From Euglena gracilis (taxonomy: Eukaryota), in the NCBI GenBank assembly GCA_039621445.1, contig CP154954.1:682001-746000 (forward strand): 64,000 nucleotides of DNA. Reading direction: 5' to 3'. Made by a program: the position numbers and the translations under genes. Shown here piece after piece: positions 1 to 64,000 of this stretch. The notes under the pieces are model-generated. The model saw only the letters and a list, made by a program, of their open reading frames with translations, made no database searches and had not been told where the DNA came from. How positions within the stretch are numbered: position 1 is the first letter of the stretch; the number at the start of each line of letters is the position of its first letter.

Positions 1-1159
<1,159 letters not shown>

Positions 1160-1356
1160 AGCTACTCACATAGATCTAATAAATTATGAGGCATTAGCAA
1201 ACGTTTCCATCTGTTATTCCTCACCAAGCGCAGATTCTTACATATTACTCACCCGTCCGCCACTAAATTACTATTGCTAGTAATTTCGTTCAACTTGCAT
1301 GTGTTAAGCATACCGCCAGCGTTCACCCTGAGCAAGGATCAAACTCGTCATTTCCA
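1160..1356 (-). rRNA. rrs: 16S rRNA 5' fragment (truncated)
   Basis: Reverse complement of TGGAAATGACGAGTTTGATCC...GTGAGTAGCT. Confidence 0.93.
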
Positions 1357-1437
1357 AAACATCAAAGTTGGTCAAATCCTCTCACCCTCTTGGTGACCAA
1401 GCAAGGGGCACATTTACTATAATGTGCCCACTAAAAG

Positions 1438-1588
1438 CGCGCTTTGTAGGATTCGAACCTACTACATCAGGTTTTGGAGACCTACGCCTTAGGATTTTAA
1501 AGAAAAGAAATATTTGGCTAATACAAGGATTCAATCCACGACCCTACCCTTATCAAAGGTATTCTATAATAATAAAAGATAATAGTGA
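1438..1588 (-). pseudogene. Pseudo-trnI and pseudo-trnW in rRNA leader (inverted copy)
   Basis: Mirror of 21541-21691. Confidence 0.8.
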
Positions 1589-2441
1589 TCTTTGAAAAAT
1601 AAAAAATTTTCCTTTTGATTTTTTTATTTTTTAAAATTTATACGGTATTTTAATTAAAAATAAAAAAATTGTCCCAGCCACACGTTAAAGTACGGAAAAA
1701 TTTACACTAGGAATTAAGCTAAGTTATTTCTTGTGAATGAAAAGAATTCACAAGATCAGGGATAAAAGCATAACACCTAAACTGTGCGCATGAGCATTTA
1801 CGTATGAAAGTCTAGGAACCTTACCTTAATATTTTTCAATATCACAAAATATAGGGTACTCAGCAGCAATATAAGAAGTATAAAGACATTTTGGTCTCTT
1901 GTAGCATTTTATAAATATTCGTCCAAATCGACAATGAACGACACGCTTCTTACTAGCAAAAAAATTTACAACTAAAAAGCACACACATAACACAAAGAAC
2001 CAAATACAAAGTAGCAATAACTATAATGTACAACAAAATAAAACTCTTATCAGAAGATTACCTAATATTCTCACTATGATTCAACCTATCTTGTTGAATT
2101 TTGTGATTAATCTTTTATATTAGCGAAGAAACATAGTCATTTTCCAAACACTCGAGGATATTATTCATATCGTTTAAAATTTTAAAAGAAAAATATTACG
2201 AAATTCACTGATTTCTATAAACAGATTGTCTTATTTTTTCGGAAGCATCATGTTTTGGCCAAAAAAAATTCAAACTTAAAGGAAACGTGGTTTGACAAAT
2301 TCCTTGGTTTAATTATACCACAATACATTTATCCATGCAATAAAACACTAACGTAACGGCAGTCATAAAAATTACTCGAAAATCGAGTTAATATTAATAA
2401 ATAAACTCACTAAGAGACAATTAAATAAATTAAACTTCCCA

Positions 2442-2558
2442 TAAGGGCACTAAAATCTTTTCCCGGAAAGTAACCTTTCAAGTATCTATTTACCCTTTAT
2501 GTTTAACTTGCAAGTTCGAAATGTTTTAAGTGGATCCATAAAGACAAGAGCACCCTAA
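2442..2558 (-). rRNA. rrf: 5S rRNA (inverted copy)
   Basis: Mirror of 20572-20688. Confidence 0.85.
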
Positions 2559-2632
2559 AATAAAAGTTCATTCAAGAAACTTTTAAATCTTAAAAAAGTG
2601 ACAAGTAAAAATAAATGTTTTGTTTTCATATA

Positions 2633-2948
2633 GGAAAAAATTTTCGGTCGGTTAGTATATCTCGGCTAAAATTGTTACCAATTGTACACCTAATACCTAT
2701 CAAACGGTTCGTCTTACCGTGACCTATGAAGAGTACTTATCTTAAGGTGGGCTTCCTACTTATATGCTTTCAGCAGTTATCCACTCCGCACTTGACTACC
2801 CAGCGTATTCTGTTGGCACAAAAACTGGTACATCAGTGGTGCGTCCTTCCCGGTCCTCTCGTACTAAGGAAAGCGCCTTTCAATACTCTAACGCTCACAC
2901 CGGATATGGACCGAACTGTCTCTCGACGTTCTGAACCCAGCTCACGTA

Positions 2949-2983
<35 letters not shown>

Positions 2984-3000
2984 GTACTACCGCCCCAGGT

Positions 3001-3060
<60 letters not shown>

Positions 3061-3548
3061 CAGCCTGTTATCCCTAGAGTAACTTTTATCTGTTTACGAC
3101 GGCCTTTCCATACAGCACCGTCGGGTCACTAAGACCGACTTTAGTCTCTGTTTGACTTATAAGTCTCACAGTCAAGCTTTCTTATGCCTTTACACTCCAC
3201 AACTAATTTCCGTCTAGCCTGAGAAAACCTTTGTACGCCTCCGTTACTTTTTAGGAGGCTACCGCCCCAGTAAAACTGCCCGCCTGAAACTGTCAATTAT
3301 CATGATTGTACATAAGATTAAGATTAGATTTCTAGCTTTCTCAGAGTGGTATCTCATTTTTCGGCTCCCCGTATCCCAAAAGACAAGATCATAGCCTCCC
3401 ACCTATTCTGCGCAAAAAAAGCCCGAAACCAATTTCAGGATACAGTAAAGCTTCATAGGGTCTTTCTGTCCAAGTGCAAGTAGACCGCATCTTCACAGTC
3501 AATTCTATTTCACCGAGTCTCTTTCTGAGACAGTGTCCAAATCGTTAA

Positions 3549-3601
<53 letters not shown>

Positions 3602-5522
3602 AATTATAGTTATTGCCGCTGTTCACAGGGGCTTCAGTCACTAGCTTTGCTTACGCTAACCAATTTCTTTAACCTTCCTGCACTGAGCAGGCCTCGGCCC
3701 CCATACATGGTTTTTCAACTTCGCGGAGACCTGTGCTTTTGGTAAGCAGTCGCTTGGACCTCTTTTCTGCCACCTCATTAGAGGTACTTCTTCTTCCGAA
3801 GTTACGAAGTCATTTTGCCGAGTTCCTTAGAAAGAGTTATCTCGCGCTCCTTAGTATATTCTACTAACCTACCTGTGTCAGTTTACGGTACAGGCGAGCT
3901 CACTATACATAAACAAAAGTTTTTCTTGGAAACATGACATCAATCACTTTCAATACCGTAGTATTTATACTATTCAGGCCTTAAGACAAAATATTTTTTT
4001 TAATATTTGATACCTCTTGAACCCTTAAACCACAAACCATCACGTGGCCGATCTAGCCTTTTTCGTCACTCCTTACAAGTGAGCATTCGGTACAGGAATA
4101 TTAACCTGTCATCCATCAATTTACGTTGTTAAACCTTATTTTAGGACCTGACTAACCCTTAGAGGACGAACCTGGCTAAGGAAACCTTAGGTTTTCGGAG
4201 CATAGGATTTTCACCAATGTTTTCGTTACTTAAGCCGACATTCTCACTTCTGTTTAATCCAGAACTATTTTCACTATTCCTTCTCTTCAACACAGAACGC
4301 TCTTCTACCGATTTCTCTCACACCTTCGGCAAATTACTTAGTCCCGTTCATTTTCGGCGCACTATCACTTGACCAGTAAGCTATTACGCACTTTTTAAAG
4401 GAATGGCTGCTTCTAAGCCAACCTCCTGGTTGTCTATGTAATAGTACATCCTTTACCACTTAGTAATTATTTAGGGGCCTTAAGTAGTGATCTGGGCTGT
4501 TTCCCTCTTGACAATGAAGCTTATCCCCCACTGTCTCACTGATTAATTGAAATATAACTTAGTATTCAGAGTTTGCCACAACTTGGTACCATTTTCATAG
4601 CCCGCATCGAAACAGTGCTTTACCCCTAATGTTTACCATAATTAAACGCTGCGCCTCAACGCATTTCGAAGAGATCCAGCTAGCTCCAAGTTCGATTGGA
4701 ATTTCTCCCCTAATCACAGTTCATCCCCCAATTTTTCAACATTGGTGGGTTCGGTCCTCCATTCTGTTTTACCAAAACTTCAACCTGACCATGATTAGAT
4801 CACCTGGGTTCGGGTCTATAAGCAATGACATAAACTTTCAAGAAGAAAGTTTTTCGCTTTATTTAAGCTCGATTTCACTATGGCTCCGGAAAAACCTTAA
4901 CCTTGCCATCACCTATAAGTCGCCGGCTCATTCTTCAACAGGCACACAGTCAATCTTTAAATAGATCTCCTACTGCTTGTAAACTTATGCTTTCATATTC
5001 TATTTCACTCACTTCTCAGTGTTCTATTTCAGCTTTCCCTCACGGTACTCGTACACTATCGGTCATTTAGGAGTATTTAGCCTTACGAGATGGTCCTCGC
5101 TGATTCACACAGAATTCCACGTGCTCTATGCTACTCGGGAAAATCAAAAATTACTTTTTAAAAACAAATACGGGATTTAAAACCCTCTTTGATTTTGTTT
5201 TCAACAAATTCTCTATCTTTTTCAGTAATTATAATATACCCACAACACCCATAAAGGTTTAGGCTGATTTCCGTTAGCTCGCCACTAATAAGAAAATCGC
5301 TTTTGCTTTCTTTTCCTTCGGCTACTAAGATGTTTCAGTTCACCAAGTTCTCTACATTATTTGTATACCATTTCATTGTAATGTTAAAGTAATAGGTTGC
5401 CCCATTCGGGAATCTTTAGATTAAAGCTCGTCTTTAGCTCCCTAAAGCATATCGTTAATTTCTACGCCCTTCTTCGACTCTAAATGCCAAGCAATCCCGC
5501 ATAAGCCCTTGTTCATTTGAAC
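2633..5522 (-). rRNA. rrl: 23S rRNA (inverted copy; ends approximate)
   Basis: Conserved LSU motifs on the minus strand; mirror of 17608-20497. Confidence 0.95.
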
Positions 5523-5539
5523 CTACATCAAAACCTTTT

Positions 5540-5612
5540 TGGAGATAAGCGGACTCGAACCGCTGACATCTGCCTTGCAAAGGCAGCGCTCTACCAACTG
5601 AGCTATACCCCC
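5540..5612 (-). tRNA. trnA: tRNA-Ala(UGC)
   Basis: Mirror of 17518-17590. Confidence 0.95.
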
Positions 5613-5621
5613 AAAACCAAG

Positions 5622-5695
5622 AGGGCCATGCTAGACTTGAACTAGCGACCTTACCCTTATCAAGGGTATGCTCTAACCAACTGAGCTAATAGCCC
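5622..5695 (-). tRNA. trnI: tRNA-Ile(GAU)
   Basis: Mirror of 17435-17508. Confidence 0.95.
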
Positions 5696-5781
5696 TCTTG
5701 GAAAAATAAGAGGTTTCCCTACTTATTTTTTTTATTTTTCATTGTTTTCAATCTATACATTTTTTTAGTTAAAAAACTAAA

Positions 5782-5901
5782 GGGAGTTGTTCCAGCCACA
5801 CCTTCCAGTACGGCTACCTTGTTACGACTTCACCCCAGTCACCAGCCAGGCCTTAGGTATTTCCCTCTTTTCAGGCAAGATAATAACTTCGGGCACAGCC
5901 A

Positions 5902-5938
<37 letters not shown>

Positions 5939-6198
5939 AGAACGTATTCACCGCCGTATAGCTGACCGGCGATTACTAGCGATTCCGGCTTCATGTAGGC
6001 GAGTTTCAGCCTACAATCCGAACTTAGGCTAAGTTTTAAGATTAGCTCATTTTCACAAAATTGCAACTTATTGTCTTAACCATTGTAGCACGTGTGTAGC
6101 CCAGGATATAAGGGGCATGATGACTTGACGTCGTCCTCACCTTCCTCTGGTAATAACCAGCAGTATTTCTAAATGACAAGCGTTAATTAAAAAAAAGG

Positions 6199-6250
<52 letters not shown>

Positions 6251-6318
6251 CCACCTGTGTCTAGATACCCGAAGGTACTGCGTTCTTTCAAACTTCCTCC
6301 TAGATCCTGTCAAATCCT

Positions 6319-6399
<81 letters not shown>

Positions 6400-6492
6400 C
6401 TTGTGCAAGCGTACTCCCCAGGCGGGATACTTAACGTGTTAACTACAGCAGTGCACTTTCAGCACCACTTAGTATCCATAGTTTACGGCCAA

Positions 6493-6524
<32 letters not shown>

Positions 6525-7268
6525 TCAGCTTTCGTTTCTCAGCGTCAGTATTGGCCTAGAAAAGTGCCTTCGCCATTGGTGTTCTTTCCAATCTCTACGC
6601 ATTTCACCGCTACACTGGAAATTCCCTTCACCCCTACCATACTCAAGTCTAGCAGTTTTTAATGCCCTTCCAAAGTTAAGCTTTGACTTTTAACATTAAA
6701 CACACTTGACCGCCTACAAACTCTTTACGCCCAATAATTCCGGATAACGCTCGCATCTCCCGTATTACCGCGGCTGCTGGCACGGAATTAGCCGATGCTT
6801 ATTCCTCAAATACCGTCATTTCTTCTTCTTTGAGAAAAGAAGTTTACAACCCAAAGGCCTTCTTCCTTCACGCGGTATTGCTCCGTCAGGCTTGCGCCCA
6901 TTGCGGAAAATTCCTCACTGCTGCCTTCCGTAAAAGTCTGTTCCGTTCTCAATCCCAGTGTGGCTGATCATCCTCTCAAATCAGCTACTGATCGTCGCCT
7001 TGGTAAGCCTTTACCTCACCAACAAGCTAATCAGATGCAAGCTCATGCCTAGGCGAAATTCTCTTTAACTAGCTACTCACATAGATCTAGTAAATTATGA
7101 GGCATTAGCAAACGTTTCCATCTGTTATTCCTCACCCAAGCGCAGATTCTTACATATTACTCACCCGTCCGCCACTAAATTACTATTGCTAGTAATTTCG
7201 TTCAACTTGCATGTGTTAAGCATACCGCCAGCGTTCACCCTGAGCAAGGATCAAACTCGTCATTTCCA
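5782..7268 (-). rRNA. rrs: 16S rRNA (inverted copy of the operon-1 allele with the 9-nt deletion)
   Basis: Full SSU sequence on minus strand; GGGTTGCGGGACTT near 6200 lacks TTGCGCTCG. Confidence 0.95.
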
Positions 7269-7496
7269 AAACATCAAAGTTGGTCAAATCCTTTCACCCT
7301 CTTGGTGACCAAGCAAGGGGCACATTTACTATAATGTGTACACTAAAAGCGCGCTTTGTAGGATTCGAACCTACTACATCAGGTTTTGGAGACCTACGCC
7401 TTACAATTTTAACGAAAAGCAATATTTAGCTATGCTTAACACATGCAAGTTGAACGAAAGGCTTTAATCCACGACCCTACCTTTATCAAAGATATT

Positions 7497-8380
7497 CCAT
7501 AATAAGCAGTTAACGTCGTTTCTAAAGAGTTGAACATGTTTTTTATCTCATTTACATTTTGATATTCAAGGATATTTGAGTTGACAAAAATTATCGCATC
7601 ATAATGATAAGTATTGTTTAATTTCAGTAAATCCTTGGATTTCTTAACTACTAAAGGATAAAAGCCTTTAAATTGCAAATAAGATTCGAAAAAATCGATT
7701 AAATATCTATGTTCACTGCCTAAAATTAAAAATACCTTATTTTTACCCATATTTAGATGGGATTCATAAATATCCAACATCCACCTTAAGTCTTTGGGTA
7801 TTATGTATTCATTAAAATTAATTTTTTATTTCACACCTAATCTCGTACTTAAATATATGTTTCTTAATTGACGTTCAATAGCGTCGCCCTTATATACAAA
7901 TTCTGAAGGTTTTTCTTTTTCAAACAGTAACATAGCATTTTCTATGTCCCCTTTTTTCACTAATTCAATCATCCTTTCTTCCAAAGGAAGATATTGAAAA
8001 TATTTACCATATTTTTTAAGAATTGATTCCGAAGCCATGAAATTTTCTGAAGCATCCACAAAGTTAAATATTTGTTTTATTAAATAGTCGAGCAAATCTT
8101 TCTCATTGTTAACTCTGGCCTATAAATTTTAGAATCAATAGATATATCGAAAAAATTTGCCAATTTAGTATCGACTTCTTTAATAAAATACGAATGCACA
8201 TGAGGGTCCACCTGTTCTATGAAATTCTCGTACTAACGCATAATCAACTAATCCATATTTAACCTCAATAGTGAGAATACTTATCAAAATCCTGATAAGG
8301 TACTTCCTTAATATTTACTCCCTATAAGTTTTTAATAAGTCAATTTTAAATTTATTAATTTAATAAGGTAAAAAGTAGGC
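7497..8380 (-). pseudogene. Geminivirus-like Rep pseudogene (inverted copy)
   Basis: Mirror of 14750-15633 with the same frameshifts and internal stop. Confidence 0.75.
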
Positions 8381-8738
8381 AAACTCACTATACTCCATCA
8401 AAAAAAACGCCAATTATTCTACAAATTGACATTGATAAAAAAGCATATTTAAATAAGTGATAGAATAATCACATTTTCCATAACACTATATTTTAATTAA
8501 TCGATTTTTTTGACACGCTTTAAAAAAAATATTCTACTTCTACTACGTTTAAAATATGCCCATTTTAAATAATAAAAAAAAAAAGCTTTCAACTAAATTT
8601 TTGGTCCAGGTTTTTTTCATCATATTGTGCTTTATAAGAACAATATTTTTTATAAATTTTTTTTACTGTTAAATTGATTTTTGTATTATTTAAATTTTTT
8701 TCTTCTTTTTTTGTCATACTTTTCTCCCTATATAAAAA

Positions 8739-9794
8739 TCAAAAACAAGGCAATGAAGACCGAATCTGCCGTAAATCGACATTTTCACAAGCTCTTTTTC
8801 TAAAGTTTTTAACCATTATATCTAACTGTTCTTCACCATAAATTTCTTTGTTCACTAAAGTATATAATTCAAATTTATCAATTTTTTTATTTTTTGCTTT
8901 TTCTAGAAAAAAAATAAGAAGCATTTCTACAAAAATTCAGTTAAAATCCCAGTTTTTATAATTATCGTTTTTTAAAGAATTATGTTTATAAAACTTAGAA
9001 GCTTGCTTAAATAAAAAAATATTAGAAATATTAGAATTTGAGATACTATTTTCTAATACTGCGACTTCAGATATATACTTCAACAACATAGAACGAAGTT
9101 TTATTGCATCGTTTTTACTCGTTAAAAAAAACAAATTTTTGTACTCTATTATATATTTTTCAATGATGTTTAAAAATTGATCATTAGCTTTCAAAACATT
9201 AAAATGATCGTGTAAAAAATTATTAGAATCATTTATTTCTAATTCCTTTTTCTCTTCTGTTATTTTTTCTTTCACTTTTAAATAATTTTCTGAGGAATTG
9301 GAAATCAATTTAGAAAAAAACGAAGGAAAACAATGATCTTTTCGCGCACGACTTAATAAATTATTTTTAATAACAAAATCAAAACTTAAAGAATTTTTTA
9401 AACCATTTTCAAACCTTGGAACACCTGACCAACAAACTTCAATGTTTTTATTCCCTGTTTTAGAAAAAAAATTATCAAGTGAAGTTTTACTACTCGATCC
9501 CTTTTCTACAATAACAGAATTTTTTTCAAAAGAAAATAATTTTTTAAGACCATGCCTTCGGTAATTTTTATTAAATTCTATATAGACCTCTATAGTCACT
9601 TCACAAAAGTTGTTTAAATTATTTTCAGACAAATCAAAACCATAAATAATAAAAGAAATAGAGTTATAATTAATTAACTCTTTCCACTTTTTGATGAATA
9701 ATAAGTTAAAATCCTCAAAACTACCGAACCCTGTTTTAATAAAAACATGCCAGTTTTTTCCTGGAACCATTGAATACATAATAAAATCTCCCAT
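8739..9794 (-). pseudogene. Inverted copy of the 351-aa ORF, split by TGG>TGA
   Basis: 285-aa and 61-aa ORFs in the same frame match the translation of 13336-14391. Confidence 0.85.
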
Positions 9795-10824
9795 AAATAA
9801 AAAAATAAATCATTTTTTGAAAACCTCAAACTTCCATATCTCCATTATGCAAAAAAAAAAAAAAATGAAAAAAAAAATTTGCAAACCTTCAATTCGAACT
9901 TGCGACCCACTACGATGAAGTAACATAATCACAACGTTACCAATTAAGGATTTTTTTTCTATAATAATAATTTTTTTAAAAAAAAATGAGTGTGAAAAAT
10001 ATAAAAATCTTAATTGAAAAAAAAAATAATAACAAATAACAACTTTTTAAAAAATATAAAAAAATAGATCATTAAAATATATCTTAACTACAATTTCGTT
10101 GTAGGTTAAATTTTAAAAAATCCCGAAGTAAATTGCAAGAACTCTGGAATCAAGGAAAAATATATAAGCAAAAAAAATAACACAGTTTTGCTTAAAGAAA
10201 AAAATAAATTTTCTGAATAAATACATCCTAAAAATCATAAATAAAATGTAAGAAATTGCTTTTTTTGATGAATAATAAGTTAAAATCCTCAAAACTACCG
10301 AATCCTGTCTTAATAAAAACATGCCAATTTTTACCCGGCACTATTGAATGCATAAAAATCTCCCATAAATAAAATCACCGAATTTTAGAACAACCCCCCC
10401 CTATTTGCAAAAAAAAAAAAAAAAATGAAAAAAAAAATTGCAAAACCCAAATTCGAGCTGTCGTACTAATTACGATACTGAAATGTAGTTACCACATAGT
10501 CTACAAAGCATTTTTTTTTTTCTAAAAAAATAATAAAAAAAATTGACCTATTTTTATATAAAAAACCATGTGTTAAGGAAATAATATTACGTATAAAAAA
10601 CGTAGTGACTACTAATAATTATGTATCAAGTTATTTAATACATAAAAAATTTAATATATTGATATTTTTCTTTGAAATCGAAAATAGTATGTATTGACAT
10701 CAGAGGTAATTTTTTTACTCCTCCGTTTTTTGCATTTCTATAATAGTATTATCTGTGTATAAGTTACGCGGTAACTCAACTCCTTTTTCCTCAAGAAATT
10801 TTTCAATAAACTCATAAAATTGCT

Positions 10825-11167
10825 ATTGTGATGAAAAGGATCGTGCAACCTGGTTTCTATTTAAGTATGTGTGTAGCTAATGCATATGAACTTCCTGCAA
10901 TCGTATACCACAATCATCCGGTTAGCAATGATATGTTACAATTTAATCCGACTTTGCAAACAGGATTTGTCTACCCATACGGGCCAGTCAATGTCAGCAC
11001 CGGTCAAATACCTGGGGGGGAATTTAGGCCGAACGTATGTTCATAAAAAAAAAATGTTTACTTCAAAAGATCTAGCAGTTTCATACAACTGTAATGTGGA
11101 GGATGGATTTGTTGAGGTTATAGAAATCCAATTTAATTATTATAAGGATGCATTCCCCCCCGAGTAA
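10825..11167 (+). other. Single-copy, relatively GC-rich coding-like fragment (5'-truncated; possible frameshift at the G7 run)
   Basis: Two overlapping ORFs (10828-11046, 10880-11167) join at CTGGGGGGG into one protein-like sequence ending IQFNYYKDAFPPE*. Confidence 0.45.
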
Positions 11168-11176
11168 TATTCCTTT

Positions 11177-12087
11177 CTATTTTCGATTTCAAAGAAAAAT
11201 ATCAATATATTAAATTTTTTATGTATTAAATAACTTGATACATAATTATTAGTAGTCACTACGTTTTTTATACGTAATATTATTTCTTTAACACATGGTT
11301 TTTTATATAAAAATAGGTCAATTTTTTTATTATTTTTTTAGAAAAAAAAAAATGCTTTGTAGACTATGTGGTAACTACATTTCAGTATCGTAATTAGTAC
11401 GACAGCTCGAATTTGGGTTTTGCAATTTTTTTTTTTCATTTTTTTTTTTTTTTTGCAAATAGGGGGGGTTGTTCTAAAATTCGGTGATTTTATTTATGGG
11501 AGATTTTTATGCATTCAATAGTGCCGGGTAAAAATTGGCATGTTTTTATTAAGACAGGATTCGGTAGTTTTGAGGATTTTAACTTATTATTCATCAAAAA
11601 AAGCAATTTCTTACATTTTATTTATGATTTTTAGGATGTATTTATTCAGAAAATTTATTTTTTTCTTTAAGCAAAACTGTGTTATTTTTTTTGCTTATAT
11701 ATTTTTCCTTGATTCCAGAGTTCTTGCAATTTACTTCGGGATTTTTTAAAATTTAACCTACAACGAAATTGTAGTTAAGATATATTTTAATGATCTATTT
11801 TTTTATATTTTTTAAAAAGTTGTTATTTGTTATTATTTTTTTTTTCAATTAAGATTTTTATATTTTTCACACTCATTTTTTTTAAAAAAAATTATTATTA
11901 TAGAAAAAAAAAATCCTTAATTGGTAACGTTGTGATTATGTTACTTCATCGTAGTGGGTCGCAAGTTCGAATTGAAGGTTTGCAATTTTTTTTTTCATTT
12001 TTTTTTTTTTTTGCATAATGGAGATATGGGAGTTTGAGGTTTTCAAAAAATGATTTATTTTTTTATTTATGGGAGATTTTATTATGT
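11177..12087 (+). repeat. Direct repeat copy 1 (~910 bp; period ~1267 bp)
   Basis: Near-identical to 12444-13354 from CTATTTTCGATTTC to ATGGGAGATTTTATTATGT. Confidence 0.95.
11509..11749 (+). pseudogene. Truncated paralog of the 351-aa ORF N-terminus
   Basis: MHSIVPGKNWHVFIKTGFGSFEDFNLLFIKK...* (11509-11634), plus FFFKQNCVI in a shifted frame matching FSFEKNSVI. Confidence 0.9.
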
Positions 12088-12416
12088 TTTATTTTATGTG
12101 CTCAATGGTTCCCGAAAGGGATTATCAAAAATTAATGGAAGATAAAAAGGAATTAGAAAGAAATGATTATCCTATTTTTAATGAAAAAAAACCTAATGAT
12201 CAACTTTTTAGTTGGGAAGATGTTGTTCTGAGAAACGAAATTGCTGAAAAACGTCGCAGAAAACAGTATGGCGAATCATATGAATATGATTCTAAGCAAA
12301 GAGAAAAGCAATTTTATGAGTTTATTGAAAAATTTCTTGAGGAAAAAGGAGTTGAGTTACCGCGTAACTTATACACAGATAATACTATTATAGAAATGCA
12401 AAAAACGGAGGAGTAA
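12069..12416 (+). CDS. 115-aa ORF, internally deleted paralog of the 351-aa ORF
   Basis: Shares MGDFIM...SMVP, then KLMEDKKELERND...PNDQ matching KITEEKKELEIND...ANDQ. Confidence 0.65.
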   Translation: MGDFIMFYFMCSMVPERDYQKLMEDKKELERNDYPIFNEKKPNDQLFSWEDVVLRNEIAEKRRRKQYGESYEYDSKQREKQFYEFIEKFLEEKGVELPRNLYTDNTIIEMQKTEE

Positions 12417-12443
12417 AAAAATTACCTCTGATGTCAATACATA

Positions 12444-13354
12444 CTATTTTCGATTTCAAAGAAAAATATCAATATATTAAATTTTTTATGTATTAAATAA
12501 CTTGATACATAATTATTAGTAGTCACTACGTTTTTTATACGTAATATTATTTCCTTAACACATGGTTTTTTATATAAAAATAGGTCAATTTTTTTTATTA
12601 TTTTTTTAGAAAAAAAAAAATGCTTTGTAGACTATGTGGTAACTACATTTCAGTATCGTAATTAGTACGACAGCTCGAATTTGGGTTTTGCAATTTTTTT
12701 TTTCATTTTTTTTTTTTTTTTGCAAATAGGGGGGGGTTGTTCTAAAATTCGGTGATTTTATTTATGGGAGATTTTTATGCATTCAATAGTGCCGGGTAAA
12801 AATTGGCATGTTTTTATTAAGACAGGATTCGGTAGTTTTGAGGATTTTAACTTATTATTCATCAAAAAAAGCAATTTCTTACATTTTATTTATGATTTTT
12901 AGGATGTATTTATTCAGAAAATTTATTTTTTTCTTTAAGCAAAACTGTGTTATTTTTTTTGCTTATATATTTTTCCTTGATTCCAGAGTTCTTGCAATTT
13001 ACTTCGGGATTTTTTAAAATTTAACCTACAACGAAATTGTAGTTAAGATATATTTTAATGATCTATTTTTTATATTTTTTAAAAAGTTGTTATTTGTTAT
13101 TATTTTTTTTTTCAATTAAGATTTTTATATTTTTCACACTCATTTTTTTTTAAAAAAATTATTATTATAGAAAAAAAATCCTTAATTGGTAACGTTGTGA
13201 TTATGTTACTTCATCGTAGTGGGTCGCAAGTTCGAATTGAAGGTTTGCAAATTTTTTTTTTCATTTTTTTTTTTTTTTTGCATAATGGAGATATGGAAGT
13301 TTGAGGTTTTCAAAAAATGATTTATTTTTTTATTTATGGGAGATTTTATTATGT
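12444..13354 (+). repeat. Direct repeat copy 2
   Basis: Near-identical to 11177-12087. Confidence 0.95.
12777..13017 (+). pseudogene. Second copy of the truncated N-terminal paralog
   Basis: Matches 11509-11749; a third, inverted copy lies at 10113-10353. Confidence 0.9.
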
Positions 13355-14391
13355 ATTCAATGGTTCCAGGAAAAAACTGGCATGTTTTTATTAAAACAGG
13401 GTTCGGTAGTTTTGAGGATTTTAACTTATTATTCATCAAAAAGTGGAAAGAGTTAATTAATTATAACTCTATTTCTTTTATTATTTATGGTTTTGATTTG
13501 TCTGAAAATAATTTAAACAACTTTTGTGAAGTGACTATAGAGGTCTATATAGAATTTAATAAAAATTACCGAAGGCATGGTCTTAAAAAATTATTTTCTT
13601 TTGAAAAAAATTCTGTTATTGTAGAAAAGGGATCGAGTAGTAAAACTTCACTTGATAATTTTTTTTCTAAAACAGGGAATAAAAACATTGAAGTTTGTTG
13701 GTCAGGTGTTCCAAGGTTTGAAAATGGTTTAAAAAATTCTTTAAGTTTTGATTTTGTTATTAAAAATAATTTATTAAGTCGTGCGCGAAAAGATCATTGT
13801 TTTCCTTCGTTTTTTTCTAAATTGATTTCCAATTCCTCAGAAAATTATTTAAAAGTGAAAGAAAAAATAACAGAAGAGAAAAAGGAATTAGAAATAAATG
13901 ATTCTAATAATTTTTTACACGATCATTTTAATGTTTTGAAAGCTAATGATCAATTTTTAAACATCATTGAAAAATATATAATAGAGTACAAAAATTTGTT
14001 TTTTTTAACGAGTAAAAACGATGCAATAAAACTTCGTTCTATGTTGTTGAAGTATATATCTGAAGTCGCAGTATTAGAAAATAGTATCTCAAATTCTAAT
14101 ATTTCTAATATTTTTTTATTTAAGCAAGCTTCTAAGTTTTATAAACATAATTCTTTAAAAAACGATAATTATAAAAACTGGGATTTTAACTGGATTTTTG
14201 TGGAAATGCTTCTTATTTTTTTTCTAGAAAAAGCAAAAAATAAAAAAATTGATAAATTTGAATTATATACTTTAGTGAACAAAGAAATTTATGGTGAAGA
14301 ACAGTTAGATATAATGGTTAAAAACTTTAGAAAAAGAGCTTGTGAAAATGTCGATTTACGGCAGATTCGGTCTTCATTGCCTTGTTTTTGA
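13336..14391 (+). CDS. 351-aa plastid ORF (probably the E. gracilis ORF350 type) with an N-terminal degenerate HUH/Rep-like domain
   Basis: Long open frame in very AT-rich DNA; spacing of KNWHVF / FIIYG / YIEFNK..LKKLF / VEKGSSS / FFSKTGN follows circo/nanovirus Rep (by-eye comparison). The ORF350 identity is from recall. Confidence 0.8.
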   Translation: MGDFIMYSMVPGKNWHVFIKTGFGSFEDFNLLFIKKWKELINYNSISFIIYGFDLSENNLNNFCEVTIEVYIEFNKNYRRHGLKKLFSFEKNSVIVEKGSSSKTSLDNFFSKTGNKNIEVCWSGVPRFENGLKNSLSFDFVIKNNLLSRARKDHCFPSFFSKLISNSSENYLKVKEKITEEKKELEINDSNNFLHDHFNVLKANDQFLNIIEKYIIEYKNLFFLTSKNDAIKLRSMLLKYISEVAVLENSISNSNISNIFLFKQASKFYKHNSLKNDNYKNWDFNWIFVEMLLIFFLEKAKNKKIDKFELYTLVNKEIYGEEQLDIMVKNFRKRACENVDLRQIRSSLPCF

Positions 14392-14749
14392 TTTTTATAT
14401 AGGGAGAAAAGTATGACAAAAAAAGAAGAAAAAAATTTAAATAATACAAAAATCAATTTAACAGTAAAAAAAATTTATAAAAAATATTGTTCTTATAAAG
14501 CACAATATGATGAAAAAAACCTGGACCAAAAATTTAGTTGAAAGCTTTTTTTTTTTATCATTGAAAATGGGCATATTTTAAACGTAGTAGAAGTAGAATA
14601 TTTTTCTTAAAGCGTGTCAAAAAAATCGATTAATTAAAATATAGTGTCATGGAAAATGTGATTATTCTATCACTTATTTAAATATGCTTTTTTATCAATG
14701 TCAATTTGTAGAATAATTGGCGTTTTTTTTGATGGAGTATAGTGAGTTT

Positions 14750-15633
14750 GCCTACTTTTTACCTTATTAAATTAATAAATTTAAAATTGACTTATTAAAA
14801 ACTTATAGGGAGTAAATATTAAGGAAGTACCTTATCAGGATTTTGATAAGTATTCTCACTATTGAGGTTAAATATGGATTAGTTGATTATGCGTTAGTAC
14901 GAGAATTTCATAGAACAGGTGGACCCTCATGTGCATTCGTATTTTATTAAAGAAGTCGATACTAAATTGGCAAATTTTTTCGATATATCTATTGATTCTA
15001 AAATTTATAGGCCAGAGTTAACAATGAGAAAGATTTGCTCGACTATTTAATAAAACAAATATTTAACTTTGTGGATGCTTCAGAAAATTTCATGGCTTCG
15101 GAATCAATTCTTAAAAAATATGGTAAATATTTTCAATATCTTCCTTTGGAAGAAAGGATGATTGAATTAGTGAAAAAAGGGGACATAGAAAATGCTATGT
15201 TACTGTTTGAAAAAGAAAAACCTTCAGAATTTGTATATAAGGGCGACGCTATTGAACGTCAATTAAGAAACATATATTTAAGTACGAGATTAGGTGTGAA
15301 ATAAAAAATTAATTTTAATGAATACATAATACCCAAAGACTTAAGGTGGATGTTGGATATTTATGAATCCCATCTAAATATGGGTAAAAATAAGGTATTT
15401 TTAATTTTAGGCAGTGAACATAGATATTTAATCGATTTTTTCGAATCTTATTTGCAATTTAAAGGCTTTTATCCTTTAGTAGTTAAGAAATCCAAGGATT
15501 TACTGAAATTAAACAATACTTATCATTATGATGCGATAATTTTTGTCAACTCAAATATCCTTGAATATCAAAATGTAAATGAGATAAAAAACATGTTCAA
15601 CTCTTTAGAAACGACGTTAACTGCTTATTATGG
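14750..15633 (+). pseudogene. Geminivirus-like rolling-circle Rep pseudogene (probably the ORF406-type locus)
   Basis: VREFHRTG/DPHVH (14897-14936), NFFDI..IYRP (14973-15014), DYLIK (15041-15055), AMLLFEKEKPSEFV..LRNIY, and decayed helicase; at least 2 frameshifts and a stop at 15302. Confidence 0.78.
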
Positions 15634-15780
15634 AATATCTTTGATAAAGGTAGGGTCGTGGATTAAAGCCTTTCGTTCAACTTGCATGTGTTAAGCATAG
15701 CTAAATATTGCTTTTCGTTAAAATTGTAAGGCGTAGGTCTCCAAAACCTGATGTAGTAGGTTCGAATCCTACAAAGCGCG
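15633..15780 (+). pseudogene. Mosaic leader: partial pseudo-trnI, inverted 16S fragment, pseudo-trnW
   Basis: TTTGATAAAGGTAGGGTCG resembles the trnI anticodon arm; CGTAGGTCTCCAAAACCTGATGTAGTAGGTTCGAATCCTACA is identical to the 3' part of trnW, with a decayed D arm. Confidence 0.8.
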
Positions 15781-15861
15781 CTTTTAGTGTACACATTATA
15801 GTAAATGTGCCCCTTGCTTGGTCACCAAGAGGGTGAAAGGATTTGACCAACTTTGATGTTT

Positions 15862-16605
15862 TGGAAATGACGAGTTTGATCCTTGCTCAGGGTGAACGCT
15901 GGCGGTATGCTTAACACATGCAAGTTGAACGAAATTACTAGCAATAGTAATTTAGTGGCGGACGGGTGAGTAATATGTAAGAATCTGCGCTTGGGTGAGG
16001 AATAACAGATGGAAACGTTTGCTAATGCCTCATAATTTACTAGATCTATGTGAGTAGCTAGTTAAAGAGAATTTCGCCTAGGCATGAGCTTGCATCTGAT
16101 TAGCTTGTTGGTGAGGTAAAGGCTTACCAAGGCGACGATCAGTAGCTGATTTGAGAGGATGATCAGCCACACTGGGATTGAGAACGGAACAGACTTTTAC
16201 GGAAGGCAGCAGTGAGGAATTTTCCGCAATGGGCGCAAGCCTGACGGAGCAATACCGCGTGAAGGAAGAAGGCCTTTGGGTTGTAAACTTCTTTTCTCAA
16301 AGAAGAAGAAATGACGGTATTTGAGGAATAAGCATCGGCTAATTCCGTGCCAGCAGCCGCGGTAATACGGGAGATGCGAGCGTTATCCGGAATTATTGGG
16401 CGTAAAGAGTTTGTAGGCGGTCAAGTGTGTTTAATGTTAAAAGTCAAAGCTTAACTTTGGAAGGGCATTAAAAACTGCTAGACTTGAGTATGGTAGGGGT
16501 GAAGGGAATTTCCAGTGTAGCGGTGAAATGCGTAGAGATTGGAAAGAACACCAATGGCGAAGGCACTTTTCTAGGCCAATACTGACGCTGAGAAACGAAA
16601 GCTGA

Positions 16606-16637
<32 letters not shown>

Positions 16638-16730
16638 TTGGCCGTAAACTATGGATACTAAGTGGTGCTGAAAGTGCACTGCTGTAGTTAACACGTTAAG
16701 TATCCCGCCTGGGGAGTACGCTTGCACAAG

Positions 16731-16811
<81 letters not shown>

Positions 16812-16879
16812 AGGATTTGACAGGATCTAGGAGGAAGTTTGAAAGAACGCAGTACCTTCGGGTATCTAGACACAGGTGG

Positions 16880-16931
<52 letters not shown>

Positions 16932-17191
16932 CCTTTTTTTTAATTAACGCTTGTCATTTAGAAATACTGCTGGTTATTACCAGAGGAAGGTGAGGACGAC
17001 GTCAAGTCATCATGCCCCTTATATCCTGGGCTACACACGTGCTACAATGGTTAAGACAATAAGTTGCAATTTTGTGAAAATGAGCTAATCTTAAAACTTA
17101 GCCTAAGTTCGGATTGTAGGCTGAAACTCGCCTACATGAAGCCGGAATCGCTAGTAATCGCCGGTCAGCTATACGGCGGTGAATACGTTCT

Positions 17192-17228
<37 letters not shown>

Positions 17229-17348
17229 TGGCTGTGCCCGAAGTTATTATCTTGCCTGAAAAGAGGGAAATACCTAAGGCCTGGCTGGTGACTGGGGTGA
17301 AGTCGTAACAAGGTAGCCGTACTGGAAGGTGTGGCTGGAACAACTCCC
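15862..17348 (+). rRNA. rrs: 16S rRNA, operon 1 (9-nt deletion allele)
   Basis: AGTTTGATCC, GTGCCAGCAGCCGCGGTAA and AAGTCGTAACAAGG motifs. Confidence 0.97.
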
Positions 17349-17434
17349 TTTAGTTTTTTAACTAAAAAAATGTATAGATTGAAAACAATGAAAAATAAAA
17401 AAAATAAGTAGGGAAACCTCTTATTTTTCCAAGA

Positions 17435-17508
17435 GGGCTATTAGCTCAGTTGGTTAGAGCATACCCTTGATAAGGGTAAGGTCGCTAGTTCAAGTCTAGC
17501 ATGGCCCT
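17435..17508 (+). tRNA. trnI: tRNA-Ile(GAU)
   Basis: Cloverleaf; anticodon loop TTGATAA. Confidence 0.96.
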
Positions 17509-17517
17509 CTTGGTTTT

Positions 17518-17590
17518 GGGGGTATAGCTCAGTTGGTAGAGCGCTGCCTTTGCAAGGCAGATGTCAGCGGTTCGAGTCCGCTTATCTCCA
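17518..17590 (+). tRNA. trnA: tRNA-Ala(UGC)
   Basis: Cloverleaf; anticodon loop TTTGCAA. Confidence 0.96.
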
Positions 17591-17607
17591 AAAAGGTTTT
17601 GATGTAG

Positions 17608-19528
17608 GTTCAAATGAACAAGGGCTTATGCGGGATTGCTTGGCATTTAGAGTCGAAGAAGGGCGTAGAAATTAACGATATGCTTTAGGGAGCTAAAGAC
17701 GAGCTTTAATCTAAAGATTCCCGAATGGGGCAACCTATTACTTTAACATTACAATGAAATGGTATACAAATAATGTAGAGAACTTGGTGAACTGAAACAT
17801 CTTAGTAGCCGAAGGAAAAGAAAGCAAAAGCGATTTTCTTATTAGTGGCGAGCTAACGGAAATCAGCCTAAACCTTTATGGGTGTTGTGGGTATATTATA
17901 ATTACTGAAAAAGATAGAGAATTTGTTGAAAACAAAATCAAAGAGGGTTTTAAATCCCGTATTTGTTTTTAAAAAGTAATTTTTGATTTTCCCGAGTAGC
18001 ATAGAGCACGTGGAATTCTGTGTGAATCAGCGAGGACCATCTCGTAAGGCTAAATACTCCTAAATGACCGATAGTGTACGAGTACCGTGAGGGAAAGCTG
18101 AAATAGAACACTGAGAAGTGAGTGAAATAGAATATGAAAGCATAAGTTTACAAGCAGTAGGAGATCTATTTAAAGATTGACTGTGTGCCTGTTGAAGAAT
18201 GAGCCGGCGACTTATAGGTGATGGCAAGGTTAAGGTTTTTCCGGAGCCATAGTGAAATCGAGCTTAAATAAAGCGAAAAACTTTCTTCTTGAAAGTTTAT
18301 GTCATTGCTTATAGACCCGAACCCAGGTGATCTAATCATGGTCAGGTTGAAGTTTTGGTAAAACAGAATGGAGGACCGAACCCACCAATGTTGAAAAATT
18401 GGGGGATGAACTGTGATTAGGGGAGAAATTCCAATCGAACTTGGAGCTAGCTGGATCTCTTCGAAATGCGTTGAGGCGCAGCGTTTAATTATGGTAAACA
18501 TTAGGGGTAAAGCACTGTTTCGATGCGGGCTATGAAAATGGTACCAAGTTGTGGCAAACTCTGAATACTAAGTTATATTTCAATTAATCAGTGAGACAGT
18601 GGGGGATAAGCTTCATTGTCAAGAGGGAAACAGCCCAGATCACTACTTAAGGCCCCTAAATAATTACTAAGTGGTAAAGGATGTACTATTACATAGACAA
18701 CCAGGAGGTTGGCTTAGAAGCAGCCATTCCTTTAAAAAGTGCGTAATAGCTTACTGGTCAAGTGATAGTGCGCCGAAAATGAACGGGACTAAGTAATTTG
18801 CCGAAGGTGTGAGAGAAATCGGTAGAAGAGCGTTCTGTGTTGAAGAGAAGGAATAGTGAAAATAGTTCTGGATTAAACAGAAGTGAGAATGTCGGCTTAA
18901 GTAACGAAAACATTGGTGAAAATCCTATGCTCCGAAAACCTAAGGTTTCCTTAGCCAGGTTCGTCCTCTAAGGGTTAGTCAGGTCCTAAAATAAGGTTTA
19001 ACAACGTAAATTGATGGATGACAGGTTAATATTCCTGTACCGAATGCTCACTTGTAAGGAGTGACGAAAAAGGCTAGATCGGCCACGTGATGGTTTGTGG
19101 TTTAAGGGTTCAAGAGGTATCAAATATTAAAAAAAATATTTTGTCTTAAGGCCTGAATAGTATAAATACTACGGTATTGAAAGTGATTGATGTCATGTTT
19201 CCAAGAAAAACTTTTGTTTATGTATAGTGAGCTCGCCTGTACCGTAAACTGACACAGGTAGGTTAGTAGAATATACTAAGGAGCGCGAGATAACTCTTTC
19301 TAAGGAACTCGGCAAAATGACTTCGTAACTTCGGAAGAAGAAGTACCTCTAATGAGGTGGCAGAAAAGAGGTCCAAGCGACTGCTTACCAAAAGCACAGG
19401 TCTCCGCGAAGTTGAAAAACCATGTATGGGGGCCGAGGCCTGCTCAGTGCAGGAAGGTTAAAGAAATTGGTTAGCGTAAGCAAAGCTAGTGACTGAAGCC
19501 CCTGTGAACAGCGGCAATAACTATAATT

Positions 19529-19581
<53 letters not shown>

Positions 19582-20069
19582 TTAACGATTTGGACACTGT
19601 CTCAGAAAGAGACTCGGTGAAATAGAATTGACTGTGAAGATGCGGTCTACTTGCACTTGGACAGAAAGACCCTATGAAGCTTTACTGTATCCTGAAATTG
19701 GTTTCGGGCTTTTTTTGCGCAGAATAGGTGGGAGGCTATGATCTTGTCTTTTGGGATACGGGGAGCCGAAAAATGAGATACCACTCTGAGAAAGCTAGAA
19801 ATCTAATCTTAATCTTATGTACAATCATGATAATTGACAGTTTCAGGCGGGCAGTTTTACTGGGGCGGTAGCCTCCTAAAAAGTAACGGAGGCGTACAAA
19901 GGTTTTCTCAGGCTAGACGGAAATTAGTTGTGGAGTGTAAAGGCATAAGAAAGCTTGACTGTGAGACTTATAAGTCAAACAGAGACTAAAGTCGGTCTTA
20001 GTGACCCGACGGTGCTGTATGGAAAGGCCGTCGTAAACAGATAAAAGTTACTCTAGGGATAACAGGCTG

Positions 20070-20129
<60 letters not shown>

Positions 20130-20146
20130 ACCTGGGGCGGTAGTAC

Positions 20147-20181
<35 letters not shown>

Positions 20182-20497
20182 TACGTGAGCTGGGTTCAGA
20201 ACGTCGAGAGACAGTTCGGTCCATATCCGGTGTGAGCGTTAGAGTATTGAAAGGCGCTTTCCTTAGTACGAGAGGACCGGGAAGGACGCACCACTGATGT
20301 ACCAGTTTTTGTGCCAACAGAATACGCTGGGTAGTCAAGTGCGGAGTGGATAACTGCTGAAAGCATATAAGTAGGAAGCCCACCTTAAGATAAGTACTCT
20401 TCATAGGTCACGGTAAGACGAACCGTTTGATAGGTATTAGGTGTACAATTGGTAACAATTTTAGCCGAGATATACTAACCGACCGAAAATTTTTTCC
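17608..20497 (+). rRNA. rrl: 23S rRNA, operon 1 (ends approximate)
   Basis: GAACTGAAACATCTTAGTA, peptidyl-transferase loop and sarcin-ricin loop AGTACGAGAGGACC. Confidence 0.96.
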
Positions 20498-20571
20498 TAT
20501 ATGAAAACAAAACATTTATTTTTACTTGTCACTTTTTTAAGATTTAAAAGTTTCTTGAATGAACTTTTATT

Positions 20572-20688
20572 TTAGGGTGCTCTTGTCTTTATGGATCCAC
20601 TTAAAACATTTCGAACTTGCAAGTTAAACATAAAGGGTAAATAGATACTTGAAAGGTTACTTTCCGGGAAAAGATTTTAGTGCCCTTA
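20572..20688 (+). rRNA. rrf: 5S rRNA, operon 1
   Basis: ~117 nt with complementary ends (AGGGTGCT/AGTGCCCT), downstream of 23S. Confidence 0.85.
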
Positions 20689-21540
20689 TGGGAAGTTTAA
20701 TTTATTTAATTGTCTCTTAGTGAGTTTATTTATTAATATTAACTCGATTTTCGAGTAATTTTTATGACTGCCGTTACGTTAGTGTTTTATTGCATGGATA
20801 AATGTATTGTGGTATAATTAAACCAAGGAATTTGTCAAACCACGTTTCCTTTAAGTTTGAATTTTTTTTGGCCAAAACATGATGCTTCCGAAAAAATAAG
20901 ACAATCTGTTTATAGAAATCAGTGAATTTCGTAATATTTTTCTTTTAAAATTTTAAACGATATGAATAATATCCTCGAGTGTTTGGAAAATGACTATGTT
21001 TCTTCGCTAATATAAAAGATTAATCACAAAATTCAACAAGATAGGTTGAATCATAGTGAGAATATTAGGTAATCTTCTGATAAGAGTTTTATTTTGTTGT
21101 ACATTATAGTTATTGCTACTTTGTATTTGGTTCTTTGTGTTATGTGTGTGCTTTTTAGTTGTAAATTTTTTGCTAGTAAGAAGCGTGTCGTTCATTGTCG
21201 ATTTGGACGAATATTTATAAAATGCTACAAGAGACCAAAATGTCTTTATACTTCTTATATTGCTGCTGAGTACCCTATATTTTGTGATATTGAAAAATAT
21301 TAAGGTAAGGTTCCTAGACTTTCATACGTAAATGCTCATGCGCACAGTTTAGGTGTTATGCTTTTATCCCTGATCTTGTGAATTCTTTTCATTCACAAGA
21401 AATAACTTAGCTTAATTCCTAGTGTAAATTTTTCCGTACTTTAACGTGTGGCTGGGACAATTTTTTTATTTTTAATTAAAATACCGTATAAATTTTAAAA
21501 AATAAAAAAATCAAAAGGAAAATTTTTTATTTTTCAAAGA

Positions 21541-21691
21541 TCACTATTATCTTTTATTATTATAGAATACCTTTGATAAGGGTAGGGTCGTGGATTGAAT
21601 CCTTGTATTAGCCAAATATTTCTTTTCTTTAAAATCCTAAGGCGTAGGTCTCCAAAACCTGATGTAGTAGGTTCGAATCCTACAAAGCGCG
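21541..21691 (+). pseudogene. Pseudo-trnI and pseudo-trnW, operon 2 leader
   Basis: ATACCTTTGATAAGGGTAGGGTCG matches trnI; 3' part of trnW is retained. Confidence 0.8.
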
Positions 21692-21772
21692 CTTTTAGTG
21701 GGCACATTATAGTAAATGTGCCCCTTGCTTGGTCACCAAGAGGGTGAGAGGATTTGACCAACTTTGATGTTT

Positions 21773-22516
21773 TGGAAATGACGAGTTTGATCCTTGCTCA
21801 GGGTGAACGCTGGCGGTATGCTTAACACATGCAAGTTGAACGAAATTACTAGCAATAGTAATTTAGTGGCGGACGGGTGAGTAATATGTAAGAATCTGCG
21901 CTTGGGTGAGGAATAACAGATGGAAACGTTTGCTAATGCCTCATAATTTACTAGATCTATGTGAGTAGCTAGTTAAAGAGAATTTCGCCTAGGCATGAGC
22001 TTGCATCTGATTAGCTTGTTGGTGAGGTAAAGGCTTACCAAGGCGACGATCAGTAGCTGATTTGAGAGGATGATCAGCCACACTGGGATTGAGAACGGAA
22101 CAGACTTCTACGGAAGGCAGCAGTGAGGAATTTTCCGCAATGGGCGCAAGCCTGACGGAGCAATACCGCGTGAAGGAAGACGGCCTTTGGGTTGTAAACT
22201 TCTTTTCTCAAAGAAGAAGAAATGACGGTATTTGAGGAATAAGCATCGGCTAATTCCGTGCCAGCAGCCGCGGTAATACGGGAGATGCGAGCGTTATCCG
22301 GAATTATTGGGCGTAAAGAGTTTGTAGGCGGTCAAGTGTGTTTAATGTTAAAAGTCAAAGCTTAACTTTGGAAGGGCATTAAAAACTGCTAGACTTGAGT
22401 ATGGTAGGGGTGAAGGGAATTTCCAGTGTAGCGGTGAAATGCGTAGAGATTGGAAAGAACACCAATGGCGAAGGCACTTTTCTAGGCCAATACTGACGCT
22501 GAGAAACGAAAGCTGA

Positions 22517-22548
<32 letters not shown>

Positions 22549-22641
22549 TTGGCCGTAAACTATGGATACTAAGTGGTGCTGAAAGTGCACTGCTGTAGTT
22601 AACACGTTAAGTATCCCGCCTGGGGAGTACGCTTGCACAAG

Positions 22642-22722
<81 letters not shown>

Positions 22723-22790
22723 AGGATTTGACAGGATCTAGGAGGAAGTTTGAAAGAACGCAGTACCTTCGGGTATCTAGACACAGGTGG

Positions 22791-22855
<65 letters not shown>

Positions 22856-23111
22856 TTTTTTAATTAACGCTTGTCATTTAGAAATACTGCTGGTTATTAC
22901 CGGAGGAAGGTGAGGACGACGTCAAGTCATCATGCCCCTTATATCCTGGGCTACACACGTGCTACAATGGTTAAGACAATAAGTTGCAATTTTGTGAAAA
23001 TGAGCTAATCTTAAAACTTAGCCTAAGTTCGGATTGTAGGCTGAAACTCGCCTACATGAAGCCGGAATCGCTAGTAATCGCCGGTCAGCTATACGGCGGT
23101 GAATACGTTCT

Positions 23112-23149
<38 letters not shown>

Positions 23150-23268
23150 GGCTGTGCCCGAAGTTATTATCTTGCCTGAAAAGAGGGAAATACCTAAGGC
23201 CTGGCTGGTGACTGGGGTGAAGTCGTAACAAGGTAGCCGTACTGGAAGGTGTGGCTGGAACAACTCCC
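21773..23268 (+). rRNA. rrs: 16S rRNA, operon 2
   Basis: Full SSU with intact GCAACGAGCGCAACCC. Confidence 0.97.
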
Positions 23269-23354
23269 TTTAGTTTTTTAACTAAAAAAATGTATAGATT
23301 GGAAACAATGAAAAATAAAAAAAATAAGTAGGGAAACCTCTTATTTTTCCAAGA

Positions 23355-23428
23355 GGGCTATTAGCTCAGTTGGTTAGAGCATACCCTTGATAAGGGTAAG
23401 GTCGCTAGTTCAAGTCTAGCATGGCCCT
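23355..23428 (+). tRNA. trnI: tRNA-Ile(GAU)
   Basis: Same as operon 1. Confidence 0.96.
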
Positions 23429-23437
23429 CTTGGTTTT

Positions 23438-23510
23438 GGGGGTATAGCTCAGTTGGTAGAGCGCTGCCTTTGCAAGGCAGATGTCAGCGGTTCGAGTCCG
23501 CTTATCTCCA
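23438..23510 (+). tRNA. trnA: tRNA-Ala(UGC)
   Basis: Same as operon 1. Confidence 0.96.
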
Positions 23511-23527
23511 AAAAGGTTTTGATGTAG

Positions 23528-25451
23528 GTTCAAATGAACAAGGGCTTATGCGGGATTGCTTGGCATTTAGAGTCGAAGAAGGGCGTAGAAATTAACGATA
23601 TGCTTTAGGGAGCTAAAGACGAGCTTTAATCTAAAGATTCCCGAATGGGGCAACCTATTATTACTTTAACATTACAATGAAATGGTATACAAATAATGTA
23701 GAGAACTTGGTGAACTGAAACATCTTAGTAGCCGAAGGAAAAGAAAGCAAAAGCGATTTTCTTATTAGTGGCGAGCTAACGGAAATCAGCCTAAACCTTT
23801 ATGGGTGTTGTGGGTATATTATAATTACTGAAAAAGATAGAGAATTTGTTGAAAACAAAATCAAAGAGGGTTTTAAATCCCGTATTTGTTTTTAAAAAGT
23901 AATTTTTGATTTTCCCGAGTAGCATAGAGCACGTGGAATTCTGTGTGAATCAGCGAGGACCATCTCGTAAGGCTAAATACTCCTAAATGACCGATAGTGT
24001 ACGAGTACCGTGAGGGAAAGCTGAAATAGAACACTGAGAAGTGAGTGAAATAGAATATGAAAGCATAAGTTTACAAGCAGTAGGAGATCTATTTAAAGAT
24101 TGACTGTGTGCCTGTTGAAGAATGAGCCGGCGACTTATAGGTGATGGCAAGGTTAAGGTTTTTCCGGAGCCATAGTGAAATCGAGCTTAAATAAAGCGAA
24201 AAACTTTCTTCTTGAAAGTTTATGTCATTGCTTATAGACCCGAACCCAGGTGATCTAATCATGGTCAGGTTGAAGTTTTGGTAAAACAGAATGGAGGACC
24301 GAACCCACCAATGTTGAAAAATTGGGGGATGAACTGTGATTAGGGGAGAAATTCCAATCGAACTTGGAGCTAGCTGGATCTCTTCGAAATGCGTTGAGGC
24401 GCAGCGTTTAATTATGGTAAACATTAGGGGTAAAGCACTGTTTCGATGCGGGCTATGAAAATGGTACCAAGTTGTGGCAAACTCTGAATACTAAGTTATA
24501 TTTCAATTAATCAGTGAGACAGTGGGGGATAAGCTTCATTGTCAAGAGGGAAGCAGCCCAGATCACTACTTAAGGCCCCTAAATAATTACTAAGTGGTAA
24601 AGGATGTACTATTACATAGACAACCAGGAGGTTGGCTTAGAAGCAGCCATTCCTTTAAAAAGTGCGTAATAGCTTACTGGTCAAGTGATAGTGCGCCGAA
24701 AATGAACGGGACTAAGTAATTTGCCGAAGGTGTGAGAGAAATCGGTAGAAGAGCGTTCTGTGTTGAAGAGAAGGAATAGTGAAAATAGTTCTGGATTAAA
24801 CAGAAGTGAGAATGTCGGCTTAAGTAACGAAAACATTGGTGAAAATCCTATGCTCCGAAAACCTAAGGTTTCCTTAGCCAGGTTCGTCCTCTAAGGGTTA
24901 GTCAGGTCCTAAAATAAGGTTTAACAACGTAAATTGATGGATGACAGGTTAATATTCCTGTACCGAATGCTCACTTGTAAGGAGTGACGAAAAAGGCTAG
25001 ATCGGCCACGTGATGGTTTGTGGTTTAAGGGTTCAAGAGGTATCAAATATTAAAAAAAATATTTTGTCTTAAGGCCTGAATAGTATAAATACTACGGTAT
25101 TGAAAGTGATTGATGTCATGTTTCCAAGAAAAACTTTTGTTTATGTATAGTGAGCTCGCCTGTACCGTAAACTGACACAGGTAGGTTAGTAGAATATACT
25201 AAGGAGCGCGAGATAACTCTTTCTAAGGAACTCGGCAAAATGACTTCGTAACTTCGGAAGAAGAAGTACCTCTAATGAGGTGGCAGAAAAGAGGTCCAAG
25301 CGACTGCTTACCAAAAGCACAGGTCTCCGCGAAGTTGAAAAACGATGTATGGGGGCCGAGGCCTGCTCAGTGCAGGAAGGTTAAAGAAATTGGTTAGCGT
25401 AAGCAAAGCTAGTGACTGAAGCCCCTGTGAACAGCGGCAATAACTATAATT

Positions 25452-25504
<53 letters not shown>

Positions 25505-25992
25505 TTAACGATTTGGACACTGTCTCAGAAAGAGACTCGGTGAAATAGAATTGACTGTGAAGATGCGGTCTACTTGCACTTGGACAGAAAGACCCTATGA
25601 AGCTTTACTGTATCCTGAAATTGGTTTCGGGCTTTTTTTGCGCAGAATAGGTGGGAGGCTATGATCTTGTCTTTTGGGATACGGGGAGCCGAAAAATGAG
25701 ATACCACTCTGAGAAAGCTAGAAATCTAATCTTAATCTTATGTACAATCATGATAATTGACAGTTTCAGGTGGGCAGTTTTACTGGGGCGGTAGCCTCCT
25801 AAAAAGTAACGGAGGCGTACAAAGGTTTTCTCAGGCTAGACGGAAATTAGTTGTGGAGTGTAAAGGCATAAGAAAGCTTGACTGTGAGACTTATAAGTCA
25901 AACAGAGACTAAAGTCGGTCTTAGTGACCCGACGGTGCTGTATGGAAAGGCCGTCGTAAACAGATAAAAGTTACTCTAGGGATAACAGGCTG

Positions 25993-26052
<60 letters not shown>

Positions 26053-26069
26053 ACCTGGGGCGGTAGTAC

Positions 26070-26104
<35 letters not shown>

Positions 26105-26420
26105 TACGTGAGCTGGGTTCAGAACGTCGAGAGACAGTTCGGTCCATATCCGGTGTGAGCGTTAGAGTATTGAAAGGCGCTTTCCTTAGTACGAGAGGAC
26201 CGGGAAGGACGCACCACTGATGTACCAGTTTTTGTGCCAACAGAATACGCTGGGTAGTCAAGTGCGGAGTGGATAACTGCTGAAAGCATATAAGTAGGAA
26301 GCCCACCTTAAGATAAGTACTCTTCATAGGTCACGGTAAGACGAACCGTTTGATAGGTATTAGGTGTACAATTGGTAACAATTTTAGCCGAGATATACTA
26401 ACCGACCGAAAATTTTTTCC
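23528..26420 (+). rRNA. rrl: 23S rRNA, operon 2
   Basis: Tandem copy; 3-nt TTA insertion near 23657. Confidence 0.96.
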
Positions 26421-26494
26421 TATATGAAAACAAAACATTTATTTTTACTTGTCACTTTTTTAAGATTTAAAAGTTTCTTGAATGAACTTTTATT

Positions 26495-26611
26495 TTAGGG
26501 TGCTCTTGTCTTTATGGATCCACTTAAAACATTTCGAACTTGCAAGTTAAACATAAAGGGTAAATAGATACTTGAAAGGTTACTTTCCGGGAAAAGATTT
26601 TAGTGCCCTTA
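26495..26611 (+). rRNA. rrf: 5S rRNA, operon 2
   Basis: Same sequence as operon 1. Confidence 0.85.
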
Positions 26612-27462
26612 TGGGAAGTTTAATTTATTTAATTGTCTCTTAGTGAGTTTATTTATTAATATTAACTCGATTTTCGAGTAATTTTTATGACTGCCGTTAC
26701 GTTAGTGTTTTATTGCATGGATAAATGTATTGTGGTATAATTAAACCAAGGAATTTGTCAAACCACGTTTCCTTTAAGTTTGAATTTTTTTTGGCCAAAA
26801 CATGATGCTTCGGAAAAAATAAGACAATCTGTTTATAGAAATCAGTGAATTTCGTAATATTTTTCTTTTAAAATTTTAAACGATATGAATAATATCCTCG
26901 AGTGTTTGGAAAATGACTATATATCTTCGCTAATATAAAAGATTAATCACAAAATTCAACAAGATAGGTTGAATCATAGTGAGAATATTAGGTAATCTTC
27001 TGATAAGAGTTTTATTTTGTTGTACATTATAGTTATTGCTACTTTGTATTTGGTTCTTTGTGTTATGTGTGTGCTTTTTAGTTGTAAATCTTTTGCTAGT
27101 AAGAAGCGTGTCGTTCATTGTCGATTTGGACGAATATTTATAAAATGCTACAAGAGACCAAAATGTCTTTATACTTCTTATATTGCTGCTGAGTACCCTA
27201 TATTTTGTGATATTGAAAATATTAAGGTAAGGTTCCTAGACTTTCATACGTAAATGCTCATGCGCACAGTTTAGGTGTTATGCTTTTACCCCTGATCTTG
27301 TGAATTCTTTTCATTCACAAGAAATAACTTAGCTTAATTCCTAGTGTAAATTTTTCCGTACTTTAACGTGTGGCTGGGACAATTTTTTTATTTTTAATTA
27401 AAATACCGTATAAATTTTAAAAAATAAAAAAATCAAAAGGAAAATTTTTTATTTTTCAAAGA

Positions 27463-27613
27463 TCACTATTATCTTTTATTATTATAGAATACCTTTGATA
27501 AGGGTAGGGTCGTGGATTGAATCCTTGTATTAGCCAAATATTTCTTTTCTTTAAAATCCTAAGGCGTAGGTCTCCAAAACCTGATGTAGTAGGTTCGAAT
27601 CCTACAAAGCGCG
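27463..27613 (+). pseudogene. Pseudo-trnI and pseudo-trnW, operon 3 leader
   Basis: Copy of 21541-21691. Confidence 0.8.
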
Positions 27614-27694
27614 CTTTTAGTGTACACATTATAGTAAATGTGCCCCTTGCTTGGTCACCAAGAGGGTGAGAGGATTTGACCAACTTTGATGTTT

Positions 27695-28438
27695 TGGAAA
27701 TGACGAGTTTGATCCTTGCTCAGGGTGAACGCTGGCGGTATGCTTAACACATGCAAGTTGAACGAAATTACTAGCAATAGTAATTTAGTGGCGGACGGGT
27801 GAGTAATATGTAAGAATCTGCGCTTGGGCGAGGAATAACAGATGGAAACGTTTGCTAATGCCTCATAATTTACTAGATCTATGTGAGTAGCTAGTTAAAG
27901 AGAATTTCGCCTAGGCATGAGCTTGCATCTGATTAGCTTGTTGGTGAGGTAAAGGCTTACCAAGGCGACGATCAGTAGCTGATTTGAGAGGATGATCAGC
28001 CACACTGGGATTGAGAACGGAACAGACTTCTACGGAAGGCAGCAGTGAGGAATTTTCCGCAATGGGCGCAAGCCTGACGGAGCAATACCGCGTGAAGGAA
28101 GACGGCCTTTGGGTTGTAAACTTCTTTTCTCAAAGAAGAAGAAATGACGGTATTTGAGGAATAAGCATCGGCTAATTCCGTGCCAGCAGCCGCGGTAATA
28201 CGGGAGATGCGAGCGTTATCCGGAATTATTGGGCGTAAAGAGTTTGTAGGCGGTCAAGTGTGTTTAATGTTAAAAGTCAAAGCTTAACTTTGGAAGGGCA
28301 TTAAAAACTGCTAGACTTGAGTATGGTAGGGGTGAAGGGAATTTCCAGTGTAGCGGTGAAATGCGTAGAGATTGGAAAGAACACCAATGGCGAAGGCACT
28401 TTTCTAGGCCAATACTGACGCTGAGAAACGAAAGCTGA

Positions 28439-28470
<32 letters not shown>

Positions 28471-28563
28471 TTGGCCGTAAACTATGGATACTAAGTGGTG
28501 CTGAAAGTGCACTGCTGTAGTTAACACGTTAAGTATCCCGCCTGGGGAGTACGCTTGCACAAG

Positions 28564-28644
<81 letters not shown>

Positions 28645-28712
28645 AGGATTTGACAGGATCTAGGAGGAAGTTTGAAAGAACGCAGTACCTTCGGGTATCT
28701 AGACACAGGTGG

Positions 28713-28777
<65 letters not shown>

Positions 28778-29033
28778 TTTTTTAATTAACGCTTGTCATT
28801 TAGAAATACTGCTGGTTATTACCGGAGGAAGGTGAGGACGACGTCAAGTCATCATGCCCCTTATATCCTGGGCTACACACGTGCTACAATGGTTAAGACA
28901 ATAAGTTGCAATTTTGTGAAAATGAGCTAATCTTAAAACTTAGCCTAAGTTCGGATTGTAGGCTGAAACTCGCCTACATGAAGCCGGAATCGCTAGTAAT
29001 CGCCGGTCAGCTATACGGCGGTGAATACGTTCT

Positions 29034-29071
<38 letters not shown>

Positions 29072-29190
29072 GGCTGTGCCCGAAGTTATTATCTTGCCTG
29101 AAAAGAGGGAAATACCTAAGGCCTGGCTGGTGACTGGGGTGAAGTCGTAACAAGGTAGCCGTACTGGAAGGTGTGGCTGGAACAACTCCC
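27695..29190 (+). rRNA. rrs: 16S rRNA, operon 3
   Basis: Full SSU sequence. Confidence 0.97.
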
Positions 29191-29276
29191 TTTAGTTTTT
29201 TAACTAAAAAAATGTATAGATTGGAAACAATGAAAAATAAAAAAAATAAGTAGGGAAACCTCTTATTTTTCCAAGA

Positions 29277-29350
29277 GGGCTATTAGCTCAGTTGGTTAGA
29301 GCATACCCTTGATAAGGGTAAGGTCGCTAGTTCAAGTCTAGCATGGCCCT
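29277..29350 (+). tRNA. trnI: tRNA-Ile(GAU)
   Basis: Same as operon 1. Confidence 0.96.
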
Positions 29351-29359
29351 CTTGGTTTT

Positions 29360-29432
29360 GGGGGTATAGCTCAGTTGGTAGAGCGCTGCCTTTGCAAGGC
29401 AGATGTCAGCGGTTCGAGTCCGCTTATCTCCA
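29360..29432 (+). tRNA. trnA: tRNA-Ala(UGC)
   Basis: Same as operon 1. Confidence 0.96.
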
Positions 29433-29449
29433 AAAAGGTTTTGATGTAG

Positions 29450-31370
29450 GTTCAAATGAACAAGGGCTTATGCGGGATTGCTTGGCATTTAGAGTCGAAG
29501 AAGGGCGTAGAAATTAACGATATGCTTTAGGGAGCTAAAGACGAGCTTTAATCTAAAGATTCCCGAATGGGGCAACCTATTACTTTAACATTACAATGAA
29601 ATGGTATACAAATAATGTAGAGAACTTGGTGAACTGAAACATCTTAGTAGCCGAAGGAAAAGAAAGCAAAAGCGATTTTCTTATTAGTGGCGAGCTAACG
29701 GAAATCAGCCTAAACCTTTATGGGTGTTGTGGGTATATTATAATTACTGAAAAAGATAGAGAATTTGTTGAAAACAAAATCAAAGAGGGTTTTAAATCCC
29801 GTATTTGTTTTTAAAAAGTAATTTTTGATTTTCCCGAGTAGCATAGAGCACGTGGAATTCTGTGTGAATCAGCGAGGACCATCTCGTAAGGCTAAATACT
29901 CCTAAATGACCGATAGTGTACGAGTACCGTGAGGGAAAGCTGAAATAGAACACTGAGAAGTGAGTGAAATAGAATATGAAAGCATAAGTTTACAAGCAGT
30001 AGGAGATCTATTTAAAGATTGACTGTGTGCCTGTTGAAGAATGAGCCGGCGACTTATAGGTGATGGCAAGGTTAAGGTTTTTCCGGAGCCATAGTGAAAT
30101 CGAGCTTAAATAAAGCGAAAAACTTTCTTCTTGAAAGTTTATGTCATTGCTTATAGACCCGAACCCAGGTGATCTAATCATGGTCAGGTTGAAGTTTTGG
30201 TAAAACAGAATGGAGGACCGAACCCACCAATGTTGAAAAATTGGGGGATGAACTGTGATTAGGGGAGAAATTCCAATCGAACTTGGAGCTAGCTGGATCT
30301 CTTCGAAATGCGTTGAGGCGCAGCGTTTAATTATGGTAAACATTAGGGGTAAAGCACTGTTTCGATGCGGGCTATGAAAATGGTACCAAGTTGTGGCAAA
30401 CTCTGAATACTAAGTTATATTTCAATTAATCAGTGAGACAGTGGGGGATAAGCTTCATTGTCAAGAGGGAAACAGCCCAGATCACTACTTAAGGCCCCTA
30501 AATAATTACTAAGTGGTAAAGGATGTACTATTACATAGACAACCAGGAGGTTGGCTTAGAAGCAGCCATTCCTTTAAAAAGTGCGTAATAGCTTACTGGT
30601 CAAGTGATAGTGCGCCGAAAATGAACGGGACTAAGTAATTTGCCGAAGGTGTGAGAGAAATCGGTAGAAGAGCGTTCTGTGTTGAAGAGAAGGAATAGTG
30701 AAAATAGTTCTGGATTAAACAGAAGTGAGAATGTCGGCTTAAGTAACGAAAACATTGGTGAAAATCCTATGCTCCGAAAACCTAAGGTTTCCTTAGCCAG
30801 GTTCGTCCTCTAAGGGTTAGTCAGGTCCTAAAATAAGGTTTAACAACGTAAATTGATGGATGACAGGTTAATATTCCTGTACCGAATGCTCACTTGTAAG
30901 GAGTGACGAAAAAGGCTAGATCGGCCACGTGATGGTTTGTGGTTTAAGGGTTCAAGAGGTATCAAATATTAAAAAAAATATTTTGTCTTAAGGCCTGAAT
31001 AGTATAAATACTACGGTATTGAAAGTGATTGATGTCATGTTTCCAAGAAAAACTTTTGTTTATGTATAGTGAGCTCGCCTGTACCGTAAACTGACACAGG
31101 TAGGTTAGTAGAATATACTAAGGAGCGCGAGATAACTCTTTCTAAGGAACTCGGCAAAATGACTTCGTAACTTCGGAAGAAGAAGTACCTCTAATGAGGT
31201 GGCAGAAAAGAGGTCCAAGCGACTGCTTACCAAAAGCACAGGTCTCCGCGAAGTTGAAAAACGATGTATGGGGGCCGAGGCCTGCTCAGTGCAGGAAGGT
31301 TAAAGAAATTGGTTAGCGTAAGCAAAGCTAGTGACTGAAGCCCCTGTGAACAGCGGCAATAACTATAATT

Positions 31371-31423
<53 letters not shown>

Positions 31424-31911
31424 TTAACGATTTGGACACTGTCTCAGAAAGAGACTCGGTGAAATAGAATTGACTGTGAAGATGCGGTCTACTTGCACTT
31501 GGACAGAAAGACCCTATGAAGCTTTACTGTATCCTGAAATTGGTTTCGGGCTTTTTTTGCGCAGAATAGGTGGGAGGCTATGATCTTGTCTTTTGGGATA
31601 CGGGGAGCCGAAAAATGAGATACCACTCTGAGAAAGCTAGAAATCTAATCTTAATCTTATGTACAATCATGATAATTGACAGTTTCAGGTGGGCAGTTTT
31701 ACTGGGGCGGTAGCCTCCTAAAAAGTAACGGAGGCGTACAAAGGTTTTCTCAGGCTAGACGGAAATTAGTTGTGGAGTGTAAAGGCATAAGAAAGCTTGA
31801 CTGTGAGACTTATAAGTCAAACAGAGACTAAAGTCGGTCTTAGTGACCCGACGGTGCTGTATGGAAAGGCCGTCGTAAACAGATAAAAGTTACTCTAGGG
31901 ATAACAGGCTG

Positions 31912-31971
<60 letters not shown>

Positions 31972-31988
31972 ACCTGGGGCGGTAGTAC

Positions 31989-32023
<35 letters not shown>

Positions 32024-32339
32024 TACGTGAGCTGGGTTCAGAACGTCGAGAGACAGTTCGGTCCATATCCGGTGTGAGCGTTAGAGTATTGAAAGGCGCT
32101 TTCCTTAGTACGAGAGGACCGGGAAGGACGCACCACTGATGTACCAGTTTTTGTGCCAACAGAATACGCTGGGTAGTCAAGTGCGGAGTGGATAACTGCT
32201 GAAAGCATATAAGTAGGAAGCCCACCTTAAGATAAGTACTCTTCATAGGTCACGGTAAGACGAACCGTTTGATAGGTATTAGGTGTACAATTGGTAACAA
32301 TTTTAGCCGAGATATACTAACCGACCGAAAATTTTTTCC
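29450..32339 (+). rRNA. rrl: 23S rRNA, operon 3
   Basis: Tandem copy. Confidence 0.96.
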
Positions 32340-32413
32340 TATATGAAAACAAAACATTTATTTTTACTTGTCACTTTTTTAAGATTTAAAAGTTTCTTGA
32401 ATGAACTTTTATT

Positions 32414-32530
32414 TTAGGGTGCTCTTGTCTTTATGGATCCACTTAAAACATTTCGAACTTGCAAGTTAAACATAAAGGGTAAATGGATACTTGGAAGGTT
32501 GCTTTCTGGGAAAAGCTTTTAGTGCCCTTA
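32414..32530 (+). rRNA. rrf: 5S rRNA, operon 3 (variant)
   Basis: Five substitutions in the 3' third relative to operons 1 and 2. Confidence 0.85.
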
Positions 32531-34095
32531 TCGCGAGTTTATTTATTAATATTGAGTATGTTTTTGATTGATTTTTATGAATTTTGTCGATTTCTTTGTT
32601 AAAGTAGTTAAAATCTTTAAAGTTTTGATAAAAAATTTTTCTCTCAACAAGTTAAATAATAAAAAAACATCATGTTTGAACTTTTTGTAAAGAAATTTTT
32701 AAGACAATCTTTGAATAAAGAAAAGTGACTCTTAAAAATTTGAACTCTAATACTTTTTTGGTTATGATTTTTTGTCAATTTAATAATTATTTATACTATT
32801 GCTTAAAATTTTTTCTAATATTCAGCTAGTTAAACTTTGTTATTTTACTATAATACCATAAATTTGCCAAACTTTCCTATTACAAGAATTGAAGATTGTT
32901 ATTTTTTCAAGTTAGGACAAAAATTGTACGTCAATTTTGTTAAAAATACTTTAATTTTTTATGGTTTATTTTCTCTATAAAAAAGGTTCTAATTTTTATA
33001 ATAATGTTTTATAATTAATTATAATTTAATTATAATTTTTATAATTTTAATTAAAAAATATTTTTTTATAAAAATATAATAAAATTTTTTTTTATTTAAA
33101 TAAATATTAAATTGAAAATTTTTTTTAAAAAAATAATAATTATATTTAAATTTTTAAAAATATAGTTTGAGTTAATAGAAAATTTTTTATATTGAAATTT
33201 TTTTTTAGATAAAAATAAATTTTAAATTTTTTTAAAAAATATTAAAAAATTTTTTTTTTAATTTATTGATAAAAATTTAATATAAAAAAAGTTTAAGATT
33301 TTAATTTTTGAAAAAAGAAGTTTTTTATGTTTGTTTTTTTTAAAAAAATATTAAAAAAAGAATTTTTTAGAAAAAATTAAAAAAAAATTAAAAAAATGAA
33401 AAGTCTCTTTTAAAATTTTGTGATTTAAAAATTAAAAAGAAAAATTTAACTGTAAACTTTTAAATAAATTTTGATTTTTTAAATAAGTGATTTTGAACTA
33501 TAATTTGGTTAAAATATTATTATAATTTAAAAACTTTAACTTTTATTATTAAATTGCTCCTATTCAAAAAATTTAAAACAATTTACGTAATTAATCTTTA
33601 TTAATTTTCTATTTGATTTTTGTATACTTACCTATCTATTTAAAAATGGTTCTAATTATCAAATTTCCATTAATCAACTAAATATAGAATTAGAGCATCG
33701 TTTTCGTTATAAATTTCAATATAATATTTAATGAAAAAATTTTTTTAATAAAAGCCAAATTTTTATTAAATGGTAAGAACAAGTAATTTTTTTTTTTTTT
33801 TTATAAATTATTAAATTTTTAGAAAACTCCTATGATATGAAAAAAACAAGACAATAATTTTTTAGTATCAAATTTAATAAAGAGGCAAATTTTTCAATTT
33901 TTAAATTTTTGAGTTAATAAAAACAATTTGTTCATATAATACCATTTTAATTTTTTCAACTTTTTTGAAAAACTAATAGTTTTATGTAGTGTAATATCAA
34001 AATTTATGTTATAAAAAAAATATTATTTAACAAGAGTTCGTTTATTTTTTTCGAAAATTTATTTATTTAACTCAGCATCTAATTTGTCTTTAATA

Positions 34096-34203
34096 ATGGA
34101 GAGTAATGAAACTAAAAGAGAAGTAAGCATTAACAGGTTGGTTGCAAACTTCCGTAAGAAAGCCTTTGAAAATAAAGGATTAAAAAAGCTCGTTCTTGGT
34201 TAA
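34096..34203 (+). pseudogene. Remnant paralog of the 351-aa ORF C-terminus
   Basis: RLVANFRKKAFENKGL vs IMVKNFRKRACENVDL. Confidence 0.65.
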
Positions 34204-34420
34204 TTAATTTTGGCCATGAAAATAATGCGAAAAATAGTACTTCTGCAAAATTGTATAAACATCGAAGTAATTGTTTTAAAACATTATTTTTTTAAGGGAA
34301 CTTTTTGTTTTATTAAATATTAAGGTTAGTTAATTTATATGCATTTAAAATTAATTTTAAAAAATCCATTATACTATTAATGTCAAATCAAAGAAACAGA
34401 CTGTTTGAACTTTGTGAGAA

Positions 34421-37400
34421 ATGGTAAATGGTTGTAGAGTACGCTCTAATTTATTAGATTTGTGAATTAATTCTTAACTTTGGTTTTATTTATTACAAAT
34501 AAATAAATAATTTTTTTTGGTATGTTTATGTTAGATAAAAATTTTACTGATGATACAACGAAATAGTTTTCGCTCCTTTTTAAAAAAGGGTTTGGTAGAA
34601 GAGTTAAGAAAAATAAAAGATATAGCTCATGAAGGCTTTAGGATAAGCTTTCAAACAGATAATGTGAAATATAAAAAGCCTAAAATATCTGCTGAATTTG
34701 CATTGAAAAACGGGGAAACATACAGTTTATCTGTTCATATACCTGTTGAAGTTACCTATAATAATATGTTCCTTGTTAGGAGAGATTTTTATTATTTTTC
34801 CTATTAATTTTATAATATATTTTTCATTATAATAATAAGTTTTTTTTTAGCAAAAAAGAATTTATTATCTTATTAAATAAATATATATTATTTGCAAAAA
34901 TTCCTTTAATGACTGAAAAAGGTACGTTTATTTTTAACGGTAATAAAAGAATTATGGATGTGGTTTATATTATTACTTTTAATTTTTTATTAATTATATT
35001 TATAAGTTAATTTTTTTTTAATTTTTAGGTTTGAGTTTTTTTAATTCATTTTTAACCAAATTATTCGTAGTCCTGGCGTTTATTTTGAAAAAAATCGTTA
35101 TAATGATTCCATATTTGCGACGTTAATACCAACTTTTGGTAGTTGGTTAACTTTTAAAATTGATGTGCGTTTTTAAATGTTATTTAGTAATTTGGATTTT
35201 TAAATTATATTTTTACATTAAATTAAATTCTTTTTTAAAATTGAAAATTTTTTATATTTGGGTCAAGACGAGGGAATTTTCGTTAAAGTAGACAAAATAA
35301 AGACAGCTATACCTTTAATAAATTTTTTGAAATGCTTAGGCCTATCCCGAAAAAAATTTTTTTTGTATCTTAACGATCCTATTTTTATAGAAACGTTACA
35401 AGAAAGTGAGTCTTATGGTATTAGATTGGAATTTTTCGAATTTTATAAAATATTTTTTCCAAACGAAGTTAATGTTCGTTTTTTGAGATTTTTATATGTT
35501 TGATTTTATTATTTTATATTATTTTTATCTTTAATTAGATATTAATATTTTTTTTATTTTTTACGATGTTTTTTTATCTGAAAGGAAATGCCTGAAATTT
35601 TTTACGTTCAAAGTTTATGGATCTTGAGTTTATTCGTGTATTTTTTGTAATTTACAAAAGTTAAATTTTTTATAGATTATTTTAAAATTTTTTGATTTAT
35701 TATTTTATGCCAGCATTATTAGCCGAGATTAAACACGTAAATATGATTTGGGTGAAGTAGGTCGCTTTAGGGTTAATACTAAAATTTATAGATCCGAATT
35801 TTTTCAAAGTAATAGAACTTTGCAACCCGAAGATGTTTTGGGTATAGCTCATTATTTGATTGAGTTAAAGAAAGGTTGGGAAATAATGAAGAATAATAGT
35901 ATCTTTATTTGTTTGTTTATTTAAATTTATTAAAATTTTTATTTATTATAAAAATTTTTTAGCAATATTTTATTAATGATACCTTTTGATGAGATCGATG
36001 ATTTAAAAAACAAATTAGTACGTAGTATAGGTGAACTTCTTCAAAGTCAATTCCGAATTATTTTAAATGAATTAGAATCTAGTTTAAAAGAAAAATTGAT
36101 ATTTCTTTATAAAAATCCTTCTGAAAAAACTTTTAGATTATCTAGATTTTTTAATTCTTACTTTATAACTAATCGTATTCGAAAGTTTTTTTCTGTTAAT
36201 CCACTTTCTCAATTGTTAGATGATACAAATTCTTTGTCTGAGCTTACACATAAAAGGAAGTTAAGTCCCTTTGGTCCTAATGGTCTTAATAAAGAAAGAA
36301 CAAAGTTAGATGTAAGAGAAATAAATACTAGTCAATATGGAAGGGTTTGTCCTATTGAGACAAGTGAGGGAAAAAATGCTGGTTTGATTTTATCTTTAGC
36401 AAAAGATGTAAGAGTTGATAAGTATGGATTTTTAGAAAGCCCTTTTTATAAGGTTTTGAGAGGAAAGATAGAAACCAATAAAGGAATTTATTTTATTTCT
36501 TCTGCGCAGGAAAAATATTTTACAGTAGCTCCGTTTGATGTCTTTAGAAGTTCTCAAAGTAATCTTTTAGATAAAAATAAGCTTCTAGGTGTTAAAAGAA
36601 GTAAAATTTTTTCATATTCTTTCTCAAAAAATATTGATTTTATAAGTATTTCAACAGATCAATTTACTTCATTAGGTACAGGCTTAGTTCCTTTTTTGGA
36701 GCATAACGATGCTAATAGGGTTCTTATGGGTTCAAACATGCAACGACAATCTCTTATTTTATTGGAAAAGGAAGTTCCTTTTATAAAAACTGGACGCGAG
36801 GCTTTAATTAATCGAGAAAGTGATGCCACGGTTTTAGCAAAAAGTAGTGGAAAAGTAATTTATTCTAGTTTAAAAAAAATAGTTATTCAAGAGGAAGAAT
36901 ATTGTGCTAATATTGAATTTTTTAATAAAAATTATTCTTTTTTTAATTTATTGGGGTGCTTAAATGAAATATCTCAAAAAAATTTTAAACTTATTAAAAA
37001 AGTTAACCAAAAAATTTATTTTTTAGAGTCTCCTAAGAAATCGAATCACGGTGTTTATATTCAGAAAATTCCTATTGTTCATGAAGGTGAGTGGGTTAGA
37101 AAAGGACAAATTATAGCTGATGGTATGAGTACATTAAGAGGTGGCATTTGTTTAGGAAAAAATGTTTTGGTCGCGTACCTTGGATGGGAAGGTTATAATT
37201 TTGAAGATGCCGTAATTATTAGTGAAAGGCTTGTTTTTGAAGATATTTTTACTTCTATACATATGAAAAAATTTAAAACTTTTATTGTAAATGATGAAAA
37301 AAAAGGTGTGCGAATTTAAATTTAGTTAATTTTGAAAATTTAATTCTTAATTTTATTTTTCGTAAATTTTGGTATAAATATTATTTAGAGATATTTAATT

Positions 37401-38669
37401 ATAACTTTTATTTGTTTTTAAAATTATTAATTTTTTTTATAACTTTTTCAAAAATTTATATTTAGCTTTTTTTCATATTTCATTATTAATGAAAAATTAA
37501 ATTCAATTAAAATTTTTTGATTTAAATGAAAAATGTTTATTTTATTTAATAAAGCTAAATCTATTATTAGTTTAGATGTTTAGTTTGAAAACGAATATTA
37601 ATTTGTTAAGTTTTAAGAAAATATTAGTATGTTTATTCCTAATGCAAGTTTAAAAACTATTAAAAACTTGAAAAATAATGGTATTATTAAAATAGGTTCA
37701 GAGATTAAAGCACAGGATGTTTTAATTGGAAGAATTAAAGTTAAGTTAAAAAATACGCCAAAAAATAAAATGTTAATAGCATTTTTTGGCAATAAGGTAC
37801 GAAAAGACGTTTCTTTACGTTCTCCTCGCTCTTTGGTAGGTATTGTTACAAGTGTTGAGATTTTATGTAAAAAGTCGAATTGTTCTGTTCTTATTCATGT
37901 TGCCGAAAAACGCAGAATACAAATAGGTGATAAAATTGCAGGACGGCATGGTAATAAAGGTATAATTTCGAAAATTGTTCCGTCTATAGATATGCCTTTT
38001 CTTCCTGATGGTACACCTGTTGATATGATTTTAAATCCTCTAGGCATACCATCTAGAATGAATGTTGGTCAAGTCTTTGAAAGTTTGTTAAACTTGTCTT
38101 CTTTATTTTTGAAAGAAAGGTATAAAATTCAACCTTTTGATGAAGTCCAAACAAGTATGAATTCAAAATCTTTTGTGTATAAAAAATTAAATGAAGCGCG
38201 TAAAAGAACTAAAAAAGATTGGCTTTTTAATCCAAATTATCCAGGAAAAGCCTTTTTATATGATGGTAGAAATTGTAGGCCTTTTGATCACCCTGTAGCT
38301 TTTGGTTATGCGTATATTTTAAAATTAATACATATGGTTAAAGACAAAATTCATGCGAGAGTTACCGGCCCTTATTCTTCAGTAACTCAACAACCTTTAC
38401 GTGGAAAATCGAAAAATGGTGGACAAAGGTTTGGGGAAATGGAGGTTTGGGCTATAGAAGGATTTGGTGCTGCATATTTGTTGCAGGAGTTATTAACTAT
38501 TAAATCTGATGATGTATTAAATAGATCAGAAGCGTTATTTAGTTTAATAAATGGTACTTATTTTTCTAAGCCAAATATTCCCGAAGCTTTCAAGTTATTT
38601 ATTTTAGAAATGCAATCTTTATGTATTGATATTAAAATTTTTACAAATAATTATAAAAAATTCGATTAG
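34421..38669 (+). CDS. rpoB: RNA polymerase beta subunit, intron-split
   Basis: GRVCPIETSEG, HNDANRVLMGSNMQRQ, GDKIAGRHGNKG and GGQRFGEME motifs; several ~100-nt U-rich introns and a 309-nt GTGCG intron (37308-37616). Confidence 0.95.
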
Positions 38670-38752
38670 TTAAATTTTTGAGTTATTTTTTTTTTATGAA
38701 GTTTTTATGGTCAATTAAGACCTGATACTTATTTTTATTTATTTTTGTATTT

Positions 38753-42204
<3,452 letters not shown>

Positions 42205-42295
42205 ATACTTTAATTTTTTGTATGAGCTAAGTAGTTTTAAAGTTTATTATTTTATTGATTTATTTCAATAAGTTTGTTAAATTATTATTTTAATT

Positions 42296-45200
42296 ATGAA
42301 TTTCGGAAATATAGTATGTTTTAATAGAGTTTTTGATAAAAATGAAATTAGAAATTTAATTAGCTGGTTTTTGTCAAATTATGGTAGTATCCGAACAAAA
42401 GAGTTATTGGATAAAATGAAAAATTTTGGTTTTACCTATGCAACAACCACTGGATTATCATTAGGACTTGGAGATCTTAAAATTCCTTCTTCAAAAGCAA
42501 ATTTGGTTAAAAGTTCTGAAAAAATTTTATTTAAAACGAGAAATCGATATAAAAATGGTATGATAAATTTCATTAATGTTTTGGATGAAGAAAGGGATAT
42601 TTGGAATGTCGTTAATGAAAATTTGAAGAAAGAATCTATTAATAATTTGAGACAATCCGACTTTTTGAATCCTTTGTATTCTATGACTTTGTCAGGTGCA
42701 AGGGGTAGTATTACACAGGTGAAACAATTGATAGGTATGCGAGGACTAATGTCCGATTCTCAGGGTAATGTAATTCCTTTTCCAATAAAAACTAATTTTA
42801 AAGAAGGTTTAAATATTACTGAATATTTTGTTTCTTGTTACGGTGCTAGAAAAGGCTTAATTGATACTGCTTTAAAAACAGCTAATGCTGGGTATTTAAC
42901 TAGACGAATGATTTATACAGCACAAAACTTAATTGTAAAAAGGTCGGATTGTTTTACAAAATATAATACGTGCGTATTACTACAAAACCAAGATAAAGAA
43001 GAACTAAAGTTTTTGAAGGAAAAATTAATTGGTAGAGTATTAGCAAAAACTATTGTTAATGCCAAAACAGGTGATATTTTAGTTAGTGCTGGTCAAGATA
43101 TTTGTAATGTGTGGTTCGAGCTACAAAAATTTTAAAATTTAAGGAATGTGGCAAATTCTTTTATATTAATTTTTATCTAAGATTATTATACTTTAAAATT
43201 AGCGAAATTCTAATAATATACAGATCATTGTTATTAAACATAATTTCCTTTTTATTAGAATAAAAAAACAGGATTAAAATTTCAAAGTATTAAAAGTATT
43301 TGAAATAGTAATTTTATATGGTTTACAGAAAATTAAGAAACTAAAAAGCTTCAACTTTTTTTATAATATTTTATTACACTTTGTTATTGAAAATTAAGGG
43401 GGAGTTATATTAGGAGCCATTTTAAAACATACCTTTTATGTATAGTAGTTATGGTATAAACGAATTGAATTTTTATTTATAAGGATGGAATATGAAGCAA
43501 AAGGTCTGAACGATGTTATAAAAACGTTTAAAATACTCTATGAAAAGTAGTAGGTGTAATCACCGGCATATGCTGATATATTTCTTAAATATCATAAAAA
43601 GTTTATGATTTTTAGGTAGCCGAGTGAAAAAGAATTTTCATGCTCGGTTTCGAATGAGAAATATTTTTATTAAATATTAACTTTCAGTCTATACGTTTAA
43701 AAAAATTATTAATTTTCCCGAGGTTTATATTCGTACACCTTTTAATTGTGTATTAATGGAAGGCATATGCCAAATATGCTATGGTTGGAATTTAGCCTGT
43801 GGCAAAATGGTAGAACTTGGTGAATGTGTAGGAATTTTAGCTGCTCAATCAATAGGTGAGCCTGGTACGCAATTAACAATGCGAACTTTTCATACGGGTG
43901 GTGTTTTTTCTGCAAAGGCAAAAGAAGTTATAACATCTCCTTTAAATGGAAAAATATGGTACGATTTGAAGTGTGTATCGTTTTTAATTTTACAATATTT
44001 AATGGCAGAATTAAACTTTCTATTTTAGACTAATTGTCTTTGTTATTGTATTACAATTTTTATATTTATTACTTGTTATAGATAGTAACTTAAAGTTTTT
44101 TAAATTGATTTATATTGTAAGTTTATTTTTTTATAATTGAAATCAATTTTGCAGAATAGATAAACAAAATGTTGTTTATATTTTGTTACGTATTTTTTTA
44201 GTAAATAGAGTGAGAATAAATGGTTTTTCTAATAAAATTTATAATTTTAAACTTTATTTGATAAAACATGTTCTAAAAAACGATGTTTTAAAATAGAAGG
44301 AACGATTAAAATTAGTTTGGGGTTAGGGGATGTTTATTATTAGTATTTAAATTTATAGATCGCAATTATAAAATAAATATGAAGTATTAGCCATTAAATT
44401 AATCACAATTATAATTGAGTAGTCGTATGATATAATATATCAAGTATGACTTCGTAAAAGTGATTTTTATAGGTCAACTTTAACTACAGGGTTAAGAAGA
44501 GTTTATAATAAATTTAAGGAAAAAGCTTTTTTAACTTTGCAAGAAAAAAAAATTGTGATTTACGAAAATGACGTTAGTAAATCTATTATGTTTTTACCTT
44601 CTAGTACGCTTTTATATGTTAAGCCAGGAAGAAAAATATTTGATAAGCAAATAATAGGAGAATCTGTAAATTCTAACTTGAAAAATGACGTTTTTGGTAT
44701 TGAGGAAATTCGAGATGTTAAGGCAAAAATTTCTGGTCAAATCTTTTTCCCTCAAATTAATTCGAAGCAATTTGGAAAAATATTTTGGATAATAAGTTCT
44801 ATTATTATGAGTTTTACTTCTTTATTTTTTCATTTGACAAAGAAATTTTCTTTTAAAAATAAATTAATTTGTCCTACTACAAATGTTCATAAAAAAGAAT
44901 TATTTGTTAACAGGAAGAAAGAACTTTTTCCTCGTAAATTTGGTAAATTATTTATTAACATTAGGAACGTTAATAGTTTAGTTGATAAATCGAAAGTTTT
45001 AAAAAAAAGAAGTTCACATATTATTACATGTATACTTGATCAAGATAAGGTTATAATGCTTCGAAATCTTAAAAAACAAAAGCGTATTTTTGGTAATTTT
45101 AAAATTGGATGTTTTCTTAAAACGGGTCAAATAATTAGTAATTTTAAGCTTCTTCATTCTTCTCAAATAATACAAGAAAGAAAAGAGTTTTCGATTTTTC

Positions 45201-45883
45201 GAAAAGTAATGCCTTTTTCGACTAATGATGATACATTGATGAGAATAGAAGATAAACCTTTTATAAGAAAGAACCAATTATTATATCGCGTTAATTTTGT
45301 CCGAGAAAAAACTTATGATATAGTTCAAGGATTGCCTAAAGTAGAAAAATTGTTAGAAGCTCGAATGACTTCTTCGTTAAAAGAAATAATAAATAACCCT
45401 CATGATATATTGACGGAGTCTTTTTTTACTTTTTTAGATGATTATGAGAATCTTGTAGCTGCGCGAAAAAGTTTTGAGGTAATACAAAAATATTTAATAG
45501 ATGGTGTTCAGACTGTTTATAAATCTCAGGGTGTCAAAATAGCGGATAAACATATTGAACTTATTGTTAAACAAATAACGTCAAAAGTGATTGTTACTAA
45601 TCCAGGTGATTCTAGCTTTATGGTAGGGGATTTTTTAGATCTTAATTTAGTAGAGGTATTAAATAAAAGACTAGTAAATAGTATTGTTTATGAGCCTATA
45701 ATTATGGGATTGACTCGTTTTTCTCTATCTAGTCAAAGTTTTATAGCTCAAGCGAGTTTTCAAGAAACTACTAGAGTTTTAACAAAAGCTGCTTTACAAG
45801 GAAGAGCTGATTGGTTATCTGGGTTAAAAGAAAATTTAGTTTTAGGAAATATTATTCCCGCAGGTACTGGTTTTAAAAATTAA
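42296..45883 (+). CDS. rpoC2: RNA polymerase beta'' subunit, three exons
   Basis: [39 protein letters not shown] and [10 protein letters not shown] motifs. Confidence 0.96.
43109..43692 (+). other. Group II intron 1 of rpoC2
   Basis: GTGTG start; domain V-like AGCCGAGTGAAAAAGAATTTTCATGCTCGGTTT at ~43618; splicing restores the frame. Confidence 0.85.
43971..44484 (+). other. Group II intron 2 of rpoC2
   Basis: GTGTG start; domain V-like AGTCGTATGATAT...ATCAAGTATGACT at ~44421; ends in AC; splicing restores the frame. Confidence 0.85.
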
Positions 45884-45913
45884 TTAGCAAAATTTACTAT
45901 AATTTGAGTAACT

Positions 45914-45986
45914 GGGGGTATAGCTCAGTTGGTAGAGCGTCTGCCTTACAAGCAGAATGTCAGCGGTTCGAATCCGTTTGCCCTCA
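45914..45986 (+). tRNA. trnV: tRNA-Val(UAC)
   Basis: Cloverleaf; loop CTTACAA. Confidence 0.95.
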
Positions 45987-46002
45987 AAGGTTATTTACTT
46001 TA

Positions 46003-46074
46003 TCCTTAATAGCTCAGTGGTAGAGCAATCGGCTGTTAACCGATCGGTCGTAGGTTCGAATCCTACTTAAGGAG
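46003..46074 (+). tRNA. trnN: tRNA-Asn(GUU)
   Basis: Cloverleaf; loop CTGTTAA. Confidence 0.95.
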
Positions 46075-46077
46075 TAA

Positions 46078-46151
46078 GGGCTTGTAGCTCAGTGGACTAG
46101 AGCACGTGGCTACGAACTACGGAGTCAGGGGTTCGAATCCCTTCTTGCCCG
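46078..46151 (+). tRNA. trnR: tRNA-Arg(ACG)
   Basis: Cloverleaf; loop CTACGAA. Confidence 0.95.
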
Positions 46152-46196
46152 ATTGATTAGTAATTTCGTTATTTTTTATGATCATTTAATTTTTAA

Positions 46197-46280
46197 TACA
46201 GGCAGAGAGACTCGAACTCTCACATCATAAAGACACAGGAACCTAAATCCTGCGCGTCTACCAAATTCCGCCATGCCTGC
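46197..46280 (-). tRNA. trnL: tRNA-Leu(UAG)
   Basis: Long variable arm; anticodon TAG. Confidence 0.93.
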
Positions 46281-46351
46281 TTTATCAATATTAATAAATG
46301 TTAATATTGTTTTTTATTTATTTTAAAACGTGTTAAATAAATTTTGTTATT

Positions 46352-47000
46352 TTATATTCTACGTCTCTTGCTAGGTCGACATCCATTATGTGGTAAGGGA
46401 GTGACATCTCTTATGCAACTTATGCGTAGACCTAAACTTTGTACGCATTTTAAAGCTGTTTCTCGTCCGGTTCCAGGTCCACTAATGTTTATCTCAACTT
46501 TTTGAAGTCCTTGTTCTATAGCTTTCTTAACGGCAATTGCAGTAGTTGTCTTTGTAGCTAACGGTGTAGCCTTTTTCGAGCTTTTAAAACCGCATGCTCC
46601 TGAAGATGACCAAGCGATTACATTTCCTTTTGGATCACTTACCGAAACTAAGAATTTAATTAGATGTATTTTCTATTATTTAATATAAAGGAAAATTTTT
46701 TTAGTTTATGTGATGATTTTTTTTATAATTTAATTAATATAAAATCGCTTCATGTAGTTGTTTTTAAGATATTGATTTTTAAATGCTTTTTTTAAAGATA
46801 AAATTATAATAACTTTATTACATTATATTTTACCCATTTTTGATTGCATGTAAGTTTAATCCCATAATACGGACAACTCCTTATGGCAATTTTTTTGTTA
46901 TTTGTTTTTTTTTTTTTTTTTTTTATCATATATTTCTTTTTAGAACAAAATTTGCAAAAAGCATGATTTCCTTGAGTTTTTTTATTTCATTTTTTTTTAT
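46352..47000 (-). CDS. rps11: Ribosomal protein S11 (3' exon intact, 5' part corrupted)
   Basis: Mirror of 50126-50819. Confidence 0.8.
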
Positions 47001-47029
47001 TTTTTATCCCTATATAATTAGAAGACCCC

Positions 47030-48110
47030 GTGAATAGAATTCGATTACTAAAAGTTCATTAACTATTAACGATATCGTTTTTATTGATTAAACCAATAAT
47101 TTTTGCTTGTTTTTTTGTTAAGAGATAAATGTGGTGGTATTAATAGTTTCTTTTTTTTTGTATGTTTTCTGATACAGTACTTTTTTAGGTTTTATAATAC
47201 TTTTTGGTTGGCAAATACTTATATTGATAACTTTGTCATCTACCGTGACCTTTATTAGTTGTTGCAGCCATTATTGTAGGTGCAAAACCTATTCGATGTA
47301 CAATATTATCTAATCTCATTCCAAAAAAGTTAGCAAAAATCTTCCGGATGATCTTTTTTTTTCCTAGATTTTTTACATTAGAAGTTGTCTTTATTGTAGT
47401 TAAATCGCAGTTTTTGTTTTTTTTAATCTTATGTATTTTGATTTTTTTTTTCCTTAAAGGATGTTGCTGGTTGCCTGGGGATTTTTTCTTCTGTTTGTAA
47501 ACTTTTCTTACGAACTATTCGCAATCGTGGTCCTTTATATTTTGATTTTTATCTATATTTTTTGCTTTTTTTTTTCTGTTTGTTTTTGTTGTTAACATCT
47601 AATTGCGAGTTGTTGCCCGAGTGGTTAATGGGGGCGGATTGTAAATCCGCTAGTTCATCTTTCGCTGGTTCGAATCCGGACTTATTTTTCTATTAATCAG
47701 ACAGTTTTCGAGTTATTTTTTATATTTTATAGGTGGGTAGCCAAGTGGTAAGGCAAAGGACTGTGACTCCTTCATTCGCGGGTTCGATCCCCGTCATTCA
47801 CCATCTTAATTTTAGGCTCAGTAGCTCAGAGTAGCAGGGGATTCATAAGACCTTGGTCACAGGTTCAAGTCTGGTCTGAGCCAAACTGCGCTTTTAGTTC
47901 AAGTGGTAGAACGTAGGTCTCCAAAACCTGATGTAGTTCGACTCCACAGAGCGCGTTTTTTTTTCTTTATCTTAAATTGCCCCCATCTTAGTCCTAGGAC
48001 CTCCCTTTTGGGATTCGAATTCCCTGGGGTAATTTTCGGGTATAGCTCAGTTGGTAGAGCGTGGTCCTTCCAAGTCCAATGTCGCGTGTTCGAATCACGT
48101 TACCCGCTTT
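47030..48110. other. Deletion-riddled mirror copy of rps4 (-) and trnY/H/M/W/E/G (+)
   Basis: Collinear with the reverse complement of 48845-50099 but with many short deletions. Confidence 0.9.
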
Positions 48111-48844
48111 ATTTTGTTTATAGTTTTTTTTGTTTTATCCTTATGTGCGCTTATTTTTTTTTTTTTTGATTAAATTTCCTTACTTTCCGATCTTAGTTTT
48201 GTTTTCTTATCGAAAGTTTTTTTCTTTTTATGTTTTTTATTGGAACTTTTTGTTTCTTGTTTTTTCTGTTTTTAATTTTTTATTGTGTTTTTATATCCCA
48301 TTTTTTTTATTTCTTCATTTATTATTTTATTAATACATATTATTCTTTTTTCGTTTTTGGTTGTGGCTCGGATCCTATTTTTATTTAATCATTTTCCTTT
48401 GATCTTTTAAGTTAGCGTTTTGTTATGTACCGATTTTTTTCATTTTCCGGTTTTTCGGTCTCTTTTTTACTTTATTTTTCTTTTTTTCTTTTAGATATTC
48501 CTTTTTTCTTTTTCTTATAGTTTATTCTTCTGCTTAGTTTTTCCTTTTCCTTTTCTCGTTTTCTTTTTTATCCCTTTTTTTTTTCTTTTTTTTTTTGATC
48601 CCTCTTTTTTTTCCTTTGTTTTTCTTTTTCTGGTTTTTAATACGTTACAAATGTTTCTTTCTTACGTTTTTTTTTATTTTTTTCTTGTTCCTTTTTTTTT
48701 CGCTCTATATCAAAATTAGGTATAAAATTTATACTACTATTTTTACATAAAAATTTTTTGACTAAACTTTTAAAATGGATTAAATATATACAGATATAAT
48801 CCCATTTATTAAAATTAACTATTCTATAAAATAACAAAGTTAAA

Positions 48845-48917
48845 AGCGGGTAACGTGATTCGAACACGCGACATTGGACTTGGAAGGACCACGCTCTACC
48901 AACTGAGCTATACCCGC
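48845..48917 (-). tRNA. trnG: tRNA-Gly(UCC)
   Basis: Cloverleaf; loop CTTCCAA. Confidence 0.94.
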
Positions 48918-48923
48918 ATAAAT

Positions 48924-48995
48924 TACCCCAGGGGAATTCGAATCCCCGTTGCCTCCGTGAAAGGGAGATGTCCTAGGCCTCTAGACGATGGGGGC
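48924..48995 (-). tRNA. trnE: tRNA-Glu(UUC)
   Basis: Cloverleaf; loop CTTTCAC. Confidence 0.94.
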
Positions 48996-49022
48996 AAATT
49001 TAAGATAAAGAAAAAAAATAAA

Positions 49023-49095
49023 CGCGCTCTGTAGGATTCGAACCTACTACATCAGGTTTTGGAGACCTACGTTCTACCAATTGAACTAAAAGCGC
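49023..49095 (-). tRNA. trnW: tRNA-Trp(CCA)
   Basis: Cloverleaf; loop CTCCAAA. Confidence 0.94.
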
Positions 49096-49099
49096 AGTT

Positions 49100-49171
49100 T
49101 GGCTCAGACAAGATTTGAACCTGTGACCAAGGGCTTATGAATCCCCTGCTCTACCTCTGAGCTACTGAGCC
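49100..49171 (-). tRNA. trnM: tRNA-Met(CAU)
   Basis: Cloverleaf; loop TTCATAA. Confidence 0.9.
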
Positions 49172-49185
49172 TAAAAATTAATAGA

Positions 49186-49259
49186 TGGTGAATGACGGGG
49201 ATCGAACCCGCGAATGAAGGAGTCACAGTCCTTTGCCTTACCACTTGGCTACACCCACC
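49186..49259 (-). tRNA. trnH: tRNA-His(GUG)
   Basis: Cloverleaf; loop CTGTGAC. Confidence 0.93.
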
Positions 49260-49323
49260 TATAAAAAATATAATAAAAATTTATTATAACTCGAAAACTG
49301 TCTGATTAAATATAAAAATATTT

Positions 49324-49405
49324 TGAGTCGTGCTGGATTCGAACCAGCGAAAGATGAACTAGCGGATTTACAATCCGCCCCCATTAACCACTCGGGCAAC
49401 AACTC
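49324..49405 (-). tRNA. trnY: tRNA-Tyr(GUA)
   Basis: Long variable arm; loop TTGTAAA. Confidence 0.93.
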
Positions 49406-49481
49406 GCAATTAGATGTTAAACAACAAAAACAATTAACATAGAAAAAGTTATTTAAGATCAAAAAAAATATAGATAAAACT

Positions 49482-50099
49482 ATGTCAAGATATAGAGGAC
49501 CACGATTGCGAATAGTTCGTAGAATAGGAAAACTTCCAAGTCTTACAAATAAAACATCAAAGAAAAGAAAATCCCCAGGGCAACCAGCAACATCCTTTAA
49601 AAGGAAAAAAAAAATATCAAAATATAACATAAGATTAAAAGAAAAACAAAAACTGCGATTTAACTACGGAATAACCGAAAGACAACTTCTAAATTATGTA
49701 AAAAAATCTAGGAAAAAAAAAGGATCATCCGGAAGATTTTTGCTAACTTTTTTGGAAATGAGATTAGATAATATTGTACATCGAATAGGTTTTGCACCTA
49801 CAATAATGGCTGCAAAACAACTAATAAATCATGGTCACATTTGTGTAGATGACAAAGTTATCAATATACCTAGTTTTATTTGCCAACCAAAAAGTATTAT
49901 AAAACCTAAAAAAAGTACTGTATCAGAAAATGTCATACAAAAAAACATAGAATCTAAAGAATTACTATTAATACCACCACATTTATCTCTTAACAAAAAA
50001 AACTTAGAAGCAAAAATTATTGGTTTAATCAATAGAAAAGCGATATCGTTAATAGTTAATGAACTTTTAGTAATCGAATTCTATTCACGCAAGGTCTAA
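49482..50099 (+). CDS. rps4: Ribosomal protein S4
   Basis: MSRYRGPR...EKQKLRFNYG...LEMRLDNIV...IEFYSR. Confidence 0.98.
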   Translation: MSRYRGPRLRIVRRIGKLPSLTNKTSKKRKSPGQPATSFKRKKKISKYNIRLKEKQKLRFNYGITERQLLNYVKKSRKKKGSSGRFLLTFLEMRLDNIVHRIGFAPTIMAAKQLINHGHICVDDKVINIPSFICQPKSIIKPKKSTVSENVIQKNIESKELLLIPPHLSLNKKNLEAKIIGLINRKAISLIVNELLVIEFYSRKV

Positions 50100-50125
50100 T
50101 TATAAATTAATTTATAGGGAAAATT

Positions 50126-50819
50126 GTGAATAATATAAAAAATGAAATAAATATTAAAAACTCAAGGAAATCATGCTTTTTGCAAATTTTGTTCTTAAAA
50201 AGAAATATTTATTTATAAAAAAATGATAAAACAAAAAAAAAAAATAATCAAAATAACAAAAAAAAAATTTCCAAAAGGAATTGTCCATATTATGGGATTA
50301 AACTTACATGCAATCAAAAATTAATAGTATATAATGTAATATAAAGTTATTATAATTTTTATCTTTAAAAAAAAGCATTTAAAAATCAATATCTTAAAAA
50401 AACAACTTATAATAATGAAGCGATTTAATATTAAAAAAATTATACAAAAAATCATCACAATAAAACTAAAAAAAATTTTCCTTTATATTAAATAATAGAA
50501 AATACATCTAATTAAATTCTTAGTTTCGGTAAGTGATCCAAAAGGAAATGTAATCGCTTGGTCATCTTCAGGAGCATGCGGTTTTAAAAGCTCGAAAAAG
50601 GCTACACCGTTAGCTACAAAGACAACTACTGCAATTGCCGTTAAGAAAGCTATAGAACAAGGACTTCAAAAAGTTGAGATAAACATTAGTGGACCTGGAA
50701 CCGGACGAGAAACAGCTTTAAAATGCGTACAAAGTTTAGGTCTACGCATAAGTTGCATAAGAGATGTCACTCCCTTACCACATAATGGATGTCGACCTAG
50801 CAAGAGACGTAGAATATAA
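50126..50819 (+). CDS. rps11: Ribosomal protein S11, intron-containing (start approximate)
   Basis: 3' exon DPKGNVIAWSSSGACGFK...GPGTGRE...DVTPLPHNGCRP; upstream exon PKGIVHI. Confidence 0.88.
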
Positions 50820-50890
50820 AATAACAAAATTTATTTAACACGTTTTAAAATAAATAAAAAACAATATTAACATTTATTAATATTGATAAA

Positions 50891-50974
50891 GCAGGCATGG
50901 CGGAATTTGGTAGACGCGCAGGATTTAGGTTCCTGTGTCTTTATGATGTGAGAGTTCGAGTCTCTCTGCCTGTA
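50891..50974 (+). tRNA. trnL: tRNA-Leu(UAG)
   Basis: Mirror of 46197-46280. Confidence 0.93.
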
Positions 50975-51019
50975 TTAAAAATTAAATGATCATAAAAAAT
51001 AACGAAATTACTAATCAAT

Positions 51020-51093
51020 CGGGCAAGAAGGGATTCGAACCCCTGACTCCGTAGTTCGTAGCCACGTGCTCTAGTCCACTGAGCTACAAGCCC
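51020..51093 (-). tRNA. trnR: tRNA-Arg(ACG)
   Basis: Mirror copy. Confidence 0.94.
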
Positions 51094-51096
51094 TTA

Positions 51097-51168
51097 CTCC
51101 TTAAGTAGGATTCGAACCTACGACCGATCGGTTAACAGCCGATTGCTCTACCACTGAGCTATTAAGGA
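51097..51168 (-). tRNA. trnN: tRNA-Asn(GUU)
   Basis: Mirror copy. Confidence 0.94.
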
Positions 51169-51184
51169 TAAAGTAAATAACCTT

Positions 51185-51257
51185 TGAGGGCAAACGGATT
51201 CGAACCGCTGACATTCTGCTTGTAAGGCAGACGCTCTACCAACTGAGCTATACCCCC
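51185..51257 (-). tRNA. trnV: tRNA-Val(UAC)
   Basis: Mirror copy. Confidence 0.94.
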
Positions 51258-51287
51258 AGTTACTCAAATTATAGTAAATTTTGCTAA

Positions 51288-54200
51288 TTAATTTTTAAAA
51301 CCAGTACCTGCGGGAATAATATTTCCTAAAACTAAATTTTCTTTTAACCCAGATAACCAATCAGCTCTTCCTTGTAAAGCAGCTTTTGTTAAAACTCTAG
51401 TAGTTTCTTGAAAACTCGCTTGAGCTATAAAACTTTGACTAGATAGAGAAAAACGAGTCAATCCCATAATTATAGGCTCATAAACAATACTATTTACTAG
51501 TCTTTTATTTAATACCTCTACTAAATTAAGATCTAAAAAATCCCCTACCATAAAGCTAGAATCACCTGGATTAGTAACAATCACTTTTGACGTTATTTGT
51601 TTAACAATAAGTTCAATATGTTTATCCGCTATTTTGACACCCTGAGATTTATAAACAGTCTGAACACCATCTATTAAATATTTTTGTATTACCTCAAAAC
51701 TTTTTCGCGCAGCTACAAGATTCTCATAATCATCTAAAAAAGTAAAAAAAGACTCCGTCAATATATCATGAGGGTTATTTATTATTTCTTTTAACGAAGA
51801 AGTCATTCGAGCTTCTAACAATTTTTCTACTTTAGGCAATCCTTGAACTATATCATAAGTTTTTTCTCGGACAAAATTAACGCGATATAATAATTGGTTC
51901 TTTCTTATAAAAGGTTTATCTTCTATTCTCATCAATGTATCATCATTAGTCGAAAAAGGCATTACTTTTCGAAAAATCGAAAACTCTTTTCTTTCTTGTA
52001 TTATTTGAGAAGAATGAAGAAGCTTAAAATTACTAATTATTTGACCCGTTTTAAGAAAACATCCAATTTTAAAATTACCAAAAATACGCTTTTGTTTTTT
52101 AAGATTTCGAAGCATTATAACCTTATCTTGATCAAGTATACATGTAATAATATGTGAACTTCTTTTTTTTAAAACTTTCGATTTATCAACTAAACTATTA
52201 ACGTTCCTAATGTTAATAAATAATTTACCAAATTTACGAGGAAAAAGTTCTTTCTTCCTGTTAACAAATAATTCTTTTTTATGAACATTTGTAGTAGGAC
52301 AAATTAATTTATTTTTAAAAGAAAATTTCTTTGTCAAATGAAAAAATAAAGAAGTAAAACTCATAATAATAGAACTTATTATCCAAAATATTTTTCCAAA
52401 TTGCTTCGAATTAATTTGAGGGAAAAAGATTTGACCAGAAATTTTTGCCTTAACATCTCGAATTTCCTCAATACCAAAAACGTCATTTTTCAAGTTAGAA
52501 TTTACAGATTCTCCTATTATTTGCTTATCAAATATTTTTCTTCCTGGCTTAACATATAAAAGCGTACTAGAAGGTAAAAACATAATAGATTTACTAACGT
52601 CATTTTCGTAAATCACAATTTTTTTTTCTTGCAAAGTTAAAAAAGCTTTTTCCTTAAATTTATTATAAACTCTTCTTAACCCTGTAGTTAAAGTTGACCT
52701 ATAAAAATCACTTTTACGAAGTCATACTTGATATATTATATCATACGACTACTCAATTATAATTGTGATTAATTTAATGGCTAATACTTCATATTTATTT
52801 TATAATTGCGATCTATAAATTTAAATACTAATAATAAACATCCCCTAACCCCAAACTAATTTTAATCGTTCCTTCTATTTTAAAACATCGTTTTTTAGAA
52901 CATGTTTTATCAAATAAAGTTTAAAATTATAAATTTTATTAGAAAAACCATTTATTCTCACTCTATTTACTAAAAAAATACGTAACAAAATATAAACAAC
53001 ATTTTGTTTATCTATTCTGCAAAATTGATTTCAATTATAAAAAAATAAACTTACAATATAAATCAATTTAAAAAACTTTAAGTTACTATCTATAACAAGT
53101 AATAAATATAAAAATTGTAATACAATAACAAAGACAATTAGTCTAAAATAGAAAGTTTAATTCTGCCATTAAATATTGTAAAATTAAAAACGATACACAC
53201 TTCAAATCGTACCATATTTTTCCATTTAAAGGAGATGTTATAACTTCTTTTGCCTTTGCAGAAAAAACACCACCCGTATGAAAAGTTCGCATTGTTAATT
53301 GCGTACCAGGCTCACCTATTGATTGAGCAGCTAAAATTCCTACACATTCACCAAGTTCTACCATTTTGCCACAGGCTAAATTCCAACCATAGCATATTTG
53401 GCATATGCCTTCCATTAATACACAATTAAAAGGTGTACGAATATAAACCTCGGGAAAATTAATAATTTTTTTAAACGTATAGACTGAAAGTTAATATTTA
53501 ATAAAAATATTTCTCATTCGAAACCGAGCATGAAAATTCTTTTTCACTCGGCTACCTAAAAATCATAAACTTTTTATGATATTTAAGAAATATATCAGCA
53601 TATGCCGGTGATTACACCTACTACTTTTCATAGAGTATTTTAAACGTTTTTATAACATCGTTCAGACCTTTTGCTTCATATTCCATCCTTATAAATAAAA
53701 ATTCAATTCGTTTATACCATAACTACTATACATAAAAGGTATGTTTTAAAATGGCTCCTAATATAACTCCCCCTTAATTTTCAATAACAAAGTGTAATAA
53801 AATATTATAAAAAAAGTTGAAGCTTTTTAGTTTCTTAATTTTCTGTAAACCATATAAAATTACTATTTCAAATACTTTTAATACTTTGAAATTTTAATCC
53901 TGTTTTTTTATTCTAATAAAAAGGAAATTATGTTTAATAACAATGATCTGTATATTATTAGAATTTCGCTAATTTTAAAGTATAATAATCTTAGATAAAA
54001 ATTAATATAAAAGAATTTGCCACATTCCTTAAATTTTAAAATTTTTGTAGCTCGAACCACACATTACAAATATCTTGACCAGCACTAACTAAAATATCAC
54101 CTGTTTTGGCATTAACAATAGTTTTTGCTAATACTCTACCAATTAATTTTTCCTTCAAAAACTTTAGTTCTTCTTTATCTTGGTTTTGTAGTAATACGCA

Positions 54201-54875
54201 CGTATTATATTTTGTAAAACAATCCGACCTTTTTACAATTAAGTTTTGTGCTGTATAAATCATTCGTCTAGTTAAATACCCAGCATTAGCTGTTTTTAAA
54301 GCAGTATCAATTAAGCCTTTTCTAGCACCGTAACAAGAAACAAAATATTCAGTAATATTTAAACCTTCTTTAAAATTAGTTTTTATTGGAAAAGGAATTA
54401 CATTACCCTGAGAATCGGACATTAGTCCTCGCATACCTATCAATTGTTTCACCTGTGTAATACTACCCCTTGCACCTGACAAAGTCATAGAATACAAAGG
54501 ATTCAAAAAGTCGGATTGTCTCAAATTATTAATAGATTCTTTCTTCAAATTTTCATTAACGACATTCCAAATATCCCTTTCTTCATCCAAAACATTAATG
54601 AAATTTATCATACCATTTTTATATCGATTTCTCGTTTTAAATAAAATTTTTTCAGAACTTTTAACCAAATTTGCTTTTGAAGAAGGAATTTTAAGATCTC
54701 CAAGTCCTAATGATAATCCAGTGGTTGTTGCATAGGTAAAACCAAAATTTTTCATTTTATCCAATAACTCTTTTGTTCGGATACTACCATAATTTGACAA
54801 AAACCAGCTAATTAAATTTCTAATTTCATTTTTATCAAAAACTCTATTAAAACATACTATATTTCCGAAATTCAT
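51288..54875 (-). CDS. rpoC2: RNA polymerase beta'' (mirror copy)
   Basis: Exon translations identical to 42296-45883. Confidence 0.95.
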
Positions 54876-54966
54876 AATTAAAATAATAATTTAACAAACT
54901 TATTGAAATAAATCAATAAAATAATAAACTTTAAAACTACTTAGCTCATACAAAAAATTAAAGTAT

Positions 54967-58428
<3,462 letters not shown>

Positions 58429-58511
58429 AAATACAAAAATAAATAAAAATAAGTATCAGGTCTTAATTGACCATAAAAACTTCATAAAAAAAAAATAACT
58501 CAAAAATTTAA

Positions 58512-61500
58512 CTAATCGAATTTTTTATAATTATTTGTAAAAATTTTAATATCAATACATAAAGATTGCATTTCTAAAATAAATAACTTGAAAGCTTCGG
58601 GAATATTTGGCTTAGAAAAATAAGTACCATTTATTAAACTAAATAACGCTTCTGATCTATTTAATACATCATCAGATTTAATAGTTAATAACTCCTGCAA
58701 CAAATATGCAGCACCAAATCCTTCTATAGCCCAAACCTCCATTTCCCCAAACCTTTGTCCACCATTTTTCGATTTTCCACGTAAAGGTTGTTGAGTTACT
58801 GAAGAATAAGGGCCGGTAACTCTCGCATGAATTTTGTCTTTAACCATATGTATTAATTTTAAAATATACGCATAACCAAAAGCTACAGGGTGATCAAAAG
58901 GCCTACAATTTCTACCATCATATAAAAAGGCTTTTCCTGGATAATTTGGATTAAAAAGCCAATCTTTTTTAGTTCTTTTACGCGCTTCATTTAATTTTTT
59001 ATACACAAAAGATTTTGAATTCATACTTGTTTGGACTTCATCAAAAGGTTGAATTTTATACCTTTCTTTCAAAAATAAAGAAGACAAGTTTAACAAACTT
59101 TCAAAGACTTGACCAACATTCATTCTAGATGGTATGCCTAGAGGATTTAAAATCATATCAACAGGTGTACCATCAGGAAGAAAAGGCATATCTATAGACG
59201 GAACAATTTTCGAAATTATACCTTTATTACCATGCCGTCCTGCAATTTTATCACCTATTTGTATTCTGCGTTTTTCGGCAACATGAATAAGAACAGAACA
59301 ATTCGACTTTTTACATAAAATCTCAACACTTGTAACAATACCTACCAAAGAGCGAGGAGAACGTAAAGAAACGTCTTTTCGTACCTTATTGCCAAAAAAT
59401 GCTATTAACATTTTATTTTTTGGCGTATTTTTTAACTTAACTTTAATTCTTCCAATTAAAACATCCTGTGCTTTAATCTCTGAACCTATTTTAATAATAC
59501 CATTATTTTTCAAGTTTTTAATAGTTTTTAAACTTGCATTAGGAATAAACATACTAATATTTTCTTAAAACTTAACAAATTAATATTCGTTTTCAAACTA
59601 AACATCTAAACTAATAATAGATTTAGCTTTATTAAATAAAATAAACATTTTTCATTTAAATCAAAAAATTTTAATTGAATTTAATTTTTCATTAATAATG
59701 AAATATGAAAAAAAGCTAAATATAAATTTTTGAAAAAGTTATAAAAAAAATTAATAATTTTAAAAACAAATAAAAGTTATAATTAAATATCTCTAAATAA
59801 TATTTATACCAAAATTTACGAAAAATAAAATTAAGAATTAAATTTTCAAAATTAACTAAATTTAAATTCGCACACCTTTTTTTTCATCATTTACAATAAA
59901 AGTTTTAAATTTTTTCATATGTATAGAAGTAAAAATATCTTCAAAAACAAGCCTTTCACTAATAATTACGGCATCTTCAAAATTATAACCTTCCCATCCA
60001 AGGTACGCGACCAAAACATTTTTTCCTAAACAAATGCCACCTCTTAATGTACTCATACCATCAGCTATAATTTGTCCTTTTCTAACCCACTCACCTTCAT
60101 GAACAATAGGAATTTTCTGAATATAAACACCGTGATTCGATTTCTTAGGAGACTCTAAAAATAAATTTTTTGGTTAACTTTTTTAATAAGTTTAAAATTT
60201 TTTTGAGATATTTCATTTAAGCACCCCAATAAATTAAAAAAAGAATAATTTTTATTAAAAAATTCAATATTAGCACAATATTCTTCCTCTTGAATAACTA
60301 TTTTTTTTAAACTAGAATAAATTACTTTTCCACTACTTTTTGCTAAAACCGTGGCATCACTTTCTCGATTAATTAAAGCCTCGCGTCCAGTTTTTTTAAA
60401 AGGAACTTCCTTTTCCAATAAAATAAGAGATTGTCGTTGCATGTTTGAACCCATAAGAACCCTATTAGCATCGTTATGCTCCAAAAAAGGAACTAAGCCT
60501 GTACCTAATGAAGTAAATTGATCTGTTGAAATACTTATAAAATCAATATTTTTTGAGAAAGAATATGAAAAAATTTTACTTCTTTTAACACCTAGAAGCT
60601 TATTTTTATCTAAAAGATTACTTTGAGAACTTCTAAAGACATCAAACGGAGCTACTGTAAAATATTTTTCCTGCGCAGAAGAAATAAAATAAATTCCTTT
60701 ATTGGTTTCTATCTTTCCTCTCAAAACCTTATAAAAAGGGCTTTCTAAAAATCCATACTTATCAACTCTTACATCTTTTGCTAAAGATAAAATCAAACCA
60801 GCATTTTTTCCCTCACTTGTCTCAATAGGACAAACCCTTCCATATTGACTAGTATTTATTTCTCTTACATCTAACTTTGTTCTTTCTTTATTAAGACCAT
60901 TAGGACCAAAGGGACTTAACTTCCTTTTATGTGTAAGCTCAGACAAAGAATTTGTATCATCTAACAATTGAGAAAGTGGATTAACAGAAAAAAACTTTCG
61001 AATACGATTAGTTATAAAGTAAGAATTAAAAAATCTAGATAATCTAAAAGTTTTTTCAGAAGGATTTTTATAAAGAAATATCAATTTTTCTTTTAAACTA
61101 GATTCTAATTCATTTAAAATAATTCGGAATTGACTTTGAAGAAGTTCACCTATACTACGTACTAATTTGTTTTTTAAATCATCGATCTCATCAAAAGGTA
61201 TCATTAATAAAATATTGCTAAAAAATTTTTATAATAAATAAAAATTTTAATAAATTTAAATAAACAAACAAATAAAGATACTATTATTCTTCATTATTTC
61301 CCAACCTTTCTTTAACTCAATCAAATAATGAGCTATACCCAAAACATCTTCGGGTTGCAAAGTTCTATTACTTTGAAAAAATTCGGATCTATAAATTTTA
61401 GTATTAACCCTAAAGCGACCTACTTCACCCAAATCATATTTACGTGTTTAATCTCGGCTAATAATGCTGGCATAAAATAATAAATCAAAAAATTTTAAAA

Positions 61501-62758
61501 TAATCTATAAAAAATTTAACTTTTGTAAATTACAAAAAATACACGAATAAACTCAAGATCCATAAACTTTGAACGTAAAAATTTTCGGGCATTTCCTTTC
61601 AGATAAAAAAACATCTGAAAAAATAAAAAAATATTAATATCTTATTAACTAAAAAAATAATATAAAATAATAAAATCAAACATATAAAAATCTCAAAAAA
61701 CGAACATTAACTTCGTTTGGAAAAAATATTTTATAAAATTCGAAAAATTCCAATCTAATACCATAAGACTCACTTTCTTGTAACGTTTCTATAAAAATAG
61801 GATCGTTAAGATACAAAAAAAATTTTTTTCGGGATAGGCCTAAGCATTTCAAAAAATTTATTAAAGGTATAGCTGTCTTTATTTTGTCTACTTTAACGAA
61901 AATTCCCTCGTCTTGACCCAAATATAAAAAATTTTCAATTTTAAAAAAGAATTTAATTTAATGTAAAAATATAATTTAAAAATCCAAATTACTAAATAAC
62001 ATTTAAAAACGCACATCAATTTTAAAAGTTAACCAACTACCAAAAGTTGGTATTAACGTCGCAAATATGGAATCATTATAACGATTTTTTTCAAAATAAA
62101 CGCCAGGACTACGAATAATTTGGTTAAAAATGAATTAAAAAAACTCAAACCTAAAAATTAAAAAAAAATTAACTTATAAATATAATTAATAAAAAATTAA
62201 AAGTAATAATATAAACCACATCCATAATTCTTTTATTACCGTTAAAAATAAACGTACCTTTTTCAGTCATTAAAGGAATTTTTGCAAATAATATATATTT
62301 ATTTAATAAGATAATAAATTCTTTTTTGCTAAAAAAAAACTTATTATTATAATGAAAAATATATTATAAAATTAATAGGAAAAATAATAAAAATCTCTCC
62401 TAACAAGGAACATATTATTATAGGTAACTTCAACAGGTATATGAACAGATAAACTGTATGTTTCCCCGTTTTTCAATGCAAATTCAGCAGATATTTTAGG
62501 CTTTTTATATTTCACATTATCTGTTTGAAAGCTTATCCTAAAGCCTTCATGAGCTATATCTTTTATTTTTCTTAACTCTTCTACCAAACCCTTTTTTAAA
62601 AAGGAGCGAAAACTATTTCGTTGTATCATCAGTAAAATTTTTATCTAACATAAACATACCAAAAAAAATTATTTATTTATTTGTAATAAATAAAACCAAA
62701 GTTAAGAATTAATTCACAAATCTAATAAATTAGAGCGTACTCTACAACCATTTACCAT
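58512..62758 (-). CDS. rpoB: RNA polymerase beta (mirror copy; homopolymer frameshift near 60157)
   Basis: Exon translations match 34421-38669. Confidence 0.93.
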
Positions 62759-64000
62759 TTCTCACAAAGTTCAAACAGTCTGTTTCTTTGATTTGACATT
62801 AATAGTATAATGGATTTTTTAAAATTAATTTTAAATGCATATAAATTAACTAACCTTAATATTTAATAAAACAAAAAGTTCCCTTAAAAAAATAATGTTT
62901 TAAAACAATTACTTCGATGTTTATACAATTTTGCAGAAGTACTATTTTTCGCATTATTTTCATGGCCAAAATTAATTAACCAAGAACGAGCTTTTTTAAT
63001 CCTTTATTTTCAAAGGCTTTCTTACGGAAGTTTGCAACCAACCTGTTAATGCTTACTTCTCTTTTAGTTTCATTACTCTCCATTATTAAAGACAAATTAG
63101 ATGCTGAGTTAAATAAATAAATTTTCGAAAAAAATAAACGAACTCTTGTTAAATAATAGTTTTTTTATAACATAAATTTTGATATTACACTACATAAAAC
63201 TATTAGTTTTTCAAAAAAGTTGAAAAAATTAAAATGGTATTATATGAACAAATTGTTTTTATTAACTCAAAACTTTAAAAATTGAAAAATTTGCCTCTTT
63301 ATTAAATTTGATACTAAAAAATTATTGTCTTGTTTTTTTCATATCATAGGAGTTTTCTAAAAATTTAATAATTTATATTTTTTGTAAAAAAATTACTTGT
63401 TCTTACCATTTAATAAAAATTTGGCTTTTATTAAAAAAATTTTTTCATTAAATATTATATTGAAATTTATAACGAAAACGATGCTCTAATTCTATATTTA
63501 GTTGATTAGATGGAAATTTGATAAAATTAGAACCATTTTTACTAATATAAATAGGTCAAGTGTTACACATACAATAGAGAAAATAAACCATAAAAAATTA
63601 AAGTATTTTTAACAAAATTGACGTACAATTTTTGTCCTAACTTGAAAAAATAACAATCTTCAATTCTTGTAATAGGAAAGTTTGGCAAATTTATGGTATT
63701 ATAGTAAAATAACAAAGTTTAAACTAGCTCAATATTAGAAAAAATTTTAAGCAATAGTATAAATAATTATTAAATTGACAAAAAATCATAACCAAAAAAG
63801 TATTAGAGTTCAAATTTTTAAGAGTCACTTTTTCTTTATTCAAAGATTGTCTTAAAAATTTCTTTACAAAAAGTTCAAACATGATGTTTTTTTATTATTT
63901 AACTTGTTGAGAGAAAAATTTTTTATCAAAACTTTAAAGATTTTAACTACTTTAACAAAGAAATCGACAAAATTCATAAAAATCAATCAAAAACATACTC

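What the first reader, a model, noticed from the sequence alone, without database searches (positions are those of the whole stretch)
10825..15700. Candidate system: a CRESS-derived island coupled to the tandem rDNA array
Seen: within 5 kb and all on one strand lie a capsid-like fragment, four starts of one ORF family each behind a related leader, a ~0.9-kb direct repeat, the dead Rep-like ORF and a geminivirus-type Rep whose 3' end is fused to the rRNA leader. Another family remnant sits after the last operon (34096). Established: HUH Reps initiate rolling-circle replication and promote recombination. From recall, the E. gracilis plastid origin and length-variable region map upstream of the rDNA. 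Inference: repeated integration of ssDNA virus or plasmid elements built this region and may relate to origin function or to the tandem, copy-number-variable rDNA. Causality is not shown.
Basis: inference. Interest (0 to 1): 0.8.

Follow-up and report, generated by a model that had tools for sequence, protein, structure and literature searches.

The report
Rep gene fossil beside plastid rDNA
Just upstream of the tandem ribosomal RNA genes of a Euglena-type chloroplast genome lies the broken remnant of a geminivirus-type replication gene and duplicated pieces of a second unknown gene, a rare trace of foreign DNA in a plastid genome; no role in replication or in the rDNA array is shown.

Summary
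Window 14771-15625 (+) is a decayed geminivirus-type (Gemini_AL1-like) Rep gene. A profile I built from 169 Rep proteins puts its two best hits in the whole window on adjacent, collinear frames there. Their chain scores 20.5 bits; the next best elsewhere is 4.0, and 40 shuffled windows gave at most 10.2. Read through with X at the four breaks it scores 37 bits. HUH and YxxK motifs survive, the Walker A loop is lost, and the open frame runs into the rDNA repeat unit. Pfam sees nothing on single frames.

The 1267-bp tandem repeat and the four related leader-plus-start modules are real. ORF351 is intact, and its N-terminus shows purifying selection (7 synonymous against 2 non-synonymous changes). 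Its Rep likeness rests only on protein-language-model neighbours (30 of 30).

The "capsid" fragment has no support, and the remnant near 34096 is weak. No origin hairpin was found. Nothing links the island causally to rDNA copy number or to origin function.

One caveat applies throughout. The window is a zig-zag of inverted copies, and the finding's left edge (10827|10828) is a fold-back junction, possibly an assembly artefact.

Verdict: a new member of a known kind, an organelle-integrated Rep fossil, of moderate interest.

The parts
10828..11176 (+). Unique 349-nt stretch 'U' between the fold-back junction and the first repeat unit. Two overlapping ORFs (10810-11046 and 10877-11167) change frame near a run of seven G. 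Identity unknown.
   Evidence: GC 0.38 against 0.22-0.28 in the flanks. Sequence. No Pfam, PDB, PHROGs, IMG/VR or PLSDB match.
11177..12443 (+). Tandem repeat unit 1 (period 1267). It holds leader-plus-start modules 1 and 2.
   Evidence: the repeat finder D8, D10-D12, D14, D15. Self-BLAST: 11177-12087 against 12444-13354, 98.8% over 915 nt.
12444..13354 (+). Tandem repeat unit 2 (first 911 nt). It holds modules 3 and 4 and runs into ORF351.
11350..11601 (+). Module 1: leader plus the first 31 codons of the ORF351 family. The frame closes after 41 codons. Module 3 at 12618-12869 is its copy.
   Evidence: Alignment A2. tblastn 93.5% over 31 aa. 7 synonymous against 2 non-synonymous differences to ORF351, p 1.3e-4. 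Nothing of ORF351 follows.
12069..12416 (+). ORF115 behind module 2. It shares the leader and first codons with ORF351. Residues 19-48 resemble ORF351 residues 175-209, so it is probably an internally deleted family member.
   Evidence: Local alignment score 61, reached by 3 of 1000 shuffles.
13336..14391 (+). ORF351, the intact family member. The N-terminal ~115 residues may be a Rep endonuclease-like domain without the catalytic His-x-His or Tyr.
   Evidence: Chance of no stop in 351 codons at this composition is about 2e-16. 30 of 30 language-model neighbours are Cressdnaviricota or Rep clusters, score 0.94. No Pfam, PDB or homologue hit.
14771..15625 (+). Geminivirus-type Rep pseudogene. 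Pieces: 14771-14812, stop, 14816-14926, frame moves by one base, 14928-15014, frame moves again, 15020-15301, stop, 15305-about 15625. HUH at 14928-14936 (HVH). FFD at 14976-14984. YxxK at 15044-15055 (YLIK). Walker A position at 15410-15433 without GK[T/S].
   Evidence: Local profile hits with E 0.013 and 0.13. Chain of 20.5 bits against 4.0 elsewhere. 0 of 40 shuffled windows reached it, maximum 10.2. Read-through with X scores 37.2 bits; 500 shuffles give at most 7.5. 8 stops in the main frame against 34 and 32 in the other two.
15625..15863 (+). Left end of rDNA repeat unit 1, the leader, including a tRNA-like element at 15708-15780. The Rep frame stays open into it up to 15694.
   Evidence: Alignment A3. 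Rfam tRNA 37.4 bits, not called by ARAGORN.
15864..32554 (+). Three tandem operons, 16S-trnI-trnA-23S-5S, period about 5920.
7430..10827 (-). Mirror copy of the Rep pseudogene, ORF351 (here closed at codon 286) and one repeat unit. It ends at the fold-back junction 10827|10828.
34015..34203 (+). Possible remnant of the ORF351 C-terminus after the last operon (18 residues). Weak.
   Evidence: Not found at E<=1.

Best explanation
The island is the decayed remnant of a small rolling-circle replicon, a plasmid or a CRESS-type virus with a geminivirus-type Rep. It became part of the plastid DNA of a Euglena gracilis-type alga directly upstream of the rRNA operons.

The Rep gene is dead. It is out of frame twice and stopped twice, its P-loop is gone, and its 3' part is cut off where the rDNA repeat unit begins. 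It cannot now nick or unwind DNA.

Upstream lies a second gene family (ORF351). One member is intact and the others are 5' fragments or a deletion derivative. Local duplication copied them together with their leader (1267-bp period). The long T tracts in the leaders make slippage and unequal exchange likely.

Shown: the Rep homology and its breaks, the repeat anatomy, past purifying selection on the ORF351 N-terminus, and physical abutment to the rDNA unit.

Inferred: foreign origin by integration, ORF351 belonging to the same kind of element, and absence of present function for the Rep remnant. Adjacency to the rDNA array is physical only. No causal tie to copy number or to the origin is shown.
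For: Context:
- Plastid context of euglenid type. There are four rRNA operons with trnI and trnA and RNA polymerase subunit pieces split as by introns.
- rps4 matches a name-masked cluster at 100%; the next hit is Euglena hiemalis at 86%.

Profile test:
- A profile of 169 Rep proteins was built from seeds verified as Gemini_AL1.
- It was run over all 2669 six-frame segments of the window. Its two best distinct hits are +15011-15301 (E 0.013, profile 100-172) and +14898-15047 (E 0.13, profile 68-95).
- A third piece, +14816-14947, aligns to profile 47-68. The pieces tile the profile across the frame changes.
- The collinear chain scores 20.5 bits against 4.0 for the next place. 0 of 40 dinucleotide-shuffled windows reached it; their maximum was 10.2.
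- The read-through with X at each break scores 37.2 bits over profile 45-216; 500 residue shuffles give at most 7.5.
- The six nearest fetched Reps all carry Pfam Gemini_AL1, and 2 of 6 carry Gemini_AL1_M.

Other support:
- The main frame has 8 stops against 34 and 32 in the other frames, with 28 expected.
- The rDNA-unit similarity starts near 15625, inside the open frame.
- Repeat and leader anatomy.
- ORF351 N-terminus: pS 0.43 against pN 0.026.
- 18 of the 24 listed sequencing runs, from 12 studies, hold at least half of the sampled words of 10600-15700.
- Precedents seen in passages. Rep-like sequence in Phytophthora mitochondrial DNA is ascribed to an integrated plasmid (PMC3198968). Geminivirus-related replicase genes of red-algal plasmids are detected in organellar genomes (PMC4814812).
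Against: - Pfam reports no Rep family on any piece, or on any of the three frames read with X for stops, at E<=10. PDB, PLSDB and language-model searches with single Rep pieces gave nothing relevant. tblastn with one phytoplasma Rep gave only noise.
- The break points of the 37-bit read-through were chosen after seeing the alignments. The chain test is the unbiased one.
- No close relative of the Rep piece or of ORF351 was found in IMG/VR or JGI metagenome contigs. The donor lineage is therefore unknown.
- There is no capsid and no origin hairpin.
- ORF351 is intact and was under purifying selection. That argues against 'all junk' for that part.
- ORF351 shows no similarity to the Rep pseudogene (132 of 500 shuffles score as well).
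- The window contains fold-back joins. I could not lay reads. Contiguity of the left part of the island is therefore unverified.
Confidence: 0.7

Rival explanations
1. Domesticated element. ORF351 is a catalytically dead Rep derivative kept by the plastid as a DNA-binding protein, for example at the replication origin. The repeat region with its T tracts is, or lies in, the origin or variable-size region. On this reading the island is functional rather than a fossil.
For: - ORF351 is open over 351 codons, with a chance probability of about 2e-16.
- Purifying selection on its N-terminus: 7 synonymous against 2 non-synonymous changes.
- Rep-like neighbours by language-model features, 30 of 30.
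- The E. gracilis origin is reported in a tandem-repeat region upstream of the rDNA (PMC3308993 passages).
Against: - No alignment-based Rep homology for ORF351.
- No homologue in any collection searched.
- The mirror copy carries a stop at codon 286.
- Expression was not tested.
- The published distance of the origin, about 6 kb upstream of an extra 16S gene, cannot be mapped here because the window shows no extra 16S gene.
Confidence: 0.12
2. Assembly chimera. The island, or part of it, above all U at 10828-11176, is not truly joined to plastid rDNA. It was stitched in by the same process that produced the fold-back contig.
For: - The window is a zig-zag. 1160-10827 mirrors 12304-21970, and 33604-48118 mirrors 48833-63584.
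- Near the second turn one arm (46700-48118) lacks 40 short stretches relative to the other. All the losses are on one side, as in poorly polished long-read sequence.
- U has foreign composition and sits exactly at the first junction.
Against: - 13250-21171 is present in both arms, joined to the 16S leader.
- The island outside U has plastid-like composition, GC 0.22-0.28.
- The Rep frame runs into sequence shared with the spacers before operons 2 and 3.
- Many runs hold most of its words, though that does not prove contiguity.
Confidence: 0.08
3. Chance resemblance. The Rep motifs arise by chance in AT-rich non-coding DNA.
For: Pfam is silent. Each single-frame hit is weak, 8.7 and 11.8 bits. 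A single hit in shuffled windows reached 9.8 bits.
Against: - The two top hits of the window are adjacent and collinear. 0 of 40 shuffles approach the chain score.
- The read-through scores 37 bits.
- Stops are depleted in the main frame.
Confidence: 0.03

Closest known systems
Geminivirus/genomovirus-type Rep (Pfam Gemini_AL1 with central domain and SF3 helicase), including the related Reps of phytoplasma plasmids
   Same: Order and spacing match. An E-x-H stretch comes first, then H-x-H, then an FFD...P stretch between motifs II and III, then YxxK, the central domain and the approach to Walker A. The nearest fetched proteins are Gemini_AL1 members. The seed was the pAYWB-I Rep.
   Different: The gene is broken by two frame changes and two stops. 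Walker A is lost and the 3' end is missing. It is not reported by Pfam on single frames. No origin hairpin and no capsid gene lie beside it.
Rep-like sequences in Phytophthora infestans mitochondrial DNA, ascribed to an integrated plasmid (PMC3198968, passages)
   Same: A geminivirus-related Rep remnant resident in an organelle genome, interpreted as an integrated plasmid.
   Different: Here the organelle is a secondary green plastid, not a mitochondrion. The remnant abuts the rDNA array and is accompanied by a duplicated second gene family.
Red-algal plasmids with geminivirus-related replicase genes, copies of which occur in organellar genomes (PMC4814812, passages)
   Same: Small plasmid replicons with gemini-like Rep, and traces of them in plastid and mitochondrial DNA of algae.
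   Different: No free plasmid is known here, and no sequence relative was found. The host is a euglenid.
Variable-size, tandem-repeat region near the mapped origin of E. gracilis chloroplast DNA (as cited in PMC3308993)
   Same: A tandem-repeat region upstream of the rDNA in the same kind of genome.
   Different: Identity of the two regions is not shown. The window has no extra 16S gene to anchor the published distance. The 54-bp repeat that I recall for that region was not found by TRF in 7400-35000.

Membership tests
Gemini_AL1-type HUH Rep (for 14771-15625) | Motif II, His-hydrophobic-His | tested here: met
   HVH at 14928-14936 aligns to the profile's HlH.
Gemini_AL1-type HUH Rep (for 14771-15625) | Motif III, YxxK with the catalytic Tyr | tested here: met
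   YLIK at 15044-15055 aligns to the profile's YikK.
Gemini_AL1-type HUH Rep (for 14771-15625) | Conserved stretch between motifs II and III (called GRS from recall) | tested here: met
   NFFDI...YRP aligns to rfFDi..fHP.
Gemini_AL1-type HUH Rep (for 14771-15625) | Motif I (FLTY-like) | tested here: inconclusive
   LLKTY at 14792-14806 sits 33 residues before the E-x-H stretch, the same spacing I counted by hand in P0001 of alignment A1. It lies outside the reported profile alignment.
Gemini_AL1-type HUH Rep (for 14771-15625) | Central (oligomerisation) domain | tested here: met
   Profile positions 120-172 and on to 216 are aligned. Pfam Gemini_AL1_M itself is not reported.
Gemini_AL1-type HUH Rep (for 14771-15625) | SF3 helicase Walker A, GxxxxGK[T/S] | tested here: not met
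   GSEHRYLI stands at 15410-15433 and the alignment ends there. With the first profile (A1) there was only a 3.3-bit match to the helicase part.
Gemini_AL1-type HUH Rep (for 14771-15625) | Curated Pfam threshold | tested here: not met
   No family at E<=10 on the pieces, or on three frames read with X for stops. A bridged sequence was not submitted to Pfam.
Gemini_AL1-type HUH Rep (for 14771-15625) | One open reading frame | tested here: not met
   Two frame changes and two in-frame stops.
CRESS-DNA virus or provirus | Capsid gene | tested here: not met
   The U ORFs have no match in Pfam, PDB, PHROGs, IMG/VR or PLSDB.
CRESS-DNA virus or rolling-circle plasmid | Origin stem-loop with the nonanucleotide in the loop | tested here: not met
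   TAATATTAC at 11274 and 12541 on the minus strand is not in a hairpin loop; the fold z-score is 0.01. A hairpin scan of 10700-15900 found none.
HUH Rep endonuclease domain (for the ORF351 N-terminus) | HUH and catalytic Tyr | tested here: not met
   No His-x-His, and Phe stands where the Tyr would fall in my alignment by eye (sequence).
HUH Rep endonuclease domain (for the ORF351 N-terminus) | Detectable sequence or fold similarity | tested here: inconclusive
   For: 30 of 30 language-model neighbours are Rep or Cressdnaviricota clusters, score 0.94, 199 of 256 features. Against: Pfam, PDB, hhalign, the local profile and phmmer against 178 Reps give nothing. Models had pLDDT 36 and 39, too poor for a fold search.

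The most novel reading that the evidence does not exclude
A geminivirus-like rolling-circle replicon integrated into the first unit of the plastid rDNA array and replaced its 23S-5S part. That event left the orphan 16S gene known from E. gracilis (recalled, and not visible in this window). The replicon's control region became the plastid's variable-size origin region. ORF351 would be a domesticated, catalytically dead Rep that still acts there. The plastid origin would then be of plasmid or viral descent.
Probability: 0.07. Interest if true: 0.85.

Novelty: new member of a known kind. Interest (0 to 1): 0.55.

Why it matters
Gain of foreign DNA by plastid genomes is rare, and euglenid plastomes have been compared many times. 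Four full-text searches returned no paper tying a Rep or HUH gene to a euglenid plastid.

A geminivirus-type Rep fossil in one of the oldest sequenced plastid genomes would show that rolling-circle replicons once lived in, or entered, a secondary green plastid. It would add an excavate alga to the hosts of this Rep lineage. It would also give a dated marker for comparing Euglena strains and species.

Its position, between a tandem-repeat region and the tandem rDNA and near where the origin of E. gracilis was mapped, turns an old question into a testable one: what the origin and variable region are made of. As it stands the island is a fossil plus one unexplained intact gene, not a demonstrated system.

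Tried and rejected
Rep pseudogene:
- Pfam on nine pieces and on three frames read with X for stops: no Rep family.
- PDB phmmer with Rep pieces: nothing relevant.
- Language-model neighbours of 15011-15301: best 0.89, no Rep family.
- tblastn of that piece against PLSDB: E of 4 or more.
- tblastn of one phytoplasma Rep against the window: noise only.
- First profile (14 sequences, mostly phytoplasma): top hit was the HUH piece at E 0.12, helicase piece at E 6.6. It was superseded by the 169-sequence profile.
- Rep piece in IMG/VR and JGI metagenomes: none.

ORF351:
- No homologue at E<=1 among 5.8 billion clusters at near lengths. 'Longer' and 'shorter' were not tried.
- None in IMG/VR, JGI metagenomes or PLSDB.
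- hhalign against both Rep alignments: probability below 1%.
- phmmer against 178 Reps: best E 0.016, on the middle of the ORF.
- PDB and PHROGs: none.
- Two AlphaFold2 single-sequence models had pLDDT 36.0 and 38.8, so no fold search was run.
- ORF351 as a paralogue of the Rep pseudogene: rejected, 132 of 500 shuffles score as well.

U as capsid: no match anywhere. The single IMG/VR 'hit' covers 10 residues.

Origin hairpin: TANTATTAC has 18 matches in the window, inflated by repeats, and none sits in a loop.

Remnant at 34096: long gapped tblastn matches of equal E occur on both strands of the AT-rich stretch, so only the 18-residue core counts.

Steps that gave no data:
- Read laying failed, so junctions, frameshifts and expression could not be checked.
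- No whole genome is held.
- Three older papers on the E. gracilis origin and genome were not held.
- Earlier-findings look-ups returned nothing.

Full report
CONTEXT

The window is plastid DNA of euglenid type. Rfam finds four 16S, four 23S and four 5S genes. tRNA-Ile and tRNA-Ala lie in the spacers of all four operons. Downstream of the array lie pieces of RNA polymerase beta, beta' and beta'' that are split as by introns. tRNA clusters and rps4 follow.

The rps4 product matches one cluster at 100% whose name is masked. The next hit is Euglena hiemalis at 86%. Many other Euglena species are named in the list, but E. gracilis is not. I infer E. gracilis or a very close strain. No whole genome is held for the window.

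THE WINDOW IS A ZIG-ZAG

- 1160-10827 is the reverse complement of 12304-21970 at 99.87%.
- 33604-48118 is the reverse complement of 48833-63584 at 97.9%.
- GC skew changes sign at both turns.

Near the second turn one arm (46700-48118) lacks 40 short stretches of 1-14 nt relative to the other arm. All the losses are on the same side. Its rps4 copy gives no ORF of 70 codons or more, and ARAGORN calls three tRNAs there against six in the other arm. That is the look of badly polished long-read sequence at a fold-back.

The first turn is different. Its junction is sharp, at 10827|10828, which is the left edge of the finding. The two arms differ at 13 positions. Six are substitutions clustered in 14193-14648, and all six are G or C in the right arm and A or T in the left. 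One of them closes the left copy of ORF351 at codon 286.

Whether the first turn is real therefore stays open. What matters for the finding is that 13250-21171 is present in both arms, joined to the 16S leader. In addition, 18 of the 24 listed runs, from 12 studies, hold at least half of the sampled words of 10600-15700.

ANATOMY OF THE ISLAND (+ STRAND)

- 10828-11176 (U) is unique, with GC 0.38 against 0.22-0.28 around it.
- 11177-12443 and 12444-13354 form a tandem repeat of period 1267, 98.8% identical over 915 nt.
- Each unit holds two leader-plus-start modules, giving four starts at 11509, 12069, 12777 and 13336.
- All four sit behind a related ~150-nt leader with the shared word ATGGGAGATTTT and a long T tract.
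- Modules 1 and 3 keep only 31 family codons and then close.
- Module 2 opens ORF115. Its residues 19-48 resemble ORF351 residues 175-209 (3 of 1000 shuffles reach the score). It looks like an internally deleted member.
- Module 4 opens the intact ORF351 (13336-14391).

THE REP PSEUDOGENE

The stock tests fail. Pfam reports no Rep family on any piece or on any frame read with X for stops. PDB, PLSDB and language-model look-ups with single pieces give nothing.

I therefore fetched real Reps and built a profile.
- A phytoplasma plasmid gene was verified as Gemini_AL1 at E 3.7e-20.
- Its relatives were collected and aligned.
- The alignment was searched against 1.84 billion representatives. It found 7417 proteins at E<=0.001, and the best 150 were returned.
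- A profile of 169 of the fetched proteins (250-450 aa) was run, without filters, over all 2669 stop-to-stop segments of the six frames of the window.

Its two best distinct hits are +15011-15301 (E 0.013, 11.8 bits, profile 100-172) and +14898-15047 (E 0.13, 8.7 bits, profile 68-95). Each also hits its mirror copy. A third piece, +14816-14947, aligns to profile 47-68. The three pieces lie next to each other on one strand and tile the profile exactly where the frame changes.

The collinear chain scores 20.5 bits. The next best chain anywhere else in the window scores 4.0. In 40 dinucleotide-preserving shuffles of the whole window the best chain ranged from 3.0 to 10.2.

Read through with X at the four breaks, the sequence scores 37.2 bits over profile 45-216. 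500 residue shuffles reach at most 7.5. The break points were chosen after the fact, so the chain test is the fair one.

Other features of the pseudogene:
- The six nearest fetched Reps all carry Gemini_AL1, and 2 of 6 also carry Gemini_AL1_M.
- The main frame has 8 stops in 308 codons against 34 and 32 in the other frames, with 28 expected. The decay is not old enough to have erased the frame.
- Preserved: an E-x-H stretch, HVH (14928-14936), FFD (14976-14984), YLIK (15044-15055), the central domain and the approach to Walker A.
- Lost: the P-loop (GSEHRYLI at 15410-15433), a single frame, and the 3' part.

Similarity to the spacers before operons 2 and 3 starts near 15625. By profile position, roughly the last sixty-odd residues of a full Rep are missing. 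This is my estimate and the coordinates.

ORF351

An open frame of 351 codons at this composition has a chance probability of about 2e-16. Its first 31 shared codons differ from those of modules 1 and 3 at 7 synonymous and 2 non-synonymous sites (pS 0.43, pN 0.026, binomial p 1.3e-4). The family was therefore protein-coding while the copies diverged.

For residues 1-150, all 30 listed language-model neighbours fall in sets dominated by Cressdnaviricota or carrying Viral_Rep, Gemini_AL1 or Rep_OBD. The score is 0.94 with 199 of 256 shared features. By eye, the motif I, II and III positions can be laid out with gemini-like spacing but without His-x-His or Tyr.

Nothing alignment-based confirms it:
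- Pfam, PDB, hhalign, the local profile and phmmer against 178 Reps.
- The 5.8-billion-cluster search, IMG/VR, JGI metagenomes and PLSDB.
- The two structure models are useless, with pLDDT 36 and 39.
- It is not a close paralogue of the Rep pseudogene.

I put Rep descent of ORF351 at about 0.6.

ITEMS THAT DO NOT HOLD

- U has no capsid or any other match. Its two ORFs change frame near a run of seven G. It may simply be the 3' end of an unknown gene cut by the junction.
- TAATATTAC occurs once per repeat unit on the minus strand, about 230 nt upstream of starts 1 and 3. It is not in a hairpin loop, and a hairpin scan of 10700-15900 found no origin-like stem-loop.
- The 'remnant at 34096' is an 18-residue match to the ORF351 C-terminus in an AT-rich stretch where equally good gapped matches occur on both strands. 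It was not reported at E<=1.

INTERPRETATION

The best reading is a fossil of a small rolling-circle replicon with a geminivirus-type Rep. It is now dead and truncated against the rDNA unit. Beside it lies a second gene family, multiplied by local duplication. Plasmid and virus cannot be told apart, since neither a capsid nor an origin is left.

Precedents exist. Rep-like sequence in Phytophthora mitochondrial DNA is ascribed to an integrated plasmid (PMC3198968, passages). Geminivirus-related replicase genes of red-algal plasmids have been detected in organellar genomes (PMC4814812, passages). Four full-text searches returned no paper that ties a Rep or HUH gene to a euglenid plastid. Papers outside the held library were not searched, and three older papers on the E. 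gracilis origin and genome were not held.

The link to origin function or to rDNA copy number is adjacency only. The E. gracilis origin is reported in a tandem-repeat region about 6 kb upstream of an extra 16S gene (PMC3308993, passages). This window shows three full operons on the + strand and no extra 16S gene. TRF found no short-period array upstream of the rDNA.

The boldest reading not excluded has three parts. The element integrated into the first rDNA unit. It left the orphan 16S gene (recalled). It supplied the origin region, with ORF351 as a domesticated dead Rep. I give this about 0.07.

VERDICT

This is a new member of a known kind, of moderate interest. The fold-back structure of the contig is the main technical caveat.

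Noticed in passing
window 1-64000; turns at 10827|10828 and 48118-48833: The whole window is a zig-zag of inverted copies. 1160-10827 mirrors 12304-21970, and 33604-48118 mirrors 48833-63584. GC skew flips at both turns. If closed on itself this would be a ~74-kb palindromic circle. More likely it is a fold-back artefact of a long-read assembly or a rearranged plastid DNA form.
   Followed up: partly
window 46700-48118 against 48833-50447: One arm lacks 40 short stretches (1-14 nt) relative to the other, all on the same side. Its rps4 copy and several tRNA genes are broken, while the other arm has an intact rps4 (49482-50099) and six tRNAs. This looks like unpolished sequence, not evolution.
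   Followed up: partly
window 14193-14648 against 8482-8937: Six of the 13 differences between the arms of the first inverted repeat are substitutions clustered in 455 nt. All are G/C in the right arm and A/T in the left. One makes a stop at codon 286 of the left ORF351 copy. This could be real divergence of two copies, heteroplasmy or a polishing error.
   Followed up: no
window 32554-34500; 32978-33604 against 63574-63584: After the last 5S gene comes an extremely AT-rich stretch (GC 0.11 at 33-34 kb) with 11-33-nt tandem repeats and a palindrome (33028-33167). The two arms differ here by a 626-nt insertion or deletion. This is a second candidate for a variable-size region.
   Followed up: no
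window 15708-15780 (mirror at 7350-7422): A tRNA-like element in the 16S leader of the first operon scores 37.4 bits in Rfam. ARAGORN does not call it, and Rfam does not report it before operons 2 and 3. A T-arm-like stretch just upstream (about 15639-15675) is shared with the spacers before operons 2 and 3.
   Followed up: partly
window 11274-11282 and 12541-12549 (minus strand), 10582-10590 (plus strand): The geminivirus nonanucleotide TAATATTAC occurs once per 1267-bp unit, on the strand opposite to the ORF starts and about 230 nt upstream of them. That is the gemini-like orientation, but it is not in a stem-loop. It may be chance.
   Followed up: yes
window 20713-21608 and 26636-27530: A ~900-nt spacer between the rDNA units is present twice and missing after the third unit. 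Its content was not examined beyond the Rep profile scan, which found nothing there.
   Followed up: no

What the first reader, a model, noticed from the sequence alone, without database searches (positions are those of the whole stretch)
14750..15633. Near full-length geminivirus-type Rep fossil directly upstream of the plastid rDNA
Seen: joining frames gives DYALVREFHRTG/DPHVHSYF (one extra G at ~14921), KLANFFDISIDSKIYRPE, a shift to RVNNEKDLLDYLIKQ, then ELVKKGDIENAMLLFEKEKPSEFVYKGDAIERQLRNIY. After an in-frame TAA (15302) comes NFNEYIIPKDLRW...KVFLILGSEHRYLIDFFESY...YDAIIFVN...TLTAYYG. A candidate motif I (FLPY or FTLLN) lies at ~14756. Established: geminivirus and related plasmid Reps carry, in this order, motif I FLTY, motif II (RELH..G.PHLH), the GRS motif (FFD...HPN), motif III YxxK, an oligomerisation segment (AL..I.E..P.D/E) and an SF3 helicase. 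Inference: this is a Rep of that group that keeps HUH and the catalytic Tyr/Lys but has lost Walker A GKT and Walker B DD. The ORF track misses the diagnostic N-terminal part.
Basis: partly seen in the sequence, partly recalled or inferred. Interest (0 to 1): 0.9.

Follow-up and report, generated by a model that had tools for sequence, protein, structure and literature searches.

The report
Dead Rep gene in Euglena plastid

Summary
Contigs of two independent runs reproduce them without a difference.

The region 15092-15619 is 79% identical to E. gracilis ORF281, an uncharacterised plastid ORF. A profile of the two found 65 proteins at E<=1e-3 among 1.84 billion. Of the 61 hits scanned, 48 carry Pfam Gemini_AL1 just upstream of the matched part.

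An HMM of 47 full-length hits places four adjacent window pieces collinearly on profile positions 47-303. The upstream part scores 29.0 bits when frameshifts are allowed. None of 600 shuffles and none of 530 real-DNA controls exceeds 20.1 bits.

HUH (HVH) and motif III (Y..K) remain. Walker A and Walker B are lost, motif I is undetectable, and the C-terminal third is cut off at the rDNA repeat.

The window is E. gracilis, so ORF281/ORF333 is most likely a paralogue. In the tree the pair sits among unnamed small-circle Reps, apart from geminivirus and phytoplasma-plasmid Reps.

Verdict: a real, non-functional Rep relic. Ten literature searches found no earlier report.

The parts
14870..14911 (+). 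First detectable piece of the Rep HUH domain (KYGLVDYALVREFH), the strand leading into motif II; profile positions 50-63.
   Evidence: Frameshift-tolerant alignment; hmmsearch piece 14816-14947 on profile 47-66.
14912..14921 (+). First break: the frame moves by +1 somewhere in this stretch.
   Evidence: Contigs of runs X10 and X13 span it with no difference.
14928..14936 (+). Motif II, HUH (His-Val-His), kept in sequence.
   Evidence: Aligned to the profile's 'lHvy'. The best PDB sequence match of P0001 is a Rep chain aligned on this motif, but it is weak (E 0.61).
14976..15009 (+). GRS-like segment (FFDISIDSKIY).
   Evidence: Aligned to profile 86-100. The same segment is read in one frame in the paralogue P0086.
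15009..15014 (+). Second break: the frame moves by +2 (equivalent to -1).
   Evidence: Paralogue P0086 runs through the equivalent place in one frame. Contigs of X10 and X13 span it unchanged.
15044..15055 (+). Motif III (Y-L-I-K), with the catalytic Tyr and the Lys kept in sequence.
   Evidence: Aligned to the profile's 'YilK'.
15146..15232 (+). Central helical segment (LEERMIELVKKGDIENAMLLFEKEKPSEF), equivalent to the segment between nuclease and helicase in Reps. It is the best conserved part.
   Evidence: Piece 15011-15301 matches profile 105-194 at E 7.8e-24. It is helical in the model of P0086.
15302..15304 (+). In-frame TAA. The paralogue has Ala here.
   Evidence: X10 record 6 spans it unchanged.
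15410..15433 (+). Position of Walker A, now GSEHRYLI. There is no GK[ST].
   Evidence: Aligned to the profile's 'GkpgtGKt'. The paralogue has GGELRYLI.
15533..15553 (+). Position of Walker B, now AIIFVNS. The two Asp are replaced.
   Evidence: Aligned to the profile's 'aIllDDv'. The paralogue has AIIFSDS.
15554..15619 (+). Last stretch homologous to ORF281 (ending ...NSLETTL). About 100 C-terminal residues of the paralogue have no counterpart.
   Evidence: Alignment A1; tblastn.
15698..15997 (+). Start of the rDNA repeat unit that follows the truncated relic. The 16S gene is at 15864-17350.
   Evidence: Repeat family D5; Rfam.
7511..8260 (-). Identical twin of the relic in the other arm of the 7922-nt inverted repeat.
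   Evidence: None of the 10 arm mismatches lies in it.

Best explanation
The stretch 14870-15619, with its twin on the other strand, is a pseudogene. It is the remains of a Rep gene (an HUH rolling-circle endonuclease fused to an SF3 helicase) of the broad Gemini_AL1 family.

The gene entered the Euglena gracilis plastid genome with a small circular replicon, which could have been a virus, a satellite or a plasmid. Its helicase motifs then decayed, and the decayed gene was duplicated inside the plastome. One copy survives as the open but catalytically dead ORF281/ORF333. The other is the copy described here.

This copy later took two frameshifts and a stop codon, lost its start and motif I, and was cut off at its 3' end where the rDNA repeat begins. 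It does nothing today; it is a record of the invasion.

Shown: homology, the breaks, the missing motifs, the twin copy, and the place in the tree. Inferred: the order of events, that the two Euglena copies are paralogues, and that the donor was a Rep-only mini-circle.
For: Homology of the 3' two-thirds:
- ORF281 (P0002) is the only hit of the protein search, at E 4.2e-90 and 79% identity.
- The two-sequence profile finds 65 proteins at E<=1e-3 in 1.84 billion, 15 of them at E<=1e-10.
- 48 of the 61 hits scanned carry PF00799 Gemini_AL1.
- 8 of the 10 best hits carry it above Pfam's cut-off, directly before the part that ORF281 matches.

Homology of the 5' third:
- The profile of 47 full-length hits was found through the 3' part only, so its N-terminal positions are independent of the window.
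- It gives 39.8 bits for the X-joined N-terminal part and 145 bits for the whole.
- Four collinear pieces rank first among 2669.
- The upstream part scores 29.0 bits against a maximum of 19.5 in 600 shuffles and 20.1 in 530 real-DNA controls.
- P0086 (333 aa, var. bacillaris) reads the GRS-like segment and motif III in one open frame. Its first 60 residues alone score 33.7 bits.

Fold:
- The model of P0086 has pLDDT 88.8.
- The best PDB matches are the papillomavirus E1 helicase and AAV Rep40, from E 3.7e-5.
- The best viral matches are CRESS-virus Reps, from E 8.5e-9, with 174 matches at E<=1e-3.

The breaks are real.

Same species: the rpoB exon is 346/346 identical to E. gracilis rpoB.

Shared decay: both copies lack Walker A and Walker B in the same way.

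Old insertion: G+C is 27.9%, like plastid genes at 28-30%, against 40% in the closest relative's circle.

Donor type: the closest retrievable relative is a contig with a 108-nt terminal repeat. This implies a circle of about 1637 nt with Rep as its only long ORF.
Against: - Pfam's Gemini_AL1 model does not hit the Euglena sequences directly. No hit is listed for the pieces, for P0001, P0002 or P0086 at E<=10.
- Pairwise BLASTP against a phytoplasma plasmid Rep shows only 'FFDI'.
- Motif I is not detectable.
- The fold model was built on an alignment in which 47 of 48 rows are Reps, so it partly restates the sequence result.
- I did not see the DNA of the ORF281 locus. Paralogy rests on the identical rpoB exon and an rps4 sequence found letter for letter in public protein sets.
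- A relative-rate count gives no sign that the open paralogue evolves more slowly. Outgroup rows favoured each copy at 9 sites, with 13 ties, among 31 differing sites of 188.
- The tree used the quick search. The clade that holds the Euglena pair has support of 89-94, which is not starred.
Confidence: 0.9

Rival explanations
1. The gene is still functional. The frame changes and the stop would be bypassed by small introns, editing or recoding, as euglenid plastid genes are full of introns.
For: Euglenid plastid genes are interrupted by many introns (rpoB and rpoC pieces; passages of PMC6207741). The HUH and Tyr residues are still present.
Against: The profile alignment is continuous across both breaks with 1-2 spare bases, which leaves no room for an intron. 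That the smallest euglenid introns are tens of bases long is recalled, not tested. There is no start codon or motif I upstream. Walker A and Walker B are gone, and the 3' third is missing.
Confidence: 0.02
2. The resemblance to Rep is chance, found by choosing among three frames in A+T-rich DNA.
For: Single pieces are weak on their own: P0001 against Pfam gives a best E of 0.055, and against PDB 0.61.
Against: A test that grants the same freedom to controls gives 29.0 bits, against a maximum of 20.1 in 1130 controls. The 3' part reaches E 1.8e-24 against real Reps in a library of 1.84 billion proteins.
Confidence: 0.005
3. This copy and ORF281 are the same locus in two diverged strains (orthologues), not two copies in one plastome.
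For: I never saw both copies on one molecule. The window holds only this copy and its inverted twin. The region is reported to lie near a stretch of variable size (passage and reference title in PMC3308993).
Against: The rpoB exon is 100% identical to E. gracilis, whereas the Rep copies differ at 31 of 188 aligned sites and in their whole 3' ends. Both published forms, strain Z and var. bacillaris, fall in one 90% cluster. Twenty runs of 13 studies hold the window's version.
Confidence: 0.08
4. The sequence is real, but its setting (the inverted repeat and its direct contact with an rDNA unit) is an assembly artefact or a nuclear copy of plastid DNA.
For: The window holds two giant palindromes. 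The literature describes E. gracilis plastid DNA as having tandem rRNA operons and no inverted repeat (passages of PMC3308993 and PMC6207741).
Against: Short-read contigs of other runs run from the relic into the rDNA leader: X10 records 6 and 8 and X13 record 12 reach 15677-15700. The summed contig depth in X18 is very high, although the tool warns that this depth is not a copy number.
Confidence: 0.3

Closest known systems
Unnamed Gemini_AL1-family Reps on 1.4-2.9 kb contigs (P0005-P0012, P0015-P0017; L037, a circle of about 1637 nt)
   Same: They are the best sequence matches, at E 1.8e-24 to 1e-10 and 26-30% identity. They have the same order of segments: HUH domain, helical linker, helicase. 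They share a tree clade with the Euglena pair, with support of 89-94.
   Different: They are intact, with motif I, HUH, Tyr, Walker A GxGKT and Walker B DD (consensus). They sit on free small circles, not inside an organelle genome. Whether they are viruses, satellites or plasmids is unknown.
Geminiviridae-type Reps (L008-L011) and phytoplasma plasmid Reps (L001-L004)
   Same: They share the Pfam catalytic family PF00799 with the relatives of the relic. They have the same motif order, and FFDI/GRS-like and YxxK segments at the same spacing.
   Different: A branch with support of 98 separates them from all 49 other rows, including the Euglena pair. Geminivirus-type Reps carry Gemini_AL1_M at 119-144 bits. 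Only 1 of 62 scanned rows has it, and P0086 does not.
E. gracilis ORF281 (EugrCp051, 'uncharacterized 33.1 kDa protein') and the 333-aa form in var. bacillaris
   Same: 79-84% identical over the shared part, with the same degenerate Walker A and Walker B.
   Different: The frame is open for 281 or 333 codons and keeps the C-terminal 100 residues. No HUH motif lies inside the annotated ORF. The window copy keeps HUH but is broken three times and truncated.
Plasmid- and virus-derived replicase sequences in red-algal and other organelle genomes; endogenous geminivirus-like elements in plant nuclei
   Same: Foreign replicon genes fixed in a host or organelle genome and left to decay. This rests on passages of PMC4814812 and the search listing and abstract start of PMC7758297.
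   Different: Those cases are in red-algal, stramenopile or plant genomes. 'Euglena' occurs 0 times in PMC4814812. I found no report for a euglenid plastid.

Membership tests
Gemini_AL1-type Rep (HUH endonuclease + SF3 helicase) | Significant sequence similarity to family members | tested here: met
   65 hits at E<=1e-3, and 48 of 61 scanned carry PF00799. The joined relic scores 145 bits on their profile.
Gemini_AL1-type Rep (HUH endonuclease + SF3 helicase) | Pfam PF00799 above its gathering score on the sequence itself | tested here: not met
   No PF00799 row at E<=10 for the pieces, P0001, P0002 or P0086.
Gemini_AL1-type Rep (HUH endonuclease + SF3 helicase) | Motif I (FLTY-like) | tested here: not met
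   The best block scores 6.6 bits, with 0.55 expected by chance. The local alignment starts at profile position 50.
Gemini_AL1-type Rep (HUH endonuclease + SF3 helicase) | Motif II (HUH) | tested here: met
   HVH at 14928-14936 is aligned to the profile's two invariant His.
Gemini_AL1-type Rep (HUH endonuclease + SF3 helicase) | Motif III (YxxK) | tested here: met
   YLIK at 15044-15055. P0086 has YLTK.
Gemini_AL1-type Rep (HUH endonuclease + SF3 helicase) | Walker A GxxGxGK[ST] | tested here: not met
   GSEHRYLI in the window and GGELRYLI in the paralogue.
Gemini_AL1-type Rep (HUH endonuclease + SF3 helicase) | Walker B (hydrophobic run + DD/DE) | tested here: not met
   AIIFVNS in the window and AIIFSDS in the paralogue.
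Gemini_AL1-type Rep (HUH endonuclease + SF3 helicase) | Motif C Asn and arginine finger | tested here: not met
   This part is missing from the window copy. In P0086 the profile's 'isNk' and 'RR' align to MSSK and ME.
Gemini_AL1-type Rep (HUH endonuclease + SF3 helicase) | SF3/AAA+ helicase fold | tested here: met
   The model of paralogue P0086 has pLDDT 88.8. The best PDB matches are E1 and Rep40, and the best viral matches are CRESS Reps. The alignment behind the model is made of Reps.
Gemini_AL1-type Rep (HUH endonuclease + SF3 helicase) | Nicking and helicase activity | not testable with these tools
   This needs biochemistry. The sequence predicts no activity.
Geminiviridae Rep in the narrow sense | Gemini_AL1_M central domain and placement inside the geminivirus clade | tested here: not met
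   No PF08283 on P0086. The pair lies across a branch with support of 98 from L008-L011.
Geminiviridae Rep in the narrow sense | Origin hairpin with TAATATTAC in the loop near the gene | tested here: not met
   5 copies in the window against 2.0 expected (7 of 100 shuffles reach 5). None lies near the relic, and the one folded shows no hairpin (z 0.01).
Pseudogene / endogenous element | Disabling changes confirmed in independent data | tested here: met
   Two frameshifts and one stop, unchanged in contigs of runs X10 and X13.

The most novel reading that the evidence does not exclude
The relic, its open paralogue ORF281/ORF333 and perhaps the neighbouring ORF351 may be what is left of a rolling-circle replicon captured beside the plastid's replication origin and variable region. 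That origin is reported about 6 kb upstream of the extra 16S gene. The catalytically dead but open paralogue may have been kept as an origin-binding or DNA-organising protein. Alternatively, the element itself may have seeded the origin or the amplification of the rDNA units.
Probability: 0.1. Interest if true: 0.85.

Novelty: new member of a known kind. Interest (0 to 1): 0.62.

Why it matters
Fixation of foreign DNA in plastid genomes is described as rare (abstract start of PMC4814812).

This finding gives an identity to an E. gracilis plastid ORF that its source records still name 'uncharacterized' or 'hypothetical'. It adds a euglenid plastid to the places where Rep genes of small circular replicons have been fixed.

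It also links the relic to a clade of very small Rep-only circles whose hosts are unknown. That points to euglenids or their plastids as one possible host.

The relic lies between the rDNA and the repeat-rich centre of the palindrome. A reported replication origin lies a few kb upstream of a 16S gene in this species, so a link to plastid replication is worth testing.

Tried and rejected
- Pfam on the separate pieces, on P0001, P0002 and P0086 gave no Rep family above threshold. The best was PF23343 at E 0.055.
- PDB by sequence with P0001: a Rep chain came first, but at E 0.61.
- tblastn of P0001 against plasmids found nothing. ORF351 against plasmids gave only weak Bacillus hits at E>=0.5.
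- ESM Atlas with P0002 gave no useful hit, with a best score of 0.77.
- The first fold of P0002, with 2 sequences, had pLDDT 44.6 and was not used.
- Related loci in metagenome and viral contigs with the ORF281 alignment: none.
- Longer proteins holding the N-terminal piece: none.
- No whole genome is held for the window.
- Hallick 1993 (PMC331456) is not held. The position of ORF281, the existence of ORF406 and the published map could therefore not be checked.
- Nonanucleotide and hairpin search: no origin-like hairpin.
- No RNA holder was listed for the stretch, and run X1 laid no contig, so nothing can be said about transcription.
- Relative-rate count between the two copies gave no asymmetry.
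- ORF351 as a second Rep remains only a lead:
  - hhalign against the Rep alignment gave probability 0.2%.
  - PDB by sequence found nothing, and viral contigs found nothing.
  - A circovirus-type profile gave 3.0 bits, and 10 of 2000 shuffles did as well.
  - The Gemini-type profile gave 5.6 bits, and 11 of 2000 shuffles did as well, on a different part of the protein.
- Earlier findings of this scan: none.
- Literature: ten searches found no report of a Rep-like gene in a euglenid plastid. Supplements were not available and subscription journals are not covered.

Full report
SETTING

The window is plastid DNA of a photosynthetic euglenid. It holds a psaA/psaB exon, pieces of rpoB, rpoC1 and rpoC2, and rps4. 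It has four rRNA operons, one on the minus strand and three in tandem on the plus strand. An rpoB exon (37629-38666) is 346/346 identical to Euglena gracilis rpoB, so the organism is E. gracilis or a nearly identical strain.

The finding lies inside a 7922-nt inverted repeat (1959-9880 against 13250-21171). The arms differ at 10 positions, none of them in the finding. An identical twin therefore lies at about 8260-7511 on the minus strand.

THE OBSERVATION

Reading 14861-15013 with X at the four-letter step gives the 50-residue P0001.

The breaks are not errors of this assembly. Twenty listed runs from 13 studies hold the stretch. Contigs of two runs from other studies span both frame changes and the stop with no difference and no gap. 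These are X10 records 4 and 6 and X13 record 10. A third run, X1, laid nothing. X18 laid 1006 short contigs, some of them with a few differences.

WHAT THE 3' TWO-THIRDS ARE

Read through the TAA as X, 15014-15691 has one hit in the 5.8-billion protein set. It is E. gracilis ORF281, 'uncharacterized 33.1 kDa protein', at E 4.2e-90 and 79% identity. Homology ends at ...NSLETTL (15619). The last 100 or so residues of ORF281 have no counterpart, and the rDNA repeat unit starts at 15698.

Neither sequence hits any Pfam family.

A profile of the two, run with HMMER against 1.84 billion representatives, found 65 proteins at E<=1e-3, 15 at E<=1e-10 and 3 at E<=1e-30. Three of the 65 are ORF281 and the window's own ORF114 and ORF89. 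I aligned ORF281 with 61 hits, leaving out the two window ORFs and one 2793-aa protein. Of these 61 hits, 48 carry Pfam PF00799 (Geminivirus Rep catalytic domain). Ten carry PF23343 and one carries Gemini_AL1_M.

In 8 of the 10 best hits the catalytic domain scores 34-80 bits and ends just before the part that ORF281 matches. ORF281 is therefore the post-nuclease part of a Rep, comprising the helical linker and the helicase.

WHAT THE 5' THIRD IS

I built an HMM (381 positions) from the 47 hits of 300 aa or more. These hits were found through the 3' part only, so the N-terminal positions of the HMM are independent of the window's upstream sequence.

With filters off, the four best distinct matches among 2669 six-frame pieces of the window are adjacent and collinear:

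| Window piece | Profile positions | E-value |
|---|---|---|
| 14816-14947 | 47-66 | 0.41 |
| 14898-15047 | 66-104 | 0.014 |
| 15011-15301 | 105-194 | 7.8e-24 |
| 15305-15691 | 201-303 | 4.9e-7 |

Each piece has its twin on the other strand.

The X-joined N-terminal part scores 39.8 bits and the whole 145 bits. For 14560-15013 against profile positions 1-104 it gives 29.0 bits. Six hundred dinucleotide shuffles gave a mean of 12.5, sd 1.6 and maximum 19.5. Five hundred and thirty real-DNA controls from the rest of the window, on both strands, gave a mean of 13.3, sd 2.2 and maximum 20.1.

The full path runs from 14870 to 15544 on profile positions 50-274, at 137.6 bits. It has a +1 change near 14912-14921, a +2 change near 15009-15014 and the stop at 15302.

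A SECOND WITNESS

The 90% cluster of ORF281 holds a 333-aa form from E. gracilis var. bacillaris, P0086. Its extra N-terminal residues read KKIDTKAANFFDIYVDSKTYSAYVQTVNNEKDLLDYLTKQ in a single frame. The two window pieces on either side of the second break were therefore once contiguous.

P0086 scores 154.7 bits on profile positions 79-373. Its first 60 residues alone score 33.7 bits.

MOTIFS

The motif names are established knowledge and are recalled, not taken from a call.

- HUH is kept as HVH (14928-14936).
- Motif III is kept as YLIK (15044-15055).
- The GRS-like FFDI segment is kept.
- Walker A is GSEHRYLI here and GGELRYLI in the paralogue.
- Walker B is AIIFVNS here and AIIFSDS in the paralogue.
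- In P0086 the motif C Asn and the arginine pair are also replaced.
- Motif I is not demonstrable.

FOLD

A two-sequence fold of ORF281 was poor (pLDDT 44.6) and was not used. With 47 Rep relatives as the alignment, P0086 folds at pLDDT 88.8 and pTM 0.69.

Foldseek against the PDB gives 33 matches at E<=1e-3. The papillomavirus E1 helicase leads at 3.7e-5, followed by AAV2 Rep40, DnaC and RuvB. TM-scores are near 0.3. Against BFVD there are 174 matches at E<=1e-3, led by CRESS-DNA virus Reps from 8.5e-9, with crucivirus, geminivirus and genomovirus Reps among them. The model leans on an alignment of Reps, so this is supporting evidence and not independent proof.

RELATIVES AND PLACE IN THE FAMILY

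The ten closest clusters come from contigs of 1.4-2.9 kb. One of them, P0008, was retrieved as L037. It is 1751 nt long with a 108-nt terminal direct repeat. This implies a circle of about 1637 nt with Rep as its only ORF above 78 aa and an inverted repeat (54-80 against 89-115) upstream of it.

For comparison I fetched phytoplasma plasmid Reps. L001 carries PF00799 at E 3.7e-20. I also fetched IMG/VR Reps. Four of these, L008-L011, carry Gemini_AL1 at 159-203 bits and Gemini_AL1_M at 119-144 bits.

The quick maximum-likelihood tree has 57 rows. These are the 47 hits, P0086, the X-marked relic, 4 phytoplasma Reps and 4 geminivirus-type Reps. Left out were ORF281 as redundant, the 14 hits under 300 aa, L005-L007, and 25 IMG/VR loci whose longest ORF was under 300 aa.

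In this tree:
- The two Euglena rows pair with support 100.
- They sit in a clade of 14-15 unnamed rows with support of 89-94.
- The geminivirus-type and phytoplasma rows lie together on the far side of a branch with support of 98.

The relic is therefore a Gemini_AL1-family Rep in the broad sense. It is not a geminivirus Rep in the narrow sense.

HISTORY (INFERRED)

The window is E. gracilis, and both published forms of ORF281 are E. gracilis. The two sequences differ at 31 of 188 aligned sites and in their whole 3' ends. They are therefore most likely two copies in one plastome.

Both lack Walker A and Walker B in the same way, so the helicase motifs decayed before the duplication. G+C of the relic (27.9%) equals that of plastid genes (28-30%), whereas L037 has 40%. 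This fits an old insertion.

The open copy shows no slower amino-acid change than the broken one. Outgroup rows favoured each copy at 9 sites, with 13 ties. Whether ORF281/ORF333 is kept by selection therefore remains open.

SETTING RELATIVE TO REPLICATION

A passage of PMC3308993 states that the E. gracilis plastid origin was localised to a region of tandem repeats about 6 kb upstream of the extra 16S gene. In the window the relic lies 80-830 nt upstream of an rDNA unit. A repeat-rich centre (9881-13249, with units of about 1267 nt) lies 1.6-5 kb further up.

This nearness is suggestive only. No origin-like hairpin or significant nonanucleotide was found.

PRIOR REPORTS

Ten full-text searches found no report of a Rep-like gene in a euglenid plastid.

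Passages of PMC4814812 describe geminivirus-related replicase genes of red-algal plasmids, with homologues in nuclear and organellar genomes of other eukaryotes. 'Euglena' does not occur in that paper. The phenomenon is therefore known and this instance appears to be new.

Hallick 1993 is not held, supplements were closed and subscription journals are not covered, so an older mention cannot be excluded.

VERDICT

This is a real, dead Rep relic.

Noticed in passing
window 13336-14391 (+); twin 8937-9794 (-): ORF351, an open 351-codon frame just upstream of the relic on the same strand, has no sequence relatives. Its ten best ESM Atlas feature hits are all Gemini_AL1/Viral_Rep clusters of Cressdnaviricota (top score 0.92, 198 of 256 shared features, recognition value below the tool's mark). 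Profile tests are weak and disagree on the region. In the other repeat arm it is cut to 285 codons. It may be a second, far more decayed Rep.
   Followed up: partly
window 1224-21905 and 33802-63377: The window holds two giant palindromes. One has arms of about 7.9-8.6 kb around 9881-13249. The other has arms of about 13 kb, in blocks of 79-100% (most 97-100%), around 46725-50446 (rps4 and tRNAs). The literature passages read describe tandem rRNA operons and no inverted repeat in E. gracilis. This is either an assembly artefact or an unreported isomer.
   Followed up: partly
window 9851-13357: The centre of the first palindrome holds direct repeats of about 1267 nt and nested inverted repeats with long A/T runs. 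ORF115 (12069-12416) starts with the same MGDFIM... as ORF351. The geminivirus nonanucleotide occurs once per repeat copy there, but not in a hairpin.
   Followed up: partly
window 14438-15593, run X18: One contig set in run X18 (depth 168.7, against summed depths of about 70,000-490,000 in that run) joins 15593 back to 14438 with 25 other letters between (table 5c). It could be a tandem or circular form of just the relic region, or a chimera. Table 5 of the same call lists no joint.
   Followed up: no
window 15708-15780 and 7350-7422: A weak tRNA-like match (37.4 bits, gathering score 29) lies in the leader of the rDNA unit next to the relic. It looks like a pseudo-tRNA.
   Followed up: no
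L037 1-1751: The closest retrievable relative is a circle of about 1637 nt that encodes only Rep. It has a 27-nt inverted repeat (54-80 against 89-115) upstream of the gene. This is a very small replicon of unknown host.
   Followed up: partly
L005, L006, L007 (phytoplasma plasmids): Three phytoplasma plasmid Rep homologues lack the two His of the HUH motif in my alignment. Catalytically degenerate Reps may therefore also persist on plasmids.
   Followed up: no
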